Notes under the pieces: generated by a model | Seen by the model: only the letters and a program-made list of their open reading frames with translations | What the model was told of the DNA's origin: nothing | The model's database searches: none | Assembly: GCA_963841435.1 (NCBI GenBank) | Contig: CAWJCS010000003.1 | Coordinates: forward strand, 1,088,001-1,152,000 | Source of the DNA: an uncultured delta proteobacterium | GTDB taxonomy: Bacteria; Myxococcota_A; Polyangia; Polyangiales; Polyangiaceae | Length of the DNA: 64,000 nucleotides | Direction of reading: 5' to 3' | Shown here: positions 1-64,000 of the stretch, in pieces | How positions within the stretch are numbered: the stretch's first letter is position 1 | Layout: each line of letters begins with the position of its first letter | Translations under genes and position numbers: made by a program

Positions 1-720
1 TATGCGAGCAGCCACAGCTACGCGCTCGAACGCGTGCCGGACGGCTCCCGCGTGCTCGACATCGGCGCCGGACCGGGCGGCATGGCGCGCGAGCTCGTGA
101 AAAAGCACTGCGACGTCACCGTCGTCGACGAGCACGCCCCCGCCGAAGCGACGCCGGGCGTCACCGTGCTCGAGCAGGACCTCGATACCGGGCTTTCGTT
201 CAACCCCGGGCGCTACGACGTGCTCCTGATGCTCGACGTGATCGAGCACCTCAAGCGGCCGGAAGATTTCCTCGACAAGCTGCGAGACAATTTCGATCAC
301 TCCCAGAAGAAGCTGATCCTCACCACGCCCAACGTGGCGTTCGCGCCACAGCGGCTCATGCTGCTCTTCGGGCAATTCAACTACGGCAAGGCGGGCATCC
401 TCGACCTCACGCACACGCGCCTGTTCACCTTCCGCTCCATCGAGCAGCTGCTCAAGGACGCAGGGTTCCGCATTCGCGAGGTCCGGGGCGTCCCGGCGCC
501 CTTTCCCAAGGTGCTTGGTAACGGCGTGCTCGGCCGCACCGCAACGCAGCTGAACGAGCTTGCGATCCGCTTTAGCAAGACGCTTTTTTCCTACCAAATC
601 CTGATCACGGCCGAGGGCACGCCGACGCCCGAGTTCCTCGTGGACGACGCGCGCGTTCGCAGCGGCCTCACGGGACTCAATCTGAGCTTCAGCCAGCGTG
701 GCCCCATCGCGAGCGCGTGA
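1..720 (+). CDS. Class I SAM-dependent methyltransferase domain, 5'-truncated by the window (possibly the C-terminal part of a glycosyltransferase-methyltransferase fusion)
   Basis: Frame is open from base 1 (YASSHSYALERVPDGSRVLDIGAGPG). SAM motif VLDIGAGPG, plus DVIEHL and GILDLTHTRLFT, typical of glycan-locus methyltransferases. Confidence 0.8.
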   Translation, partial: YASSHSYALERVPDGSRVLDIGAGPGGMARELVKKHCDVTVVDEHAPAEATPGVTVLEQDLDTGLSFNPGRYDVLLMLDVIEHLKRPEDFLDKLRDNFDHSQKKLILTTPNVAFAPQRLMLLFGQFNYGKAGILDLTHTRLFTFRSIEQLLKDAGFRIREVRGVPAPFPKVLGNGVLGRTATQLNELAIRFSKTLFSYQILITAEGTPTPEFLVDDARVRSGLTGLNLSFSQRGPIASA

Positions 721-770
721 GTGGGTGCCACCGGCCGCCGGGGGTCGGGCACGGCCCCGCGGGCCGCTGC

Positions 771-3090
771 TCAGTGCTTGGCGCGGGAACGGCGCACGTA
801 GAGCTGCGAGCGGCCGCGCGCCGAGGCGTAGTCGAAGCGCTTGCCGGGGTTCACGTCGGGGTGGCACGGCGTCTCGACGACGACGAAGTCACCCCTTTCG
901 AGAGGAGCGTCGGATGCATGGAGTGGCTCGACGGGGTCGGGCGGCGGTGCCGGATCGACGGCGGGCAAGGTGAGCTGCGAGAGCTTGTACCAGCCCGTGC
1001 GGTAGGGCGGACCGCAGCCGAAGTAGGCGACGTTCGAACTCGGTTCGCGTTTCGGAAGGACGGGGCTCGGGCACGCGCGCCACCCACTGGCCCGCGACGA
1101 TGCGGCGCTCCTCGGTGGCGCGGTAGGCATAGTTGTAAAAGGCGAGATCTTCGCCGACGGAATCGCGACCGATGCTGTACGGCGGCCACACGAGGTCGGT
1201 GACGCCAAGGCGGCGCAGCTGGTCGTTGATGCGCGCGGGGCTCGCAAGCCTCGCGTAGTTGAACTTGAGCTGGTGCAGGTCCGTGACCCAATTGCGGTCG
1301 AGGCCCAAGATCATGATGTTGTCGTGCGCGAGCACCGTCGCGTCCGGAGGCAAAGCACGCCCGATCGTGCTGAGCGGCTCGTAGATATCGAGCCGATTTT
1401 CCTGTCTCTCGAAGGCCGAAGCCAGGAACAGCGCCACGACGCGGATCGGCGAATCGTGAAGGAGGTTGTGAGTACGAATGAAGGGCGTGTCGCCCGCCCA
1501 GACCACCTGGAGCCCACCGAGCAGCGCGAGAGCGATGCGCGGCTTGTAGCCGCTGCGTGCCACGAGCACGAACGTCGTCGCCGTGGCTCCTGCCATCAGC
1601 GGCACGGCGGCCACGAGGTAGCGATCGTAGTGCGTGAGCAGGTACCAGACGAAGACCGCGGCCATCCCCAGCGCGTAGAGCCACGCCACGCGGGCCGCTC
1701 CCTTGACGAAGAGCAAGCAGGGCAAAGTCAGCGTGAACAGCGAGCCGAACACGGGCCAGTTGCCATAGAGGAACTCCCAATTGTTCGGCTCGAACGAGAA
1801 CGTCAGCGTCGCCTTCGCCGCGGCGAAGAGCCCCTCTGCGTTGACGGAGCCGGGGCGGCCGGTGGCCTCGAGGATCGAGAGCCGTGCCGCCGCTTCCGGA
1901 GCCCACGGATGGGACGGGAAAAAGCGGTGCAGCATCGGATAGATGGGGTCGCCGTACCAGACCCAGTTCTTGAGCCAGTGGGGGGCCGTGAGGATCAGCG
2001 GCAGCGTCACGAGGGCGGCGAGGGCAATGCCCTCCGTCTTCGTGCGTCGGCGCAAGGTGAGCCAGAGCCCACGCGCGAGCAAGGCGAAGGCCGGCGGCAG
2101 CACGATGCTCAACGCCGTGTACTTGGTGAGCGTCGCCGCTGCGATGAACACACTGAACAGCGCTGCGTTCAAAGGCGTGAAGCGACGCCAGGCACGAAAG
2201 AAGGTGAGCGCAATCGGGATCGCGAAAAAGCCCGTTACGCGATCCGCCCCCGAGTGAAGGTTGAGATCGTAGACGTAGAGCCCCGGGAACATGAGCAACG
2301 TGACCCAGGTGATGCCCACGTAGCGTCCCGGAGCTAGACGCCGGACCAGCACGGGGACCTGCGCGAGCATGGCGAGGAACAGCACGAACTCCAGATGCGC
2401 GCAGAGCTCCACCCGGTCGAAAAGCAGCGTTTTGGGCGCGAGAAACGCCCAGGCGTACACGTAACTCCACAGGTGGGGAAAGGCGACCGGCCAGAAGCCT
2501 TCCTCGAAGCGGCTGACCGCGCCCGACAGCGCGTACCGCTGTGCAATCGGCATGTGGTACCAGCGCACGTCGAAGCTCACGACCTCCGGCGAGAGGATCG
2601 TGAAGTACACGATGCCGAGCGCGAGCACGGCGAGCACCAGAACGGGGACTTGCCAAGCTGGCACGCGCCACTCGGAGCGCAGCGTTCTCCGCGCGAAATG
2701 AAGTAGCTCCTTGCCCGAGCGGCGGTACCCAAAAAGGGCGAAGACAGCGGGCAGCAGGAAGAACGTGAGCACGGAAAGTCCGTGCGCGAGGCCAACGAAA
2801 AACACGCCCAGCCCGAAGCACAGGACGCCGAGCGCGAGGCCCAGTGTGAGCTGCTCGAGCTTAGGCAGCGCCCCACGCACGAGCACGCCGCAAAGCGCGT
2901 AGCCCGCGAGCAGGCAGGACGCGAGCCACGCGAGCGAGACGACCCAATAGGCCGCGTAGCGAAGGAAGAGCCAGTCCTTTACGGGGTAGACGCCGTCGAC
3001 CTTCACCCCGAAGTAGACGAGCCCCGCGGCGAGCACGGCGACGAGGAAGAAGCCCCTGGCGCGCTCGAGCGAAGGCAGCGTGAAGGGCAT
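771..3090 (-). CDS. Polytopic membrane protein, GT-C/ArnT-like glycosyltransferase candidate, with an apparent +1 frameshift at about 1062-1065
   Basis: Many hydrophobic segments, DVRWYHMPIA loop, TKYT and NWVWYGDPIYP motifs. Removing one C from GAGCCCCGTC joins ORF 889..3141 to the C-terminus carried in ORF 771..1247 (VLPKREPSSNVAYFGC). Start taken at MPFTLP. Confidence 0.6.
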
Positions 3091-3104
3091 CGAGGGTGCC
3101 CGGC

Positions 3105-3740
3105 TCAGTGAGGCCGACGACCGCTGGCGGCCAGGACCCATCCGAGCGCGATCGTTTCCACTTGCAGCGCCTCCGCACCCGCGTGTCCGAGGACGGTGGT
3201 CAGGCGCTCCGGTGTCATTTTCGTGGGGTGGATGTGCTTGCGACTGAAATGTTGAAGCCTGGCTATGGCTTCGAGCGCCGTCGCCTCGATCAGGCGCAGC
3301 GACGTCGAGGCGTAGTTGGGGGTCGTCAAGAACAGCGCCCCGTTGGGCTTGAGAACGCGGAGGATCTCGCGTGTCCAGGCCACGGGTTCCGGGACGTGCT
3401 CGATGACATCCATCGAAACGACCAGATCGAACCGTGCGTCCGGGTACGGGAGCCCTCGTCCGGGGTCGATCACGTCCGCGCCCGCGAGCTTGTGTCCATG
3501 AAGGCTCTTGGCAAGCTCCACGGCCCGCTCGTCGATGTCACAGATCGTGAAACTTCGTCCGCGGCGCTCGAGGCGCTCGAGCTCGAAGAACGGCCCCGAC
3601 CCGACGTTCAAGACATCGGGCCCGGGACTCTGCTCCACGGCGTGCTGTAACGAGCGCACGATAGGACCGTGGTAGAGGTTCCACGGGAACCGCAGCTTCA
3701 GGCTGTGGTTCGAGAAATAGTCCGGCTGAGGGGCGGACAT
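3105..3740 (-). CDS. Class I SAM-dependent methyltransferase
   Basis: VLNVGSG, LPYPDARFDLVVSMDVIEHV and LRVLKPNG motifs. Confidence 0.85.
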   Translation of the reverse strand: MSAPQPDYFSNHSLKLRFPWNLYHGPIVRSLQHAVEQSPGPDVLNVGSGPFFELERLERRGRSFTICDIDERAVELAKSLHGHKLAGADVIDPGRGLPYPDARFDLVVSMDVIEHVPEPVAWTREILRVLKPNGALFLTTPNYASTSLRLIEATALEAIARLQHFSRKHIHPTKMTPERLTTVLGHAGAEALQVETIALGWVLAASGRRPH

Positions 3741-3743
3741 CGC

Positions 3744-4559
3744 TCACTCGATCCGGCGGCGACCGATCGCCAGAAACTCGGCCGTGGGGGTCGGATCACT
3801 CTTGTCGAGGAGCGACTTTGCCAGGGCGTAGATCGGCAAAGCGAGCCCACGGCGCACCGAGGGGAAATTGGTCCAGCGCGTCGTCAGGTGTTTGTTCAAC
3901 AAACCTGCGAGCGACGGGAGCAGCAACGCCTCGAACGCTACCGTCGTGGCCGTCGAGAGCACCGGTTCCACGTGCTCGACCTCGAAACCGCCGTCCACGA
4001 GCACCTGCCGCCAGCCCTGCTCGTCGTAGAGGTGATGGTGCTTGAAGAGGGTATCGATGGCCGTCTGCAGGGTCTCCGCGAGGCCCGTTGCCCCAACGCC
4101 GGCTAGCAGCCGGTAGCTCAAGAATTGCTTGGCCCAGTCCCGATTGGGAACGAACATGAGCACGCGCCCCCCGGGCTTGAGGCAGTCGTGGATCGTCTTC
4201 ATTGCCAGGTCGAGACGCGGCACGTGCTCGAGCGAGCAGTTGGCGACACAGGTTTCGAAGAAGGCCTGGGGGAGCCTGGCGCGCGTGACGTCGCCGAGCA
4301 CCACTTGCGCGTAGGCGCGACTCGCGGCGGCCCAGCGGCCCTCCTTGGCGTCGATGTCGATGCCCCAGACTTCCGCGTCGGCGAACGCAACGCTCGCGAA
4401 CAAGCCATCGCCGCAGCCCACGTCGAGGATCGGGCCCGGACAATCGTAGCGACGCAGGACGGAGAGGCGCGCGCACTCCTTGACGCAGAGAGCCGCGGGA
4501 GTGTGGGGGAAATACCGCTGAAAGTCGGCGAGGCTGATCTCGGGCGCGCGGCTCGTCAT
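3744..4559 (-). CDS. Class I SAM-dependent methyltransferase
   Basis: ILDVGCGDG, NCSLEHVP and LKPGG motifs. Confidence 0.85.
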   Translation of the reverse strand: MTSRAPEISLADFQRYFPHTPAALCVKECARLSVLRRYDCPGPILDVGCGDGLFASVAFADAEVWGIDIDAKEGRWAAASRAYAQVVLGDVTRARLPQAFFETCVANCSLEHVPRLDLAMKTIHDCLKPGGRVLMFVPNRDWAKQFLSYRLLAGVGATGLAETLQTAIDTLFKHHHLYDEQGWRQVLVDGGFEVEHVEPVLSTATTVAFEALLLPSLAGLLNKHLTTRWTNFPSVRRGLALPIYALAKSLLDKSDPTPTAEFLAIGRRRIE

Positions 4560-4733
4560 GGGGCCTAAGTTGCCGCCGTGATTAGCTTACCGGGAGGCGG
4601 ATCGCAACCGGGCCCTCGCCGCCGTGCGTGGCATTTTCACGCCGATTCGCGCGGCTTTTCCTCGCCGGGCATGACCATGGCAAGCTTCGGCCGCCGACGG
4701 ATCGTCGTCGCGTGGGCCAAGAAGAAGCACCGC

Positions 4734-5502
4734 ATGAAAGTCGTCATCCTCGCAGGCGGGCTGGGCAGCCGGCTCTCGGAGCACACAGCCCTCAAGCCGA
4801 AGCCCATGGTCGAGATCGGACAGTATCCGATCTTGTTCCACATCCTGAACATCTACGCGGCGCACGGCTTCGACGATTTCGTGATTGCGTGCGGCTACAA
4901 GGGGGAGGTCATCAAGGAGTACTTCCAGGGCTTCCATCTCAGGCATACCGACTTCACGGTGCGCCTCCGCGACGGCGAGCTCAGCACGCTGAAGAACGAT
5001 GCGCCGCCCTGGACCGTGACGTTGATCGACACGGGGCTCAGCACCATGACGGGGGGCCGCGTTCGCCGGCTCGCGAGCGTGATCGGCGAGGAGACGTTCA
5101 TGGTGACGTACGGTGACGGCGTCGGAAACGTTAACATCACGAAGCTCGTCGCCTTTCACCGCTCCCACGGAAAGGCAGCGACGGTCACCGCCGTCCGGCC
5201 GCCGTCGCGCTTCGGCGGGCTCGTCGTCGAGGGCGGCCGCGTACGCGAATTCACGGAGAAACCTCAGACCGGCGAGGGCTGGATCAACGGCGGATTCTTC
5301 GTGTTCGAGCCGCGCGTCTTTTCGTACCTCGACGGGGACGAGAGCGTGCTCGAGAAGACCCCACTCGAGCGTCTCGCGCGAGACGGCGAGCTCATGGCCT
5401 TCGAGCACCACGATTTCTGGCAGCCGATGGACACGCTGCGCGAAAAGCGCGTGCTCGACGAGCTCTGGGCTTCGGGGAAGGCGCCCTGGAAGATTCTGGT
5501 GA
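4734..5502 (+). CDS. rfbF: Glucose-1-phosphate cytidylyltransferase
   Basis: MKVVILAGGLGSRLSEHT..KPKPMVEIG, TMTGGR, TYGDG, WINGGFFV, FWQPMDTLR, APWK. As sequenced it reads through into rfbG; deleting one T at 5494-5495 restores APWKIW-stop (TGA at 5500-5502). Confidence 0.9.
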
Positions 5503-6584
5503 TGGCGCCGGTGCTCGAGTTCTTCCGCGGCCGGCGCGTGCTCGTGACCGGTCACACCGGCTTCAAGGGCGCCTGGCTCTGTGAGTGGCTCTTGACGCTC
5601 GGCGCCAACGTCGTGGGCTTCGCGCGCCCTCCGGACCAGGAGCCGAGCCTCTTCGCGGCAACCGGGCTCGCGTCACGCCTCGTGTCCGTGATGGGCCATG
5701 TCGAAGATGCCGAGGCCGTGCTGTCGCTTTTCCGGACGCATCGGCCCGAGCTCGTGCTGCACCTCGCAGCGCAAGCGCTCGTCAGGCGCTCGTACCAGTC
5801 GCCGCTCGACACCTACGCAACGAACGTCATGGGCACGGCGCACGTTCTCGAGGCAGCACGGAAGACGCCGTCGGTGAGGAGCGTGGTGATCGTCACCTCC
5901 GACAAGTGCTACGAAAACGTGGGCCTCGAGCGCGGCTACGTCGAGACGGATCCGATGGGCGGCCACGATCCGTACAGCTCGAGCAAGGGCGCCGCCGAAC
6001 TCGTCACGCAGGGCTATCGACGCTCGTTCTTCCACGAGCCAGGCGACGCCGGCGTCGCGTCCGCCCGCGCCGGCAACGTGATCGGGGGCGGCGACTGGTT
6101 GACCGATCGTCTCGTGCCGGATCTGGTCCGCGGGATCACGCGCGGCGAGCCGGTCGTGATCCGGAACCCCGACGCCACCCGGCCCTTTCAGCACGTGCTC
6201 GAACCGCTCTACGGTTACCTCGTCCTCGCGCGCCAAGCTCACGAAAAGCCGCGGCTCTTCTCGCAGGGATACAACTTCGGGCCACGGGACGGCACGCTCC
6301 GCGTCCGCGACCTCGCCGAGCGCTTCGTCGCGACGTTCGGGCGCGGCGACATCGTTCTGCCCCCTCCCGACGACGCCGGCCCCCACGAGGCCCGCACGCT
6401 GAGCCTCGACAGCGCGAAGGCGCACCGCGAGCTCGACTGGACGCCCCGCCTCGACATCGCCGACACCGTTTCGCTCACGGCGAGCTGGTACAAGGCCTAC
6501 TACGACGACCCGCGCAGCGCGCGCGCCACGACCGAGGCGCAGATCGCCGAGTACATGGCGCGGCAGGCGGCAGCGGGAGCATGA
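5502..6584 (+). CDS. rfbG: CDP-glucose 4,6-dehydratase
   Basis: VLVTGHTGFKGAWL, HLAAQALVR, TSDKCY, DPYSSSK, RAGNVIGGGDW, TRPFQHVLEPL. ATG lies in a TGATG overlap. Confidence 0.92.
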   Translation: MAPVLEFFRGRRVLVTGHTGFKGAWLCEWLLTLGANVVGFARPPDQEPSLFAATGLASRLVSVMGHVEDAEAVLSLFRTHRPELVLHLAAQALVRRSYQSPLDTYATNVMGTAHVLEAARKTPSVRSVVIVTSDKCYENVGLERGYVETDPMGGHDPYSSSKGAAELVTQGYRRSFFHEPGDAGVASARAGNVIGGGDWLTDRLVPDLVRGITRGEPVVIRNPDATRPFQHVLEPLYGYLVLARQAHEKPRLFSQGYNFGPRDGTLRVRDLAERFVATFGRGDIVLPPPDDAGPHEARTLSLDSAKAHRELDWTPRLDIADTVSLTASWYKAYYDDPRSARATTEAQIAEYMARQAAAGA

Positions 6585-7504
6585 GCGGAGCCGTCCTCGT
6601 GACGGGCGGCGACGGCTTCATCGGCCGGCGCGTGGTCGCCGCCTTCGCCCGCGACGGCGCGACCGTGCACTGCCTCGTTCGTGCCGGGTCGAAAGGCGGA
6701 AAGGCGCCCCCCGGACACGTCGAGCGTCACGAGCTGCCGAGCGAACCGGGAGCGCTCACGGCGATCGTCGAACGCCTGCGACCCGAGGTCCTGGTGAATC
6801 TCGCGACTTACGGTGTCGCCCCCGACCAGCTCGATCCCCGGCGCATGGTCGAAGCGAACGTCGGGCTCGTCACCGAGCTCATCGACGCCTGCCGCAGCCT
6901 GCGGCCTCGCTTCTTGCAGATCGGCAGCTGTTCGGAATACGCGCGCACCGAGCGGCCACGCCTGATCGACGAGCAGACGCGCTGCGTCCCGACCACGCCG
7001 TACGGCGCCGCCAAGCACGCGGCCACGCTGTGGGGCGGCGCCCTCGCGCGGCGCTTCGAGATCCCGTTCTTCGTGCTCAGGCCGTTCGGTGTGTACGGAC
7101 CGGGCGAGAGCCCACACCGCCTCGTCCCGTACGTTGCGAGCCGCCTTGCCCGGGACCAAACCGCGGCGTTGACGCCCGGCGACCAGGTGCGCGATTTTTC
7201 TTACGTGGACGACGTCGCGAGCGCCATCCTGGCCGCCAGCAAGCGTGAGCTCGAAAGCGGTACCGCCTACAACCTTTGCACGGGCGTCGGCACCTCGGTG
7301 CGAGAGCTCGCCCTCGCAGTGTGCGAGCGCTTGGGCAAGCCGGCGTCGCTGCTCGACTTCGGGGCGCGGCCCTACCGGCCGGGTGACGACCTCTGGATCG
7401 TCGGGGATCCGACCCGGTTCCGCCTAGCCACCGGCTTCATGCCCGAGACACCGCTCGCGCTCGGCATCGAGAGCACCCTCTCGGCAGCGGCCGCTCACCG
7501 ATGA
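6581..7504 (+). CDS. NAD-dependent epimerase/dehydratase (extended SDR; candidate CDP-sugar 4-reductase)
   Basis: VLVTGGDGFIG, GSCSEY, YGAAK (YxxxK), RPFGVYGPGE, RDFSYVDDV. ATGA overlap with rfbG. Confidence 0.85.
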   Translation: MSGAVLVTGGDGFIGRRVVAAFARDGATVHCLVRAGSKGGKAPPGHVERHELPSEPGALTAIVERLRPEVLVNLATYGVAPDQLDPRRMVEANVGLVTELIDACRSLRPRFLQIGSCSEYARTERPRLIDEQTRCVPTTPYGAAKHAATLWGGALARRFEIPFFVLRPFGVYGPGESPHRLVPYVASRLARDQTAALTPGDQVRDFSYVDDVASAILAASKRELESGTAYNLCTGVGTSVRELALAVCERLGKPASLLDFGARPYRPGDDLWIVGDPTRFRLATGFMPETPLALGIESTLSAAAAHR

Positions 7505-7556
7505 GGCCGCGCTTGCCTCGGGACCGCACATCGAGCATGGCTTCGGGGAAAGCAGG

Positions 7557-8168
7557 ATGATGAGCCTGTTCGACCGCATTCTCGGCAACCCGTGGGTGTA
7601 CGAGTACGTGCGGCCGCTCGCGGCGGGCGGGCTCGACTACGCCCACGCCTATCGCCGCCTCAGGTGCGGCCCTTCGGCGCACGTGCTCGACCTCGGCTGC
7701 GGCACGGGCGACGCCCTGCGCTACCTCGATACCTACGAGGCTTACCTCGGGATCGACACCGACGAGCGCGCGATCCGCTACGCAGCCTCACGCTGGCAGG
7801 GTCGCGCGGGCACGCGCTTCGAGTGCCGCCTCTGCACGCCCGACGACGTGCGGGCGTTTGCGCCCACCCACGCGGCGCTGATTGGGCTCTTGCACCACCT
7901 CGACGACGGTGACGCGGTGTCGATGCTGAAGATGCTTCGCGAGTCACCACGTCTCGAGCGCGCCGTGACGCTCGATACGGTGTACCTCCGCAGGCACCCC
8001 TACAACAACCTGCTCACGCGGCTCGACCGTGGGCGCTTCGGTCGCTCCGAGCCCGCCTACGTCGCACTGGCCGAGCGGGCGGGGCTCCGGGTGGTCGAGC
8101 ACTACATCGTGAAGAGCCACCCGACGCGCGGGCTCGTGAAGTTCTGCGTGCTCGTGCTCGAGCCCTGA
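7557..8168 (+). CDS. Class I SAM-dependent methyltransferase
   Basis: VLDLGCGTG, YLGID and GLLHHLDD motifs. Confidence 0.85.
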   Translation: MMSLFDRILGNPWVYEYVRPLAAGGLDYAHAYRRLRCGPSAHVLDLGCGTGDALRYLDTYEAYLGIDTDERAIRYAASRWQGRAGTRFECRLCTPDDVRAFAPTHAALIGLLHHLDDGDAVSMLKMLRESPRLERAVTLDTVYLRRHPYNNLLTRLDRGRFGRSEPAYVALAERAGLRVVEHYIVKSHPTRGLVKFCVLVLEP

Positions 8169-8212
8169 GCCCTGTTGCCGCGGCGGGGCGCGCGGTGCAC
8201 CATGCCGGTCCC

Positions 8213-8833
8213 ATGAACCGTGGAGCCGGCTGGGCCTTGGCGCTCTCGCTCATGCTTGCGAGCTGCGAGAAAAAGCCCTTGGAGATCCGCCTGATGCCGG
8301 GGCCGGATCTCAGCGGCTGGCGCCGTGTCCCGATCCAAGCGCTCGCCGAGAAACCAGTGTGGAACGTCAGCGACAAGATGTTGCTCGTCAACGGCGTGGG
8401 AGCGAAAGAGATGCTCCTGTTCGAGCAAGAGCTCGCCGACGGAGTCGTCCACGTCGAATGGCGGTTCCGCAAGAGCACCGACCCGGCCGCCGTGTACAAC
8501 GGTGGCATCTACGTTCGCACGGCGCTCGATGGCAAGGTGTACGTCCAGGCGCAGGTGGCGCACGCCGAGAAGGCGCCCACCACGGGCGACCTGATTGCCC
8601 AGGTGCCGGGCGTCACAGAGCGCGTCAACGTGTACCAGAAAGCGGCGAGCGTCGAGCACTCAGTCGGCGAGTGGAACACGACCGACATCATGATGCGTGG
8701 ACGCAACATCGGGGTCACGGTCAACGGCACGCCGACGGTCACCTGGACCGACTGCCCGATGCTGAGCGGCCACGTCGGCATCCAGGCCGAAGGCGCTTTC
8801 GTCGAGGTGCGAGCGCTGAGCTACCGCCCGTGA
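8213..8833 (+). CDS. DUF1080 / 3-keto-disaccharide hydrolase-like lipoprotein
   Basis: Lipobox LMLASC, DLSGW, HVEWRF, NGGIYVR, GEWNT, VTVNG, GHVGIQAEG. Confidence 0.75.
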   Translation: MNRGAGWALALSLMLASCEKKPLEIRLMPGPDLSGWRRVPIQALAEKPVWNVSDKMLLVNGVGAKEMLLFEQELADGVVHVEWRFRKSTDPAAVYNGGIYVRTALDGKVYVQAQVAHAEKAPTTGDLIAQVPGVTERVNVYQKAASVEHSVGEWNTTDIMMRGRNIGVTVNGTPTVTWTDCPMLSGHVGIQAEGAFVEVRALSYRP

Positions 8834-8896
8834 CCGCCTTTTTCCGCGGCGATTTTCTGGCCATTCTATGGGTCAAAACGCTAGCTTCGAGACACC

Positions 8897-9211
8897 ATGC
8901 CACCGCTCGACTTCGTCCGAGTCCCTCGCCGCCGGCTGTTCATCCTGGTGCCACCCGCGCTCACGGTGCTCCTTGCCGCCGCCTGCGAGAAACTGCCGGC
9001 CTCGTGCGGCGACGTGAGCGGTCTGACCGAAGACGAAGCCGCCCTGCGAAAGACGATGGGCTACTCCGATCTGGCACCGAGCGCCGACAAGCGCTGTGTG
9101 ACCTGCCGGCACTACGTCGCCGCGTCGAGCCAGTCGAGCTGCGGCAGCTGCAAGCTCCTCAAAGGCCCGATTCACCCGAACGGCTACTGCCAAGCGTACA
9201 CGTCACTCTGA
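8897..9211 (+). CDS. High-potential iron-sulfur protein (HiPIP) with a Tat/lipoprotein-type signal
   Basis: RRRLF twin-arginine motif, LAAAC lipobox, and the HiPIP cysteine pattern CVTCRHY...CKLLKGPIHPNGYCQAY. Confidence 0.8.
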   Translation: MPPLDFVRVPRRRLFILVPPALTVLLAAACEKLPASCGDVSGLTEDEAALRKTMGYSDLAPSADKRCVTCRHYVAASSQSSCGSCKLLKGPIHPNGYCQAYTSL

Positions 9212-11419
9212 CGCCGGCGGCGCCGCGACGACCGCAGGCGCGCGCACGGGGACGCCCAGATTGCGCGAAAGCATGTCCTGGAGCGCGACGAGCGTGTAGG
9301 GCTTGGGGAGCACGTCATCGAACGGTGTGCCCGTCATCACGAAGTCCGTCCCGCTCGACAGCACGACACGAAGGTCGGGCCGAATGGCGTGGATCGCGCG
9401 GGCAAAGTCGGCGCCCGTCATGCTGGGCATGGACATGTCGGTGACGACCATGCAAAACCGCGCCGGATCGCGCTCGAGCAGCGAAAGCGCTTCCGCGGGT
9501 GAGGTCAGCGGCAGCGCCCTGTGACCGAGGTGAATGAGGAGACGCACGAGCGTGAAGCCGATCATCGGCTCGTCGTCGACGACCAGAACTTCGCCGCTCG
9601 GCTGCGGGCGCGATGCCGACACCGGGGCCGGTCGCGGGTCCTCGGCCGTGCTCGGAACTGCCGCCGCGGGCGCCTCGCTCACCGCAGGCGCGGGGCTCGC
9701 GGCCGGGATCAGCACGCGGAAGGTCGTCCCTGCGCCAGTCGCGGAACGGACGCGGAGGGCTCCGCCGTGCTCGAGGACGATGCCATGCACGACGCTGAGC
9801 CCGAGGCCCGTCCCTTCGCCGCGCGGCTTGGTCGTGAAGAAGGGGTCGAACATGCGTGCCTGCGTGGGAGCGTCCATGCCGGCACCGTCGTCCTCGACGC
9901 AGAGCTCGATGTAGCTGCCGGGGGCGAGACCTTCGTCTTCGACGCCGTCCGCCACTCGACGCACGGTGAAGCGGATGCGACCGGGACGGTCGCCGATCGC
10001 CTGCGAGGCGTTGGTGCCAAGGTTCATGAGCACCTGGTGGATCTGCGCGACGCTGCCCGTAAAGCGCGGGCGCCCCTCCGAGACGAGCTCGAGGGCATGG
10101 CGCGCGGGTAGTGCCGCACGCAACAGCGCCACCACCTCCTCGACGAGCTCGACGGCGTCGACGGACTCGACGACCGCGGGATCCCGGCGTGAAAACGTCA
10201 GAATGCGCCGCACAACGTCGCGGGCCCGGGTCGCTCCGGCACGCAGCCCGTCCACCGATTCGCGCGCCTCGGGCGGCAGCGACCGTTGGCCGTGCAAGAG
10301 CTCGACGTGACCGAGCATCGCAGTGAGCAAATTGTTGAAGTCGTGAGCAATGCCGCCCGCGAGCGTGCCCAGGGACTCGAGACGCTGCGAATGGGAGAGG
10401 CGCTCCTCGAGCTCCCGGCTGCGAGCCTCGGCGGCCAGCAGCCGCTCGCTGACCTCGAGCATGACGCTCTGGCGCAGAGCAGCAGCAATCACGACGCCGA
10501 CCATGCACAGCGTGACCGCGAGCCGCACCTGAGGGAAGAGCTCGCTCGAGAGCAACATGGCGACCGCAGCCGTCACGACGAGCGCGAGCGGAACGAGCCG
10601 CGAGCCGATGCCGTAACCGCGACGCAAGGCGCCCACCACTTCGACCTCGCCCGGATCGAACGACGCGACACCCGCGCCGAGCAGCAGGGCGCCGTACGAA
10701 AACGCGTAGTTTAGGAGCGTCGCATCGTCGAGCTCGCCGTTCAGCGTCGCGAGGTTCCATTCCATCCACAAGAGGCCCTGGCCGAGGACGGCCGCGAACA
10801 GCAAGAAAAGCCCAGGTTTGGGGGGTACCATGAGCTCGAGCGCCACCACGGCGATGAGCGCCGTCACGGTCAAGAGCGCCGTCGGGTAGGCCACGAGCAC
10901 GGCGAGCGTCGGCGCGTCGAAGTCCCCACGGCGCGGGAGATAGGCAGCGAGCGTCAGCGCGAGCATCGCGAGCCCAAGACCGACGCCATCGAGGCCCACG
11001 GCAATGCGGCGCGAGCGCCGCTGGTCGCGCGTGAGGCAGACCACGCCGAGTCCCAAAAGGGGACCGACCGCAACGAAGGCGAGATCGGAGGGACCCGGAA
11101 ATGGATTCCACCCGATCGCGACCTGGACGTCCCAGAGCACCTGGCCGAAGAACAGAGCGAACAGCGCTCGCGTGAACCACGTGCGGGCTCGGCAGAGAGC
11201 ACCTCGCGCGCGCCGGCGCGAGAGCCAAGCGAGCGCGAATGCGGACGCGTACGACAGCGTCCAGTGGGCGTTGTCCCAGAAACGGACGGCGGTGGTGTCC
11301 TCTGCGACCCGCGTCGCCGCGACCGCGAACGTCGTCGCCGCGAACCCGAAAAGCAGCGTCACGCGCTCGGCGTGGGACCAGCTCGAAGCGGCATCACGGG
11401 GGAGAACGTGCGTAGACAC
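9203..11419 (-). CDS. Membrane-bound hybrid sensor histidine kinase / response regulator
   Basis: About 9-10 TM segments at the N-terminus; GGIAHDFNNLL H-box, NLGTNA, DDGAGM, FDPFFTTK, GTGLGL; receiver domain VVDDE...TDMSMP...KPY. Confidence 0.92.
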   Translation of the reverse strand: MSTHVLPRDAASSWSHAERVTLLFGFAATTFAVAATRVAEDTTAVRFWDNAHWTLSYASAFALAWLSRRRARGALCRARTWFTRALFALFFGQVLWDVQVAIGWNPFPGPSDLAFVAVGPLLGLGVVCLTRDQRRSRRIAVGLDGVGLGLAMLALTLAAYLPRRGDFDAPTLAVLVAYPTALLTVTALIAVVALELMVPPKPGLFLLFAAVLGQGLLWMEWNLATLNGELDDATLLNYAFSYGALLLGAGVASFDPGEVEVVGALRRGYGIGSRLVPLALVVTAAVAMLLSSELFPQVRLAVTLCMVGVVIAAALRQSVMLEVSERLLAAEARSRELEERLSHSQRLESLGTLAGGIAHDFNNLLTAMLGHVELLHGQRSLPPEARESVDGLRAGATRARDVVRRILTFSRRDPAVVESVDAVELVEEVVALLRAALPARHALELVSEGRPRFTGSVAQIHQVLMNLGTNASQAIGDRPGRIRFTVRRVADGVEDEGLAPGSYIELCVEDDGAGMDAPTQARMFDPFFTTKPRGEGTGLGLSVVHGIVLEHGGALRVRSATGAGTTFRVLIPAASPAPAVSEAPAAAVPSTAEDPRPAPVSASRPQPSGEVLVVDDEPMIGFTLVRLLIHLGHRALPLTSPAEALSLLERDPARFCMVVTDMSMPSMTGADFARAIHAIRPDLRVVLSSGTDFVMTGTPFDDVLPKPYTLVALQDMLSRNLGVPVRAPAVVAAPPASE

Positions 11420-11591
11420 GCCTTGTCATTCCCAACTCGAGCGCTTGGCGCTCCAACACTCAGGATACACCTTCCGCGACGCGCGCTCACGCGGATCCGA
11501 GTTCCGCGCGGCTGGAGGCGGTGTTTTCATCGGGCCTGGCGCGCGACGACACGCCTCGCGCCACGCGACCTTTCGCTGTCGTCGGTCGCCG

Positions 11592-11750
11592 TCACGCAAA
11601 ACCGCGGCGTTCGAGGCCGGCCAGGATGCGTTCGAAGCGGGGCTCGAGTCGATGCAGAAGGAGCACCTTGTCGCGAGCGGCGCGGCCAATCGTGCGGCGT
11701 TCGTCGTCCGAAGCCTGCAGGCGCTCCGCCTTGCTCACGAGATCGGCGCG
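11592..11750 (-). pseudogene. Remnant of a glycosyltransferase C-terminal helix region
   Basis: DLVSKAERLQASDDERRTIGRAARDKVLLLHRLEPRFERIL resembles the GT-B C-terminal signature (DERxxIxxxARxxVLxxH); no N-terminal part is present. Confidence 0.4.
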
Positions 11751-12044
11751 GCCGCCGAACCGGGCCCCACTGGTGCGCCAACCGTCATCGCCATGGACCG
11801 TCATCCCGAGCGGCGGGAGCGCTGCAACGCGGCCCGCCCTGAGCCCATGGGAGCGCGCCGTTGAGCCAATCGGCGACCTCGGAGGGCGAGGCGCCCCGGG
11901 GCCTGGCGATGGTGGTCGGCCACCGGGCGTCTCGATGCCGCGAGCCACCGCGCGCTCGGCGCGCTCGGCCCAACCGGCACCATATGTCCCCTCACCGCCT
12001 GCCAGCGACGGCAGAGGCCGACTCGATGGTAGATTGTCGCAAGC

Positions 12045-12653
12045 ATGGCCGAGCTCGAGCGACGGATCCGAGACCTGGTCGCTGGCTCCGACCTCGAGGA
12101 GCGCCTGAGCCTCGTCCCGCCCTCCGCAATGCTACGCGGGTTGTATTTTCGCAACACCGTCGCGGTGCTGCGAAACGCGGGAGCACTGGCAAGCTACGAG
12201 GCCCTCTATTCGGAGAGTCACTCGGCCGTGCGCTGGTACCCGCTCTCGGACTTCCTCGAACGCGCCGCGGTCGCAGCGGCGCTGCTCAAGGGCCCGGACG
12301 GGATCCACGAAGGGTTACGCGAGATCGGGCGCCGCAACGTGCTCGCTTTTTCCGAGAGCCTCATCGGTCGGACGCTGCTGCGCATCCTGCCGAACGATCC
12401 CGTCAGCCTGCTCAAACAGGCGTGCGCTGGGCGGCGGCAAAGCTGCCGCTATGGGCGCTGGGAGGTCACGTTTCCGGAGCCGGGCAAGGCGGTGATGGCG
12501 ATGTTCGAGGAGTATCTCTGGATCGAGTCGAACGTGCTCGGTGCGGCCGAGGGCACGTTCGCGGCGGTCGGTCGTGACGTGCACGTGACAGTGGAGCTGG
12601 ACTCGAAATTCAAGGGGCGCCACATCCTCACGTGGTCTGACGAGGGGCGATGA
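12045..12653 (+). CDS. DUF2378 (TIGR02265-like) myxobacterial protein
   Basis: LEERLSLVPPSAMLRGLYF, WYPLSDFL, LREIGRR..F.ESLIGRTL, YGRWEV and LGAAEG pattern, recalled for this family. Confidence 0.7.
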   Translation: MAELERRIRDLVAGSDLEERLSLVPPSAMLRGLYFRNTVAVLRNAGALASYEALYSESHSAVRWYPLSDFLERAAVAAALLKGPDGIHEGLREIGRRNVLAFSESLIGRTLLRILPNDPVSLLKQACAGRRQSCRYGRWEVTFPEPGKAVMAMFEEYLWIESNVLGAAEGTFAAVGRDVHVTVELDSKFKGRHILTWSDEGR

Positions 12654-12752
12654 CATCGCCAGCGGGCAACCCAATCGTGGTATGAGCGGCGACGAGCACG
12701 TCGGGGGTCACTTAACATTGCTGTCCGCCCGACCGTCGAGAGCCTGCGCCAC

Positions 12753-14645
12753 GTGCTTGATCGTAAAAAACTGGCTTTTGCCGTAGCAAGCGACGCGCCG
12801 CCGGCGCGCTCGAGCCCCCCGGACGAAACGCTCGGGGCTGGTGCGTCCCGCCGCGAATCAGGCATCGTCGAACGCGGGCGGGCCGACGCCGACGGGCTGA
12901 CCGTGCCAAAGGGCGCGGTCATCGACTCGACGCTCAGCCCCGAATCAGCGGCGGCGCGCATCGTCAACGCGCTCGTGGCGCGCGGTGTGGAGACGTACTT
13001 CGGGATCCCGGGCGGGCCCATCTGTCCGCTCGTCGAGGCGCTACGGTTGCACCCCGCTGCGCGCTTCATCGAGTCGCGCCACGAAAGTCACGCGGCATTC
13101 GCGGCAGCAGCGTACTTTCGGGCGAGCGGACGCGTCGCGGGGGTCGTCGTCACGGCGGGACCGGGGGTCACGAACGCCGTCACGGGCGTCGCGTCCGCGT
13201 TCCTCGAACGCATCCCGTTGCTGGTCCTCGCGGGCGACGTGGCCTGGGCCACCCACGGCGGGCGGCTCGCGCAGGATTCGGGACCGGAAGGCATCGACAT
13301 CGAGCAGCTACTCGGCTCGGTAACGCGCGCCCGTGTGCGGGTTACGAACGGCCGCAGCGCCGTGAGTCAGGTCCTCTGTGCCCTGGATGCGGCGACGAGC
13401 CCGCTGTCCCCCGGTCCGGCCCTGCTCGTCCTCCCCATCGATCGCGCCACGGAAATGGCGCCCGTCTGTCGGATCATCCCTTCGACCCCGCCCCTCGCCG
13501 GCGTCCCGGATCTCGAACCGGTGATGGCGACCGCGCGGCTGCTCGCGGAAGCGGAGCGCCCCCTCTTGGTTCTCGGTGGCGCCTGCCTCTCGCACGCGGG
13601 CTGGGTTCGCCAGCTCGTCGACATGCTCAACGTCCCCTTCGTCACGACGCCGCGGGCCAAGGGTGTCGTGAGCGAAGAACACCCCCGCTCTCTGCGCAAC
13701 GGCGGCATGGCCGCGTCGCTCTGGGCCCGGCGCTACACCGCGAAGCCCGTCGACGCGGCGCTCGTGCTCGGTAGCGACCTCGACGATACCTCCGTCGGCG
13801 CGACGCCCTACGTGGGCGCGGGCGGGCGCCTCATTCACGTCGACCTCGACCCGCGGGTCTTCAACCGAAACTTGCCGACGACGCTCGGCATCACGGCAGA
13901 CCTCGCGACGTTCGCGCGGGAGCTCTACCAGGTGGTATCGGGGCTCGGCTCGAAGAACCCGCGCACGAGCTCACTGATGCGAGAGGCGCGCGCGGTGTCA
14001 CCCTATGACGAAGCAGAGTTCGAGACCGACGGCGGCAGTCTGATCCCGCCGCATCGTGCCATCGCCGACCTCGCCCGAGCCGTCGAGGACGACGCGCGTT
14101 TCGTCACCGACATCGGCGAGCACATGCTGTTCGCTCTGCACTACCTCACGGCGCGCGGTCCGCTCGATTTCAACATCCAGCTCAATCTCGGCAGCATGGG
14201 CAGCGGCATCGCGGGCGCGCTGGGCCTCGCGCTCGCCGATCCCACGCGCCAGGTCGTGTGCATCGCGGGTGACGGCGGCATGCAGATGTCGGGCATGGAG
14301 ATCCTCACCTGCAAAAAGCTCCGGCTGCCGGTGCTCTACGCCGTGTTCAACGACTCCCGCTACAACATGGTGCACCACGGCATGCGGCAGATCTTCGGGC
14401 AGACGGGCGACCACGGCATGCCCCAGGTCGATTTCGCGGCGTGGGCGGCGTCCATGGGCGTCCCCGCTCGGACCATCCACGCCGCCGGGGAGATCGATCG
14501 CGAGCTCTTGGCCGAGCTCTCGCGTCACGGAGGCCCGGTCCTGCTCGACATCCGCATCGACCCCGAGGTGCGCCTGCGAGCCGGCGGTCGCGTCGAGGCC
14601 CTGCAGCACATGTCCATGCTGTCGAAAGCCGCGGGGAGCGCGTGA
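12753..14645 (+). CDS. Thiamine-diphosphate-dependent enzyme (acetolactate synthase / acyloin synthase-like); start codon uncertain
   Basis: FGIPGG, ESRHE (catalytic Glu), TAGPGVTN, GSMG, and the ThDP motif GDGGMQM...FNDSRY. Confidence 0.9.
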   Translation: MLDRKKLAFAVASDAPPARSSPPDETLGAGASRRESGIVERGRADADGLTVPKGAVIDSTLSPESAAARIVNALVARGVETYFGIPGGPICPLVEALRLHPAARFIESRHESHAAFAAAAYFRASGRVAGVVVTAGPGVTNAVTGVASAFLERIPLLVLAGDVAWATHGGRLAQDSGPEGIDIEQLLGSVTRARVRVTNGRSAVSQVLCALDAATSPLSPGPALLVLPIDRATEMAPVCRIIPSTPPLAGVPDLEPVMATARLLAEAERPLLVLGGACLSHAGWVRQLVDMLNVPFVTTPRAKGVVSEEHPRSLRNGGMAASLWARRYTAKPVDAALVLGSDLDDTSVGATPYVGAGGRLIHVDLDPRVFNRNLPTTLGITADLATFARELYQVVSGLGSKNPRTSSLMREARAVSPYDEAEFETDGGSLIPPHRAIADLARAVEDDARFVTDIGEHMLFALHYLTARGPLDFNIQLNLGSMGSGIAGALGLALADPTRQVVCIAGDGGMQMSGMEILTCKKLRLPVLYAVFNDSRYNMVHHGMRQIFGQTGDHGMPQVDFAAWAASMGVPARTIHAAGEIDRELLAELSRHGGPVLLDIRIDPEVRLRAGGRVEALQHMSMLSKAAGSA

Positions 14646-15724
14646 TGAACGCCGCCATCGCGGGGATCGGCGCCTGGTACCCGGAGCGGGTGCGCACGAA
14701 CGACGAGTGGCCCGCCGACTTCGCCGCGGCCTCCCGCAGCGCCGGAGACCGGCTTTTCAACGACATTCCGCGGTCGCCCGACGACGCGCTCCGGGTCACG
14801 GACCGCTACCTCGCGGCGGAAGCGCATGATCCCTTCCTCGGCGCGAAGGAGCGTCGCGTCGCCGACGACGCGACGAGCTCGGTCGATGCCGAGGTGCTCG
14901 CCGCGCGACGCGCGCTCGACGATGCCGGCGTTTCCGTCCGGGAGATCGACGTGGTCATCTCGTACTCGGTCGTTCCCGATCGCGTGACGCCGGCGTCGGC
15001 GTGCGCCGTCGCGAACCGCCTGGGAGTGCCGGGCGCGCTCGCATTCTCGATGGATGCTGCCTGCGCGACGGCGCTCGTCCAGATCCAGAACGCCAAAGCG
15101 CTCGTCGAGTCCGGCCAGGCGAAAGCGGTCCTGCTCACGCAATCGCACCTCTTGCTCCGCACCTTTCCCATGCTGCACCCGGCGGCTCCGGGGCTCGGCG
15201 ACGCTGCAACGGCGCTCGTCGTGAAGCGCGACGGTCGCTTCCCCATCCTCGGCGTTCTGGGTCGAACTCATGGCGAGTACTACCCGGCCGTGACCTGGGT
15301 GCGCGGCTCTACGCCCGAGGAGGACACGCCCTGGTGGCTCGCCGGGGGGCCGCTACGCGTAGGCAGCCGCGATCGAGAGCAAGCCAAGGTGCTGCAGAGA
15401 GACACCGTAGCCTACGGGGTCGAGACGCTGCGGGAGGTCGCCCGGGAGGCCCGCGTCGACCTCGAGAGGATCGACGTGCTCGCGAGCGTCCAGCCCCGGG
15501 GCTGGGTCCCCGTGGCCATGGCCGAGGTGCTGGGGCTCGACCCGGGGGTCGTCCCGAGCGTTTACGAGACCCGCGGCCACCTCGGTGCGTGCGGCCCGAT
15601 CGCGAACTTGGAGCTCTGGTACCGAACCCGGCGGACCGCGGGGTCTCGCGTCGGGGCCCTGTATGCTCAGGGCGCCGGTTTCACGCGGGCCGCCGTTCTT
15701 CTCGACCTCGCCTCAAGCGAGTGA
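14645..15724 (+). CDS. 3-oxoacyl-ACP synthase III-like (FabH-fold) protein with a non-canonical active site
   Basis: AAIAGIGAWYPERVRTNDEW, DAACA (Cys), GDAATA. The HQAN position reads VQPR and the GNT position reads GHL. TGATG coupling to the ThDP gene. Confidence 0.85.
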   Translation: MNAAIAGIGAWYPERVRTNDEWPADFAAASRSAGDRLFNDIPRSPDDALRVTDRYLAAEAHDPFLGAKERRVADDATSSVDAEVLAARRALDDAGVSVREIDVVISYSVVPDRVTPASACAVANRLGVPGALAFSMDAACATALVQIQNAKALVESGQAKAVLLTQSHLLLRTFPMLHPAAPGLGDAATALVVKRDGRFPILGVLGRTHGEYYPAVTWVRGSTPEEDTPWWLAGGPLRVGSRDREQAKVLQRDTVAYGVETLREVAREARVDLERIDVLASVQPRGWVPVAMAEVLGLDPGVVPSVYETRGHLGACGPIANLELWYRTRRTAGSRVGALYAQGAGFTRAAVLLDLASSE

Positions 15725-15797
15725 CGACGAAACGGGGCCAGGGCGCTAACCTGGGCGCCCCGCGCTCCTTCCGAGCCGCGCGAGCATTCGTCGAGCC

Positions 15798-17354
15798 ATG
15801 GTCGCCCCGATCGACACCTTCGTGTACTTCACGACCGAGGAGGCCTTCCAAAGGCTCGGCGCGCCGTTCACGTTGCGTAGCGAGCTCGGCGGCGGACGCG
15901 TGGAGACGCGCTTGCTCGAGCGCGAGGTACCGGCCGGCGTAGCGCTGGCGCGGTCCACCGTCGGGTCCTCGCCACTCGGTGTCGTGGCGACGTCGGAACC
16001 GCAGGCTCTCGAGGCGATCGGGGCGGGCGCCGACGAGGCCGTCGTGCTGGCGGAGCCGCATCCCGCGGCCATCACGGCGTTCGTCGATCGCGTGCGCGTG
16101 CGTGCGTGGAACCGTCGGGAACGCGAGCAGCGAACGCAGGACTTGAGCCAGGCCGAACGCCTCGCGACGCTCGGAACGCTCGTCGCCGGAGTCGGGCACG
16201 AGCTCAACAATTCCCTCGCGATGATTGCGCTCGGCTTCGACCTCTTGCGCGACGCCCTCTTGCCCGACCTCAACGTGATCTGGACGGCACGCGGGCGCAT
16301 TCTCGGCTCGGGCGAGCTGACGCCAGACGCCGCGAAGGAGCTCGCCGGCGCGCTGCGCGGCGACGGCGTCGCCGTCACCCAGATCCTGGACGATCTCAGC
16401 GTCTCGACCAAAGCCGTGACGCAGGTCGTGCGCGATCTCCGGACGTTCGGCGGAGGCAACGTCGTCGAGGGGCCGTCCCTCTTCCAGCCTCGCGAGGTGA
16501 TTCAGCAGGCCTTGCGCCTGGTGCGCCGCGAGCTGCCCCCGAAGACCGTGCTCGAAGAGGACTACGACGACGACCTTCCCACGCTCTACCTGCCGCGAAA
16601 CCGACTGGCACAGGTGCTCACGAACCTGCTCGTGAACGCCGGGCAGGCGCTGCGCGAGGTCACCCGCGAGATCCATCGCGTGCGCGTCGGAGCGCGCCGG
16701 GACGAGCAATCGCTCGCCATCTCCGTCACGGACACGGGCCCGGGCATCGACGACGAAGCCCTGGAACGCATATTCGATCCCTTCTTCACGACCAAGCGCG
16801 AGGGCCAGGGTCTCGGGCTTTCGATCTCTCGCTCGATCATCCAGCAGATGGGCGGCGACCTCGTCGCGTCGTTGACGTTGGGCGAAGGAGCGAGCTTCGT
16901 GTGCTTCCTGCCACTGCCGAACGATGCCGATCTGCAGAAGGCAAAGCATTCGCTTCGGGGCACGTGGCTTGGGGGCCCGAGCGAAGCACGTCGGTCGGTG
17001 CTCATCATCGACGACGACGAGCGTGTGCTACGGGCCACGGCGCGTGCCCTGAGCGAGCAGTGCAAGGTGCTCGTGGCTCGCGACGGCGAAGAGGCACGCC
17101 AACTCTTGAAATCCGGCTCCCACGTTAACGCGATCGTGATGGAGCTCGTCTTGCCGGAGCTCGACGCCATCGCCTTTTGCGACTGGCTCGTCACGTTCGA
17201 CGCCGACCTCGCCCGCCGCGTCGTGATCGCCACCGCCGCCCACGAGCGCCCCCAGCACCGCGCCTTCCTGGAGGAGCGGGCAGCGCTCGTGCTGCACAAG
17301 CCCTTCCACCGCGAGGACTTGCTGGCCGCCGTCGCGCGCGTCACCGGCGGCTGA
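15798..17354 (+). CDS. Cytoplasmic hybrid histidine kinase with a degenerate N-terminal receiver and a C-terminal pseudo-receiver
   Basis: GVGHELNN, NLLVNA, DTGPGI, FDPFFTTK, GLGLS. C-terminal IIDDD...VMELVLP (Asp to Glu)...KPF. N-terminal ALEAIGAGADE. No TM segment. Confidence 0.85.
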   Translation: MVAPIDTFVYFTTEEAFQRLGAPFTLRSELGGGRVETRLLEREVPAGVALARSTVGSSPLGVVATSEPQALEAIGAGADEAVVLAEPHPAAITAFVDRVRVRAWNRREREQRTQDLSQAERLATLGTLVAGVGHELNNSLAMIALGFDLLRDALLPDLNVIWTARGRILGSGELTPDAAKELAGALRGDGVAVTQILDDLSVSTKAVTQVVRDLRTFGGGNVVEGPSLFQPREVIQQALRLVRRELPPKTVLEEDYDDDLPTLYLPRNRLAQVLTNLLVNAGQALREVTREIHRVRVGARRDEQSLAISVTDTGPGIDDEALERIFDPFFTTKREGQGLGLSISRSIIQQMGGDLVASLTLGEGASFVCFLPLPNDADLQKAKHSLRGTWLGGPSEARRSVLIIDDDERVLRATARALSEQCKVLVARDGEEARQLLKSGSHVNAIVMELVLPELDAIAFCDWLVTFDADLARRVVIATAAHERPQHRAFLEERAALVLHKPFHREDLLAAVARVTGG

Positions 17355-17397
17355 CGACGCCGACGATGCCGCGTGCGGCACCCGCGTCCACCCGAAC

Positions 17398-18082
17398 CTA
17401 CTTCGCGCTCGGTGCGCACGCTTGGCGGGCGCGACCCTCTTGCAACGAGCCCGGCGACAGCCGAGAAAGCTCGCTCTGGGCCTCGGCGGTGCGACCCATG
17501 CCGCAGAGCGCATGGATCTTCGCGGCGACGCGCTCTTGCACGAGAGTCCCATGGGGAAACTCTCGCTCGTGCTCGGCGAGCAGGCGAAGCGCTCCCGCGA
17601 AGCGACCGGCGTGGAGCTCCGTCTCCGCACGCGACAGGATCGCGACTTCCTCGGCAAGCCGATTCGGACGGGCGGCGCGGAGCGACGGTGCGCTCGGGCT
17701 CGGGAGCGGCAGGAGACGGAGCGTGCTCCGGGAGCGCCTGCGCGGCCGGAGCCGGCGGCTCCTCGACGACCGGCGCGACCGGTGGGGGCGCCGTCGCGAC
17801 GCTCGGCTGCGCGGCCGCGGGCACGGGCCGCGTCGGCCGTTCGCGCGTTCGCTCGAACAGCACGGCACCGCCCACGGCGAGGCCGACGACGATCAGCGAA
17901 ATCGTGGACCACCCGACGCCGGCGCTCGGCGCGGCCGGGGCCGGTGCCCCCGTGGGGAGGTCGCCGGCGGCGATGCGCCCGCTGAGCTCACGGAACACGC
18001 GCTCGCGATCCGCGACCGTCGGACGCAGTCCCTTTCGACCCGCTCTGACGAGCGCTGCTGCCTCGGGACCGAGCTCGTTCAC
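17398..18082 (-). CDS. Putative anti-sigma factor (N-terminal helix, one TM, Pro-rich linker, TPR-like C-terminus) with an apparent +1 frameshift at about 17663
   Basis: N-terminal half lies in ORF 16586..18082 and the C-terminal half (RLAEEVAILSRAE...ALRLLAEHEREFPHGTLVQER..ALC) in ORF 17398..17868. Removing one base from GATTC at 17661-17665 gives PSDRLAEE. Coupled to the ECF sigma gene. Confidence 0.65.
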
Positions 18083-18687
18083 GGGCGACCTCCGGCGTCA
18101 CGGCTGGCGCTGCGCGCGAGCTCCTCCCCGAAGGCGATCCTTGCGGCCCGCAGTCGCGAGTAAGCGGTATTGAGCGGGATCTCGAGCGCCTCCGCAATCT
18201 CGGGAACGGTCATCTCCTCCAGCTCGGCCAGCATGAAGACCTCCCGCTTCGGAAAGTCGATCTTCTCGAGCAGGGCGAACAGCACCTTGATCTCGTCGCT
18301 TTGCTCCGTGAGATCGTGTGGGGTCGGCGGCGCACGGTGTCGCACCCCTGCTTCGACCGCCAAGGCCTCACCGCCGGCGTGCCTGCTGCGCTGCGACCGA
18401 TGGTGATCGCTCACGGTGCGCCGGACGACGCCGTAGATCCAGCTTCGGAGCGAGCTCGGTTGCCTGAGCGTTTCGACCTTCGCGTGGATCACCAAGAATA
18501 TCTCCTGAACGACATCATCCATCGACGACGCGCTCACACCGAGGCGCCGTGCCGAGGCCCAAACGAAATCGAAGTGCTGTTGGTAGATGGCTTCGAACGT
18601 TGGGACTTCTTCGATTGCCACGACCCGGGCGTGCTCCACCTGGTTCGGCGGCCCCATGGCACGAGCCGCAGCGCTCCGTCCTAACAT
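18079..18687 (-). CDS. ECF RNA polymerase sigma factor
   Basis: FEAIYQQHFDFVW, DDVVQEIFL, SLRSWIYGV, REVFMLAELEEMTVPEIAEALEIPLNTAYSRLR. Confidence 0.92.
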   Translation of the reverse strand: MLGRSAAARAMGPPNQVEHARVVAIEEVPTFEAIYQQHFDFVWASARRLGVSASSMDDVVQEIFLVIHAKVETLRQPSSLRSWIYGVVRRTVSDHHRSQRSRHAGGEALAVEAGVRHRAPPTPHDLTEQSDEIKVLFALLEKIDFPKREVFMLAELEEMTVPEIAEALEIPLNTAYSRLRAARIAFGEELARSASRDAGGRP

Positions 18688-18727
18688 CGTCGGTCCCAAA
18701 GGCAGTGGCGCCACGCGCGGGTGTCCG

Positions 18728-19798
18728 TCAAAAAATCCACTCCGAGGCGAGCCCGAACGACCCCCAGACCCGCCCAAGTTGACGAATTTCCCCGAAGTCT
18801 TCGATGATCAGGCGCGGCCGGGAGGTTTCCAATCCGACCGAAGCCGTGCCGACCAAGGCGAGCCAATCGCGTAGGTAAACGTGCGACACCGCACCGCTGC
18901 CGACCACGACCGAAACCCGTTGCGCCGAGCGGGCAGCGACCGTGGCTCCGACGCCACGAGCAGTAAAGCGATCGAGCCCCAAGCCGACGCACGGCCCGAT
19001 CTCGAGCCACGACGCTTGCCACTGACGACACGCCGAGAGCTCCGCCGTCATACGGCCGACGTGCGCGCCAACATCGGGGACCTCGCGCGACCAAAGGGTT
19101 TCCGCCTTGAAGATTCGACCCAGCGCGACGAAGCGCCAAGCCTCGAAGCGCACGCCGAGACCCGCGCCGAGCCCGAACCCGGCCTTCGGCAGCGGACCCA
19201 CGTTGACCGTTCCGAACGGTGCGCGAAGGATGGCCTGGAGCCTGCCCCCATCGGGTACTTCACGCTTCGTCTTGGTGTCGGCACGCTCGTTCTTGCTCGG
19301 AACGACGTCGGGCGCCGTCGCGGCGCGCGGAGGCTCCTCGGGGGCGACGGTTTCGTCCTTCCCCGGCTCGTTGGCATGCTCCGAGGAGGATGCGGCCTCC
19401 GCTTCCTTCGTTGACGCCCCTTTCCCCGGCTCGCTCCGAAGCAACAAGCCGAGGGCAACGGCAGCAGCCCCTGCGAGGTCCGCGCACGAGTCGGAATCGA
19501 TCACGCGCGTTCGAACGCTGCTCCCGTCGCGCACGGTCAGCGTGAGACGATAGCGATCGTCTTTCTTTACCACCTGCCCCTCGGCATGAAGCTCGCCTGC
19601 GGCCCGCAGCGACTCGCCGGCGAGCGAGCGAATGCGCTCACGCACGGCATCCTGCTGGGGACAGACCGGCGGCGCGTCCCAGGCAAGGTCCAGTGGCCCC
19701 TGGGCCATGACGCGCGCAGGCAGAAGCACCGCCGCGAGCCCCCACGCGACGATGCCGAGCAAGCGCCCGTCGCGGCTGCGTCGGTCAGGGAGCGGCAC
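18728..19798 (-). CDS. Exported protein with an N-terminal Cys-containing domain and a predicted C-terminal outer-membrane beta-barrel
   Basis: Signal peptide, WDAPPVCP...SCADLAGAAAV, then alternating beta-strands ending in ASEWIF (terminal Phe). Confidence 0.55.
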   Translation of the reverse strand: MPLPDRRSRDGRLLGIVAWGLAAVLLPARVMAQGPLDLAWDAPPVCPQQDAVRERIRSLAGESLRAAGELHAEGQVVKKDDRYRLTLTVRDGSSVRTRVIDSDSCADLAGAAAVALGLLLRSEPGKGASTKEAEAASSSEHANEPGKDETVAPEEPPRAATAPDVVPSKNERADTKTKREVPDGGRLQAILRAPFGTVNVGPLPKAGFGLGAGLGVRFEAWRFVALGRIFKAETLWSREVPDVGAHVGRMTAELSACRQWQASWLEIGPCVGLGLDRFTARGVGATVAARSAQRVSVVVGSGAVSHVYLRDWLALVGTASVGLETSRPRLIIEDFGEIRQLGRVWGSFGLASEWIF

Positions 19799-20660
19799 GG
19801 ATCGAAACATCGTCCACGTAAACGGTGGTGGCGGGCGGCGTGAGCGCATTCGCCAGGTTCCCGACGTACCAAAGTTCCGGCTCGGGAACGTCCGTGATGA
19901 TCCCCCGTGCTTCGAGCACCAGCTGCCCGTCCTGGTAGAGCGCGACCTCACCGCTCGCGTCCAGCGAGCGCAACCAGTGAAATTCGAGGTGAAACCACGA
20001 GCCGATCGGGATTTCGGGTGCGGTCAGCGACGCGCGGACCATCGAGCGCAAGAAGTCGAACACGTAGAGGGCGAGCCCACCGCCGTCCGTGTTTCCGAGC
20101 GAGACGTCCCAGAGCTTTTGCTGGGGGCTCCGAAAGTGCATGAGGTTCCAGTTGTCCGCGTTCGTCGCCGCCGCAGGCACGTAGTACCAGGCGCCGTAGA
20201 CACCGTCGTCGGGCAGCGCGCCCTCTCGCACGCAACGCGCCTGCAGGCCGTCGAGCTCAACGTCGGAGGTGACCGAGAAGGCGGCCGCGCGTTTCCCGGA
20301 ATGGACGGGCGCGGTGACGATGTCGAAGCCGGCTCCCGGATTGGCGACGCAAAAGCCATTGACGCGGGCGTAGTCACAGAAGCCGCCCTCGAAGCCGGTC
20401 GTCCAGGGAACGGGCACCGGATCGGTGGCTGGTGCCGCGACATCGGCGCCAGCGTCCGGAACGCCCAGGGCGGACCCACAGTTCCACTTTCCGACCGTAA
20501 GGTCCGGGTCGCAGGCCGCCGAGAGGCAGGCGAGCAGCAAGCCCAAGGGGCACCCGATAACCCGCACAGGGGGCGGGCGGACGCCCGGTGGGCGCCGGCG
20601 ATGGCCGGGCGCCAGCCGGGGGTCGAGACTCGCCGACACGCCGCCCGAGTCTCCATGCAC
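19785..20660 (-). CDS. Lipoprotein with a ConA/laminin-G (polysaccharide-lyase-like) beta-sandwich; true start probably downstream of 20660
   Basis: LLACLSAAC lipobox; WTTGFEGG, PVHSGKRAA, YGAWYYVP, IGSWFHLEF, GEVALYQDG, VYVDDVSI. Confidence 0.6.
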   Translation of the reverse strand: MHGDSGGVSASLDPRLAPGHRRRPPGVRPPPVRVIGCPLGLLLACLSAACDPDLTVGKWNCGSALGVPDAGADVAAPATDPVPVPWTTGFEGGFCDYARVNGFCVANPGAGFDIVTAPVHSGKRAAAFSVTSDVELDGLQARCVREGALPDDGVYGAWYYVPAAATNADNWNLMHFRSPQQKLWDVSLGNTDGGGLALYVFDFLRSMVRASLTAPEIPIGSWFHLEFHWLRSLDASGEVALYQDGQLVLEARGIITDVPEPELWYVGNLANALTPPATTVYVDDVSIRAAP

Positions 20661-20856
20661 GACCTCGCCTTGTCACTCTCCCCAAAATGGCGCAAGCGAA
20701 CAGCAAAAGGCCGCCCGATCCGGGACAGGCTTAACGGAAATGGGAGCGCCAGCCCACTGCTTTTCGCATGGCTCCGTCCGAAAGCACCTCGAGAACGTCC
20801 CGTTTCTCGCCGGGGGGAACACCGCGGCCGCTCCGCGGGCGAGGGCCAGCCCCACG

Positions 20857-21504
20857 ATGAACGCCCCCGCGCTACCGGGCCCACTTGCGCCAGAACATGA
20901 CCCATGGCCGAGCTGCGCTCAATCAAAGGAAAGCCTGTGCGCGCGGTACGCGCCGCGCGTCACGCGCCTGCTGCGCCACGCGCTCGGACGCGATTCCGAG
21001 CACGAGGACCTGCTTCACGAGATCTTGATCGTCGTCTTCACTCGCGTCGATACGGTTCGTGATCCCGGCTGTATGGACAGTTGGGTAAACCAGGTGGCCC
21101 TTACGACCATCCACAGCACGCTGCGCCGCCGCTACACCCGCCCGTTCGCCGCGCCCGACGCCGAGCTCGACCTCCCGGCGCGCCCCGTCGATGGGGACGC
21201 GAGTCTGGTCGCGGCGCACGCGCTCGATGCCATCGGACGCCTGCGGGAGGCGGATCGTCAGCTCCTCGAGCGACGGTGGTTCCGCCCCGGTACCATCGCT
21301 GCTCTCGCCTCGCAGTATGGCTGCTCCGCCATGACATTGCGCCGTCGCTTGCGGCGCGCCGAAGCTCGTTTCGTCCGTCTCGCCGCGCGCGACCCCCTGC
21401 TCCGAGCGCGACTCGAAAGCTCTAAGCTCGTGAGGACCACCGCCCGCACCCCGGCCAAGCTGGAAAGAGCCGGGAACCGCGCCGGCCGAGCGCCCCTGAG
21501 ATAG
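20857..21504 (+). CDS. ECF-type sigma factor (divergent)
   Basis: RYAPRVTRLLRHALGRDSEHEDLLHEI, SWVNQVA, and a region 4 HTH ALASQYGCSAMTLRRRLRRAE. Confidence 0.75.
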   Translation: MNAPALPGPLAPEHDPWPSCAQSKESLCARYAPRVTRLLRHALGRDSEHEDLLHEILIVVFTRVDTVRDPGCMDSWVNQVALTTIHSTLRRRYTRPFAAPDAELDLPARPVDGDASLVAAHALDAIGRLREADRQLLERRWFRPGTIAALASQYGCSAMTLRRRLRRAEARFVRLAARDPLLRARLESSKLVRTTARTPAKLERAGNRAGRAPLR

Positions 21505-21751
21505 GGCGGCCGGCAGCCGGGCGCCTCACGACCGATCCAAGGACCGGGCGCCTGGCCGGCCGACCGCCGGCGGCCGCTTTTGCACACGGGGTCCAGGGCG
21601 ACTTTACGCCTCGACTTGGCATGAAATGGGCCGATCGGCCCATTGACCGGCGCGGCTCTCGAAGGGCTCCATCTACTGCCGACATGGGCTTCGACCATCA
21701 GCCGCCACAAAAGAAAGACAACAAAACGGGCCCCAACGACAGGAGCCCATC

Positions 21752-22897
21752 ATGAGCCAACCGCGCGTGCTCGTCGTGCTGGGGACCGCCGACGTGTGGT
21801 CCCGCGGAATCCTTCGGGGTTTTACCGCCGTCGCTCGCGAGAGCGGCTGGGGGTTGCTCCACTACCATCCGTCCGCCGACCTCGCCTGGTTGGCGAGGGA
21901 ATGGGACCCGTCGATCGCCGTGCTCGGCCCAGACGCGGCGGGTGTCGTCCCGCACCTGCGCTGTCCGATGATTTCGGTCAACGCGGACCGCGTCCGCGAG
22001 CAAGCAGCCTGCGTTCTGCCCGACGAACAACGGATTGGCGAGCTGGCTCTTCGGCACTTCGTTGCTCGCGGGCTGGAGCACGTGACGACATTTCGCTTCG
22101 ATCAATCAGCGTTCGCCATTGCTCGCGAGCGCGCGTTCGAAGGGTGCGCGAGACAGGCAGGGGCCCAGCTTGCCACCCCCCATCGACCCGGACCTTCGGA
22201 GCCACATTCCACCGAAGACCGAGCCGAGATGGTCAGCTGGCTTCGAGCCTTGCCACGTCCCTGCGGCATCTTCACCTGCTGCGATTCGTGGGGGCGTGTC
22301 GTTGCGCGCTATGCCATGGCGGCCGGCCTGCGCGTCCCCGAGGACATTGCCCTCGTCGGGGCCGACAACGACATCGTCGAATGCGAGCTCATCGCCCCGC
22401 CGCTCTCCAGCGTCGCCATCCCATGGCGCACTCTCGGCGAGGAAGCGGCGAGGCTCGTCGCGCTCGCCCTGGCAGGGACGGACATTGCGGGCAGACGCGT
22501 CATCGTGCCGCCTGTGGACGTGGTGGCGCGCCGCTCGTCGGACGTTCTGGCGATCGACGATCCCGTCGTCGCCGACGCGGTGGCGTGGATTGGCTCGCAC
22601 GCCACGGGGCGCTTGCGGGTGCCGATGGTGGCGCGGGCCGCGGCGTGCAGCCGCCAGCGGCTGGAGCGCGGGTTTCGCGCAGCCCTCGGCCGGACCATTC
22701 GCGAGGAGATCCAGCGCGTCCGCGTCGAATCCGCGAAGACCATCCTCCGCGCCACGACGCTGGATCTGAAGGACGTCGCGAGGCAGACCGGCTTTACGAC
22801 CGCGGCACTGCTGAACGAGGCCTTTCGGCGCGAGCTCGAGATGACGCCCGGCGTCTACCGGCGCCGGATGAGGGCCGCCATCGACGCGGAAGCCTGA
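21752..22897 (+). CDS. XylR-type transcriptional regulator (LacI-like sensor plus AraC HTH)
   Basis: LPRPCGIFTCCD, VPEDIALVGADND, PPLSSV, RRSSD, SRQRLERGF..ALGRTI, TGF..F.RELEMTP..YR. Confidence 0.88.
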   Translation: MSQPRVLVVLGTADVWSRGILRGFTAVARESGWGLLHYHPSADLAWLAREWDPSIAVLGPDAAGVVPHLRCPMISVNADRVREQAACVLPDEQRIGELALRHFVARGLEHVTTFRFDQSAFAIARERAFEGCARQAGAQLATPHRPGPSEPHSTEDRAEMVSWLRALPRPCGIFTCCDSWGRVVARYAMAAGLRVPEDIALVGADNDIVECELIAPPLSSVAIPWRTLGEEAARLVALALAGTDIAGRRVIVPPVDVVARRSSDVLAIDDPVVADAVAWIGSHATGRLRVPMVARAAACSRQRLERGFRAALGRTIREEIQRVRVESAKTILRATTLDLKDVARQTGFTTAALLNEAFRRELEMTPGVYRRRMRAAIDAEA

Positions 22898-23368
22898 CGA
22901 GCGAGGCGGCGGCACGCGGGCCCGTCGCTTGAGGCGACACAGCTTCCTTCCGTCGCGAAAAGAAAGATCCAAGCGCCAGCGCGCTATGCCGCATGGCCGG
23001 CTACGCCGGGCGTGCTCGGCGATTTAGCGGGCTTTTCGCCGATCTTTGCTCGCGGGCCGACGAATTCGAAATGGGGACTGCGCGCTGGCGCATGTAGGGG
23101 GCGAGTCCGTGTCCGGATCCCGCGAACCGCACGACAGCACCACGAGCACCACCGAATGCGACTGCTTGGCCACCCGAAGCGCTCGATATACGCCAGCTTT
23201 CCCCAGCTCTTGCTCGCCGGCCGGGCCAGCGCCGGTCAGGGTCGAGCGTCCGCCGGCCGCCGGCTCGACCCGAACGATAGCGGGGACTCGGGCACCGGCG
23301 GGGGCGCGGGCTCGCACGGCGACGCGCGCTCGGAATGTTTTGGCCGGTTGGGGCCGAAGGAGGCAAGC

Positions 23369-25333
23369 ATGCGACGGTCAAACGTAACGAAAAGCTGGCA
23401 AGCCCGCTGGCTGGCTCGAGGCATCGTCCTCGTCGGTCTGTTGGTCGGTGCCTCGTGCTCCCAGGACCCGGGCCAGCCGTCGTCACCGGCCCCGAGCGGT
23501 CCTGGTAGCTGCATCGCGCCTGCCCAAGCCTGCAACGGCGCCTGCGCCAACCTGTCAGTCGATCCGACGAACTGCGGGACCTGCGGCGTGGCATGCCTCG
23601 CCGGACAGGCCTGTCAGGCGGGACACTGCACGCTGAGCTGCACGGCGCCCGAGCTCGACTGTGGGGGCCTCTGCGCCAACCCCGCGAGCAATGCGCTGCA
23701 CTGCGGCGGCTGCAACCGGCCCTGTGCGTCCGGCCAGATCTGTCAGAGCGGGGCCTGCGTGACCGGGAGCTGCGCGGCGGGGCAGTCCCTGTGCAACGGC
23801 GCCTGCGTCGATACGCTCGTTGACCTTGCGAACTGCGGCGGCTGCGCCGCTGCCTGTGCGGTGGGCCAGAGCTGCCAGGCGGGAATGTGCGTCGCTGCAG
23901 GGTGCCCTTTTGGGCAGTCGCCGTGCAGCGGCGTTTGCACCGACCTGACCACCCCCACGAACTGTGGGGGCTGCGGGGCGACATGTGCCGTCGGTCAAAG
24001 CTGCCAGGCGGGAATGTGCGTCACCGACCAAGGGAGCGCTGGAAGCGCCGGCGCGGGCGCCGGAGGCACTGCAGGAACGGGCGCGGGCGGAAATGCCGGG
24101 ACGAGCACGGGTGGTATTGCCGGAACGAGCCCCGGAGGCGCAGGGGGAACGAGCGGCGGCGCCGGGCAAGGCGGCACCGCGACCGGCGGCAGCGGCAGCG
24201 GCGGAACCGGTCCAGGCGTCAGTGAGTCGTCCAGTTGCCCGAACATCACCTGGCCGACCGCCAATGGCTCGAAGAACCTCGGCGGCGGGATGACCGTGGC
24301 CGCGAATCAGGTCTACGACGGCGGCATGGCGGTCCACGAGGGGTCACTCGAGGACTGCTCCACCGGCAATCAAGACACGGTGGCTCCGCTCATCGACGTC
24401 GCCAATGGCGGCACGGTGCGAAACGTCATCATGGGCAAGAATGTCGGCGACGGCATTCACTGCGAAGGCTCGTGCACGATCGAGAACGTGTGGTTCCCGT
24501 ACGTCTGCGACGACGCGATATCGGTGCTCGGCTCGGGCACGGTGTCGATCAAGAACTCGGGCTTCAAGAACGCTCGCGACAAGACCATCCAGCACAACGG
24601 GACCGCCAGCGTCACCATCGACAACGTGTACGTCGAGACCGCAGGCAAGCTCTACCGCTCCTGTGGCGAGGGCTGCAGCAGCAGCTCGAGCCGCACGGCG
24701 ACCCTCTCGAACATCGTCGCAATCGGAGTCGACCAAATTGCCGGCGCGAGCGAACGCGACACGGTCACCCTCAAGAACATCTGCATGTACCGCAGCTCGG
24801 CGGTCTGCACCGTTTACAAGCCGGGCACGAGCGACGAGTCCACCACGGGCGTCAATAGCTCCGACGAGGGGCCCAATTCGAATTGCAAATTCACGTCTGG
24901 GGACACGCATGCGTTGTTGACTCGCGTCGGCGGCATTCCTTTCACGACGGACGCCGTCTGCGGTGGCCCCAACGCCTACAAGTCGGGCAGCACGGCGACG
25001 AGCTGCGTGTCTGGCTTCGACAAGTGTTTGAAGGCGTGCATGCCGGGCGGCTATGGGTTCAAGGAAATCACCTGCACGAACGGGCGATATGCCGAAGGGA
25101 CCGGCGCGATCTGCGCCATGCCCACCGATCCCACGGCGGCGCAGAACCTCGCTCAGGCGCGAGTCACGTCCGGCGCCTCGGCGATGGTCAACAACAACGA
25201 CGATTGCCCGACGGAGTGGGCGCTCGGCATCGAAACCTCGAACAACGCCAACTACTGCGTCTGCGTGCACAAGCCGGGCTACTACCAACACGACAACTGG
25301 CTCGCTTGGGACTGTCAGCGCAGGTGGTGGTAG
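23369..25333 (+). CDS. Pectate lyase family PL3 lipoprotein with Cys-rich N-terminal repeats, a Gly linker and a Cys-rich C-terminal module
   Basis: AAGGAGG RBS; lipobox VGASC; repeats DPTNCGTCGVAC; PL3 motifs DGIHC, NVW..VCDDAI, DKTIQHN, GKLYRSCG. Confidence 0.88.
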   Translation: MRRSNVTKSWQARWLARGIVLVGLLVGASCSQDPGQPSSPAPSGPGSCIAPAQACNGACANLSVDPTNCGTCGVACLAGQACQAGHCTLSCTAPELDCGGLCANPASNALHCGGCNRPCASGQICQSGACVTGSCAAGQSLCNGACVDTLVDLANCGGCAAACAVGQSCQAGMCVAAGCPFGQSPCSGVCTDLTTPTNCGGCGATCAVGQSCQAGMCVTDQGSAGSAGAGAGGTAGTGAGGNAGTSTGGIAGTSPGGAGGTSGGAGQGGTATGGSGSGGTGPGVSESSSCPNITWPTANGSKNLGGGMTVAANQVYDGGMAVHEGSLEDCSTGNQDTVAPLIDVANGGTVRNVIMGKNVGDGIHCEGSCTIENVWFPYVCDDAISVLGSGTVSIKNSGFKNARDKTIQHNGTASVTIDNVYVETAGKLYRSCGEGCSSSSSRTATLSNIVAIGVDQIAGASERDTVTLKNICMYRSSAVCTVYKPGTSDESTTGVNSSDEGPNSNCKFTSGDTHALLTRVGGIPFTTDAVCGGPNAYKSGSTATSCVSGFDKCLKACMPGGYGFKEITCTNGRYAEGTGAICAMPTDPTAAQNLAQARVTSGASAMVNNNDDCPTEWALGIETSNNANYCVCVHKPGYYQHDNWLAWDCQRRWW

Positions 25334-25336
25334 CGC

Positions 25337-26998
25337 GTGCCGCTCGGAACCAAGCTCAAGACCCTCCGCGCCGCGTTCCTGGTCTCGCTGGCGCTGCCTG
25401 GGGCCTGCACGGACAACGCGCCTTCGCGCGACGTCAACGGCGGCCCTACGAAGGATGCCGGAGCGGGCTCTGGCGGAACCGGTGCAAAGCCCCCGGACGC
25501 CTCGGGGGGGACGGCAGGAACGGCCGGCACGACGGGCGGCGCCTCGGGCGCCAGCGGCTCGGACGCCGGACCGAGCGTCGATGCGTGTCTGCCCGAATGC
25601 AACGACCCGAATGGCTGCGAGCTCACGCCCCTCGAGCAAGCCGAGGTGGACTTCTGCAGGCTCTACGCGAAACGCTGCCCCGACCAGCCGGCGGACGTGC
25701 TGATGGACCCTGGTCCCGGCAAATCCGTCCCTGCGGGCCCCGTCGCACCCTCCACCCTCGCGCGGCCGCAGCTCGGCGAGGCCGAAGCCGACGGCCTTTA
25801 CACGCTCGAGAAGACCTTCGAGGCGGGCGGCATTTACACGGTCAGCTATTCCGGCGGTGGAACGGGCGGCGACGCGGCGGGTGCCGGCGGCGAGGGCGGT
25901 GACGGGACCGGAGCCGGTGGCGAGGGAGGCAGCGGCGTCAGCGAGCCGCTCGGAGAGCGGACCCTGTCATACACCTCCGAGGACGACTGGGATCCAAGAG
26001 GCGACATCGAAGACGTGACGAAGATCGTCCCGGGCCTCGTCGTCGATCCGGACGGCGATCCGGAAATGGACGGCACCTACAAGACGATCCAGTCGGCGAT
26101 CAGCGCTGCCGTCGTGGTCGCGGGGTGCCCGCGGGTCTTCATCAAGGTCATGCCGGGCACGTACCGTGAAAAGATCACGGTGCCCGCGAAGACCTCCTCG
26201 CCGCCCGTCACGCTTTACGGTGTCGACCGCGACCCGAGCCAGATCGTGATCGTCGCCGGCCACTCGGCAGCAGGCGCCGAGGGCGACGGTACACCGCTCA
26301 CCATTCACCAGTCGGCCACGTTCTCGAATTCGCTGCCCCAGGCCTTCCAGGCGAGAAACCTCACGATCGCCAACGACTACGTCGCCGGGACCTGGCCGGG
26401 CGACGCGGAGAGCCAGACCGCCGTTGCCCTTTTGAACCAGGGCGACAGGGCGGCGTTCGACAACGTTCGCATCGTCGGCCATCGCAACACCCTGTACGTC
26501 AAGTCAACGGGAACCAACGAGGTGGCACGCGCCTACTTTCGGAACTGCTACATCGAAGGGGACGAGGACATCATCCTCGGGCGAGGGGCGGCGGTGATCG
26601 ACGGGTGCCGCATCCATTCGCTCGGCGATCGCGTCTCGAGCGGCGCCATCGCGGCGCCGTCAACGCGCGTGGACAACCCACACGGGCTCCTGATCATCAA
26701 CAGTCAATTCACCGCCGACGCGAGCGTCTCGGACGTCTACCTCGGCCACCAGTGGTACGAGGGCGAAACCGAAGAGGCAGTCGGAAAGACGATCGTTCGC
26801 AACTCGATACTCGGCGCGCACATTCGCCTGGGGGACCCCTGGGCGCCGACGCTGCGCCTGACACCCAACAACCCGACGCTGCCCGAGCCCCTCGTCCTCT
26901 ACACGTCGGACGACTACTACGCACCTGGAACCGGTCTGATTCCGCCCGAGATCTTTGTGGCGGAATTCGGCAACTCCGGTCCAGGCGCCGCCCAGTGA
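25337..26998 (+). CDS. CE8 pectin-methylesterase-fold lipoprotein with altered catalytic motifs
   Basis: Lipobox LPGAC; YKTIQSAI, IKVMPGTYRE, SATF, QTAVAL, YIEGDEDIILG. The canonical QDTL reads RNTL and LGRPW reads LGHQW. Confidence 0.82.
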   Translation: MPLGTKLKTLRAAFLVSLALPGACTDNAPSRDVNGGPTKDAGAGSGGTGAKPPDASGGTAGTAGTTGGASGASGSDAGPSVDACLPECNDPNGCELTPLEQAEVDFCRLYAKRCPDQPADVLMDPGPGKSVPAGPVAPSTLARPQLGEAEADGLYTLEKTFEAGGIYTVSYSGGGTGGDAAGAGGEGGDGTGAGGEGGSGVSEPLGERTLSYTSEDDWDPRGDIEDVTKIVPGLVVDPDGDPEMDGTYKTIQSAISAAVVVAGCPRVFIKVMPGTYREKITVPAKTSSPPVTLYGVDRDPSQIVIVAGHSAAGAEGDGTPLTIHQSATFSNSLPQAFQARNLTIANDYVAGTWPGDAESQTAVALLNQGDRAAFDNVRIVGHRNTLYVKSTGTNEVARAYFRNCYIEGDEDIILGRGAAVIDGCRIHSLGDRVSSGAIAAPSTRVDNPHGLLIINSQFTADASVSDVYLGHQWYEGETEEAVGKTIVRNSILGAHIRLGDPWAPTLRLTPNNPTLPEPLVLYTSDDYYAPGTGLIPPEIFVAEFGNSGPGAAQ

Positions 26999-27036
26999 AG
27001 CAGATGAAAACCCCGCTAGGAGCTCAGACGAACATC

Positions 27037-28767
27037 ATGAAACGCTCAGCCATGCGATCATCAGGCAAGAACGTGAGCGCTCTGCTCACTTGGCTGTTTC
27101 GAGGCTCGATCCTCGTGGGCATGCCGTGCCTCGTCGGCTGCTCCTCGGGGGAAACACCACCGGCGTCGGACACGCCGAACAACCCGGTCACGTGCACGGC
27201 GCCCGAGGTCGATTGTGGCGGACGCTGCGTCAACCCCGCGAGCAACGCGCTCCACTGCGGCGGATGCAACCAGGCGTGCGGGTCCGGAGAAATCTGCGAA
27301 GGCAGCTCCTGTGTGACCGGCAGCTGCCCGACAGGACAGGACTTGTGCAACGGAGCTTGTGTCGACAAGCAGACGGATCCCGCGAACTGCGGAGCCTGTG
27401 ATGCCCCATGCCCCTCGGGCCAGAGCTGCGACTCCGGCGCCTGCGTCGGCGGCGGCAGCGGCGCGGGTGGGACCGGTGGAGCCGGTGGCAGCGGCGTCGG
27501 GGGGAGCAGCGGAGCCGGCGGCGGTTCCGGAGCCGGTGGCACGGGCGCGTCGAGCGGAACCGGAGGCGACGCGGGAGCCAGCGGCAGCGGTGCCGGCGGG
27601 AGCAGCGGAACCGGCGGTGACGCGGGAGCCAGCGGCACGGGCGCGTCGAGCGGAACCGGAGGCGGCTCAGGAACGGGCGGAACCGCAGGCAGCGCCGGAA
27701 CGGGCGGCAGCGGGGGCGGCACGAGCGGTGACTGCCGCGTCTGGCTCGCTACGGACGGCAACGACAGCAACGACGGGTCCGAGGCTTCGCCGGTCAAGAC
27801 GCTGCTGCATGCCTACGACCTGATGTGTCCGAAACCCCCCGACGGCACCGAGAACGGGGCGGAGTGCCTGGGCGCCGCGCCGAGGACCATCTGCGCGAAG
27901 GCCGGCACGTACCCGGTAACGGAGCGCTTGGAATTCAAGAAGACCCGCATGGGGACGGCGAGCAATCGCCTCATTCTGCAGGGCGATCCGGGCTCCACGG
28001 AGAGGCCGGTGTTCGACTTCCGCACCCAGGAGCGCCTCACTTGCGGGGCCAACCCCGACAACATCGGCGGCCTGACCGTCAATGCAAACTACGTGACGGT
28101 CAAGAACATCGCCGTACGAGGCGCCAACGACAACTGCATTCTGGTGCAAGGCAGCGAGGGTATGATCGAGCACGTCCTGACTTACGAGTGCGCCGACACC
28201 GGAATCCAGATCAGCTCCGGCGGCGAATTCACGGGCAGCGGCACGAACAATACGATCCTCAACTGCGATTCGCACAGCAACTACGACGTGCAGTGCAGCG
28301 GAGAGAACGCCGACGGCTTTGCCATCAAGGAGGGCACGGGAACGGGCAATGCGTTCATCGGTTGCCGCTCCTGGGACAACACCGACGACGGCTACGATCT
28401 CTACGCCTGGACCTCACCGGTGCGCGTCGAGAATTGCTGGGCCTTCGACCAGAGCAAGACCACCCAGGACACTGGCAGCGACGGCAATGGCTTCAAGCTC
28501 GGTGGCGACGGTGTCTCGGCCACTCACCAGCTCAAGGATCTGATCGCGGTCGGCAACAGCCGCGGCACGGGCAACGGCTTCACGGAGAATTCGAATCCGG
28601 CGTCGATGACCTGTACCGGGACCTGCGCTTCCTGGGGCAACAAGGTGGACGTCAACTCTATCGGCGGCGTGAGCACCACCGCGATCGGCAACGCCAACGT
28701 CACCAACATGGCCGCCGACAGCGCTCGCAATGCCGACGGGAGCCTGAAGTCGATCTCGTCGCTCTGA
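27037..28767 (+). CDS. Pectate/rhamnogalacturonan lyase family PL9 lipoprotein with Cys-rich repeats and a Gly/Ser linker
   Basis: Lipobox LVGC; GNDSNDGSEASP, NCDSHSNYD, ENADGFAIK, WDNTDDGYD, GNGFKLG. Confidence 0.88.
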   Translation: MKRSAMRSSGKNVSALLTWLFRGSILVGMPCLVGCSSGETPPASDTPNNPVTCTAPEVDCGGRCVNPASNALHCGGCNQACGSGEICEGSSCVTGSCPTGQDLCNGACVDKQTDPANCGACDAPCPSGQSCDSGACVGGGSGAGGTGGAGGSGVGGSSGAGGGSGAGGTGASSGTGGDAGASGSGAGGSSGTGGDAGASGTGASSGTGGGSGTGGTAGSAGTGGSGGGTSGDCRVWLATDGNDSNDGSEASPVKTLLHAYDLMCPKPPDGTENGAECLGAAPRTICAKAGTYPVTERLEFKKTRMGTASNRLILQGDPGSTERPVFDFRTQERLTCGANPDNIGGLTVNANYVTVKNIAVRGANDNCILVQGSEGMIEHVLTYECADTGIQISSGGEFTGSGTNNTILNCDSHSNYDVQCSGENADGFAIKEGTGTGNAFIGCRSWDNTDDGYDLYAWTSPVRVENCWAFDQSKTTQDTGSDGNGFKLGGDGVSATHQLKDLIAVGNSRGTGNGFTENSNPASMTCTGTCASWGNKVDVNSIGGVSTTAIGNANVTNMAADSARNADGSLKSISSL

Positions 28768-28799
28768 CGCTCGAAGAGAAACGGCACGAGTCGATCTCG

Positions 28800-29618
28800 A
28801 TGAAAGCAGCGCGCCTCCTTCGCCATTTCATGCTGGTCGCCCTGGGCGTCGGCGCGCCGTCCTGCTTCACGGACAACCCGGCGTCTTATCGGGGCATTTT
28901 AGGGCCCGAGAGGAAGCCGACCGAGGGGCCTTCTTTGCCCTCGGGCGGCGCCGGCACCGGCGGGACCGCGGGCGCCACGGCGGGAGGCCCCGCGGCGGGC
29001 GCCGGCGGAGCATCCGCGGGCAGTGCGGGAACGAGCGAAGCAGGAGAGGCAGGCGCCGGCGAGGGCGGCAACGGCGCGACGGCCGCAACCGGTGGCAAGG
29101 GCGGCAGCAGTGGAGCGAGTGGAACCGGTGTGACGGCCGGAACCGGGGCCACCGAAGAGAATCCTCCCATCGATCCGAACTTCTCCCCGGCTTGCTTCAT
29201 GGGCCCGACCGAAGCCGGCGAGGAGATCAAGAAGGGCACTCCCTGCACCTCCGCGGATCCACCCGTGTGCTACCGCCCGTGCGGGCCCAATCAAACGGGG
29301 TGGAAGGCGGAGACCTGTCTCGCCGGCGTGTATGCCGAAGGTGACTGCACGTTCCCACCCGAGAAGGATTACGGCTGCTATGCGATCCCCAACGTCATCG
29401 ACGAGAGCGCGTGCGGGGTCGATGCTGCCCCCGCCGCGACCGACGAGTGCAACGCGCCGTTGTGCATGACCTGCAACTTCGGCGGCTTCTACCAGGACAG
29501 CGGCTCCAACGCGAAGGAGGGGTATTGCACCTGCAGGGAGCCCGACAAGGAAGGCGTGCGTCGCTGGACGTGCGCCAGCACCACCGCGTGGCCCTGCCCC
29601 TTCAACCAAGGCTGTTGA
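28800..29618 (+). CDS. Lipoprotein consisting of a Gly/Ala linker and a Cys-rich C-terminal module, with no recognisable catalytic domain
   Basis: Signal ending GAPSC; the C-terminal 140 aa are Cys-rich and align by eye to the PL3 C-terminus. Confidence 0.7.
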   Translation: MKAARLLRHFMLVALGVGAPSCFTDNPASYRGILGPERKPTEGPSLPSGGAGTGGTAGATAGGPAAGAGGASAGSAGTSEAGEAGAGEGGNGATAATGGKGGSSGASGTGVTAGTGATEENPPIDPNFSPACFMGPTEAGEEIKKGTPCTSADPPVCYRPCGPNQTGWKAETCLAGVYAEGDCTFPPEKDYGCYAIPNVIDESACGVDAAPAATDECNAPLCMTCNFGGFYQDSGSNAKEGYCTCREPDKEGVRRWTCASTTAWPCPFNQGC

Positions 29619-31225
29619 TGTTGCGCTTCCTACTCATTGCCCTCATCGGCACCCTTTCGCTCGTCGGCTGTGGCGGACTGCAAAACGACCCCGCGGGCTA
29701 CGAGTACGTGTGTGACACGAGCCAGGAGGCCGCCTTCGACTACTCGGGCGGGCTGGTTCACTGCGGTGAGGGCGATCCGAATCTGCCGCCCGAGCCAACG
29801 CTCCCCACCGATGTGTGCCGCACGCTCGTGGCGAACAAGTCAACTCCCGACGAGAGCGACCTCGATACGGCCCGCGTGCAGGCTGCGCTCGACGCGTGCA
29901 GGGGCAGGGCCGTCAAGCTGGTCGCGAACGGTGCGAACAACGCCTTCATCACCTCGCACATCGAGATCGACAGCGTCGTCTTGTGGGTCGACGAGGGAGT
30001 CTGGCTCTACGCCTCGCGCAATCCCGACCTCTACCAGGAATCGGGCAACTGCGGAAAGCCTGGGCTCACCGACTCCGGTGCTTGCCTCGACTTCATCCAG
30101 GTGCGCGGCACGAGCCCCGGCATCGTCGGTAGTGGCCACATCGACGGCCAGGGCGGAGAGCCCCTCGTCGGTCAAGACTACTCCTGGTGGCAGCTCTCGG
30201 GGGCGCTAAGAGGCATCAACGGCAGCATCGGCAATCCTCAGCTCATCAACCTCGAGCGCGGCGTCACGGGATTCGTGCTGTACGGCGTCCACCTGCACGA
30301 CGCCGCGAAGTTCCACGTCAAGATCACCGCCGCACCCGAAGACGGCATCTGCGACGTCCCCGGCAAGGGCTACACCATCTGGGGCATCACCATCCTCACG
30401 CCCCGCAAGCTCTACAACAGCCAGGGGATCCTGATGACGCCGCACTTTGCACGCAACACGGACGGAATCGATCCGGGCACGACCAACTCCGCCACGTGCG
30501 GCGTCATCGCCTGCAACACCGTGAGCACGGCCGATGACCAGATCGCCATCAAGGGCGGCCACCTGGTCAAGGATCTGATCATCGCCCACAACCATTTCGG
30601 CACCGGCCACGGCCTGTCGATCGGCAGCGAAACGTACGGCCAGACCATCAACACCGAGGGGGAGGTGGAGCGCGGAATACAGAACGTCTTGGCCTACGAC
30701 ATCACCATCGATGCCGATTCTCGCAGCGTGGGCTACGACGCCACGGACGCGGACTTCAACGGCATTCGCATCAAGAGCGACATCAGCCGCGGCGGGTTGG
30801 TCGAGAACATCGTGTATCGCGACATCTGTATGCGAGACATGAACAACCCCTTGCTGATCAGCACGGCCTACAACCCCCTGTACGCCGGCGATCTGTTCCC
30901 CCAGTTCGGGTCGGTGACGTTCCAGGACGTGCGCCACGTCACGTGCATGAATACCAAACCCCTCGCGGTCAGCATGGAGGGACACAGCACGGTGCGCCGC
31001 GCGGGGCCCATCATCCTCGACAACGTGGTCATCGACAACATCGGCCCCCCGAACGTGTACTCGGAGTACGCCGACATCGTGATCGGGCCCGGTGGCGCCA
31101 ACTTCCGCCCCGCCGGCCCGGACGTGAACGTGACGGACAACAGCAGCGGGACGAGCACTCCCAAGCAGTGCGTCTTTCCGAAGCTGCCCGCCCCCGAGCT
31201 CCCGGAAGGCTGGCTCAGGGAGTGA
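29618..31225 (+). CDS. Glycoside hydrolase family 28 polygalacturonase lipoprotein
   Basis: Lipobox LVGC; all four GH28 motifs present: NTDG, ADD, GHG, RIK. Confidence 0.92.
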   Translation: MLRFLLIALIGTLSLVGCGGLQNDPAGYEYVCDTSQEAAFDYSGGLVHCGEGDPNLPPEPTLPTDVCRTLVANKSTPDESDLDTARVQAALDACRGRAVKLVANGANNAFITSHIEIDSVVLWVDEGVWLYASRNPDLYQESGNCGKPGLTDSGACLDFIQVRGTSPGIVGSGHIDGQGGEPLVGQDYSWWQLSGALRGINGSIGNPQLINLERGVTGFVLYGVHLHDAAKFHVKITAAPEDGICDVPGKGYTIWGITILTPRKLYNSQGILMTPHFARNTDGIDPGTTNSATCGVIACNTVSTADDQIAIKGGHLVKDLIIAHNHFGTGHGLSIGSETYGQTINTEGEVERGIQNVLAYDITIDADSRSVGYDATDADFNGIRIKSDISRGGLVENIVYRDICMRDMNNPLLISTAYNPLYAGDLFPQFGSVTFQDVRHVTCMNTKPLAVSMEGHSTVRRAGPIILDNVVIDNIGPPNVYSEYADIVIGPGGANFRPAGPDVNVTDNSSGTSTPKQCVFPKLPAPELPEGWLRE

Positions 31226-32130
31226 TGATGACCAAGCGACGGTCCGGAAGAACCCTCGTGCATGGGCCCAGGCGTGCACTCTGCTGGGCGCTCGTGTGCG
31301 CCGCATCGCTCGTTGGCTCCGCCGCTTGCTGGTCGGATCCCGCAGCGCTCGACGGAACCTGCGAGGTCCTCCCCCCCTCGGTCCTCGACTGCCGCGTCGC
31401 GGGTTACGACGATGCGCTCCAGCCGGCCGGCCTCGTGGCGTATGGGTGCACCGGCTCGGCGCGACCGGACCTCGGCGCGACCATCTCGGAGGGAGTCCCG
31501 TCGGGCGTCTTGTGCGCCGACAAGGGCCCCATCGAAGGCTCCGACGAGCAGACGTATTGCTGCACCGAGAACGTCGTCCCCTGCGCCTACAATCCCGCCG
31601 AGGAGTGCGAGCAAGGCACCGTCGGCTACGAGTGCTGGGGCAACAACCGGCCCGAATCGCTGAATCCCGCGATCTCGTGCGGCAACGGCACCAGCGAGCG
31701 CGGTCTCGATCACTACTGCTGCACCGGACGGCCGGAGCCGTCTCCCTGCAAGGAGTCGACCGCGGTCGGCTGCGGGGATCGGTTGCTCGGCTTTCTGTGC
31801 GAGGGTGACGGGCTGCCGCGAGGGGAAGACTGGGGCGCCAACAAGAGCCGGGCGGACACCTTCTATCCGATTTGCAGCATCGCAAGGCCGGCTCCGAACC
31901 CCGCTTTCAACAGCTACTGCTGCTACGTGAGCCTGCCCGTACCGGCCGGCGGGACTTGTGAACGCAGCCCCAACGTACCGGGCTGTGCGCCGGGTCGCTT
32001 CGGCTTTGCCTGTTACGGACCGGACACGCCCGAAGACGACTTCCCGCCCATCGTCTGCCCGGACGCCGGGTCTCCGGGCAGGAGCGCAGAAGGCTACGAA
32101 GCCACCCTGTACTGCTGCGACTTTACCTGA
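31225..32130 (+). CDS. Cys-rich lipoprotein with four internal repeats ending in YCC
   Basis: GSAAC lipobox-like site; repeats ending QTYCC, DHYCC, NSYCC and TLYCC; TGATG coupling to the GH28 gene. Confidence 0.7.
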   Translation: MMTKRRSGRTLVHGPRRALCWALVCAASLVGSAACWSDPAALDGTCEVLPPSVLDCRVAGYDDALQPAGLVAYGCTGSARPDLGATISEGVPSGVLCADKGPIEGSDEQTYCCTENVVPCAYNPAEECEQGTVGYECWGNNRPESLNPAISCGNGTSERGLDHYCCTGRPEPSPCKESTAVGCGDRLLGFLCEGDGLPRGEDWGANKSRADTFYPICSIARPAPNPAFNSYCCYVSLPVPAGGTCERSPNVPGCAPGRFGFACYGPDTPEDDFPPIVCPDAGSPGRSAEGYEATLYCCDFT

Positions 32131-32194
32131 CGGGTCCAACTCACCACGAGCTTCTTGCTGTCGAGCATCTGCCAACCACTGACGAAAGATCGCC

Positions 32195-33775
32195 GTGACT
32201 CGTACGTTCTTCCTAGTCAAAAGTTCACTCTCCGCCGCACTCGCCATCGTGGCATTGTCGAGCCTCGGTCTCGCTCAAGAGCCAGCTCGAGAGCCCGCAG
32301 AGTCAACGCCACCGTCGGATCCTTTCGGTCCCGCGGAGCCGGCAGAGCCACAGCGCGAGCCCGCACCCGCCGACCAAGCCGTGGAACCGACGGCAGCGGA
32401 GCCATCGGACGGCCCCGCCTCACCCGCCGAGCCGGCGCCGCCGCCAGCCCTCACGCCGCGGCCGACGCGAGCCGCGGAAACGCCCGCCGTCGAGGCTCCG
32501 AGGTCTTGGTTCTACCGAGATCCGATCTCCTTCAAGCTCGGCAAGCGAGTCACGCTCACCTGGTACGGCGAGGTTCAGGCGAACCTCATCTACGACACCA
32601 CGCGTAGCTACGGCGACACCATCGGCTCCAGCCTGGTCGCGCGCGAAGACACGTACGAGGGCACCGTGGGCCGCTTTCAGGCTTCCTCTCGCGGCAGCCG
32701 TTTCGGCATGGCCGTCGGGGCGACGCCCATCGCGGGCGTGACGCCTTTGGCCGTGCTGGAGGCAGACTTCTCGGGCGACCAGCCGACCTCCAACGTCGGA
32801 TCGTCCGAACGCTCGTACTACGACAGCCCGACGCTCCGCCTGCGCCACGCGTACCTCAGCCTCGAGAACGACGCCGTCAACGTGCTCTTCGGACAGACCG
32901 ACGACGTGTTCGGCTGGCAAAACACCCCGAGCTCGACCTTCCGTCACACGCAATTTCGACTCTCACGCTCGTTCCTCGCGTCGGCACCCGTGGGCATCGA
33001 CGCGGCCGCGGCCGTGCTGCGCCCCGCGCAGCGTGATTCCCGACTGCCGGACGCCCAAGCGGGACTCAGGTTCACCGTCAACGGGTGGAAGGGCATTTAC
33101 ACGCGGGACGGCATTCCCAGCGCGCGCAAGCTATCGCTCGGCGTGTCCGGCGTCGCGAGGCAGTTCGACGCCGACGCCTTCACGCCACCGCCGACTCAAA
33201 CCTCGAACAAGGTGATCGGGTGGGGCCTCTCCATCGACGCCATGCTGCCGGTGATTCCCGCCCGCGACGAATACGACCGGAGCAACGCCCTCACGATCGC
33301 CGGTTCGTACGTGATGGGCACCGGCACCGGTGATCTGCTGCGCGTCGATGGCGGCGCGAAGTTCCCGCCGCTGCCGAACCCTGCGCGCGCATCCCCTCCC
33401 CCGCAGTACGATGCCAACGTCAACGAAGGCCTCGTCACCTTCGACCGGCTCGGCGTGCTCAACACGATCGACTGGGAGGGCTTCCGCGTCGATGCACAAT
33501 ACTATCTACCGCCGAGCGGACGCGTGAGGCTCGCGGCGATCTTCACCCAGGCCCATTCGAAGAACATGTCCGACCTCTACCCCCAGGGCGGCGAGGAAAT
33601 CGAGCTTTTGACCCACGTGGCGGACCGCGTCCGTTACATCGAGGGCAACGTGTTCTGGGACGTGACGCCCGAGGTGCGCCTCGGGGCGGCCGGGATCTAC
33701 ACGACCGTGAGGTACCTCGACGACGAGCGACCTCAGAACATCCGCGCGAAATTCACCGGGCACTACTTCTTCTAG
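32195..33775 (+). CDS. Outer-membrane porin (DcaP-like)
   Basis: Signal peptide, Pro-rich N-terminus, SRFG, LEADF, RLRHAY, LFGQT, beta-strand pattern and terminal Phe (HYFF). Confidence 0.65.
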   Translation: MTRTFFLVKSSLSAALAIVALSSLGLAQEPAREPAESTPPSDPFGPAEPAEPQREPAPADQAVEPTAAEPSDGPASPAEPAPPPALTPRPTRAAETPAVEAPRSWFYRDPISFKLGKRVTLTWYGEVQANLIYDTTRSYGDTIGSSLVAREDTYEGTVGRFQASSRGSRFGMAVGATPIAGVTPLAVLEADFSGDQPTSNVGSSERSYYDSPTLRLRHAYLSLENDAVNVLFGQTDDVFGWQNTPSSTFRHTQFRLSRSFLASAPVGIDAAAAVLRPAQRDSRLPDAQAGLRFTVNGWKGIYTRDGIPSARKLSLGVSGVARQFDADAFTPPPTQTSNKVIGWGLSIDAMLPVIPARDEYDRSNALTIAGSYVMGTGTGDLLRVDGGAKFPPLPNPARASPPPQYDANVNEGLVTFDRLGVLNTIDWEGFRVDAQYYLPPSGRVRLAAIFTQAHSKNMSDLYPQGGEEIELLTHVADRVRYIEGNVFWDVTPEVRLGAAGIYTTVRYLDDERPQNIRAKFTGHYFF

Positions 33776-33799
33776 CCGACGCCCGAAAGGGCCACACCG

Positions 33800-35257
33800 C
33801 TACGCCAGAAGCTCGGTGATCTCGCGGGGGGCGTAGCGGTAGCGCGGGTGGCGGCCGGAGCCCATGCCGGACGAGAGCTGGTACGGCTTGAGGATGGTGT
33901 CGTAGAGGTCGACGACGTTGTAGACCTTGTCGTAAAAGCCGGGGCGGAAGTGGCCGTTGCCCCCCGCTACGGCGTGAAAGACGCCCTCCGGAATGTGACC
34001 GGTCGAGGTGCCGCCGCCCCCGTAGTCGGTGCCGACGATCACCAGCGTGTTGTCGAGCAGGGTCTTGCCGTTCGATTCGAGATAGTTCGGATCGTCGAAC
34101 GAGAGCAGCGCGCTCGCAAGGCTCGTCTGACAGTAGTGCGCGTGCAGGCGGCACTTGTCCCAGCGATTGTTATGAAAATAGGCGTCGTGCGGGCTCGTGC
34201 CCGGCAGGTCCTGCGTGAAATTCACGCTCTGCCCGAGCGCGTTGTACGTGCCGCGCAGGCCGACGTGGCCGCCCGCGCCGACGAACAGCATACTGCCGAA
34301 GCGCAGCACGTCGCAGCGCAGGGCGAGCGCCATCAGCTCGCCCTGAAGCTGGAAGGCGGCCGAGAAATCCTCGTGCTTGATGATGGGCGCGCTGCCGCCC
34401 GAGCCACCCTGGGCAAGATCATAGGGAACGTCGGTTCCGGGGTCCATGACGCTGGTCGGCAGCTTGCAGTTCGCGGACTCCTGCGCGACCGCATCATCGA
34501 CGGCGCTCTCGACGGGCGCCAGCCGCTTCTCGACGTTGCGGATGTTGTCGAGGTGCACGGAGAGCTTGGCTTTCGACTCGGCACCGAGCGGGGAGGCGTC
34601 GCCCGTGTAGTGCTCGTACTCGCCCACGACGGCATCGAGGACGCTCCGCTTCAGGTGACGCTCCGTCACGGCCGCGGGATCTTCGGTGCCGCCCGGGGTG
34701 CCCGGGGTGGTGAAGCCCCCGAACAGCTGCTCGAAGATGCGGGTGGGGCTTCGCTCGGGGCGCTCGCCCGGGCTGCCATCCTGGTTCCAGTGGCGCGTGT
34801 ACTGCGAGACGGAGCCCGTGCGAAACCACATGCCGACGGACTTCGAACCGATCAACGTGGGGACGCCCTGCGGATGGAGCTGCTTTTTCACGAGCTGCTC
34901 GAGGGAAGGTCCAGAAGCTTCGTACTCGCGCTTCTGCGGATCGCCGACGAACACGACGTCACCCACCTTGAAGTGCGGCTCACCGGAGCCGAAATCGTGA
35001 GCTTGCTTGACCTCCAGGTTGGTGAAGAACGCCATCTTGCTTGCGAGCGGCTTGTAGGGCTCGAGCGGCCCGGCAAACTGCTTCGTCGACTCGTCGTGCG
35101 CGACGCCGAGACCGAAGAACAGGGTGATGAGGCGCATGGGAGGCTCGGCCGCCTGGGCACGCGCGGCTCGCGGCCGCATCTCTTCGAGGAAGGGCATCCC
35201 GATGAGCACGCCGCCCGTGCCGTGCAAGAACGTGCGACGCGAGAGAATCTTCCTCAT
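33800..35257 (-). CDS. DUF1552 family protein with a Tat signal
   Basis: SRRTFLHGTGG..MPFLE, SVLDAV, KLSVHLDNIR.VEKR, ALRCD, TLLDNTLV. Confidence 0.82.
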   Translation of the reverse strand: MRKILSRRTFLHGTGGVLIGMPFLEEMRPRAARAQAAEPPMRLITLFFGLGVAHDESTKQFAGPLEPYKPLASKMAFFTNLEVKQAHDFGSGEPHFKVGDVVFVGDPQKREYEASGPSLEQLVKKQLHPQGVPTLIGSKSVGMWFRTGSVSQYTRHWNQDGSPGERPERSPTRIFEQLFGGFTTPGTPGGTEDPAAVTERHLKRSVLDAVVGEYEHYTGDASPLGAESKAKLSVHLDNIRNVEKRLAPVESAVDDAVAQESANCKLPTSVMDPGTDVPYDLAQGGSGGSAPIIKHEDFSAAFQLQGELMALALRCDVLRFGSMLFVGAGGHVGLRGTYNALGQSVNFTQDLPGTSPHDAYFHNNRWDKCRLHAHYCQTSLASALLSFDDPNYLESNGKTLLDNTLVIVGTDYGGGGTSTGHIPEGVFHAVAGGNGHFRPGFYDKVYNVVDLYDTILKPYQLSSGMGSGRHPRYRYAPREITELLA

Positions 35258-37053
35258 GGCTGGGTCCCCGCGGGCTCCGTCAGGATGGTTCGGAAGAGCG
35301 GGCTCTCTGCCACGGCAGAGACCATCGCCGACAGCGTGCTGCCGTTCGCGAGGTACCGCTGGCCGACGCCCTCGGCCTGGAGCCGCGCCAGCTCGTCGCT
35401 GCTGCGCGCGGTGGCGAAGGCGATGAAATGCTCGGTCATGCAGGTCTGCACGACCGGATTGGTTGCCAGAATTCGCATGTAGCTTGCCACGTCGGTGTAC
35501 TGCGGCTCGTCGGACTCACCGGTCGGCACCCAGCCGTCGAGCGGCAGCGGCTTACCGTCCATATCCGTCTCGCCGACATAGCGTCCCGCGCCGTCGAAAC
35601 GCGAGAACCCGAAAGCGAGCGGCTCGAACTGACTGTGACAACCCCAGCATTGGCTGCGCGATCTGCGAATCGCCGAGCGCTCGTGCTCGTTGAGGCCAGT
35701 CGTATCGGCGTTGAAAGCCTCGATGTCGGCCGCGAGGTCGACCGGTACCGCGACCGGGTTCTGACACAAGAGGCGCTCCATCAGGTATTTGCCACGATTG
35801 ACGAACGAGCCCGTCTCGCGGTCACCCATGCCGGCGATGATCCCCGGGTGGGACATCAGCCCGATGCGCTGCGGCAGCCCGGCTACGTCAACGACCTGCA
35901 GACCCGGGCCGGTGGCGCCGAGGCCGAGCAGCTGAGCGACGGTCGAGTTGACGACGAAACGGGTGGTCGTGAAAAGGTCCGCGATGCTGCCGTGCTGGGT
36001 CCAGAAGTGATCCTGGAACGTGGCGATGATGGATTCGTTCAGCGCGGTTCGATCCGCGTCGGTTGCGCCCTCGAAGGAGGCGAAGCGCGCACGACTGAAG
36101 TCGGCCGCAAACCCCTCCGTGAAGCGCTGTGCCTTCGGGTCGGCGAGCATGCGCGCGACTTGAGCGTCGAGGATCTCGGGCCGGACCAGGCTCTGGTCCG
36201 CCGCCGCAGCCAGGAGCGCGTCGTCCGGAACGCTCAGCCAGAGGAACGACGACAATCGCGTCGCAAGCTCGTAGCCGTCCAGGTCGCGCTGCTGGCCGGA
36301 CACGCCCACGGTCTCGCGCTCCATGCGGAACAGGAACTGTGGCACCTGCATGAGCGCCTGGAGGGTCCAGCGGGTGGCCTCCACGAAGTCGAGCTGCTCG
36401 CCGAGCGCGGCGGTGTAAACCGCGAGCATCGCGTCAACCTCGCGCTGCTCGAGAGGTCGACGGAACAGCCGCCGTCCGACGGCCTGGACGATGGCCGTGC
36501 CGCAGGCCGCCGTCGGCTCGGTGCAGGTTCCGAGGCGCTCGGCGAGCGCAGCGATGTCCACGCGTTTGGCAGCAGCTTCTGCGACCTGAAAGTACGCGAG
36601 CGCGTGTTGCTCGACGCTCGTCTGCTTGTCAGCGACGTGCTTGAAAACGCCGTCGCCGGTGTCGTCCGGAATACCACCCGCGGCGGCGTCGAGCTCCGTG
36701 GGCAGCAAGCTCACGCCCAGCGCGTCGAGGACGCTGTTCTGATACTCGACCTTGCTCAGGCGCGCAGCGAGACCAACGCGACTGAACACCACGGGCGCAC
36801 TCGACGTTCCGGCGCTCGCCGGTGCGCCTGCAGACGAGGGAATACCCGCCATTCCGCCGCTCGCCGCGGGAGTCCCGCCCGCAGCGACACCGCCCGCAGC
36901 GACACCACCGCCGACCGACCCGCCCGTTTGGCCGGCGCTACCACCGCTTTGCATGGCCTCCGTTCCCGACGGACCCAACACGTTCCCCGTGCAGGCAGCA
37001 ACGACGGCCCCCGCCAGGATGATCGCCGCTTTGGATGCTCGATGATGGGTCAC
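35254..37053 (-). CDS. DUF1592/DUF1588/DUF1595-type lipoprotein with a CxxCH motif
   Basis: Lipobox VAAC; RLSKVEYQNSV.D, RLFRRPL, YELATRLSSFLW.SVPD, RG..LMERLLC, CWGCH, GFSRFDGAGRY. Confidence 0.85.
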   Translation of the reverse strand: MTHHRASKAAIILAGAVVAACTGNVLGPSGTEAMQSGGSAGQTGGSVGGGVAAGGVAAGGTPAASGGMAGIPSSAGAPASAGTSSAPVVFSRVGLAARLSKVEYQNSVLDALGVSLLPTELDAAAGGIPDDTGDGVFKHVADKQTSVEQHALAYFQVAEAAAKRVDIAALAERLGTCTEPTAACGTAIVQAVGRRLFRRPLEQREVDAMLAVYTAALGEQLDFVEATRWTLQALMQVPQFLFRMERETVGVSGQQRDLDGYELATRLSSFLWLSVPDDALLAAAADQSLVRPEILDAQVARMLADPKAQRFTEGFAADFSRARFASFEGATDADRTALNESIIATFQDHFWTQHGSIADLFTTTRFVVNSTVAQLLGLGATGPGLQVVDVAGLPQRIGLMSHPGIIAGMGDRETGSFVNRGKYLMERLLCQNPVAVPVDLAADIEAFNADTTGLNEHERSAIRRSRSQCWGCHSQFEPLAFGFSRFDGAGRYVGETDMDGKPLPLDGWVPTGESDEPQYTDVASYMRILATNPVVQTCMTEHFIAFATARSSDELARLQAEGVGQRYLANGSTLSAMVSAVAESPLFRTILTEPAGTQP

Positions 37054-37398
37054 GCTAATTGTCCCGCCAGCTCGGGACCATTGTCGGGACTCGCCGCTCG
37101 AATGTACAGTCCCGAGATCCTCAATTCGACTTACGACTGATATGCGATCTCTCGCTACGCGTTTGCACTCGCTGCGCTCGAACGCTGGCTACTTTCGTAC
37201 GCTCGTGGTCTCTCCGACCGCGCGCCACTCTTGAGAGTTGAGTCGACCCGGAAAAGGCACGACGGAAAATCCAAGTATGGAAAGATCGCGGCACCGATTC
37301 CGAATTCGCAACGACGCAGACAGAGCGCGTTCGGCCGAACGAGATGAAGGTCGCCTCTTCTCGAGCTCCGACCCGGGACGAGCCCCCGCGAGCGCGAC

Positions 37399-38238
37399 TC
37401 AGCCAGAAATTCGCTCGAACGTCACGGCCCCCGCCACGACGCGCACGTCCGCGCCGCCCTCGAGCGCACCCGAAAAGGAGACACCGCTCAGACTGCCGGG
37501 CCAAGCGCTGGCGGGCAGATTCACGAGCAGGACGAGGCCACTCCCGTCCGTTGCGGTCGCCGTGTCACTGAACGTTCCGCTCGCGCCGTACACGACCACC
37601 TCCGCGCTCGGGTCGAGCACGCTCACACCCGCGAGTGGAGCGCCCTGCGCATTCGTCACCTTGAGCACCGCCGACGCGCGCTCCGGGTTGCGCGCCGTCG
37701 GCACCGTCAGCAAGTTGAGGATGATGTCGATCAAGTCCGACTCCACGAGCGTGAAGTCCACGCCGACGCTTCCGTTCTCGTCGGGCTGGGTGGTGTCAAC
37801 CGGGCCGAGCGTCGGCAACGCGATCGAGCCCTGGGGCGGCACGGCGAGCACCCACACTTCCTTGGCCGACAGGACTTGCTCGAGAACGTAGGGGCCGACG
37901 CCGTCGTACCTGGTGGTGACGACAACGCCGGCCTGCCCCTCGGCGCTGATGGTCGTGCCCGGGTCAGTGAGCTTGAGCGCGCTCTGGAAGTCGAAATCGT
38001 TGACCACGAGCAGGTCGCCTTCCAGGGTGACGCCCTCGCCCGCGTTGGCGCCGAGCCCCGCCTCACCGCCGCCGGTGCCCGCGCTGCCACCACTGCCAGG
38101 CAGCCCGACACCGCCGCCGGTCTGGACCCCGCAGCCGACGCACGTCACAGGCGCGCGCTCCGCCGGCTGCGAGCACGCGGGGAGCGCAGCCAACAGCAGC
38201 ACGAGCCATTCTGAAGCGGTCAAGTCCCGTTTGCTCAT
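37399..38238 (-). CDS. Hypothetical lipoprotein with carboxypeptidase-regulatory-like beta-sandwich segments
   Basis: LPAC lipobox, Gly linker, GAPLAGVSV, ATDGSGLVLLVNLP. Confidence 0.55.
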   Translation of the reverse strand: MSKRDLTASEWLVLLLAALPACSQPAERAPVTCVGCGVQTGGGVGLPGSGGSAGTGGGEAGLGANAGEGVTLEGDLLVVNDFDFQSALKLTDPGTTISAEGQAGVVVTTRYDGVGPYVLEQVLSAKEVWVLAVPPQGSIALPTLGPVDTTQPDENGSVGVDFTLVESDLIDIILNLLTVPTARNPERASAVLKVTNAQGAPLAGVSVLDPSAEVVVYGASGTFSDTATATDGSGLVLLVNLPASAWPGSLSGVSFSGALEGGADVRVVAGAVTFERISG

Positions 38239-38359
38239 CTGGGGCGCCTTTTCCCTCCCAGCGTACGGCGAGCCGGCCACCGGTCGCAAGAAACGTGGAG
38301 GCGCGGGGCCGTTCGCCGCCGTGCTTGCCCGTCCGCGCTGACCCGTTCGGCGTGCCATG

Positions 38360-39355
38360 TTACTTTCCCTCGAGAACGCGCGCGGTGACCTCGGCTACGT
38401 CTCGCGAGAAGAGCTTCGCACCCTGCGCGTCGAGATGCAGATCGTCGGCGAAGAATCGGTCGTCGATCCAGCTCGGCGCGGCGCTGTTCGCGCAGCGCCC
38501 ACCGTGGCGTTCGACCTCACGGCACATCGCCGCGCGGACGACCCCCGCGTTGGGCGCCTGGTTCTGCGCGTTCCTGTAGTCGGCGGGCATCGGCAACTCG
38601 ACGACGAGCGACTCCACGCCGTGCTCCTTGGCGAGCGCGAGCCACGCCAAAAATGCCGGATGAAACGGCACGCGGTCCGGAAAACCGCCGAGCTGCTGCG
38701 CCATCTCAGTTCGCATGCCCTCCGCCAGGGCGCGCATGTCCGCGACCAGACCGAAGCGGTTGCGTTCGCTCGAAGCAGGTTTGCCGATGAGCCGATCCTG
38801 GAAGCGCTGAACGTGGGCCCAGGTGAGCGAGCCATACGACAAAAGTGGCCGTGAGCGCTGAACGAGGAACCGGAAACCGTCGTCGAAGTGGTGCCAGGGA
38901 AAGCCAGGGTAAAGCAGCGCCACGTCGCCCGGCTCTGACCAACCGAGAACGACGACCTGGTTGCCGATGAGCCTTTCGGGAGGCTCGGGCCTGGCGAGAA
39001 TCGAATCCAGCGTCACGCCGAGCAAAAGGAGACGCGGTCGGCGCGCGTACTCCACGAGATAACGCCGGAGGGCCACGTGGTGCGCCGCGATGTCCCCCGC
39101 CCCGATCGCGAGCTGCGCGTGGCACGCCGCGGGGTCGTCGCGCTGCAAGCGCTCGAGCAGCACCTCGGACACCAGCCCTGCCACCATGCGCGAGTCGCCG
39201 AACGTCGCGACGCAGCCTTGCCCGGCCGCGACCGCCGCGACGAGGGACCGTTCGGGAATGAACGTCTTTCGGACACGCCGGCCGTAGCTCACGTCGACCA
39301 CGGCGAGCGCGAGGAGCGCAGTGAGCACGCGGATCCAGAGCTTGGACGAAGCCAT
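38360..39355 (-). CDS. SGNH-like extracytoplasmic acyltransferase (DltD/AlgJ-type role)
   Basis: N-terminal TM anchor, FGDSR (block I Ser), and F.DDLHLD (DxxH). TGATG coupling to the upstream peptide. Confidence 0.75.
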   Translation of the reverse strand: MASSKLWIRVLTALLALAVVDVSYGRRVRKTFIPERSLVAAVAAGQGCVATFGDSRMVAGLVSEVLLERLQRDDPAACHAQLAIGAGDIAAHHVALRRYLVEYARRPRLLLLGVTLDSILARPEPPERLIGNQVVVLGWSEPGDVALLYPGFPWHHFDDGFRFLVQRSRPLLSYGSLTWAHVQRFQDRLIGKPASSERNRFGLVADMRALAEGMRTEMAQQLGGFPDRVPFHPAFLAWLALAKEHGVESLVVELPMPADYRNAQNQAPNAGVVRAAMCREVERHGGRCANSAAPSWIDDRFFADDLHLDAQGAKLFSRDVAEVTARVLEGK

Positions 39356-39531
39356 CAGAAGTCGATGTAGATGAACTTTGCGGCGCGACCCGCAAAGCTC
39401 AGGACGAGCAGGAGCAAGCCCACCCAATAGAGCCCGGTCAGGATCGAAACGACGGGTGACGCAGCGTAGCGCCGGGGCAGCGGGCGCGCGCCGCCGAGCA
39501 TTTCCAGAAGGAGAGCGAGCCTCGCTACCAT
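39355..39531 (-). CDS. 58-aa DltX-like membrane peptide
   Basis: Single hydrophobic helix and a C-terminal KFIYIDF; overlaps the MBOAT stop and the SGNH start. Confidence 0.72.
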   Translation of the reverse strand: MVARLALLLEMLGGARPLPRRYAASPVVSILTGLYWVGLLLLVLSFAGRAAKFIYIDF

Positions 39532-40734
39532 GGGCCGTTCACGACACGCGCCGCCGCCGCCTCGAAATGCCGGAGGTCCATGCAGAAAAGGGCCCAGCCG
39601 AACGTGACCGCCACGAACGTCAGCCCGATCGAGAAAAGCCCCCACGCGCGGCCCGTGGGGCGCCCCGGCCAGTGGCGAAACAGCCGGTGCACGACCAGAC
39701 ACACCCCATGCCAGAGGCCCCACAAAAGGAAGTTGTACGCGGCCCCGTGCCAGAGCCCCGACACCGCGAAGGTGACGAGCAGGTTCACTGCAGCGCGGAA
39801 GTTGCCTCGTCTGGAGCCACCGAGGGGCGCGTAGATGTAGTCGAAGATCCAGCGGCCCAGCGAGATGTGCCAGCGGCGCCAGAATTCGCGGATATTGGGA
39901 CTCGTGTAGGGCCAGGCGAAGTTCTCCGGGACGTGGATGCCGAACAGGTACCCGCTACCGATCGCGACGTCCGAATAGCCAGAGAAGTCGAGGTAGATCT
40001 TCATCCCGTACGCGAGCACCCAGGCGAGCACTTCCGGAGCGGTGGCCGTCGCGACCGCGGGGCCGTTCAGTTGATTCGACCATAGGCCGAAGGTGTCGGC
40101 AAGGACGTGCTTCTTGGCGAGACCCGCCAGAATACGGGTGATGCCACGCGAGAACAGCTCAGGATCGAAGCGTGCGCTCTCGAGTTGCGGCGCGAACTCC
40201 TGATATCGCTTGATGGGCCCCGCGACCATGGTCGGAAAGAAGAAGACGAAGGCAGCATAGCGATCGAGCGGGGGCCGTTCGAGCTTGCCCGCGTACACGT
40301 CGGTGGCGACGTGAATGAACTCGAAGGTGAAGAAGCTGACCCCGAGCGGGACGATCAACTTGGGCAGCGACGGCGTGCGTGCGAGACCGAGCGCCGACGC
40401 GAGATCGGCGAGCGCCTCGGAAGCGAACGAAGAATATTTGAAGACGGCGAGGATCAGAGATCGCTTGCAGGATGCCGAGGATGCACAGCCGCGAGCCACG
40501 CCGGTACCAGCGCGAAACCACGAGCTCCGCGACGAAGATGAGAATCGCGAGCGCACCCCACGCGCCGCCGAAGTAGATCGACCCGTAGTAGGCGAAAAAC
40601 AGAGCGCCGAAGCCAGCCGGAATCCAGGGGCGCAGCGCGCGACCAAAGGGCGCTCGGGTGCGACCCGCCCAGTGGAACGAGAGAACGCTCGGCCCCAAAA
40701 ACAGAAGGAAGAACGAGAATTCGTTGAAGATCAC
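39525..40734 (-). CDS. MBOAT family O-acyltransferase (AlgI/DltB-like) with an apparent +1 frameshift at about 40458
   Basis: MIFNEFSFFLLF, FKY, PLGVSFFTF, FFPTMVAGPI, DFSGYSD, ENF..PY, FWRRWHISL, SGLWHGA. Removing the A at 40458 joins ORFs 40159..40734 and 39525..40646. Confidence 0.88.
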
Positions 40735-41095
40735 GTCGTCGTCTCACGCCGGAGCCCACCAGGCGCACGAGCCGCGGTGAATCGCGTTCGCTTTCGGGCC
40801 GGAGCAATGCTGCCGGGCGAAGGAGCGTGGGACGTCACCAGGAGGCCGGCCATACCACGGTGCACCCGGATCGTCTCGCTCGGGGTCCGGCCGGCAGGCT
40901 GGATTGCGCCTCGATGAACGACCAAGCAGATGCGACGGCTTCTCGACACTCATACCACCGCCGAGCTGGGTAGAGCGCGGGGGAAAGTGGAGCTTCTCCA
41001 TCTGCCTCTGCCACCTGCACGGTGATGCACTGTGGGACCGGATCGTGAGCGCTCGAGTGCAACCGCAGCGGGCCGCGACGCGCGGTCAGCGGCGA

Positions 41096-41548
41096 TCAGC
41101 TGTCCGTGACGGTCACACGGTCAGTCACGCTCGCTCCCTCGGTGATGCGCAAGAGCTCACTCACCAGGCTTCCGAACACGTCCTTCAGGGTGCTGGTGTT
41201 TCCGAGCGGAAAGGGCGGCGCGAAATCCACGTCCGACGCGAGCGAGGTGCCCCTACGATCTGGTAGCGGAAAGTGCAGCGAGTGGACGGCCCGGGTCCGC
41301 AGGCTGACCGCGAGGTCCGAGGCCGGACGCTCGAGCATCTGTTCGAGCGGCTCGAGCTCTCGACGGAGCGCGACCGCCGGGACCGAGACGGTTCCGCTCG
41401 CGAGCGCTTCCCCCAGCTGGTGAAGGGACTGGAACGCGGCGGATGGCTCGCCTCCTTCGAGGTGATGCTGCACGTTGTCCCGCAGCATGGCGTAGACGAT
41501 CCAGCGTCGCTCGAAGCTGCCGTTCGGTCCTTCGAAGGTGAGGCTCAC
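41096..41548 (-). CDS. Hypothetical protein
   Basis: Normal globular composition from the GTG start (VSLTFEGPNG...WIVYAMLRDNVQHHLEGG); co-oriented with its neighbours. Confidence 0.5.
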   Translation of the reverse strand: MSLTFEGPNGSFERRWIVYAMLRDNVQHHLEGGEPSAAFQSLHQLGEALASGTVSVPAVALRRELEPLEQMLERPASDLAVSLRTRAVHSLHFPLPDRRGTSLASDVDFAPPFPLGNTSTLKDVFGSLVSELLRITEGASVTDRVTVTDS

Positions 41549-41603
41549 GCTCGAGAGACTAGCCTTTCCCCGCACGGGCCGGCAACGAAGCACTGGCCGG
41601 GGC

Positions 41604-42179
41604 TCATGAGACGGCTCGGAGGGGTGGGCGCCGCTGCTTCGCTCGCGGCCGCAACGCGCGAACGCGCGCACCGCGTGTCCATTTACTCGGAACCAAAAGC
41701 ACCGGCCGCGGGCTGGTGCGAGCGATACGCTCGGCGGTGGGCGCGATCACACCTTTTGTGCGCCCCTTGCCGACGACGATCAGGCTGGCATCGATCTCTA
41801 GGGCCGTCTCCAGCACCGTGCCTGCCACGGCGCCCGATTTGACCAGGATGCGGACATCGGCGGCCATGCGCCGCTCCGCGTCGTAGAGCTGTTGCCGTAG
41901 CCGTTGGCCGACGGCGGCGACCTGCTTGTCGAGCAGCTGCTGGTAGGCTTGGCGCTCGGCGCGAGACACCGGCCGATACCAGTGCAGGCGCTTGTCCAAT
42001 GCCTCGACGACGTGCACGACCACCAAGGATGCGCCGGCGGCCCCGGCAAGTCTCAGCGCCGTGCGGAGGGCCGACCCCGACGCCTGGGTCGCGTCCGTCG
42101 CGCAAAGGAAGGTCTCGCGCGTGGGCTGCCGCTTGACCTTGCCGCGGGCAGCGGTGAACGCGGGCTGAGACATGCTCAT
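41604..42179 (-). CDS. Universal stress protein
   Basis: LCATD..S..AL..A..LA, LVVVHV, ASLIVVG, TAERIARTSPRPVLLVP. Confidence 0.82.
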   Translation of the reverse strand: MSMSQPAFTAARGKVKRQPTRETFLCATDATQASGSALRTALRLAGAAGASLVVVHVVEALDKRLHWYRPVSRAERQAYQQLLDKQVAAVGQRLRQQLYDAERRMAADVRILVKSGAVAGTVLETALEIDASLIVVGKGRTKGVIAPTAERIARTSPRPVLLVPSKWTRGARVRALRPRAKQRRPPLRAVS

Positions 42180-42436
42180 TTCTTCTTCCTGCGTGGCCGG
42201 GGAGCTTGTGCGAGCGCGCTGCCAGCTGCGCGCCGCCCCGTGGGGCTCGTGGCGCGCTTGGCAAGGGCCCGGCCTGCGGCGCTGGCTGCACGGAGTCCCG
42301 TGCGCGCCGGGCGCCCGGTCTGGGACAGGGCGCTCGCCGCCGCTGTTCTGGCCGACGGGATGGCTTTCGGATTCCTGAGCGTCTTGCTGGCGGCGCTGGC
42401 CGCCTTGTTGCTCGTGCGTGCGATCCTTCTGGCCAT
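42176..42436 (-). CDS. Small, very basic two-repeat protein
   Basis: 86 aa, no Asp or Glu, two 33-aa repeats; GGAG RBS upstream; ATGA overlap with the USP gene. Confidence 0.6.
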   Translation of the reverse strand: MARRIARTSNKAASAASKTLRNPKAIPSARTAAASALSQTGRPARTGLRAASAAGRALAKRATSPTGRRAAGSALAQAPRPRRKKK

Positions 42437-42572
42437 GCGGCGTCTCCTCGCGTGAGTCCCAGAGCTTGTTGGACGTTCATGCCAGAACGTCGCGTCGCGG
42501 ACAAGCTGTTGCGCGCCCCGAAGACGCGCACGCCCATCGAGCGCTTGTCTTCCAAGACAGCCTCAATCGAGT

Positions 42573-44009
42573 CTAGTGTGGGACGGTCTGGAGCTCGGTG
42601 AACTCGAGCAGGCCTTCGTCACCGCCTTCGCGACCGTAGCCCGAGTGCTTCATGCCCCCGAACGGCGCCTCGGGCGTCGGACCGGTTCCGCTGTTGAGCG
42701 CGACGTGGCCAAACCGGAGCGCGGCGGCCACGCGGTCGCCGCGCTCGAGATCCCTCGTGAACACGTAGGCGGCCAGGCCGTACTCGGTGTCGTTGGCGGC
42801 TCGCACGACCTCCGCTTCGCTCTCGAACGTCACGAGCGGCACCACCGGGCCGAAAGCCTCCTCGCGGAGGATCGCCATCCCGTCGCGCACGCCCGTGAGG
42901 ACGGTCGGCGGATAGAACGCGCCGCCTTGGGAGCTCGTGTCAGCCGGCCCACCGACGAGGCGCTGCGCCCCCTTCTTCACGGCATCGTCAACCAGCCGTG
43001 TGACCTTTGCGACCGCGGCGGCGTCAATCATCGGTCCGATCTGGCTGTTCGGATCGAGCCCCGGGCCGAGCTTCAACTCCCGAACTTTGCCGGCAATGAG
43101 CTCGGTGAACGCCCGCGCGACGGGAGCCCCCACGTAGATCCGGTTCGCCGAGACGCAGGTCTGCCCCGAGCAGCGAAACTTGGTGGCCATCAGCTGCTCG
43201 GCAGCGACCCCCAGATCGGCATCCTCGAACACGATGAACGGCGCGTTGCCCCCGAGCTCCAACGCCAGACGCTTGAAGTGGGGTGCGGCCTGCGTCGCCA
43301 GCAGTCTACCGACCCCCGTCGACCCGGTGAAGCTGATGACACGAACCGCCGGGTGCTCGCAAAGGACGCGGCCGATGGCGGGCGCATCACCGAAGACGAG
43401 ACTCACCATGCCCCGCGGCAGGTCGAGCCGGTGGAGCAAGTGAAAGAGCGCGATGGTCGTGAGCGGCGTCTTCTCGGCCGGCTTCGTCACCGAGGGCGCG
43501 CCCGCAGCGATCGCACCCGAGAGCTTCTTCGCCAGCATCGCCAGCGGGAAGTTCCAGGGCGTGATCAGGCCGACAACCCCAGCGGGCCGCGCATGGACGG
43601 TCCAGGTCAGCCCCTTGGGCCGAGCGGCGAGCGTGCGGGGCGCGAGTGCGCTGGACTCCGCCGCCGAACGGTAGAAACCCGCCGCGTAGTCAACCTCGCC
43701 TTCGGCTTCGAGCAACGGCTTGCCGTTCTCGAGCGTGATGATGCGTCCGAGCTCCCGCCGTTCAGCGACCAGAGCGTCAGCGATCGCCCGCAGCCAGGCC
43801 GCGCGCTGCTCCAGGCGCGGCGGCGACTCGAGCGCGCGCTCGGCCGACGCCACCATGCGCTTCGCCTGCGCCTCGCCGTAGCTCGGGAGCTCCGCCAGAA
43901 GCTCGCCCGTGGCCGGGTTCTGGACGCGGAACGTGGGACCGGGGTGCTCGTCGAGGAAGGCTCCACCCTCGTAGCCGGCTAGACGCGAAATCAGAGGAGA
44001 GTTGAACAT
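42573..44009 (-). CDS. gabD: NAD(P)-dependent succinate-semialdehyde dehydrogenase
   Basis: ENGKPL.EA.GEV.YAA, ITPWNFP, KPAEKTP, FTGST, LELGGNAPF, GQTCV, EEAFGP, PFGGMK.SGYGREG. Confidence 0.85.
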   Translation of the reverse strand: MFNSPLISRLAGYEGGAFLDEHPGPTFRVQNPATGELLAELPSYGEAQAKRMVASAERALESPPRLEQRAAWLRAIADALVAERRELGRIITLENGKPLLEAEGEVDYAAGFYRSAAESSALAPRTLAARPKGLTWTVHARPAGVVGLITPWNFPLAMLAKKLSGAIAAGAPSVTKPAEKTPLTTIALFHLLHRLDLPRGMVSLVFGDAPAIGRVLCEHPAVRVISFTGSTGVGRLLATQAAPHFKRLALELGGNAPFIVFEDADLGVAAEQLMATKFRCSGQTCVSANRIYVGAPVARAFTELIAGKVRELKLGPGLDPNSQIGPMIDAAAVAKVTRLVDDAVKKGAQRLVGGPADTSSQGGAFYPPTVLTGVRDGMAILREEAFGPVVPLVTFESEAEVVRAANDTEYGLAAYVFTRDLERGDRVAAALRFGHVALNSGTGPTPEAPFGGMKHSGYGREGGDEGLLEFTELQTVPH

Positions 44010-44035
44010 GGCTCGTCCTTCCCGGTTCGGCACGC

Positions 44036-44653
44036 TCATAGGCTCGGCTCCGTCGCGGCGCTCACGATCTCGCATTCCTCGCTGCCGACGTTGCGAAAGC
44101 GATGCGGGATCCGGCTTTGGAAGTAGTAGGCGTCGCCCGGTCCGAGCACGCGCTCGTCGCCGCCGACGTTGATCAGGACCTTGCCACGTGTCACCACCCC
44201 GGCTTCTTCGCCCTGGTGCGAGAGGAGCTCCTCGCCCGTGTCCGCGCCCGGGGCATAGCGTTCGTGCAAGACTTGCAGCTTGCGTGCGTTCGTCGTCAGG
44301 CCGACCAGGCGCAACGACACCTGACCAGCTCCGATATCCGGCAGGTCGGCCGCCTTGAAGAACGGCGCGTCGGCCAGGCGCTCGAGATCGAAAGTGAAGA
44401 ACTCGGACAGGGTGAGCGAGAGCGCTCGGGTGAGCCGACGCAGGGAGCCGATCGACGGGTTGACCTGCCCCTGCTCGATCAGCGACACCGACCCGTTGGT
44501 GAGACCTGCACGGCGCGCGAGCTCGCGTTGCGACAGACCGAACTGGACGCGGATCGCCTTGAGGCGCGCGCCCAGCTCTTGGTCGGTCCCGTCCAGCTCC
44601 GAGAGGCGCTTGTCCGGGCGTTTCTCTTCAGAGTGTTTAATGGATTGAGTCAT
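44036..44653 (-). CDS. puuR: XRE-HTH plus cupin regulator, PuuR/PauR-like
   Basis: LGARLKAIR..GLSQRELARRAGLTNGSVSLIEQ..VNPS..SL; cupin segment GADTG..HQGEEAG...YF.S..PHRFRN. Confidence 0.8.
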   Translation of the reverse strand: MTQSIKHSEEKRPDKRLSELDGTDQELGARLKAIRVQFGLSQRELARRAGLTNGSVSLIEQGQVNPSIGSLRRLTRALSLTLSEFFTFDLERLADAPFFKAADLPDIGAGQVSLRLVGLTTNARKLQVLHERYAPGADTGEELLSHQGEEAGVVTRGKVLINVGGDERVLGPGDAYYFQSRIPHRFRNVGSEECEIVSAATEPSL

Positions 44654-44817
44654 TTTTGTTCGCTGGCGGATAATATTGTGAATAAATAGCCTAAAGTCGC
44701 GTGGCGGCGCAACTGCTTGTTTAGCGAACCATTACGAAACAGCACGGCCGTGGCTTCGGCACCCTCTGCTCGACCTCGACCGAACGGGCATCGCGATCGA
44801 GGTTGACGAAGCGTGGC

Positions 44818-45465
44818 TTAGCCTGTGTGCGCTGCGGCCCGCGGATTGAGCCACTCGATGACCGCCGCGTAGCCCTGGCTTTCGGGATCGTCGCGCAGAT
44901 AGTTCCCGACCACGGCGATCACCTTGAAGCCGTGGCTGAGCTGGAACGAGAGTGTGGGGCCATCGAGCTCACCGCTTTCGACCTTGCGCGCGTACTGCTC
45001 CGGGCTCATTTCCGCCGCCACCTTGCCGTAGCCGCGCAGGCGTGCCCCGGCGCGGATCCTGAGCAGACCGAGCCGTTCGACCAGACCACGCCGCGCGGCG
45101 TAGAGCTTGCTGCCGACTCCGCGGCGCTGAATCGTGGGGTCCACCATGACCTCCGCGCCGTACAGCGTCCGACCCGAGGTGTCGTGATTGGTGAACCGGC
45201 CGACATCGGTAAAGTCGCGCCAGTTGCCGTCCATCTCGTAGTCGTCCCACGAGACGATCAGGCTCGCGGCCATGCCGACCACGGCGCCGTTCGCGGGATC
45301 GACAGCCACGAACTGGCCCTCGGCGAACATGCTCAGGTGCGAGGAGAGCTGCTCCTCGGTCCAGGGGTGGCTCTTCGGGTAGACGCGCCGGCAAAGCGCG
45401 ATGATGCCGGAGAAGTCGCCCGGCGTGGTGGCGCGGACGACGATCGCCGGCTTGCCTCCGCTCAT
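44818..45465 (-). CDS. GNAT N-acetyltransferase of the type usually paired with a nitrilase
   Basis: FAEGQFVA, NHD..GRTLYGAEVMVDP..QRRGVG..LY, DGPTLSFQL..GF, YL.DD.ES.GYA..IEW.NP. Confidence 0.82.
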   Translation of the reverse strand: MSGGKPAIVVRATTPGDFSGIIALCRRVYPKSHPWTEEQLSSHLSMFAEGQFVAVDPANGAVVGMAASLIVSWDDYEMDGNWRDFTDVGRFTNHDTSGRTLYGAEVMVDPTIQRRGVGSKLYAARRGLVERLGLLRIRAGARLRGYGKVAAEMSPEQYARKVESGELDGPTLSFQLSHGFKVIAVVGNYLRDDPESQGYAAVIEWLNPRAAAHTG

Positions 45466-46346
45466 AACGTGGTGACGTGGGTCTGTGCCACGAGCTCGCT
45501 GGTCTTCAGGCTGTCGTTGAGTGGGAGCACCGTGCCGTTGGTACGCGATTCGGCGAGGGTTTCCATGTTGAGCTCGCCGATCACCATCGTTTCCTGATTG
45601 GGGATGCCCTCGGCAAGAACCCCGTCTCGGGCGAAGGGAAAGTCGCTCGGGGTCAGGATGGCCGCCTGGCCATAGTTGAGGGAAACCGCCGGAACCATGG
45701 GGAGCGAGCCGACGGTGGGCGACTGCACCACGTAGATCTGGTTTTCGATGGCGCGCGCGTGGGAGCAGATGCGAACCCTGGTGAATGCCTGGCGATCGTC
45801 GGTGCAGCTCGGGACGAAAAGCACCTGCACGCCCATGCGCGCGTAGGCGCGCGCCACCTCCGGGAACTCCACGTCGTAGCAAATCGTCACGCCGATCCGA
45901 CCAAAGCGGGTCTCGACGACCTGGACGCGCCCGCTCGATGACACGTCCCACTCCTCGGATTCGAAGCGGGTCATGTGAAGCTTGCCCTGTACCGCGTGAT
46001 CTCCGTTCGGCCCGAACACGAAGCACTCGTTGTGAACCGTGCCGCTGGCTCCTTGGGTGAGAATGGTGCCGCCGACGATGTAAATGTCGTGCTTGCGCGC
46101 GAGGCCCGTCAAAAGCTCGATGTAACGGTCCACGTAGCGAGGAAGGTCGCGCACCTGCTCCCTGATCGGTCGCTTGAGGTCACCCAGCGTCAGGAGCTGA
46201 AGCGTGAAGTACTCCGGGAAGACCACGACCTGGCACTTGTAGTCAGCTGCCGTCGTGACGAGCCCTTCGACCTGGTCCACGAACTGCTCGAAGCGTTGGA
46301 CGGGGCGGATGAAGTACTGAAGCGACGCAACGCGAACTCGAGACAT
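45462..46346 (-). CDS. Carbon-nitrogen hydrolase (nitrilase superfamily)
   Basis: Glu-Lys-Cys triad motifs: VFPEYF, QGKLHMT, ICYDVEFPE. Confidence 0.9.
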   Translation of the reverse strand: MSRVRVASLQYFIRPVQRFEQFVDQVEGLVTTAADYKCQVVVFPEYFTLQLLTLGDLKRPIREQVRDLPRYVDRYIELLTGLARKHDIYIVGGTILTQGASGTVHNECFVFGPNGDHAVQGKLHMTRFESEEWDVSSSGRVQVVETRFGRIGVTICYDVEFPEVARAYARMGVQVLFVPSCTDDRQAFTRVRICSHARAIENQIYVVQSPTVGSLPMVPAVSLNYGQAAILTPSDFPFARDGVLAEGIPNQETMVIGELNMETLAESRTNGTVLPLNDSLKTSELVAQTHVTTL

Positions 46347-46477
46347 CGTTCCAACGAATACCACGAGCCCCGTCTGGTCGTGATCCACTCCCGGCGCGTG
46401 GATTCGCCCATGGACCGGAGCCTGACAGGGCGCCCAGTGTCAGCCACGGCCTGTGTGCGAGTTGCGACGCACTCTAT

Positions 46478-46822
46478 ATGAACGTCGTTGGCTGCGGATC
46501 CGGCGAGGCCGCCGTGAAGCGCCTGCAGTGCGGCGAGCGCAATGATGTCATTGTCACGGATCTCGTCATGTCCGGCATGACCGGAACCGAGTTGATGCCC
46601 TTGGGCTACCGAGTGGCGGTGGACGACTTGGGTGCCGGCTACGCAGGGCGGTCTTGCGTCAACCTGCTCGAGCCAGACATCGTCAAGCTCGATATGTCAC
46701 TGATCCGCAATGTGGATGTATCCGCGCGCAAGCGATCGTTGGTCGGCTCGATGCTCCGGGTCTGTCAGCTCGCCGCGCTGGTCGCGGCGGGAGCGACTTT
46801 GTTGCAGGGCTATCTGTTCGCC
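46478..46822 (+). pseudogene. Internally deleted receiver-EAL remnant
   Basis: Receiver fragment DVIVTDLVMSGMTG joins directly to an EAL fragment AVDDLGAGY..VKLDMSLIR; the AEGVE segment is missing before LQGYLF. Confidence 0.7.
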
Positions 46823-46825
46823 AGC

Positions 46826-46967
46826 GTTGCCGCTCAAGGACATCACGGCACGCACCGGGCTCGGCGATCCGAGCACGCTTTTTCGCGTGTTCACCGAGCG
46901 GCTCGGCGTGACACCCGCGGCGTATCGGGAGCGGTTCGCGAGCGCGACCAAGCGCGCTGCCCGGTGA
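46826..46967 (+). pseudogene. AraC-family second HTH remnant
   Basis: LPLKDITARTGLGDPSTLFRVFTERLGVTPAAYRERF with no N-terminal domain. Confidence 0.65.
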
Positions 46968-47290
46968 GCTCTGGATGACGCGGGTCCGACACCGGTGCGA
47001 GCCCGCGAGCTTCGTGGGCTCCTTCACGGGCCTGCGGCAAAATCGATCGACAGGGTCTCTGCGAAGGATCACCAGATAGCCGTCACCGGAAAGGGCCCCC
47101 TCGGCGCCCGTGCCCCCACTCGAGGTCCCGGCAAATCCGCCGGATTCCGCGCGAGCTCTCGGACGACGCCGAGCGACCCGCGCACGCGACGCTGCCGGCG
47201 AGCGCGACCCCGAGCGCGGCGGAGGCTCAAAACCTGGCTCGAGCCCGGCGGCCGAGCGATGAGAGCGCGACCGAGGACGCGAGCAGCGGC

Positions 47291-48172
47291 TCACGGCGGC
47301 AGCGCGCAAACTCCCTCGAGGCAGATTGCGGTCGCCGGGGCGACGTCGCAGCTCGCACACGTCCAGGGCAGCGAGCTACTCAGCCCACAGGCCGTGAGCT
47401 CGTCGTCGAGACGAGTGAACTCGGCCAGGTCTCCACTCGCGCCGAGCAGAAACTCGCTGCCGCAGCCTCCACCGACGATGCTGCAGACGGAGTCCACGAC
47501 CGAACAGTCGGTATCGGTCGTGCACTCCTGGTGCGTGGCCACGTAGTCGCGGAGAGCGCAATCGTACGTGCTGCAGTCATCGGGACAGGCGCCGTCGAAG
47601 AGCCAGCGGCTGGGGCTCGCTCCGTCACAGGACGCCACGGTCCAACCGGTGCCGTTCGCGCAGCGGTAACCGCAGCTCGGCGAACCGGTGAAGCGACTGA
47701 AGCGACAGTCCGAGCCGAGGTCCGGACGCGTGCTGGGACAGGGCGCGGGGCCGTCGCCGCCCGCGCCGAGCGGCCCCCATGCCCCTCCCCGGCATTGCAC
47801 CTGGAAGTCTCCCCCCTCGCAGGAGTCGAAGGGTGCGCAACCCTGATCGTCCACGGTCCAGATCCCGTTGGCGCAACGATAGGTGAGCTCCAGCGGTCCA
47901 CTCTGACAGTCGAGCGCGTAGCGACAGCCCTGCTCCGGCACGCCGACCGGGCAGCTCGCCGCCAATGCGCCAGGAGCCTTGTCAGGGCACCCGACCGCGG
48001 GAGCCCCGGAGTTTCCTCCCGCCGGCATCGATCCGCCGCGCCCACCCGAGCCGTCCAGTCCGCTCACCCCACCGCTGCCGGGCTCCACGACGCGCGATTC
48101 GCCGCCGCAGGCCAGCGCCCACAGCGCGGCGCCGACGGCCACGCGCGCCCCGCCGAGCAAGCGCCGACCCAT
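47291..48172 (-). CDS. Cys-rich lipoprotein
   Basis: ALAC lipobox, Gly linker and many Cys motifs (CP...C.Y.C..G.W; CTTDTDC). Confidence 0.65.
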   Translation of the reverse strand: MGRRLLGGARVAVGAALWALACGGESRVVEPGSGGVSGLDGSGGRGGSMPAGGNSGAPAVGCPDKAPGALAASCPVGVPEQGCRYALDCQSGPLELTYRCANGIWTVDDQGCAPFDSCEGGDFQVQCRGGAWGPLGAGGDGPAPCPSTRPDLGSDCRFSRFTGSPSCGYRCANGTGWTVASCDGASPSRWLFDGACPDDCSTYDCALRDYVATHQECTTDTDCSVVDSVCSIVGGGCGSEFLLGASGDLAEFTRLDDELTACGLSSSLPWTCASCDVAPATAICLEGVCALPP

Positions 48173-48294
48173 GCTCGCTCCGCGCATGCTTGAAGCCTAG
48201 CATTCCAGTGCGACGGCAGGGAAGCATGACGGTCGGGGGGTTGCTCTTCAACGAACGAGATCCACGACTCGACGGCGTCCGGCTCGAGCCCCCG

Positions 48295-48702
48295 TCACTC
48301 GTCCGCGCGACTCGGGAGCTCGAGACGGGCGAACCAGAGCAGCAGCACGGAGACCAACGCGAGCACGACGCCCGAAAGGGTGAGCGGGCGGAAGGACACG
48401 CCGCGCGGCGGCTCCACGAAGAACGCAGCGACGAAGACGGCGGGGGCGGCGAGCAGGCCGATGCCTCCGCACGCTTCCAGCACGCCTTGGGGACGACCAC
48501 GTCGCGGCGGACGCAGTGCGCCGGCCATCAGGTTTAGCAGACCACTCATCAAGACGTAGATGTGGTTGGCGCGAAACTGGTAGCGCACCGCGATGTTCTG
48601 AGCGTACGCGTCCGGAAAGCGCACGGACAGGAACAGGCCAGTCAACAAGAACAGCATGAGGGTCAGCACGCCGACCAGCGCGTGCGGCAACTTCAAGGTC
48701 AT
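48295..48702 (-). CDS. Small four-TM membrane protein
   Basis: Four hydrophobic segments with HxxxG and RANHIY motifs. Confidence 0.6.
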   Translation of the reverse strand: MTLKLPHALVGVLTLMLFLLTGLFLSVRFPDAYAQNIAVRYQFRANHIYVLMSGLLNLMAGALRPPRRGRPQGVLEACGGIGLLAAPAVFVAAFFVEPPRGVSFRPLTLSGVVLALVSVLLLWFARLELPSRADE

Positions 48703-48891
48703 GGCGACCTCGTAGTGCGCTCCGCGCGAGAGACGCGCAACGAACGCGAGTCATGGTGGCCCTCGCCGTGCGTTTTGGGAGCAACGATGCTCTGACGATG
48801 GCTTTCGAGTGTGGAAGGTAGGATTTGCGTCGCGCCGAGCATCGCCCCTAAACTGATCCATTTTTCACGGTGCGGGAATGTATGGAGCACC

Positions 48892-50271
48892 ATGAAACGT
48901 GCAGTCATGCTCGCGGGCCTGTTGGCCTCCACCGCCGCTTGTGGGAGCTCCCAGAGCGGGGACACTCCGTCGAGCGGTGGAGGCCCGCCCGGCGGTGGGA
49001 CCGGTGGCAACCCAATCACGGGGGGAACAGCAGGTGCGACCGCATCCGGTGGCGCGGGCCTCGGAGGCACGAGCGCAACTGGGGGCGCAGCAGCCACCGC
49101 CGGTGTCACGGGCGGCAGCGGCACGTCAGGAGGCACGTCGGGAAGCGGTGGCTCATTCGCGCAAGGCGGCGCCTCGGGCGGCGGCGCCTCGGGCGGCGGC
49201 GCCTCAGGCGGTGGTGTCCCCGACGGCGGCACCGCGGGTGGTGGCACTTCGGGCGGTGGCACTTCGGGCGCGGCAGCTGGCAGCGGTGGTCAGGCTGCCG
49301 GAATGGCCGGCGCCGAACCGGGGGGAGCAGGAGGGGCCGGGGCCGGTGGCCAGGCGGGAGGCACGGGTGCCGACGGTGGAGTAGCCGGGTCGGGCGGCGG
49401 TTCGCCGAGCAGCTGCGTCGGCAAAGCGTGGCCCACTGCCAATCCCACCAGCGCGGGGCCGTTCCAGGTCACGGTAGACAAGAACGTCGGCCCGCTAGCG
49501 GGCTATCTCCCGGATCCGATCTACGGGGACGTGCAACAGCGGTTCAACGTTTATCGACCGAGCAATCTCGCCACCAGTGGGTACTGCCATCCGATTTTAG
49601 TCTGGGCGAATGGTCACGGCGACAATCCCGAACAGCACCCCCCGGAATGCGTCGTCAACTCCGCCACCAACCGCTGGTGTGGAACCTATCCGGTGCTGAT
49701 CAATCAGCTCGCCTCGCATGGCTTCGTGGTGGTTGCGTCGCTCAGCACCACGACCTCGCGGGGTGACCCACTCCCGACGATCGTCGGTTTGAACTGGTTG
49801 CTCGAGCAGGCGGAAGATTCGACGAGCCCCTACTATCACCACCTCGACACGGTCCGCATCGGAGCTGCCGGGCATTCGGAAGGCGGACTGTCAACCTGCA
49901 AGGCCGCTGCGGATCCGCGCATCACCACGATCGCGACGGTGTCCGGGTCGGCAACGCCCACCGGCCTGCAGGGCCCGGCGCTGTTCATCTGCGGCGGAAA
50001 GGACACCGTCGTCTCGTGTGACAGCGTGGCCAATACTTACAACACCGTGACGAATCAACCAGCCATGCTGATGGACAATCTGAGTGCGGACCATGGCAGC
50101 TGGCTCTATCAGAACGGCGCCCAAGGCCCCGACATCTTCGCGCTCACCGCCTGGTTCCGGGTGCAGTTGATGGACGATACCGCGAATCGCAAGTACTTCT
50201 ATGGTCAGGGCTGCACGCTGTGCTCGGACAACCGGGTGACGGTCCAGCGCAACAGCCTCATGATGCAGTAG
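48892..50271 (+). CDS. Lipoprotein alpha/beta-hydrolase, cutinase/polyester-hydrolase-like
   Basis: TAAC lipobox, long Gly linker; AGPF, WANG, LASHGFVV, GHSEGG (Ser), GGKDTV (Asp), ADHG (His), TAWFR.QL.DD. Confidence 0.8.
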   Translation: MKRAVMLAGLLASTAACGSSQSGDTPSSGGGPPGGGTGGNPITGGTAGATASGGAGLGGTSATGGAAATAGVTGGSGTSGGTSGSGGSFAQGGASGGGASGGGASGGGVPDGGTAGGGTSGGGTSGAAAGSGGQAAGMAGAEPGGAGGAGAGGQAGGTGADGGVAGSGGGSPSSCVGKAWPTANPTSAGPFQVTVDKNVGPLAGYLPDPIYGDVQQRFNVYRPSNLATSGYCHPILVWANGHGDNPEQHPPECVVNSATNRWCGTYPVLINQLASHGFVVVASLSTTTSRGDPLPTIVGLNWLLEQAEDSTSPYYHHLDTVRIGAAGHSEGGLSTCKAAADPRITTIATVSGSATPTGLQGPALFICGGKDTVVSCDSVANTYNTVTNQPAMLMDNLSADHGSWLYQNGAQGPDIFALTAWFRVQLMDDTANRKYFYGQGCTLCSDNRVTVQRNSLMMQ

Positions 50272-50691
50272 ATGCGACGGGTCGCGGTGGCATCCGAGCC
50301 GCCGCTACGCCCGAGGGCATGCTTCGACGGGAAGCGACTCAAGCCGGCCGACAAGAGCTCGACCGCCTTCGTGCTCGCCGGCGCGAGCTCGCCTCGGGTT
50401 TTCCGACCGCGAAAGTCTCCCGACGCGTTCCGGACGACCGGACGAGTCAATGACGTCTCTCGCCACAACATTTGCCGGGCGCGGCGAGCCGCAGTCGCGT
50501 CGATTTGTGACCGTCCAAGCGCGCCATCCGCTACTACTACGTCGGCTGGTGGACAGCTTCGGTGGGTCGCCCAAGAGGACCGCGATCCGATGAGCACGTC
50601 GCGGGGTGCTCGCCCGAGCCCTTCGCCGGCAATGTGACGCGAGGACGGCCGACGCGCATCGGCAGAACAAAAGAGAAAGGGAGGTACGGCA

Positions 50692-53600
50692 ATGTCCAAA
50701 GCAGCATGGGTGAGGGTCGCGGCTTTCAGGGCGTTTCTGAGGGCTTCGCTGGTGAGCGTTGCCGTCTGTGGGTGCTCCGATGGAGCTCAGACGAGCTCAC
50801 CACGCGAGTCGACGGTTCAACGACAAGATCCGCTAGCCGGGACCGCTTCAAGGATCGCGCGGCCGAATCGCCCGTCGCAGGCAGGCTTCGAAGCGCTGAC
50901 CGCCCTTCAGGCTCCGCTCGCCGGGGCGTCGTTCACGGCCCATCAGCCGGACGTGAAATGGCACGGCCGGATTCAGGCGGTAGCGATCGATCCATCGAAC
51001 CCCGACTTCGTCGTGGCGGCGTCCGATCACGGTGGCGCGTTTGGCTCCGTGGACGGGGGACAACACTGGAACCGTTTCGACTCCCTGCGGCCGAACAATC
51101 TCGCCGACGTAGCGGTTTGTCCCGAGGACCCGACCAAGCTTGCAGTCTCGGCTTTTCGCGGGCTCGGCAGGGACTTGGCAAGCGATCCGGGCGGGATTTG
51201 GCGGAGCTTCGACGGGGGCAGCACCTGGAATCGCGCGACCATCGTTGGCACGACCGATCCACACGATGGGCTCGGTCTCGCATTCGAACCTGGGACAGCC
51301 TGCGGAACTCTCTATGCAGGGACGTCGTTCGGCCTCGCTCGCTGCACGAGCCCGGACTCCTGCGAAAACATTGCGCTGCCCGAAGGCGGCCCCGTCTTCT
51401 CGCTTCAGGTTCGGCCGAACGGCACCGTCCACACGCACACCGCGCAGGGGTATCGGCGCTGGAATGGTTCGAGCTGGTATCCGACCGCTCCGTGCAATCC
51501 AGTCAACCCGGTGACGCCCTGCGCGGGCGGGCTCCCACCGAGCCTGTTTGTCGGGATTCCGAACGAACGAAACCCGGACCTCCAACACACACACACGCTA
51601 GCGGTGTCCCCCCTCAACGAGCAGGTTCTGTTTGCAGGCGCCTACGTAGTTGACAACGGAACGGTGAAGTGTAACGACCAGGGCTGTTTCGAAGCCTACG
51701 AATCGGACGATGGTGGCGACACCTGGGTGAGCCTCGGCCTTCAGAAGCCGAGTGGCTCGCGGCTTACCTTCGTTGCCGTGGCGCCCGCGCGCTCCGGCGA
51801 CACTTCCAAATTCGACCTGTACTTCGCGCACGGTCCCGACATGTCGCGCACGACGTGCACGGAGAGCGGCGGCTCGGCGCCGCGCTGCGCGGGCTCCCCG
51901 TGGGAGCTCATCAATCTGCGTTCGGCCTTCGCAGGGGAAAACGGCAACCCGACGGACGGCTCGGCCTGCGGAGACAACGGGACGACGCCCTGCTCCCACA
52001 GCAATCCGTCCGAGCTCGTTTTTGACCCCACGACTCACTGTCCGCTCTACCTCGCCGGGGACGGCGGCGTGCTCAAGCTGACGGACGGTTCGGTTCCACC
52101 GGACTGCGGGCAGAGCGGACAGATGCTCACAATCGGCTCGGGCCTGCATGCACTCGAGATCTTCGAGGTCGCGGGTCAAGTGCACCCCAACAGCGCACTG
52201 CAGACGGACCTGTTCATCGGGACGCAGGACGACGGCATCTGGGCATCCACCGACGCGGGCTCCACCTGGCCGCGTCCCGGGGGCCTCGAGGGGCATGGCT
52301 TCTCGCTGCCGCACAGCGCCCCATCCCGAGACGACACGATCGTGACGTACTTCGACGGCGGCGGCACCGGAGTCGTCGAGGCGCGCCCCGGGTTCGTTCC
52401 GGATACGCCGAAGCAGCGAACGTCGGCCTGGGGCTACGGCGTCGATGGGCTACGGAAGAACCGCGTCGTGTGCGTCGATGCCGATGCCGATGGCACCTGC
52501 GACCAGGACCCATCCATCCTGTGCAGCTCGAGTGCGCCTCTGCCCAATCCGGGTGTGACGTGCATCCCCACGGCATGTAGCCAACCCAAGGACGATCCGC
52601 TCTGCGGAAGGCTCACCGTGCAGGGCGGCTTCTACCCGAACGCCGTCGAGGCGGGCGTGTACCTTCAGTGGGACGGCGGCGCCGCGTCGTCAGACGGAAG
52701 CACACTCGTCGCACCTATCCAGCTCTACCTGTCGCGAGACAGCGGCATGACGTGGGCTCCGCTGCCGAACGTGGCGCTAGGCCAGGTGGGTGATGCGCCC
52801 AGTGAGGTGCGCGTCCCGTGGGCTGTCGGAGCGGTTGCGGTCGACGCCAACGGAAAGTTCGTCTTCTACCAGCGGACGACGCACCCGAATTTCGGCGACG
52901 GCGTGGTCAAGGTGGTCGACGTCCTCGGGTCAACCCCGACTCTAGAGCTCATCGACGGCTCTCTGCCCAGCCTTCTGGGCAACCTCTTCTTTTCGAACGC
53001 ATGGACGGTGAACACACGGGGCTTTTCCGCGGATCCAGCCAACGCGGATCGCCTCTTCGCACGCACGGGCGCCGGCGTCCTCCGAAGCGACGACGGCGGA
53101 GGACAGTGGACGACCGACGCTGGGACGCTTCAGCTCGACCATCTAGCGTCGGCTCGTTTCGAAACGAGAAACCTGATTTCGCTGGAATTCGATCCCGTTC
53201 ATCCCGAGCGGCTCGTGGCGGGCACGGCGCAGGCCGGCGCGATGAGTTCGCTCGACGGCGGGAGCACCTGGGCGAGACTCTGCGGCTCCGATCGCATTCC
53301 GATGATCGCCAGCTGGTTCTTCGATGAGGTCGAAGACAACGTCTATGCCGCGTCCTGGGGTCGCGGTCTGTGGAAGGTGGATATAACGCGGCAGCAGGTG
53401 CCGGTGTTCACGCAGCCGATTCCGGCCGTCACCGCCCAGAATTGCGGCGCCGTGGACATCGGCCAGGCGCAGGCGACCGATCAGTGCGAGGGCGCCTCGG
53501 TCGTGGTCCAGGCGGGGCTCGGCGCGCAGGCACCCGCCCCGTACGCCGGCTGCGACAGCGGAGTCCGCCCTTGCGGCAACTTCCCGCTCGGCTCGACCAC

Positions 53601-54861
53601 CGTTCCCTGGACGGCCACCGATGAGTTCGGCGACGTATCGCAGACGACGAGCGTCGTCACCGTGACGGACTCGACGGGGCCGGTCTTCACCTCCGTGCCG
53701 CCCGACATCACCACGACGACCTGCACGGGGCTCACCCTGGGGCAGCCAACCGCGGCGGACGAGTGCGGAGGATTGGTCACGTTCACCAACGATGCGCCGT
53801 CGAAGTTCCCGCTCGGTCCGACGACGGTGACCTGGACCGCCCACGATGCACGGGGAAACACCCGCACGGCGACGCAACGGGTCACGGTTCTCCTCGGCGA
53901 CGATCCAAGCTGTTGCCCGGCGGGGACACACGTCATCCTCGGCACTTCCAACAACGACACGTTGACCGGCACGAGTGGGCCCGATTGCATCCTCGGTCGC
54001 GGCGCCCAAGACACCATCAACGGAAATGGGGGCAACGACTTCATTTCCGGCGGCGACGGCGACGACGTGATCACGGGCGGCTCGGGCAACGACACGATCT
54101 TCGGAGGGTCGGGTCAGGACACGATCAACGGCAACGACGGCAACGACGCACTCTATGGCGGCGACGGTAACGACACGTTGCTCGGTGGCGTCGGCGCCGA
54201 TTTCCTCTACGGCGGACAGGGGCAGGACTCGCTCCAGGGTCAGGACGGCGACGACCGCCTCTTCGGAGGCACGGGCGACGACACCCTCCTGGGAGGCAAC
54301 GGCAACGACATTCTCGCAGGCGAAAGCGGTAACGACCATTGCACGGACACGGCTGGTACGAACGTGTTCGAGCAGTGCGAGTATGGAGCGCCGAACTCGT
54401 GCGCCAACCTCGTCGTCGATGGCACGGAGACCGCCGTGGACTGCGGCGGCGGTTGTGCCCCCTGCGACGAGACGCTGGCCTGCTTGGCCGGCAGCGATTG
54501 TCAGAGCAACCTGTGCGCCGCAGGCGTCTGCCAGACGCTCCCGGGCGGGATTGCCGTCGTGCTCGTCTTGGATGCCGATTGGGGCGGCGGCTACTGCGCC
54601 CGGCTCAACGTGACGAACGTGAAGGACGTGCCTACGACGAGCTGGACCGCAAGCGTCAACACGAACCAGTCGACGATCTACGCGAGCTGGAACGGCAACT
54701 TCTCGCCGAGCTCCGGCGTCGTTGTCGTGACACCAACCCAGGCGAGCAACCAGGCCATCGGTCCGAACCTCACGGACGGGTCGATTGGGTTTTGCGCGAA
54801 TCGGAGCGTGCAGGGCAGCAGCGCCTTGCCGTACGTCGTAAGCGCAGCGGCTTCGTACTGA
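50692..54861 (+). CDS. Large exported protein: Asp-box beta-propeller, two HYR-like domains, RTX Ca-binding repeats, Cys motif and CBM2-like C-terminus
   Basis: Seven SxDxGxxW boxes; FPLG.TTV.WTA.D twice; GGxGxD nonapeptides; [18 protein letters not shown]...SWNG...GFCA. Confidence 0.78.
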
Positions 54862-54872
54862 GGAGAATTGCG

Positions 54873-55340
54873 ATGCCGAAACCCCCGATTGCCTGTTTGG
54901 CGCTCCTATTGGTGGCGAGCGGGAGCGTGACGGCTTGCGCAGGAGGAGCGGCGCCTTGTCCCGTTTTGGATCCAGGCGCGCCACAGGGATCGCTCGCGAT
55001 CCACGAGGCTCACGAGTTCGGCAGGCTCTACGAGGTGTTCGAGGCCACCTACTTCATCGACGACTGCGTGCTGTCGCAGACGAACGATACCGCCGTCCTC
55101 CGGCGTGCCGATGTGGAGTATCCGCCGCGCGCTCTCGCCGCGGGGAACCACTCGCTTCGGTTCGCCTTCAAGCTCCGCGCGGACTTCGACTCGAACATGC
55201 AAGGCTGGGAGTGGTATTATCGTGGTCAAGTCGCCTTCCTCGTCCCCGAGAGCGGCGCGGTGCGCGCCAACGTGCGGATGTTCGAGGAGGGCGAAGGCAA
55301 TCCACGGAAGCGCTTGAAGGTCGCGCTCTCCTTCGAGTAG
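54873..55340 (+). CDS. Hypothetical lipoprotein
   Basis: AGGAG RBS, VTAC lipobox, beta-rich domain. Confidence 0.55.
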   Translation: MPKPPIACLALLLVASGSVTACAGGAAPCPVLDPGAPQGSLAIHEAHEFGRLYEVFEATYFIDDCVLSQTNDTAVLRRADVEYPPRALAAGNHSLRFAFKLRADFDSNMQGWEWYYRGQVAFLVPESGAVRANVRMFEEGEGNPRKRLKVALSFE

Positions 55341-55350
55341 CTCGCGCGGA

Positions 55351-55374
55351 CGGCGGCGGCGGCGGCGGCGGCGG
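55351..55374. repeat. (CGG)8 microsatellite between convergent genes
   Basis: Directly visible run cggcggcggcggcggcggcggcgg. Confidence 0.8.
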
Positions 55375-55455
55375 CGACCAGCGGCGCTCCAGCGACATGG
55401 TCGTCGAGCTCGACACGGTGACCGAGTGCTTCGGGCGCCTCGGCGCAGACGGGCC

Positions 55456-56097
55456 TCAGAACCCGAACGACGCCGGCACCAAGATCACGTGGACGCGCCC
55501 GCCGTAGTCGGCCTCGAGCGTGAGCGTCTTGCCGAGCACGGAGCCCGGATAACCGGCGGCTTTCATGCGCGCGAACTCTCGCGGCAAGCAGTACTCGACC
55601 AGCCGGCGCCGCGCCTCCGCGAGATCGGAAACCAGCTTCTGATGGCCGACGACGAGGACCACGCTGCCGGCGGCGTACGCATAAGCGCCCAGCTGGCTGC
55701 CGGTTCCGGAGCCAACGCAGATGATGCCGTCGTCCGTGATGGCGTGGACGCTGCCGACGATGAAGTCGGGCGCCGCTGCGAGTTTGCGCATTTCACGGCC
55801 CTGCGTCGTCCGGTCCATCGCTTTGAGCCGCCGGCGAATGGAGTCGTAGCGGCCGGACTCGTCAATCACCTCGCTGATGCCCAGCTCCTTCAGCGTCTCC
55901 GAAAGCGCACTGTGGACTTCTGCGCCCTCGCGCAACGCCGCAAGCGCGAGCTCCTTCGCGTGCTCTCGATCGTTCGCGACCTCGGCCTTGAAGCCCCGCG
56001 CACGCAGAGCCTGGCACGTCCGCGCGAGCCGCTCCGCCGTGGCTGGCTTTTCGAACTCCAGATTGGGCTCACCCGGATCGGGAAGGGTCCTCGCCAT
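55456..56097 (-). CDS. LUD-domain (LutC/YkgG-like) protein
   Basis: GSVHAITDDG, SGTGSQL, VVLVVG.QKLV.DL.EA..R, RVHVILV...GF. Confidence 0.78.
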   Translation of the reverse strand: MARTLPDPGEPNLEFEKPATAERLARTCQALRARGFKAEVANDREHAKELALAALREGAEVHSALSETLKELGISEVIDESGRYDSIRRRLKAMDRTTQGREMRKLAAAPDFIVGSVHAITDDGIICVGSGTGSQLGAYAYAAGSVVLVVGHQKLVSDLAEARRRLVEYCLPREFARMKAAGYPGSVLGKTLTLEADYGGRVHVILVPASFGF

Positions 56098-56207
56098 CGC
56101 AAACCTCTTCGGTGATTGGCCAAGTCAACCGCACGGCAGTCCTCGACGCTAGCACGCGCGCGAACGGGCAGCGCGACTCGACGGGAGCGAAGCGACACCT
56201 CACCTGT

Positions 56208-56243
56208 GGCCGAAGGCCGCGAGGGACTCGAGCCGAAAGCTGA
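56208..56243 (+). repeat. 36-bp direct repeat, copy 1 (copy 2 at 56988-57023, 33/36 identical)
   Basis: ggccgaaggccgcgagggactcgagccgaaagctga versus ggccgtaggccgggagggacttgagccgaaagctga. Confidence 0.85.
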
Positions 56244-56374
56244 CGCGCTCCCGGACCCATGCTCGTTGGGAAATGATGGTGGTTGGGGGCACGTGGCCAC
56301 CGGCGAACCCGTAGGTTCGAGCGCGGGCATCGGCGCGCAAGGACGACCAGACGCGATGAGCGAGGCCCGCTTCG

Positions 56375-56746
56375 CTACGGGACCACGCTCATGTGGCCAC
56401 CGGCGATCTGCCAGCGACCGCCCTCGGAAATCCAGACCCTGGTGTAGCGCAGGGTGGCGGAGGTGAGGTTGCCCGCCACCAGAGCCGCGGCATCCATCTT
56501 GACGCTGGTGATGGCTCCTCCAGGGATGACGCGCACTCGGAATTCCAGTGGATCGAGCTTCGTGATCTTCAATGCCCCTGACCGGTGTTGCTGTAGGTCT
56601 GCGGCCTTCGTCTCCAACGAGCCGCTCAGCCCCGTGAACAGAAGGTCCTCCGCGATCAGATCATCGAGCGCCGCCACGTCAGCCGAAAGCTGCGCTCTCC
56701 ACAGACGTTCCTCCAGCACCCGAACCGTTGACTCTACATCCGGCAT
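56375..56746 (-). CDS. DUF4440 / NTF2-like protein
   Basis: AQLSADVAALDDLIAEDLLF..L.G...K..DL, LRYTRVW....RWQI..GH.S. Confidence 0.8.
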   Translation of the reverse strand: MPDVESTVRVLEERLWRAQLSADVAALDDLIAEDLLFTGLSGSLETKAADLQQHRSGALKITKLDPLEFRVRVIPGGAITSVKMDAAALVAGNLTSATLRYTRVWISEGGRWQIAGGHMSVVP

Positions 56747-56945
56747 CCCCGGAAACACTAACAGCGTCAACGAGACATTCAACCCCTCGGCCGGCCTCAC
56801 ACCCTCAACTCCGGGAAGCAAGCCGACCATGGAGGACAGGCAGGACTGCACGCAGGCCGGATGGGCTACCCTCATTCGAGGTCAACCAAGTGCGATGCGC
56901 AGGACCGGTCACGCTCGCTCGGCATCGATGCCATGCGGAGAAGTC

Positions 56946-57077
56946 CCTCCTCGGGGGCGAGCGTCAGCGAGTCCTCACTGGTTTCACGGCCGTAGGCCGG
57001 GAGGGACTTGAGCCGAAAGCTGAGGTCGAAGACCGAAGCGAGGCCGACGACCTCCTCGGGCGCGAGCGTCAGCGAGT
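56946..57077 (+). repeat. 27-bp direct repeat pair (56946-56972 and 57051-57077, 26/27 identical) enclosing copy 2 of the 36-bp repeat
   Basis: cctcctcggg[g/c]gcgagcgtcagcgagt occurs twice. Confidence 0.85.
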
Positions 57078-57128
57078 GCACGAGGAGGGACTTGAACCCA
57101 CACACCTTGCGGTACCGGAACCTAAATC
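57076..57128 (-). pseudogene. 3' half of tRNA-Leu(TAG): probable att-site remnant
   Basis: The minus strand reads GATTTAGGTTCCGGTACCGCAAGGTGTGTGGGTTCAAGTCCCTCCTCGTGCAC, giving a TAG anticodon loop, a long variable arm ACC-GCAA-GGT, a GGTTCAAGTCC T-arm and the acceptor 3' strand. The 5' half is degenerate or absent. Confidence 0.85.
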
Positions 57129-57264
57129 GGGGGCGTACGCGGTGAACGGAGGCGAACCGCGGTGAATGACGGGATTTCTTGAGGGCGAATGGCGTCGTTG
57201 GGGCTCGTTGGGAGCGGTTGCCGACGATATTCCGACGATTCGAGGCGGGTCGCCTCTGCTCCGA

Positions 57265-57760
57265 TCAGGAGCCGTTCGTCTGCTGAACAGGAGCGTCATC
57301 AGGCGAGCCGACGCCAGCCTCCATCGCATGCGTGGGGTCCAGATGGTGATAGAGCACCGCCTTCTCCATGGGCTGGTACTCTTCCTGCTCAAGAAGTATT
57401 GGGCTGCGATCGGAGCGACGGTAGCCAAAGCCTTCGTACATCGGCACGCGATCCTTGATCGCGTTCAGGCACACCCTCTTGCAGTCAGATTGGCGAGCCA
57501 ACGTGTCGGCAAATCTGACCAGAATTCCAGCGTAGCCCTTCCCGCGAGAACGTCGGCGCGATGACGACCTCGGCCACGGAAAAAGTATCTCCGTCGTTGA
57601 TGGACGGTCAGGAAGCCCAAATCCTCGGCCGCCGATTCCAGGACGTAGGTGCAGGTCCTCGGATTGGCCTGCATCTGGAAAAATCGGTCTCCCCAAGTTG
57701 CCCGGTCGATGGAAGGCACGCCGGAGACTATTGGGTTTCTGACCCTTCCATCACGAACCG
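57265..57760 (-). pseudogene. Frameshifted GNAT acetyltransferase
   Basis: Pieces in three frames: TYVLESAAEDLGFLTV / VAEVVIAPTF / RGKGYAGILVRFA..LA....V.LNA....MYEGFGY. Confidence 0.55.
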
Positions 57761-57990
57761 CTGTTGGCAAGGCCAAGCAGTTCGCTCGCCGCGCTGCTCC
57801 GCGGAGCACGTCGTCACTGATGAACACGAACGCGACGCTGCTACCGCGTCGCTCGGACGGGAAGCCCGGCACGGCAGCCGCGCGATTCGGGCGGGCTTGT
57901 CCACAGTAGCGAGCCGCGGACAATCAACGTCCCAGCCCTTGGCGACTCTCGTTGAAGCCCCAGTGCCCTTCTGGCTTCATCGGCCTCGCG

Positions 57991-58656
57991 ATGCCTCCCC
58001 CTAGCCAAGTCACGTGGAGCGACCTCACCCATGTGAACCACGAGAAGGCGTGGAGCGTGCTCCAGCGCATGGATCGCGAAGCGATGTTGATCGTCCTGTC
58101 GCGGGCGCTTCGTTGCCTCGCCGCGGACCAGCTTGAGACGGTCTTCCGTGACTACGCCTGGCCGCATGAGGTCGGCGAGGTCGGAGAACCCCAGAGCCGC
58201 CCGCTCATGCTGGCCGTGCGCGAGTTCACGGATGCTGCCCTGCGCGGCGACTACTACCAGGACTTCTTCGTGAACTCGCAGAACTTCATGAGCAAGTCGC
58301 GAAAGACGCAGGACTTCGGCGCGAAGCTCGACGCCTTGTTCGACCGCTGCGTCGCCGAAGCGGCCCACACCGAACCAGCGCAAGTGTGCGGCGCGTACGA
58401 GTTGCTCTTCGACCTTCTCCGCGAGATCGACAAGTTCGAGAAGGACATCGTCTTCTTTGCCGACGAGGGCGGGGTCTGGCAGTTCGGCATCCAGTGGAAG
58501 CGAGTCCTACCGGGCTACTTTCGCTGCCTGCACCTCGCGTTCGGCCCTGAGGAAGCGGTGCGGCGAGCCGAAACCTTCATTGAGGAGATCCTGGATCCTT
58601 GCGATCGTGGCGGCGCACGGGAGATGCTTCGCCAAACCGCAAGGACACCACCGTGA
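57991..58656 (+). CDS. Hypothetical protein
   Basis: Globular composition (GDYYQDFFVNSQNF, IVFFADEGGVWQFG); GTGA coupling to the next ORF. Confidence 0.6.
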   Translation: MPPPSQVTWSDLTHVNHEKAWSVLQRMDREAMLIVLSRALRCLAADQLETVFRDYAWPHEVGEVGEPQSRPLMLAVREFTDAALRGDYYQDFFVNSQNFMSKSRKTQDFGAKLDALFDRCVAEAAHTEPAQVCGAYELLFDLLREIDKFEKDIVFFADEGGVWQFGIQWKRVLPGYFRCLHLAFGPEEAVRRAETFIEEILDPCDRGGAREMLRQTARTPP

Positions 58657-59354
58657 ACTACGAAACCTTCCGTGCTGCGTGGGCGAACGCCCTCCGTGAG
58701 TCCCGTCTCCCGATGATCGGCCTCCACGGAAACGAGACGCTCGATCTGCGATCCCTGGATCGTGAGCACAAGATCTACGTCGAGCCACTCGGAGGCCAGG
58801 ACGCGCCGCCTTTCCACGTCACGGCGACGCTTTCGTGGAGCTGGCACGCTCTGCAAACGGCTCGTGCCGGCACAAGAGACGAGGACGTCCTCAGCGAGAT
58901 GCTCGGACGTGATCAGGCCGAGGGCCTCGTCACGGAGAAGCCCTGCGTCCGGGTCAACATCAAGCTCTCGGCCCGAGCGCCCTACGACAAGCCGCTACCG
59001 ATGCCCTCGAAGGCGGCCTGGGCGAAGTGGGTTTTCGAGGCGGTCCGGCGCCTTGATCACGTGGAGCCCCTGCTCCCCGACGAGCTGGTGCGTGAGAACC
59101 GCATGGGCATGACCGAAGTGCTCGCGTGGCAACAGGCGCCGAAGGTCACGGCGGTGTGCAGCCCGACCGGCGACCTCTTGCTCGAAGCTGTCGAGATTTC
59201 GGCCGGTCAGATCATCGAGTTGCCGAGGGTGATCGACGGCTCCGACGGCGACGCCGATGAAGACCCAGAGGTCCAGCTCACCGAACTCTTCGAGCGCGTC
59301 CGTGCGTCGCTCTCTGCGTGGATGCAGGCGGTGGATCACCTGAGGCCGAGGTAG
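58653..59354 (+). CDS. Hypothetical protein
   Basis: GTG start overlaps the upstream TGA; normal composition. Confidence 0.6.
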   Translation: MNYETFRAAWANALRESRLPMIGLHGNETLDLRSLDREHKIYVEPLGGQDAPPFHVTATLSWSWHALQTARAGTRDEDVLSEMLGRDQAEGLVTEKPCVRVNIKLSARAPYDKPLPMPSKAAWAKWVFEAVRRLDHVEPLLPDELVRENRMGMTEVLAWQQAPKVTAVCSPTGDLLLEAVEISAGQIIELPRVIDGSDGDADEDPEVQLTELFERVRASLSAWMQAVDHLRPR

Positions 59355-59416
59355 CAGGAGGCTGCCTGCGTTCGCCCCGGGGGGCGACGACGCAACCCCG
59401 TGGTAACCACTGGCCG

Positions 59417-59935
59417 GTGTTCACGCTCCGTTGCACCGCGAAGCTCCTCAAGCGGCTCAAGATCTCGGCTGATCCGACGCCGCCGCGGTCCACGACCAAG
59501 CTCGGCGACTGGTATGCGAACCTACTCTACGTCGACCGGCAGCAGCTCATCTTGTGCGTGAGCGAGGTCACGCTGCTCCCCGTGCTCCTGCGAGCGCGAG
59601 GGGACAGGCCGCTGGCAGCCAGGCTGCCGAGCGCGGTGGGCGAGATGCTCACGGCTCTCGGCATCCCGGAACGCACCGTGCGCGAGGAGACCGCCGAGAT
59701 GAACGAGGTCACGATCGCCGCGACCGCGAGCCGCAGCGTGCTCGGGTCGATGAACGACTTCGTCTACCTCTTCGACGGGTACTGGGACCCCGATGAGACG
59801 CTGCTCCGTATCGCGCTCCGAATTGCGGAGGCTCCATGCCGGCCACTGAAGATGGAGAGGCCGAAGGATGTCGTCATCGAAACCCTCGGCGTCGGCCCTA
59901 TCGCCAGGGGCCGCCCGGAGCCCACGTCAACGTGA
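59417..59935 (+). CDS. DUF6933-like protein
   Basis: LRCTAKLLKRL, LGDWYANL, TLLPV, T.SRSVLGSMNDF pattern, recalled for this family. Confidence 0.65.
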   Translation: MFTLRCTAKLLKRLKISADPTPPRSTTKLGDWYANLLYVDRQQLILCVSEVTLLPVLLRARGDRPLAARLPSAVGEMLTALGIPERTVREETAEMNEVTIAATASRSVLGSMNDFVYLFDGYWDPDETLLRIALRIAEAPCRPLKMERPKDVVIETLGVGPIARGRPEPTST

Positions 59936-60824
59936 ACGAGTCGGGCCCGTTCCCCGCGCGAAGGACTGGCAGCACGAAATCCCGCAGCGCGGCGATGAGC
60001 CGACCGAGGGGCGGCGCTTCCTTCTGCAACCTCGCCCGACGCACGAAGGCCGCCCATTGCGCAACCTTCGTGTCGTCCGTCGCGAACTCGTCTGTAAGAC
60101 CAGTGGGTATCGCCTTGGGAAGCTCCGTCTGCCGCCGCTCGAACGTGGCGCGAACCGCATCAACCAGCACCTGCCCGTCGAAGGCGTACTCGGTGGAGAG
60201 GAACCACAGGTCGTAGAAGTCCTTCATGCGGCTGTTCGCCAGGCCAAGCTCGACAAGCGCGTGAAGCTTCTCGGCGATCGTCAACTCCCGCGCGTATACC
60301 TTCAGCTTCGGCGGCGGGAGATCCAGCAGCACAGGCAGCTCCGTCTCGCGGGGCTCGGGGACTGTTGTGTCACCGAATCCAACGTCGACCTGCACCGGGA
60401 TCTCCGCCGTACCGAGCGTCGCTAGAAAACGGAGCCGGATGCCATCGTAGAGAGCTTCTTCCCGAATCGACTCCGCGACGATCGTATCGCCGAGGAACGT
60501 GATCCCGTCATCTGGAACGGCCACTCGACAGACCTCACGGAAGATCTCGGCAAGGCGGGCCGGGTCGGGGGTACCGCTTCCAAGAAGGTCGAGGTCCTTG
60601 GTTGCTCGGTGTGGCCGCGCCGACCAGATGACGAAGAGAACGGCGCCTTTCAGCACGAACTCGCCCGCGTGCGCTGACGCACCAAGCCGGTACAGAAGCC
60701 GCTCGATGACGTAGCGCACGAGCAGCGCATTGAAGTCCTCACCTGCTTCGCGGGCCCGCTGAAGGAGGCGTGCCTTCACCGAGTGGGCGACGTTCGTCGG
60801 CGGTGTACCCTTCTTCCGCGTCAT
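59898..60824 (-). CDS. abiEii: AbiEii-family nucleotidyltransferase toxin (type IV TA)
   Basis: ERLLYRL, FVLKGA, RATKDLDL, VDVGFGD, AEKLHA, NSRMKDFYD. Confidence 0.9.
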   Translation of the reverse strand: MTRKKGTPPTNVAHSVKARLLQRAREAGEDFNALLVRYVIERLLYRLGASAHAGEFVLKGAVLFVIWSARPHRATKDLDLLGSGTPDPARLAEIFREVCRVAVPDDGITFLGDTIVAESIREEALYDGIRLRFLATLGTAEIPVQVDVGFGDTTVPEPRETELPVLLDLPPPKLKVYARELTIAEKLHALVELGLANSRMKDFYDLWFLSTEYAFDGQVLVDAVRATFERRQTELPKAIPTGLTDEFATDDTKVAQWAAFVRRARLQKEAPPLGRLIAALRDFVLPVLRAGNGPDSFTLTWAPGGPWR

Positions 60825-61429
60825 GTCATCGCCTCCAGGTACGCTCGAAGCGTGCGTTCAACCCGACAGAATCGAGCAGCCTCGAAAAGATCATCCATCG
60901 AGCGACGACTTCGCCGGTAGTCGCGCAGAGCCTGAACGGCAACGTCAACACCGATCTTGTTCCGGTACTTGAGGCAATCGGCCACCGTCTTGGCAGGCGA
61001 CGTCACGCGGACACGGACGCCGTCGATGGACCGTTGGGTGACACCGAACGAGAGCACCTCGGAAGACCACCACACGACCTCTAGCGGCGGCCAGTCGAGC
61101 TGGGGCAGGCGTGCCTTGCGATCGATGGCCAGCCACACCTTCGACGGATTCTGGTCCGTGAGGTCGTGGAGGCGCAGAGCGGTGAGCAGGCAGACCACGC
61201 CGCCGGGGACGCGCTTCGCCACTTGGACCAGCGACTCGGACTCGCTGACCTCGCGACCGGGCAGGGCGTAGAGCCCACGGCCCACCCTCTCCAGCTTCCC
61301 GGCTTTGGCGAGGCGGAGAACCGTGGCTCTGGGGATACCGGCTCGCTCGAAGTCACGAAGGCGTGCGACCCTGTTTCTCCGCAGGATCTTGGCTGCTCCA
61401 GCAGCGGCGCTCGATCGTTTAGTCGGCAT
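60821..61429 (-). CDS. abiEi: AbiEi-family antitoxin / transcriptional regulator
   Basis: L.RL...GKLERVGRGLY, VCLLTAL.LHDLT, SPAKTVADC.KYRNKIG.DVA; ATGA coupling to the toxin gene. Confidence 0.9.
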   Translation of the reverse strand: MPTKRSSAAAGAAKILRRNRVARLRDFERAGIPRATVLRLAKAGKLERVGRGLYALPGREVSESESLVQVAKRVPGGVVCLLTALRLHDLTDQNPSKVWLAIDRKARLPQLDWPPLEVVWWSSEVLSFGVTQRSIDGVRVRVTSPAKTVADCLKYRNKIGVDVAVQALRDYRRSRRSMDDLFEAARFCRVERTLRAYLEAMT

Positions 61430-61447
61430 GTTTACAAATGTGCCGAC
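61422..61447. promoter_or_regulatory. Inverted repeat over the abiEi start codon; candidate autoregulatory operator
   Basis: GTCGGCA-N12-TGCCGAC within an AT-rich patch. Confidence 0.5.
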
Positions 61448-61948
61448 ATATTGGATCGTTGTAACAAGGCCGGCAAGCCAATCCGGCCTCAGCGGCGACT
61501 GAACTTCCCGCAGGGGGCGCCCATACGCGGGGCCGTCCGATGCCACGCGCCCCGAGACCTTGCGGTGCCCGGCCGGGGTCAACCCCGCTACCGGAACATC
61601 ACGAGCGGGTTCGGCTTCATCATGGAGATCCTCGCGCTCGGAGCCCGTTGAGATCCGCCACTACGGGACCGGGCCTGCGCTCGGCTTCCCAATGGGGAAC
61701 GCGATCGTGGCGCTCCACCTCCAGGAAGGGTCCCGCGGCCCGACGGCCCACTCGTACCATGCGCGAGCGTTGGCTCTCCCGCTCGCGCAGCGGATTCATC
61801 GCCGCGACGGGAGTGATTGGATTGGCCAGCAGGAGGATGACCGACGAAGTGCGCACACGCCTCCACGGCGTTGAGCCACCGGCGAGAAACCGGGCCAAGC
61901 GTCGCCCCACTTCTCGGCGCGGCTCGAATCGACTAAGGTCTCCCGCCC

Positions 61949-62335
61949 ATGAGCCCCCGCATCCAAGCCATCGTCACCAAGTTCGTCGAGGACCTCACAG
62001 CCGCAATCCAAGAAGAAGGCGCCGCCGCCTTCAAGGCCGCCATCGCAGGAGACGACGGCCCGCTTCCAATCCCCTACCGCCGAGGCAAGCCGGGCCCGAA
62101 GCCGAAGGCCGGCAAGCGACCAAAAGGGGCGAAGAGGACTGCCGAGGAGATCGACACCCTGACGAAGAGCCTGCTCACGGCGATCAAAAAGAAGCCCGGT
62201 CAGCGTATCGAGGAGATTGGCAAGGCCATGAGCGTGAGCACCAAGGACCTCGCGCTGCCGGTCGCGAAGCTGTTCGATGCGAAGGCGATCAGGACCACCG
62301 GAACTCGCAGAGCGACGAAGTATTTTCCGAGGTGA
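61949..62335 (+). CDS. Small basic winged-helix DNA-binding protein
   Basis: N-terminal helix, Lys/Pro linker, IKKKPGQRIEEIGKAMSVSTKDL..P..KL.....I.TTG.RRATKYF. Confidence 0.7.
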   Translation: MSPRIQAIVTKFVEDLTAAIQEEGAAAFKAAIAGDDGPLPIPYRRGKPGPKPKAGKRPKGAKRTAEEIDTLTKSLLTAIKKKPGQRIEEIGKAMSVSTKDLALPVAKLFDAKAIRTTGTRRATKYFPR

Positions 62336-62345
62336 CGAGCGGACT

Positions 62346-62777
62346 TCAGAACAAGCCGCGCTGCCCGCTCGGCTTGTTCTTGGTGATGCTCTGCCAAATC
62401 TTGTCTCCCCGCTCGCTCTTCGACGCATAGACCAAGTAGTAGAGCGGCAGGTTCACGAGGACGCCGGCAAGCACGGCTCCCGTCTGAATGTCCTGGCACG
62501 CCTCGGCGACCGCTGGAAGATCGTCGCCGATGATCACCGCGGCATCCGACCAGAATTGAACCTGAGGCAGCGTCTTCGGCATCGACCTGCCCCGGTGAGA
62601 GTTCCGGCGAAGGTCCGCTGCCGCAGATACGAAGCCGTCATAGGCGCGGGCAGCCTCCGCCCAGTCCTGCACGACTCGGCTGCCGAAACCGAGGAGGTCC
62701 ACGAAGGCCACGTATTGCTCCCGCTTCTCTGCCATCAGCTTCGAGAGAATCCCGGAGTAACTGTCGCGCTTGGTCAT
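62346..62777 (-). pseudogene. Chimeric remnant: nucleotide-cyclase-like N-terminus joined to a TcmP-like C-terminal tail
   Basis: YVAFVDLLGF...FWSDAAVI followed abruptly by PLYYLVYASKSERGDKIW..I.....GQRGLF. Confidence 0.45.
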
Positions 62778-62914
62778 CGTGCTCGGCCCCGGGTCCAGCT
62801 TCCTCTAACTGCTCGCGTCGTCCGTGAAACGATAGCAGCCGCTCGGCAAAAGCGTTCGTAAGGAAGGCCCCGTCGGGATGCCCACGGTCAGTATTCGGAC
62901 CAGATCGGCGCCGT

Positions 62915-63445
62915 TTGACGCTGGGGAACCTCTACCTGACGAGCATCGACGCCGAGCTGCTCGCTGACGATGCGCCCCGGCTCGTGGGGCTGAGCGAGGA
63001 GACCACCTGCTACGTCACGCCCGAAGCCTTCGAAGGGGAGCCGTTCGCAGACTTCGTTGTCCATGAGGCCGCGCACATTTTCCACAACTGCAAACGGAGG
63101 ACCGTCGGTCTCACCGAGACGCGCACCAAAGAGTGGCTGCTCGACATCGAGTTCCGGAAGCGGGAAACGTTCGCGTACTCATGCGAGGCGTACTCCCGTG
63201 TGCTCGCTCGAGCGGCGAGCCCGAAGAAGCGAAGGGACCTCGCGGAGGAGTACGGTCGGAAGGTTCGAATCTCCGAAGACCGCGTGGATCCGGATGAGGT
63301 CGCGAGCATCGTCGTCGAGGCAGCGTCCTTGAGGAACGGGTGGAAGGTGATTCTCTCGAGGTGCGCCCCCCTACGACGTGCCAGCCGGGTTGCGACCGGG
63401 TCCGCGATGCTGGCCGAGGTGGACGCGGCCATCGTGAACTCGTGA
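62915..63445 (+). CDS. Hypothetical protein with an HExxH motif, probably 5'-truncated
   Basis: DFVVHEAAHIFHNCKR; weak TTG start. Confidence 0.5.
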   Translation: MTLGNLYLTSIDAELLADDAPRLVGLSEETTCYVTPEAFEGEPFADFVVHEAAHIFHNCKRRTVGLTETRTKEWLLDIEFRKRETFAYSCEAYSRVLARAASPKKRRDLAEEYGRKVRISEDRVDPDEVASIVVEAASLRNGWKVILSRCAPLRRASRVATGSAMLAEVDAAIVNS

Positions 63446-63747
63446 CGCCGAAGACCTTCGAGGGTTACTGGCGCATCACGGAGACCGCCTTGTGGGACCG
63501 GGATGCGCTCGACATGATGGCTCCAGCGCACATCTCGTTTGGCGAGTCCTGCACGCTCGGGATGATCGCGATCACGGCGAGCCTCGACTGCAAGTACGAG
63601 GCCGACCGCGTCGAGTTCTCGTGTCTGGGCGATGACGACGGTGATTTGCTCGCCGGCAGGGGATGGGCCGAGATCGACGTGGCGGGCACCCTGAACGGCA
63701 TGTTGTTCATCCATGACGGCGACGAGAGCGGATTCACTGCCGAGAGG
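63442..63747 (+). CDS. Small conserved-looking beta-barrel hypothetical protein whose stop codon has been lost (absent from the ORF track)
   Basis: The GTG at 63442 gives FEGYWRITETALWD...VEFSCLGDDDGD...GRGWAEI...L.G.LFIHDGDESGFTAER, then continues out of frame across integrase DNA. Confidence 0.55.
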
Positions 63748-63802
63748 TCGGAACCGGGTCTTCCCTGCCGAGGCCCTTCCCAGGTACCGCCGCCGTCGTG
63801 CC

Positions 63803-64000
63803 GGACTCCCTCTCTCGACCGACCACGCGGGCCACAAGCTCCGGGAAGCCTTGACGCTGGCCGGACAGGAACGCCCGAAGCTCTTCCAACGCGACGTGAA
63901 CCGGATCCCCATGCGAGCCCACGACCTGAGAGCAACGTTCGTCACGCTCGCTCTGGCTCTCGGGAAGACGGAGGACTGGGTGACGCGCAGAACCGGTCAC
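63803..64000 (+). pseudogene. Tyrosine recombinase/integrase C-terminal fragment, running off the window
   Basis: Frame from 63821 translates DHAGHKLREALTLAGQERPKLFQRDVNRIPMRAHDLRATFVTLALALGKTEDWVTRRTGH (HxLR...GH box II). No integrase N-terminus upstream. Confidence 0.85.

Follow-up and report, generated by a model that had tools for sequence, protein, structure and literature searches.

To understand why genes for two putative biosynthetic enzymes lie between those for a DUF2378 protein and a soluble histidine kinase, we analysed a stretch of 64000 nucleotides (hereafter the window) in which the four genes are co-oriented (Table 1). ORF analysis combined with Pfam and NCBIfam confirmed the positions that a first-pass annotation had given them. 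The module has the look of a chemical signalling system that has yet to be described. We give somewhat less than even odds (approximately 45%) to the reading in which the two enzymes produce a lipophilic compound derived from an acyloin, to be read by an accessory sensor and kinase of the H-NOX/HnoK type.

Table 1. Features of the four-gene locus (window positions 12045-17354)
Feature	Position	Strand	Basis
DUF2378/TIGR02265 protein, 202 aa	12045..12653	+	Pfam and NCBIfam, AlphaFold2, Foldseek
ThDP-dependent carboligase-type enzyme, longest ORF 630 aa	12753..14645	+	TPP_enzyme_N, M, C
TGATG stop/start overlap, ThDP/KAS III-like junction	14643..14647	+	Read directly
KAS III-like enzyme, 359 aa	14645..15724	+	ACP_syn_III and ACP_syn_III_C, alignments
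Soluble histidine kinase, 518 aa	15798..17354	+	Pfam, alignment, N-terminal model

The ThDP-dependent and KAS III-like enzymes

The ThDP enzyme scored above the Pfam cut-off for each of its three TPP_enzyme domains. Among solved structures, BbmA and CsmA are its closest relatives (E 4e-71), and likeness to homologues starts only at approximately residue 60 (approximately nt 12930), so the true start codon is uncertain. For the KAS III-like enzyme, ACP_syn_III and ACP_syn_III_C were matched with 32.9 and 29.3 bits respectively. Alignment revealed that the catalytic Cys140 (nt 15062-15064) is kept and that Val282 and His312 replace the histidine and asparagine of the genome's own FabH; from its sequence, the protein is predicted to catalyse acyl transfer or condensation without decarboxylation. 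The two genes had been proposed to be translationally coupled, and the TGATG at their junction agrees with this. Among 51 related loci, ORF calls gave an overlap of 1 or 4 nt at this junction in 39, and a junction of at most 9 nt in 49.

The top NCBIfam names of the two enzymes were acetolactate synthase and FabH, as would be expected if an acetolactate synthase isozyme and a FabH paralogue of primary metabolism lay beside a kinase by chance. However, all equivalog scores were far below the cut-offs (263.6 against 538.35 bits for the ThDP enzyme with TIGR00118, and 92.9 against 292.1 for FabH), and other loci of the same genome encode both a housekeeping AHAS, which scored 743.7 bits, and a genuine FabH that has Cys-His-Asn. 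The distribution was also patchy, a strong KAS III orthologue being present in 9 of 41 relative genomes and 8 of the 401 genomes of the class reaching at least 418 bits. Together with the replaced FabH residues, these results contradict a role in primary metabolism, to which we assign almost no probability. Thus the ThDP enzyme is distinct from housekeeping AHAS, as the first-pass annotation had supposed.

A conserved four-gene module

The neighbourhood survey covered 62 related loci from species-representative Polyangia MAGs, of which 45 were informative, having no less than 2.9 kb of sequence before the KAS III match and 2.5 kb after it. The complete four-gene set was found in 46 of the 62 loci and in 39 of the 45 informative ones, despite rearrangements into at least five gene orders. 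With D for DUF2378, T for ThDP, K for KAS III-like, H for kinase and > or < for strand, the orders seen in the 43 loci for which ORF calling was complete were D>T>K>H> (20), T>K>H<D< (13), T>K>H>D< (6), T>K>D>H> (3) and H<T<D>K> (1); two additional orders were seen at L019 and L110. These orders fall into clades on the KAS III tree, indicating that the set outlasted several rearrangements. Four loci from other families (L092, L094, L095 and L097) kept the order D>T>K>H> at identities to the window proteins of 30-32% for KAS III, 34-35% for ThDP and 27-29% for DUF2378. The nine relative genomes in which the KAS III orthologue is strong all carry the DUF2378 subfamily at E ≤ 1e-60, and in another genome (G024) DUF2378 and the kinase lie at a contig end. 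The 7.8-Mb genome of the window holds a single DUF2378 copy, the one in the cassette. The linkage is far beyond chance, and the four genes are a conserved, self-contained module in many uncultured soil and water myxobacteria.

No fifth conserved gene was found within 6 kb, the next commonest flanking family occurring in 5 of 44 loci, and over the same 44 loci and distance the module has no conserved neighbour that is a response regulator, an exporter or a supplier of acyl-CoA. The flank survey likewise found no DNA-binding output or resistance gene conserved with it. For the window itself, a domain scan of flank ORFs within 1-27812 bore out the earlier remark that biosynthetic and export genes are missing next to the cassette: it returned zero ilvN/ilvC, ACP, CoA-ligase, ammonia-lyase or exporter domains, and the ORFs encode methyltransferases, NDP-sugar enzymes, a 3-keto-disaccharide hydrolase, sigma factors and similar proteins. 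A divergent hybrid kinase is present upstream (9203-11419, - strand) and had been put forward as a second kinase of the unit. As a query, it gave matches in the 62 loci only on the coordinates of the downstream kinase (25-35% identity); with no orthologue of its own there, it was ruled out as part of the module.

The DUF2378 protein and its candidate kinase partner

The DUF2378 assignment was clear with both Pfam (51.3 bits; cut-off 22.2) and NCBIfam (60.3; cut-off 25). When the AlphaFold2 model (pLDDT 94.4) was searched with Foldseek, the first 43 matches listed, each at E ≤ 0.001, were all H-NOX or soluble guanylate cyclase, and VIA-align superposed it on 4u99_A with Z 16.7 and rmsd 2.5 over 167 residues. 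Lower matches were ligand-sensing domains, namely VirS (Z 9.5), PoxR (8.3), DmpR-phenol (8.0) and a V4R protein (8.0). The YxSxR haem motif occurs in 1 of 32 DUF2378 sequences and is missing from the window protein, none of the 32 gave a Pfam HNOB match even at E ≤ 10, and His88 is present in 31. The protein is thus predicted to have an H-NOX fold without the YxSxR motif, and may bind haem.

The kinase comprises a receiver-like N-terminus (approximately residues 1-88), DHp, CA and a C-terminal receiver, with Pfam scores of 83 bits for HATPase_c, 55.5 for Response_reg and just 17.6 for HisKA. Alignment identified the DHp histidine as His134 (nt 16197-16199); the H box is intact in 34 of 34 sequences, and the CA boxes are intact. 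The acceptor position of the C-terminal receiver is Glu449 (nt 17142-17144), with glutamate also in 26 of 34 orthologues, which makes the label 'hybrid kinase' doubtful. The N-terminal model (pLDDT 92.4) had CheY and PhoP receivers as its top Foldseek matches (E 1.4e-3, TM 0.55), and no PAS, GAF, membrane sensor or ligand-binding domain was detected in the kinase using Pfam, this model and Foldseek.

DUF2378 and the kinase travel together as a pair. In 16 of 43 loci the kinase is the next gene downstream of DUF2378, in the same orientation; in G030 the two genes adjoin on a contig separate from the enzymes; and in L082, which has lost the ThDP gene and the greater part of the KAS III gene, both are still open frames. 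This pairing bears on the possibility that DUF2378 assists biosynthesis, for example as a carrier, chaperone or cyclase of a hydrophobic intermediate, with the kinase an unrelated neighbour or general regulator. Such a role would suit the commonest order, in which the ThDP gene comes right after DUF2378 (20 of 43 loci), and a fold superfamily that includes non-signalling holders of lipids or hydrophobic ligands, such as the lipid-binding TRAPP Bet3 (Z ~10). However, DUF2378 stays by the kinase, away from the enzymes, in the split set and after enzyme loss as well as in the 16 loci above, and enzyme pairs exist without DUF2378; a helper role therefore appears quite improbable. Enzymes without the sensor pair were found in 4 of the 45 informative loci, two of these genomes having no DUF2378 at all and a third only a weak one, suggesting that the product is useful without this receptor. 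Distant DUF2378 paralogues in G190 and G134 have no kinase next door; the kinase partnership is thus no general trait of the DUF2378 family.

No fused DUF2378-kinase protein was found, which is weak evidence against the signalling reading; apparent fusions in L055 and L068 were rejected owing to an in-frame stop between the genes. Complex prediction for the pair gave an ipSAE of 0.50 (runs of 0.52, 0.50 and 0.46; best of three controls 0.00), with at least 75% of contacts shared between runs and partner pLDDT of at least 86. In calibration, 116 of the 157 solved complexes passed the mark, as did 2 of 215 mismatched pairs. Passes at ipSAE ≤ 0.60 comprised just 18 of the 157 plus both mismatches, a band in which, according to the tool, a pass is wrong more often than right unless the pair was probable to begin with. 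The prediction thus lends weak support to a direct complex. Taken together, the predicted H-NOX fold gives real support, and the complex prediction a little more, to the first-pass proposal of DUF2378 as a putative ligand-binding partner; this part and the conserved unit held, whereas the upstream kinase and the hybrid-kinase label did not.

Possible function and known counterparts

According to the reading we favour, the ThDP enzyme and the Cys-only KAS III-like enzyme would use primary 2-oxo acids and an acyl thioester to assemble a small lipophilic acyloin-derived molecule, perhaps a butenolide or an acyloin ester, with chemistry akin to CybE/CybF furanolide/butenolide assembly. DUF2378 would bind a small molecule in the cytoplasm, most likely the enzymes' product, and set the autophosphorylation of the neighbouring kinase by protein-protein contact, and the kinase output would pass to an unlinked response regulator. 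We infer both the direction of control and the range of the molecule, which might act between cells or within the cell.

H-NOX/kinase systems include HnoX/HnoK of Shewanella and Vibrio, H-NOX/HqsK and HahK, and H-NOX proteins control HnoK/HqsK kinases through protein-protein contact. The module resembles them in having a stand-alone protein of ~190 aa with a predicted H-NOX fold (Z 16.7), whose gene adjoins that of a soluble kinase lacking its own sensor domain and is held together with it through rearrangements. In contrast with H-NOX, DUF2378 lacks the HNOB match and, with one exception, YxSxR, and has a 29-residue N-terminal extension (aligned range 30-202). The pair's linkage to two biosynthetic enzymes moreover points to an organic ligand and away from NO or O2. 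In CqsA/CqsS and LqsA/LqsS, the gene of an alpha-hydroxyketone synthase, a single PLP-dependent enzyme, adjoins that of the kinase reading the signal, a membrane receptor. The module similarly places putative small hydroxyketone-type synthase genes next to a kinase, but has ThDP and KAS III-like enzymes, and its kinase is soluble and accompanied by a distinct binding protein.

The ThDP/KAS III-like pair by itself is already known in myxobacteria: PMC8777810 reports that Plesiocystis and Enhygromyxa have cybE/cybF homologues as lone pairs, which, like the pair studied here, lack the remaining cyb operon. The module also resembles CybE/CybF of cyanobacterin, by description rather than by compared sequences, in that a ThDP carboligase-type enzyme is directly followed by a KAS III-like enzyme, and the pair may be homologous to CybE/CybF or NzsH/NzsJ; on the other hand, the closest solved relative of the window ThDP enzyme is BbmA/CsmA. 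No ammonia-lyase or CoA-ligase gene lies near the cassette loci, and for CybE/CybF-type chemistry two 2-oxo acids and an acyl-CoA suffice, as stated in part of PMC12395478. The word 'kinase' does not occur in PMC8777810 or PMC13288894.

The main alternative is a regulated natural-product cluster for an antibacterial or allelopathic butenolide or furanolide, the sensor pair only switching production in response to a cue unrelated to the product (gas or redox via haem, or a prey-derived molecule). Myxobacterial furanolides are reported to be antibiotics (enhygrolide A, MIC 4 ug/mL; PMC12395478, in part), the lone homologue pairs were proposed for deoxyenhygrolides (PMC8777810, in part), and related tier-3 loci (L100) add a P450 and an O-methyltransferase typical of biosynthetic clusters. 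Enzyme pairs without sensor genes occur, the closest DUF2378 fold is a gas sensor, and a passage of PMC9257966 describes a DUF2378 protein that two other myxobacteria upregulated in response to the prey signal HHQ. However, the YxSxR and HNOB counts speak against a haem-borne cue, the module has no conserved gene for DNA-binding output, export or resistance, and the sensor pair outlasts enzyme loss in L082. In addition, the sensor, enzyme and kinase genes of D>T>K>H> run head to tail with short gaps, a layout that suits a loop over a one-way switch. We therefore consider this alternative somewhat unlikely. It is compatible with the signalling reading, the two not being mutually exclusive. A precedent for the signalling reading is a furanolide, nostoclide, described in PMC9324945 as a cell-density-dependent mediator in Nostoc.

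Finally, DUF2378 belongs to the same structural superfamily as the sensor domains of the sigma-54 activators XylR, DmpR and PoxR, as seen from the lower fold matches, but those domains are fused to an AAA+ transcription activator, and DUF2378 has no significant sequence similarity to XylR_N/V4R (hhalign probability 0.65%). A search for a sigma-54 promoter in this comparison found none. In L023, where the DUF2378-kinase pair is missing from the whole genome, the ThDP gene directly adjoins a divergent sigma-54 activator (XylR_N+V4R), such that a regulator of this type stands in for the pair beside the enzyme genes.

The four-gene locus and its conservation

Four co-oriented ORFs in DNA of approximately 70% G+C make up the module (see the table below), and the ORF and domain calls together with the sequence bore out the first-pass annotation both in this layout and in the coupling of the ThDP and KAS III-like genes by a TGATG stop/start overlap. 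None of the scanned flank ORFs is an ilvN/ilvC, ACP, CoA-ligase, lyase or exporter gene; their products are methyltransferases, NDP-sugar enzymes, a 3-keto-disaccharide hydrolase, sigma factors and an AraC-type regulator. No Rfam match at E≤0.1 was obtained for window positions 11300-18200, and the promoter scan gave no promoter-like site. The terminator scan found five terminator-like sites, every one intragenic, where 2.5 were expected, and a sigma-54 promoter search upstream of the module genes scored no better than within coding sequence.

Positions of features in the window or, where an identifier is given, in related loci of other genomes (L) or in the window's own genome (G000)
Feature	Position	Strand	Remarks
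Module	12045-17354	+	four ORFs
DUF2378/TIGR02265 protein	12045-12653	+	Pfam 51.3 bits (cut-off 22.2); NCBIfam 60.3 (cut-off 25)
DUF2378 residues 14-15	12084-12089	+	Gly-Ser
ThDP enzyme	12753-14645	+	TPP_enzyme domains N, M and C: 108.7, 89 and 109.9 bits, each above cut-off
TGATG overlap	14643-14647	+	ThDP/KAS III-like junction
KAS III-like protein	14645-15724	+	weak ACP_syn_III and ACP_syn_III_C matches
Kinase	15798-17354	+	HATPase_c 83 bits; C-terminal receiver 55.5 bits; HisKA match weak
Kinase Glu449	17142-17144	+	receiver acceptor position
Upstream kinase	9203-11419
Sugar-nucleotide and methyltransferase gene cluster	1-8833
Two-domain ORF of that cluster	4569-6584
156-aa ORF	17398-17868	-	adjoins ECF sigma factor
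ECF sigma factor	18079-18777	-
Homologues of the last two	L055:14668-15998
AHAS of the window's genome	G000:C6:27648-29312		743.7 bits
Two ThDP-KAS III pairs	L020:6500-15712		genome G028
XylR_N/V4R activator	L023:5821-7650	-
ThDP gene, apparently truncated	L056:8176-9417		413-aa ORF
DUF2378 and kinase after deletion	L082:7451-10038
PilZ-domain proteins	L092:4807-5439; L092:11356-11916		either side of module
Receiver-ThDP ORF	L100:11297-13420	-	708 aa
Third-branch loci	L101:5670-13237; L111:3232-11486		large kinase with two ATPase domains
Distant DUF2378 paralogue and 983-aa protein	L119:3292-6722	-

A motif-based scan in which each species was represented by one genome yielded 62 loci, all of them in MAGs with labels such as Polyangiaceae, Polyangiales, Sandaracinaceae and Myxococcales, and all four genes were present by tblastn in 46 of them. 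Among the 45 loci in which the sequence extends 2.9 kb or more upstream of the KAS III match and 2.5 kb or more downstream of it, 39 were complete for the four genes, so the linkage to DUF2378 and the kinase, which had been set beforehand as a test of the cassette, is conserved in other genomes. The other six comprised the enzyme pair alone (L023, L026, L029 and L047), DUF2378 plus KAS III (L078), and DUF2378, the kinase and a KAS III remnant (L082). The remaining 17 loci were interrupted by contig ends and left uncounted, and their contents agree with the pattern. A strong KAS III orthologue was found in nine of 41 relatives, all nine of which carried the DUF2378 subfamily (E≤1e-60); a tenth, G024 (82% complete), had DUF2378 and the kinase at one end of a 6-kb contig. 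DUF2378 is single-copy in the window's genome and was present in 3/121 sampled genomes of the phylum.

With D, T, K and H denoting the DUF2378, ThDP, KAS III-like and kinase genes and > or < the strand, the 43 loci with complete ORF calls were ordered D>T>K>H> (20 loci), T>K>H<D< (13), T>K>H>D< (6), T>K>D>H> (3) and H<T<D>K> (1); extra orders were D<T>K>H> in L019 and K<T<D>H> in L110. A quick tree of the KAS III-like proteins, with SH-aLRT as its sole support measure, showed that gene orders formed clades, that T>K>D>H> arose twice and that loci devoid of the DUF2378-kinase pair were nested within complete ones, implying several rearrangements and at least three losses. Of 51 loci judged by our own ORF calls, 39 had the ThDP and KAS III genes overlapping by 1 or 4 nt, and in 49 the junction measured 9 nt or less. 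No fifth recurrent gene family was found within 6 kb, the next commonest occurring in 5/44 loci. The four genes very probably constitute one functional module.

The upstream kinase, which had been put forward as a partner of the module, is not conserved at the related loci and was set aside. The ECF sigma factor and the 156-aa ORF were rejected as module parts since both are unconserved and shared by L055 alone. The 156-aa ORF has no family match. L055 carries homologues of both as neighbours, and the two may form a sigma/anti-sigma pair independent of the module. Window positions 1-8833 hold a sugar-nucleotide and methyltransferase cluster with three SAM methyltransferases and a 3-keto-disaccharide hydrolase, in which one ORF has a nucleotidyl-transferase domain together with an epimerase/dehydratase domain.

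The ThDP and KAS III-like enzymes

That the ThDP enzyme is not the housekeeping AHAS was confirmed: it scored 263.6 bits against the AHAS equivalog TIGR00118 (cut-off 538.35), fell under the cut-off for all other AHAS equivalogs and every other named ThDP family, and the genome's true AHAS lies on a different contig. The protein is of the POX/AHAS three-domain type, and its translation contains a GDG motif followed by ND approximately 27 residues on. In the ThDP tree, which has long branches and was rooted on AHAS by choice, the KAS-linked enzymes were separate from the genome's AHAS and from a second paralogue. The closest solved relatives were BbmA and CsmA (E 4e-71), then AHAS (2e-56); no function for BbmA or CsmA was found in the literature searched, and 8RPH belongs to the JanthE paper, as far as the accessible part of the source indicates. 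In L056 the ThDP gene looks truncated, its match spanning only residues 64-418; a gap of 583 nt separates it from the KAS III gene, and the remaining three genes look intact.

The KAS III-like protein scored below cut-off against both FabH TIGR00747 (92.9 bits, cut-off 292.1) and NF006829 (94.9 bits, cut-off 249). The genome's own FabH has the triad Cys, His (PHQAN) and Asn (GNTS). In an alignment with it, Cys140 of the KAS III-like protein is invariant, the His position is Val in the window protein (Val or Ala in close orthologues) and the Asn position is an invariant His312, so that FabH residues for decarboxylative condensation are missing. This sequence pattern would fit an acyl-transfer or non-decarboxylative role. 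Further invariant residues are Ser167-His168, His178, Trp230-Trp231 and Pro284-Arg285, and across all branches of these proteins Cys is the only shared triad residue, the second and third positions differing by branch.

In the cyanobacterin pathway the ThDP gene (cybE) is directly followed by a KAS III-like gene (cybF), as in the module. According to the available portions of PMC12395478, CybE joins two 2-oxo acids and CybF adds a cinnamoyl-type CoA through O-acylation, a Morita-Baylis-Hillman-type step and a hydride shift; the part of PMC13288894 available gives the same scheme and does not mention kinases. The cyanobacterin system, however, has ammonia-lyase and CoA-ligase genes for the cinnamoyl-type CoA, whereas the module has these neither in the window flanks nor as a recurrent gene in 44 loci. 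Because no cinnamoyl-CoA supply genes are linked and the likeness to CybE/CybF is one of gene layout, we regard a furanolide-like product, proposed by this analogy, as doubtful. The accessible text of PMC8777810 describes co-localized cybE/cybF homologues without other cyb operon genes in Plesiocystis pacifica and Enhygromyxa salina and proposes these pairs for deoxyenhygrolides, with genetic proof absent and no occurrence of the word 'kinase'.

DUF2378 and the kinase as a candidate sensor

The DUF2378 model, based on a 32-sequence alignment, had a pLDDT of 94.4 and a pTM of 0.90. All 43 Foldseek matches in the PDB at E≤0.001 were H-NOX or soluble guanylate cyclase beta subunits (best E 4.2e-7, TM 0.67-0.75), with TRAPP Bet3/TPC6 next. 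VIA-align, an independent all-against-all aligner, gave H-NOX a Z of 16.7 (rmsd 2.5 over 167 residues, model 30-202 on chain 1-185), followed by TRAPP subunits (~10), the VirS ligand-binding domain (9.5), BcsD (9.5), PoxR (8.3), DmpR-phenol (8.0) and a V4R protein (8.0). On these matches, the predicted DUF2378 fold belongs to a family of small-molecule-binding domains, with H-NOX nearest. Although the fold is shared, none of the 32 sequences matched the H-NOX family HNOB even at E≤10, whereas all 32 matched DUF2378, and the H-NOX haem-propionate motif Y-x-S-x-R was present in one. His88 is the sole near-invariant His (31/32) and, as estimated from aligned ranges rather than at residue level, seems to lie outside the helix equivalent to the H-NOX proximal helix. 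Among the conserved polar residues are Asp16, Arg20, Arg31, Gln125, Arg130/131, Glu156, Tyr157 and Ser162. A PDB sequence search with the DUF2378 profile returned chance-level kinesin matches only (E ~0.5). The N-terminal extension carries an 'H/Y-C-D' motif, with Cys15 in 28/32 orthologues and His or Tyr14 in 30/32, at which the window protein has Gly-Ser instead of H/Y-C.

For the kinase, the earlier 'hybrid' label stood in part: the phosphoacceptor His134, found in all 34 orthologues, the ATP-binding domain (N, G1, F and G2 boxes conserved) and a C-terminal receiver are present, but the receiver's acceptor Asp is Glu449, which makes a 'hybrid' phosphorelay role doubtful. Glu occupies this position in 26/34 orthologues and Asp in 8/34; the former is a phosphomimetic-like change, by which the receiver may have become a constitutive or structural domain. 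No recognized ligand-binding domain was found in the kinase. In the model of residues 1-120 (pLDDT 92.4) four beta-alpha units precede a long helix, and the top fold matches were all receivers (CheY 1.4e-3, TM 0.55), none at E≤0.001. This region has invariant Pro59, Gly77, Ala78, Asp79 and Arg106, and a conserved acidic acceptor is not evident in it. A sequence link to the kinase's own C-terminal receiver was rejected (hhalign probability 3.2%, not significant), the fold search being what indicates a receiver.

DUF2378 lies immediately 5' of the kinase on the same strand in 16/43 loci. A single complex prediction, for kinase residues 1-385 and DUF2378 with alignments supplied for both, returned 'weak support', with an ipSAE of 0.50 (runs 0.52, 0.50 and 0.46) against 0.00 for the best of three controls, contact agreement of at least 75% and a partner pLDDT of at least 86. 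The mark was passed by 116/157 solved complexes and 2/215 mismatched pairs, and only 18 of those solved complexes, plus both mismatches, passed at 0.60 or under; a pass in this range is wrong in more cases than it is right, except where the pairing was already likely. Because the genomic pairing made DUF2378-kinase binding fairly likely beforehand, the prediction lends it modest support. By analogy with H-NOX and its paired kinase HnoK, DUF2378 is probably a ligand-binding accessory sensor of the kinase.

The two genes also occur together apart from the enzymes. In G030 the enzymes are on one contig and DUF2378>kinase> on another. In L082 deletion has removed the ThDP gene and the greater part of the KAS III gene, and DUF2378 (199 aa) and the kinase (503 aa) are still open frames. 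The two lie adjacent and intact there, with a 58-residue KAS III-like remnant between them, which looks like a deletion leaving a 'solo' sensor pair. The L024 contig stops just past the KAS III gene, and a DUF2378 orthologue is found elsewhere in that genome. Whole-genome searches gave no DUF2378 for L023 and L026 and one weak match for L047. In L023 an activator with XylR_N, V4R, sigma-54 AAA+ and HTH_8 domains is divergent from and abuts the ThDP gene, and may functionally replace the DUF2378-kinase pair; the intergenic region gave no sigma-54 promoter (30 matches, 23.3 expected). L029 has an NtrC-type regulator and a HAMP kinase convergent on the enzyme pair, and L047 a Ser/Thr kinase after it.

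Given the persistent linkage, the head-to-tail layout, the sensor pair surviving enzyme loss and its replacement by an effector-binding regulator of the XylR/V4R type, the DUF2378 ligand may well be the product of the two neighbouring enzymes, at odds slightly short of even. We propose, at a probability of roughly 0.35, a signalling system of Polyangia in which the ThDP carboligase and the Cys-only KAS III-like enzyme would make an acyloin- or furanolide-type autoinducer, and haem-free DUF2378 would be the cytoplasmic receptor gating the sensor-less kinase. The main alternative is that the genes are a regulated cluster for an antibiotic, with a sensor that responds to a different cue. To date myxobacterial furanolides have been regarded as antibiotics (PMC8777810, in the part available), and nostoclide is described in the accessible part of PMC9324945 as a cell-density-dependent mediator in Nostoc punctiforme. 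We hold the antibiotic reading to be less likely than not, and it can overlap with a signal, as happens where an autoregulator controls antibiotic production too.

The proposed autoinducer system would differ from the alpha-hydroxyketone system CqsA/CqsS, in which the synthase is PLP-dependent and the sensor kinase membrane-bound, whereas the cassette has no aminotransferase-type domain and the N-terminus of its kinase is predicted to be a soluble receiver-like fold. As far as our searches reach, the enzyme pair is of a known kind and its conserved union with an H-NOX-fold DUF2378 and a sensor-less kinase is undescribed; the literature searched, of partial coverage, gave no link of ThDP/KAS III enzymes to DUF2378 or a kinase, in keeping with the earlier statement that no described system of such a layout was known to its author. 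DUF2378 has no assigned function so far. In the limited literature searched for DUF2378/TIGR02265, the matches listed, a paper and its preprint, gave an expression note alone, namely that a DUF2378 gene was induced by HHQ in two myxobacteria, the family being called functionless in the accessible part of that source (PMC9257966). If true, our proposal would give DUF2378 its first function and would be a case of the H-NOX fold co-opted for an organic ligand of the cell's own making. The portable, conserved four-gene unit offers a testable route to a new signal molecule, along with its receptor, in a large group of which most members are uncultured, and to a non-gas ligand for the H-NOX fold, and the enzyme pair with DUF2378 and kinase is a simple genome-mining handle for related systems.

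Several other candidate relationships were rejected. An apparent DUF2378-kinase fusion in L055 and L068 was ruled out by an in-frame stop in the translation, and the scoring of 7999 candidates of 385-2000 aa gave no longer, fused DUF2378 protein at E≤1e-5, which is weak evidence. A sequence link between DUF2378 and the L023 XylR_N/V4R domain was not significant (hhalign probability 0.65%). Kinase adjacency is not a general DUF2378 trait, being absent in two distant paralogues. In L119 a distant paralogue lies directly 5' of the gene for a 983-aa protein whose domains resemble acetoacetate decarboxylase and amine oxidase, not beside a kinase.

Distant branches and other settings of the enzyme pair

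Of 401 genomes sampled from the class, 83 had a KAS III-like match at E≤1e-30 and eight had one of at least 418 bits. A distant branch from other families (L092, L094, L095 and L097), with 30-32% identity to the window proteins for KAS III, 34-35% for ThDP and 27-29% for DUF2378, again had the order D>T>K>H>, Pfam-confirmed for L092. In a third branch (L101, L111, L100 and L102) the enzyme pair lies downstream of an HTH_17-receiver response regulator and is followed by a large hybrid kinase and one or two receiver-kinases. The occurrence of the pair in other lineages beside response regulators, multi-kinase arrays or the XylR-type regulator supports a general link of the enzyme family to signalling. 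The pairs in L093, L098, L099 and L103 had no signalling neighbours by tblastn.

L020 contains two different ThDP-KAS III pairs approximately 3.6 kb apart on opposite strands of one contig, with neither DUF2378 nor the module's kinase by tblastn. In L092, from the complete 10.3-Mb genome G437, PilZ-domain proteins stand on either side of the module. In L100 a P450 and an O-methyltransferase are added between the ThDP ORF and the KAS III-like gene, and the ThDP ORF itself has a receiver (residues 17-127) ahead of its three ThDP domains; the ORF is a receiver-ThDP fusion or else joins two separate genes.
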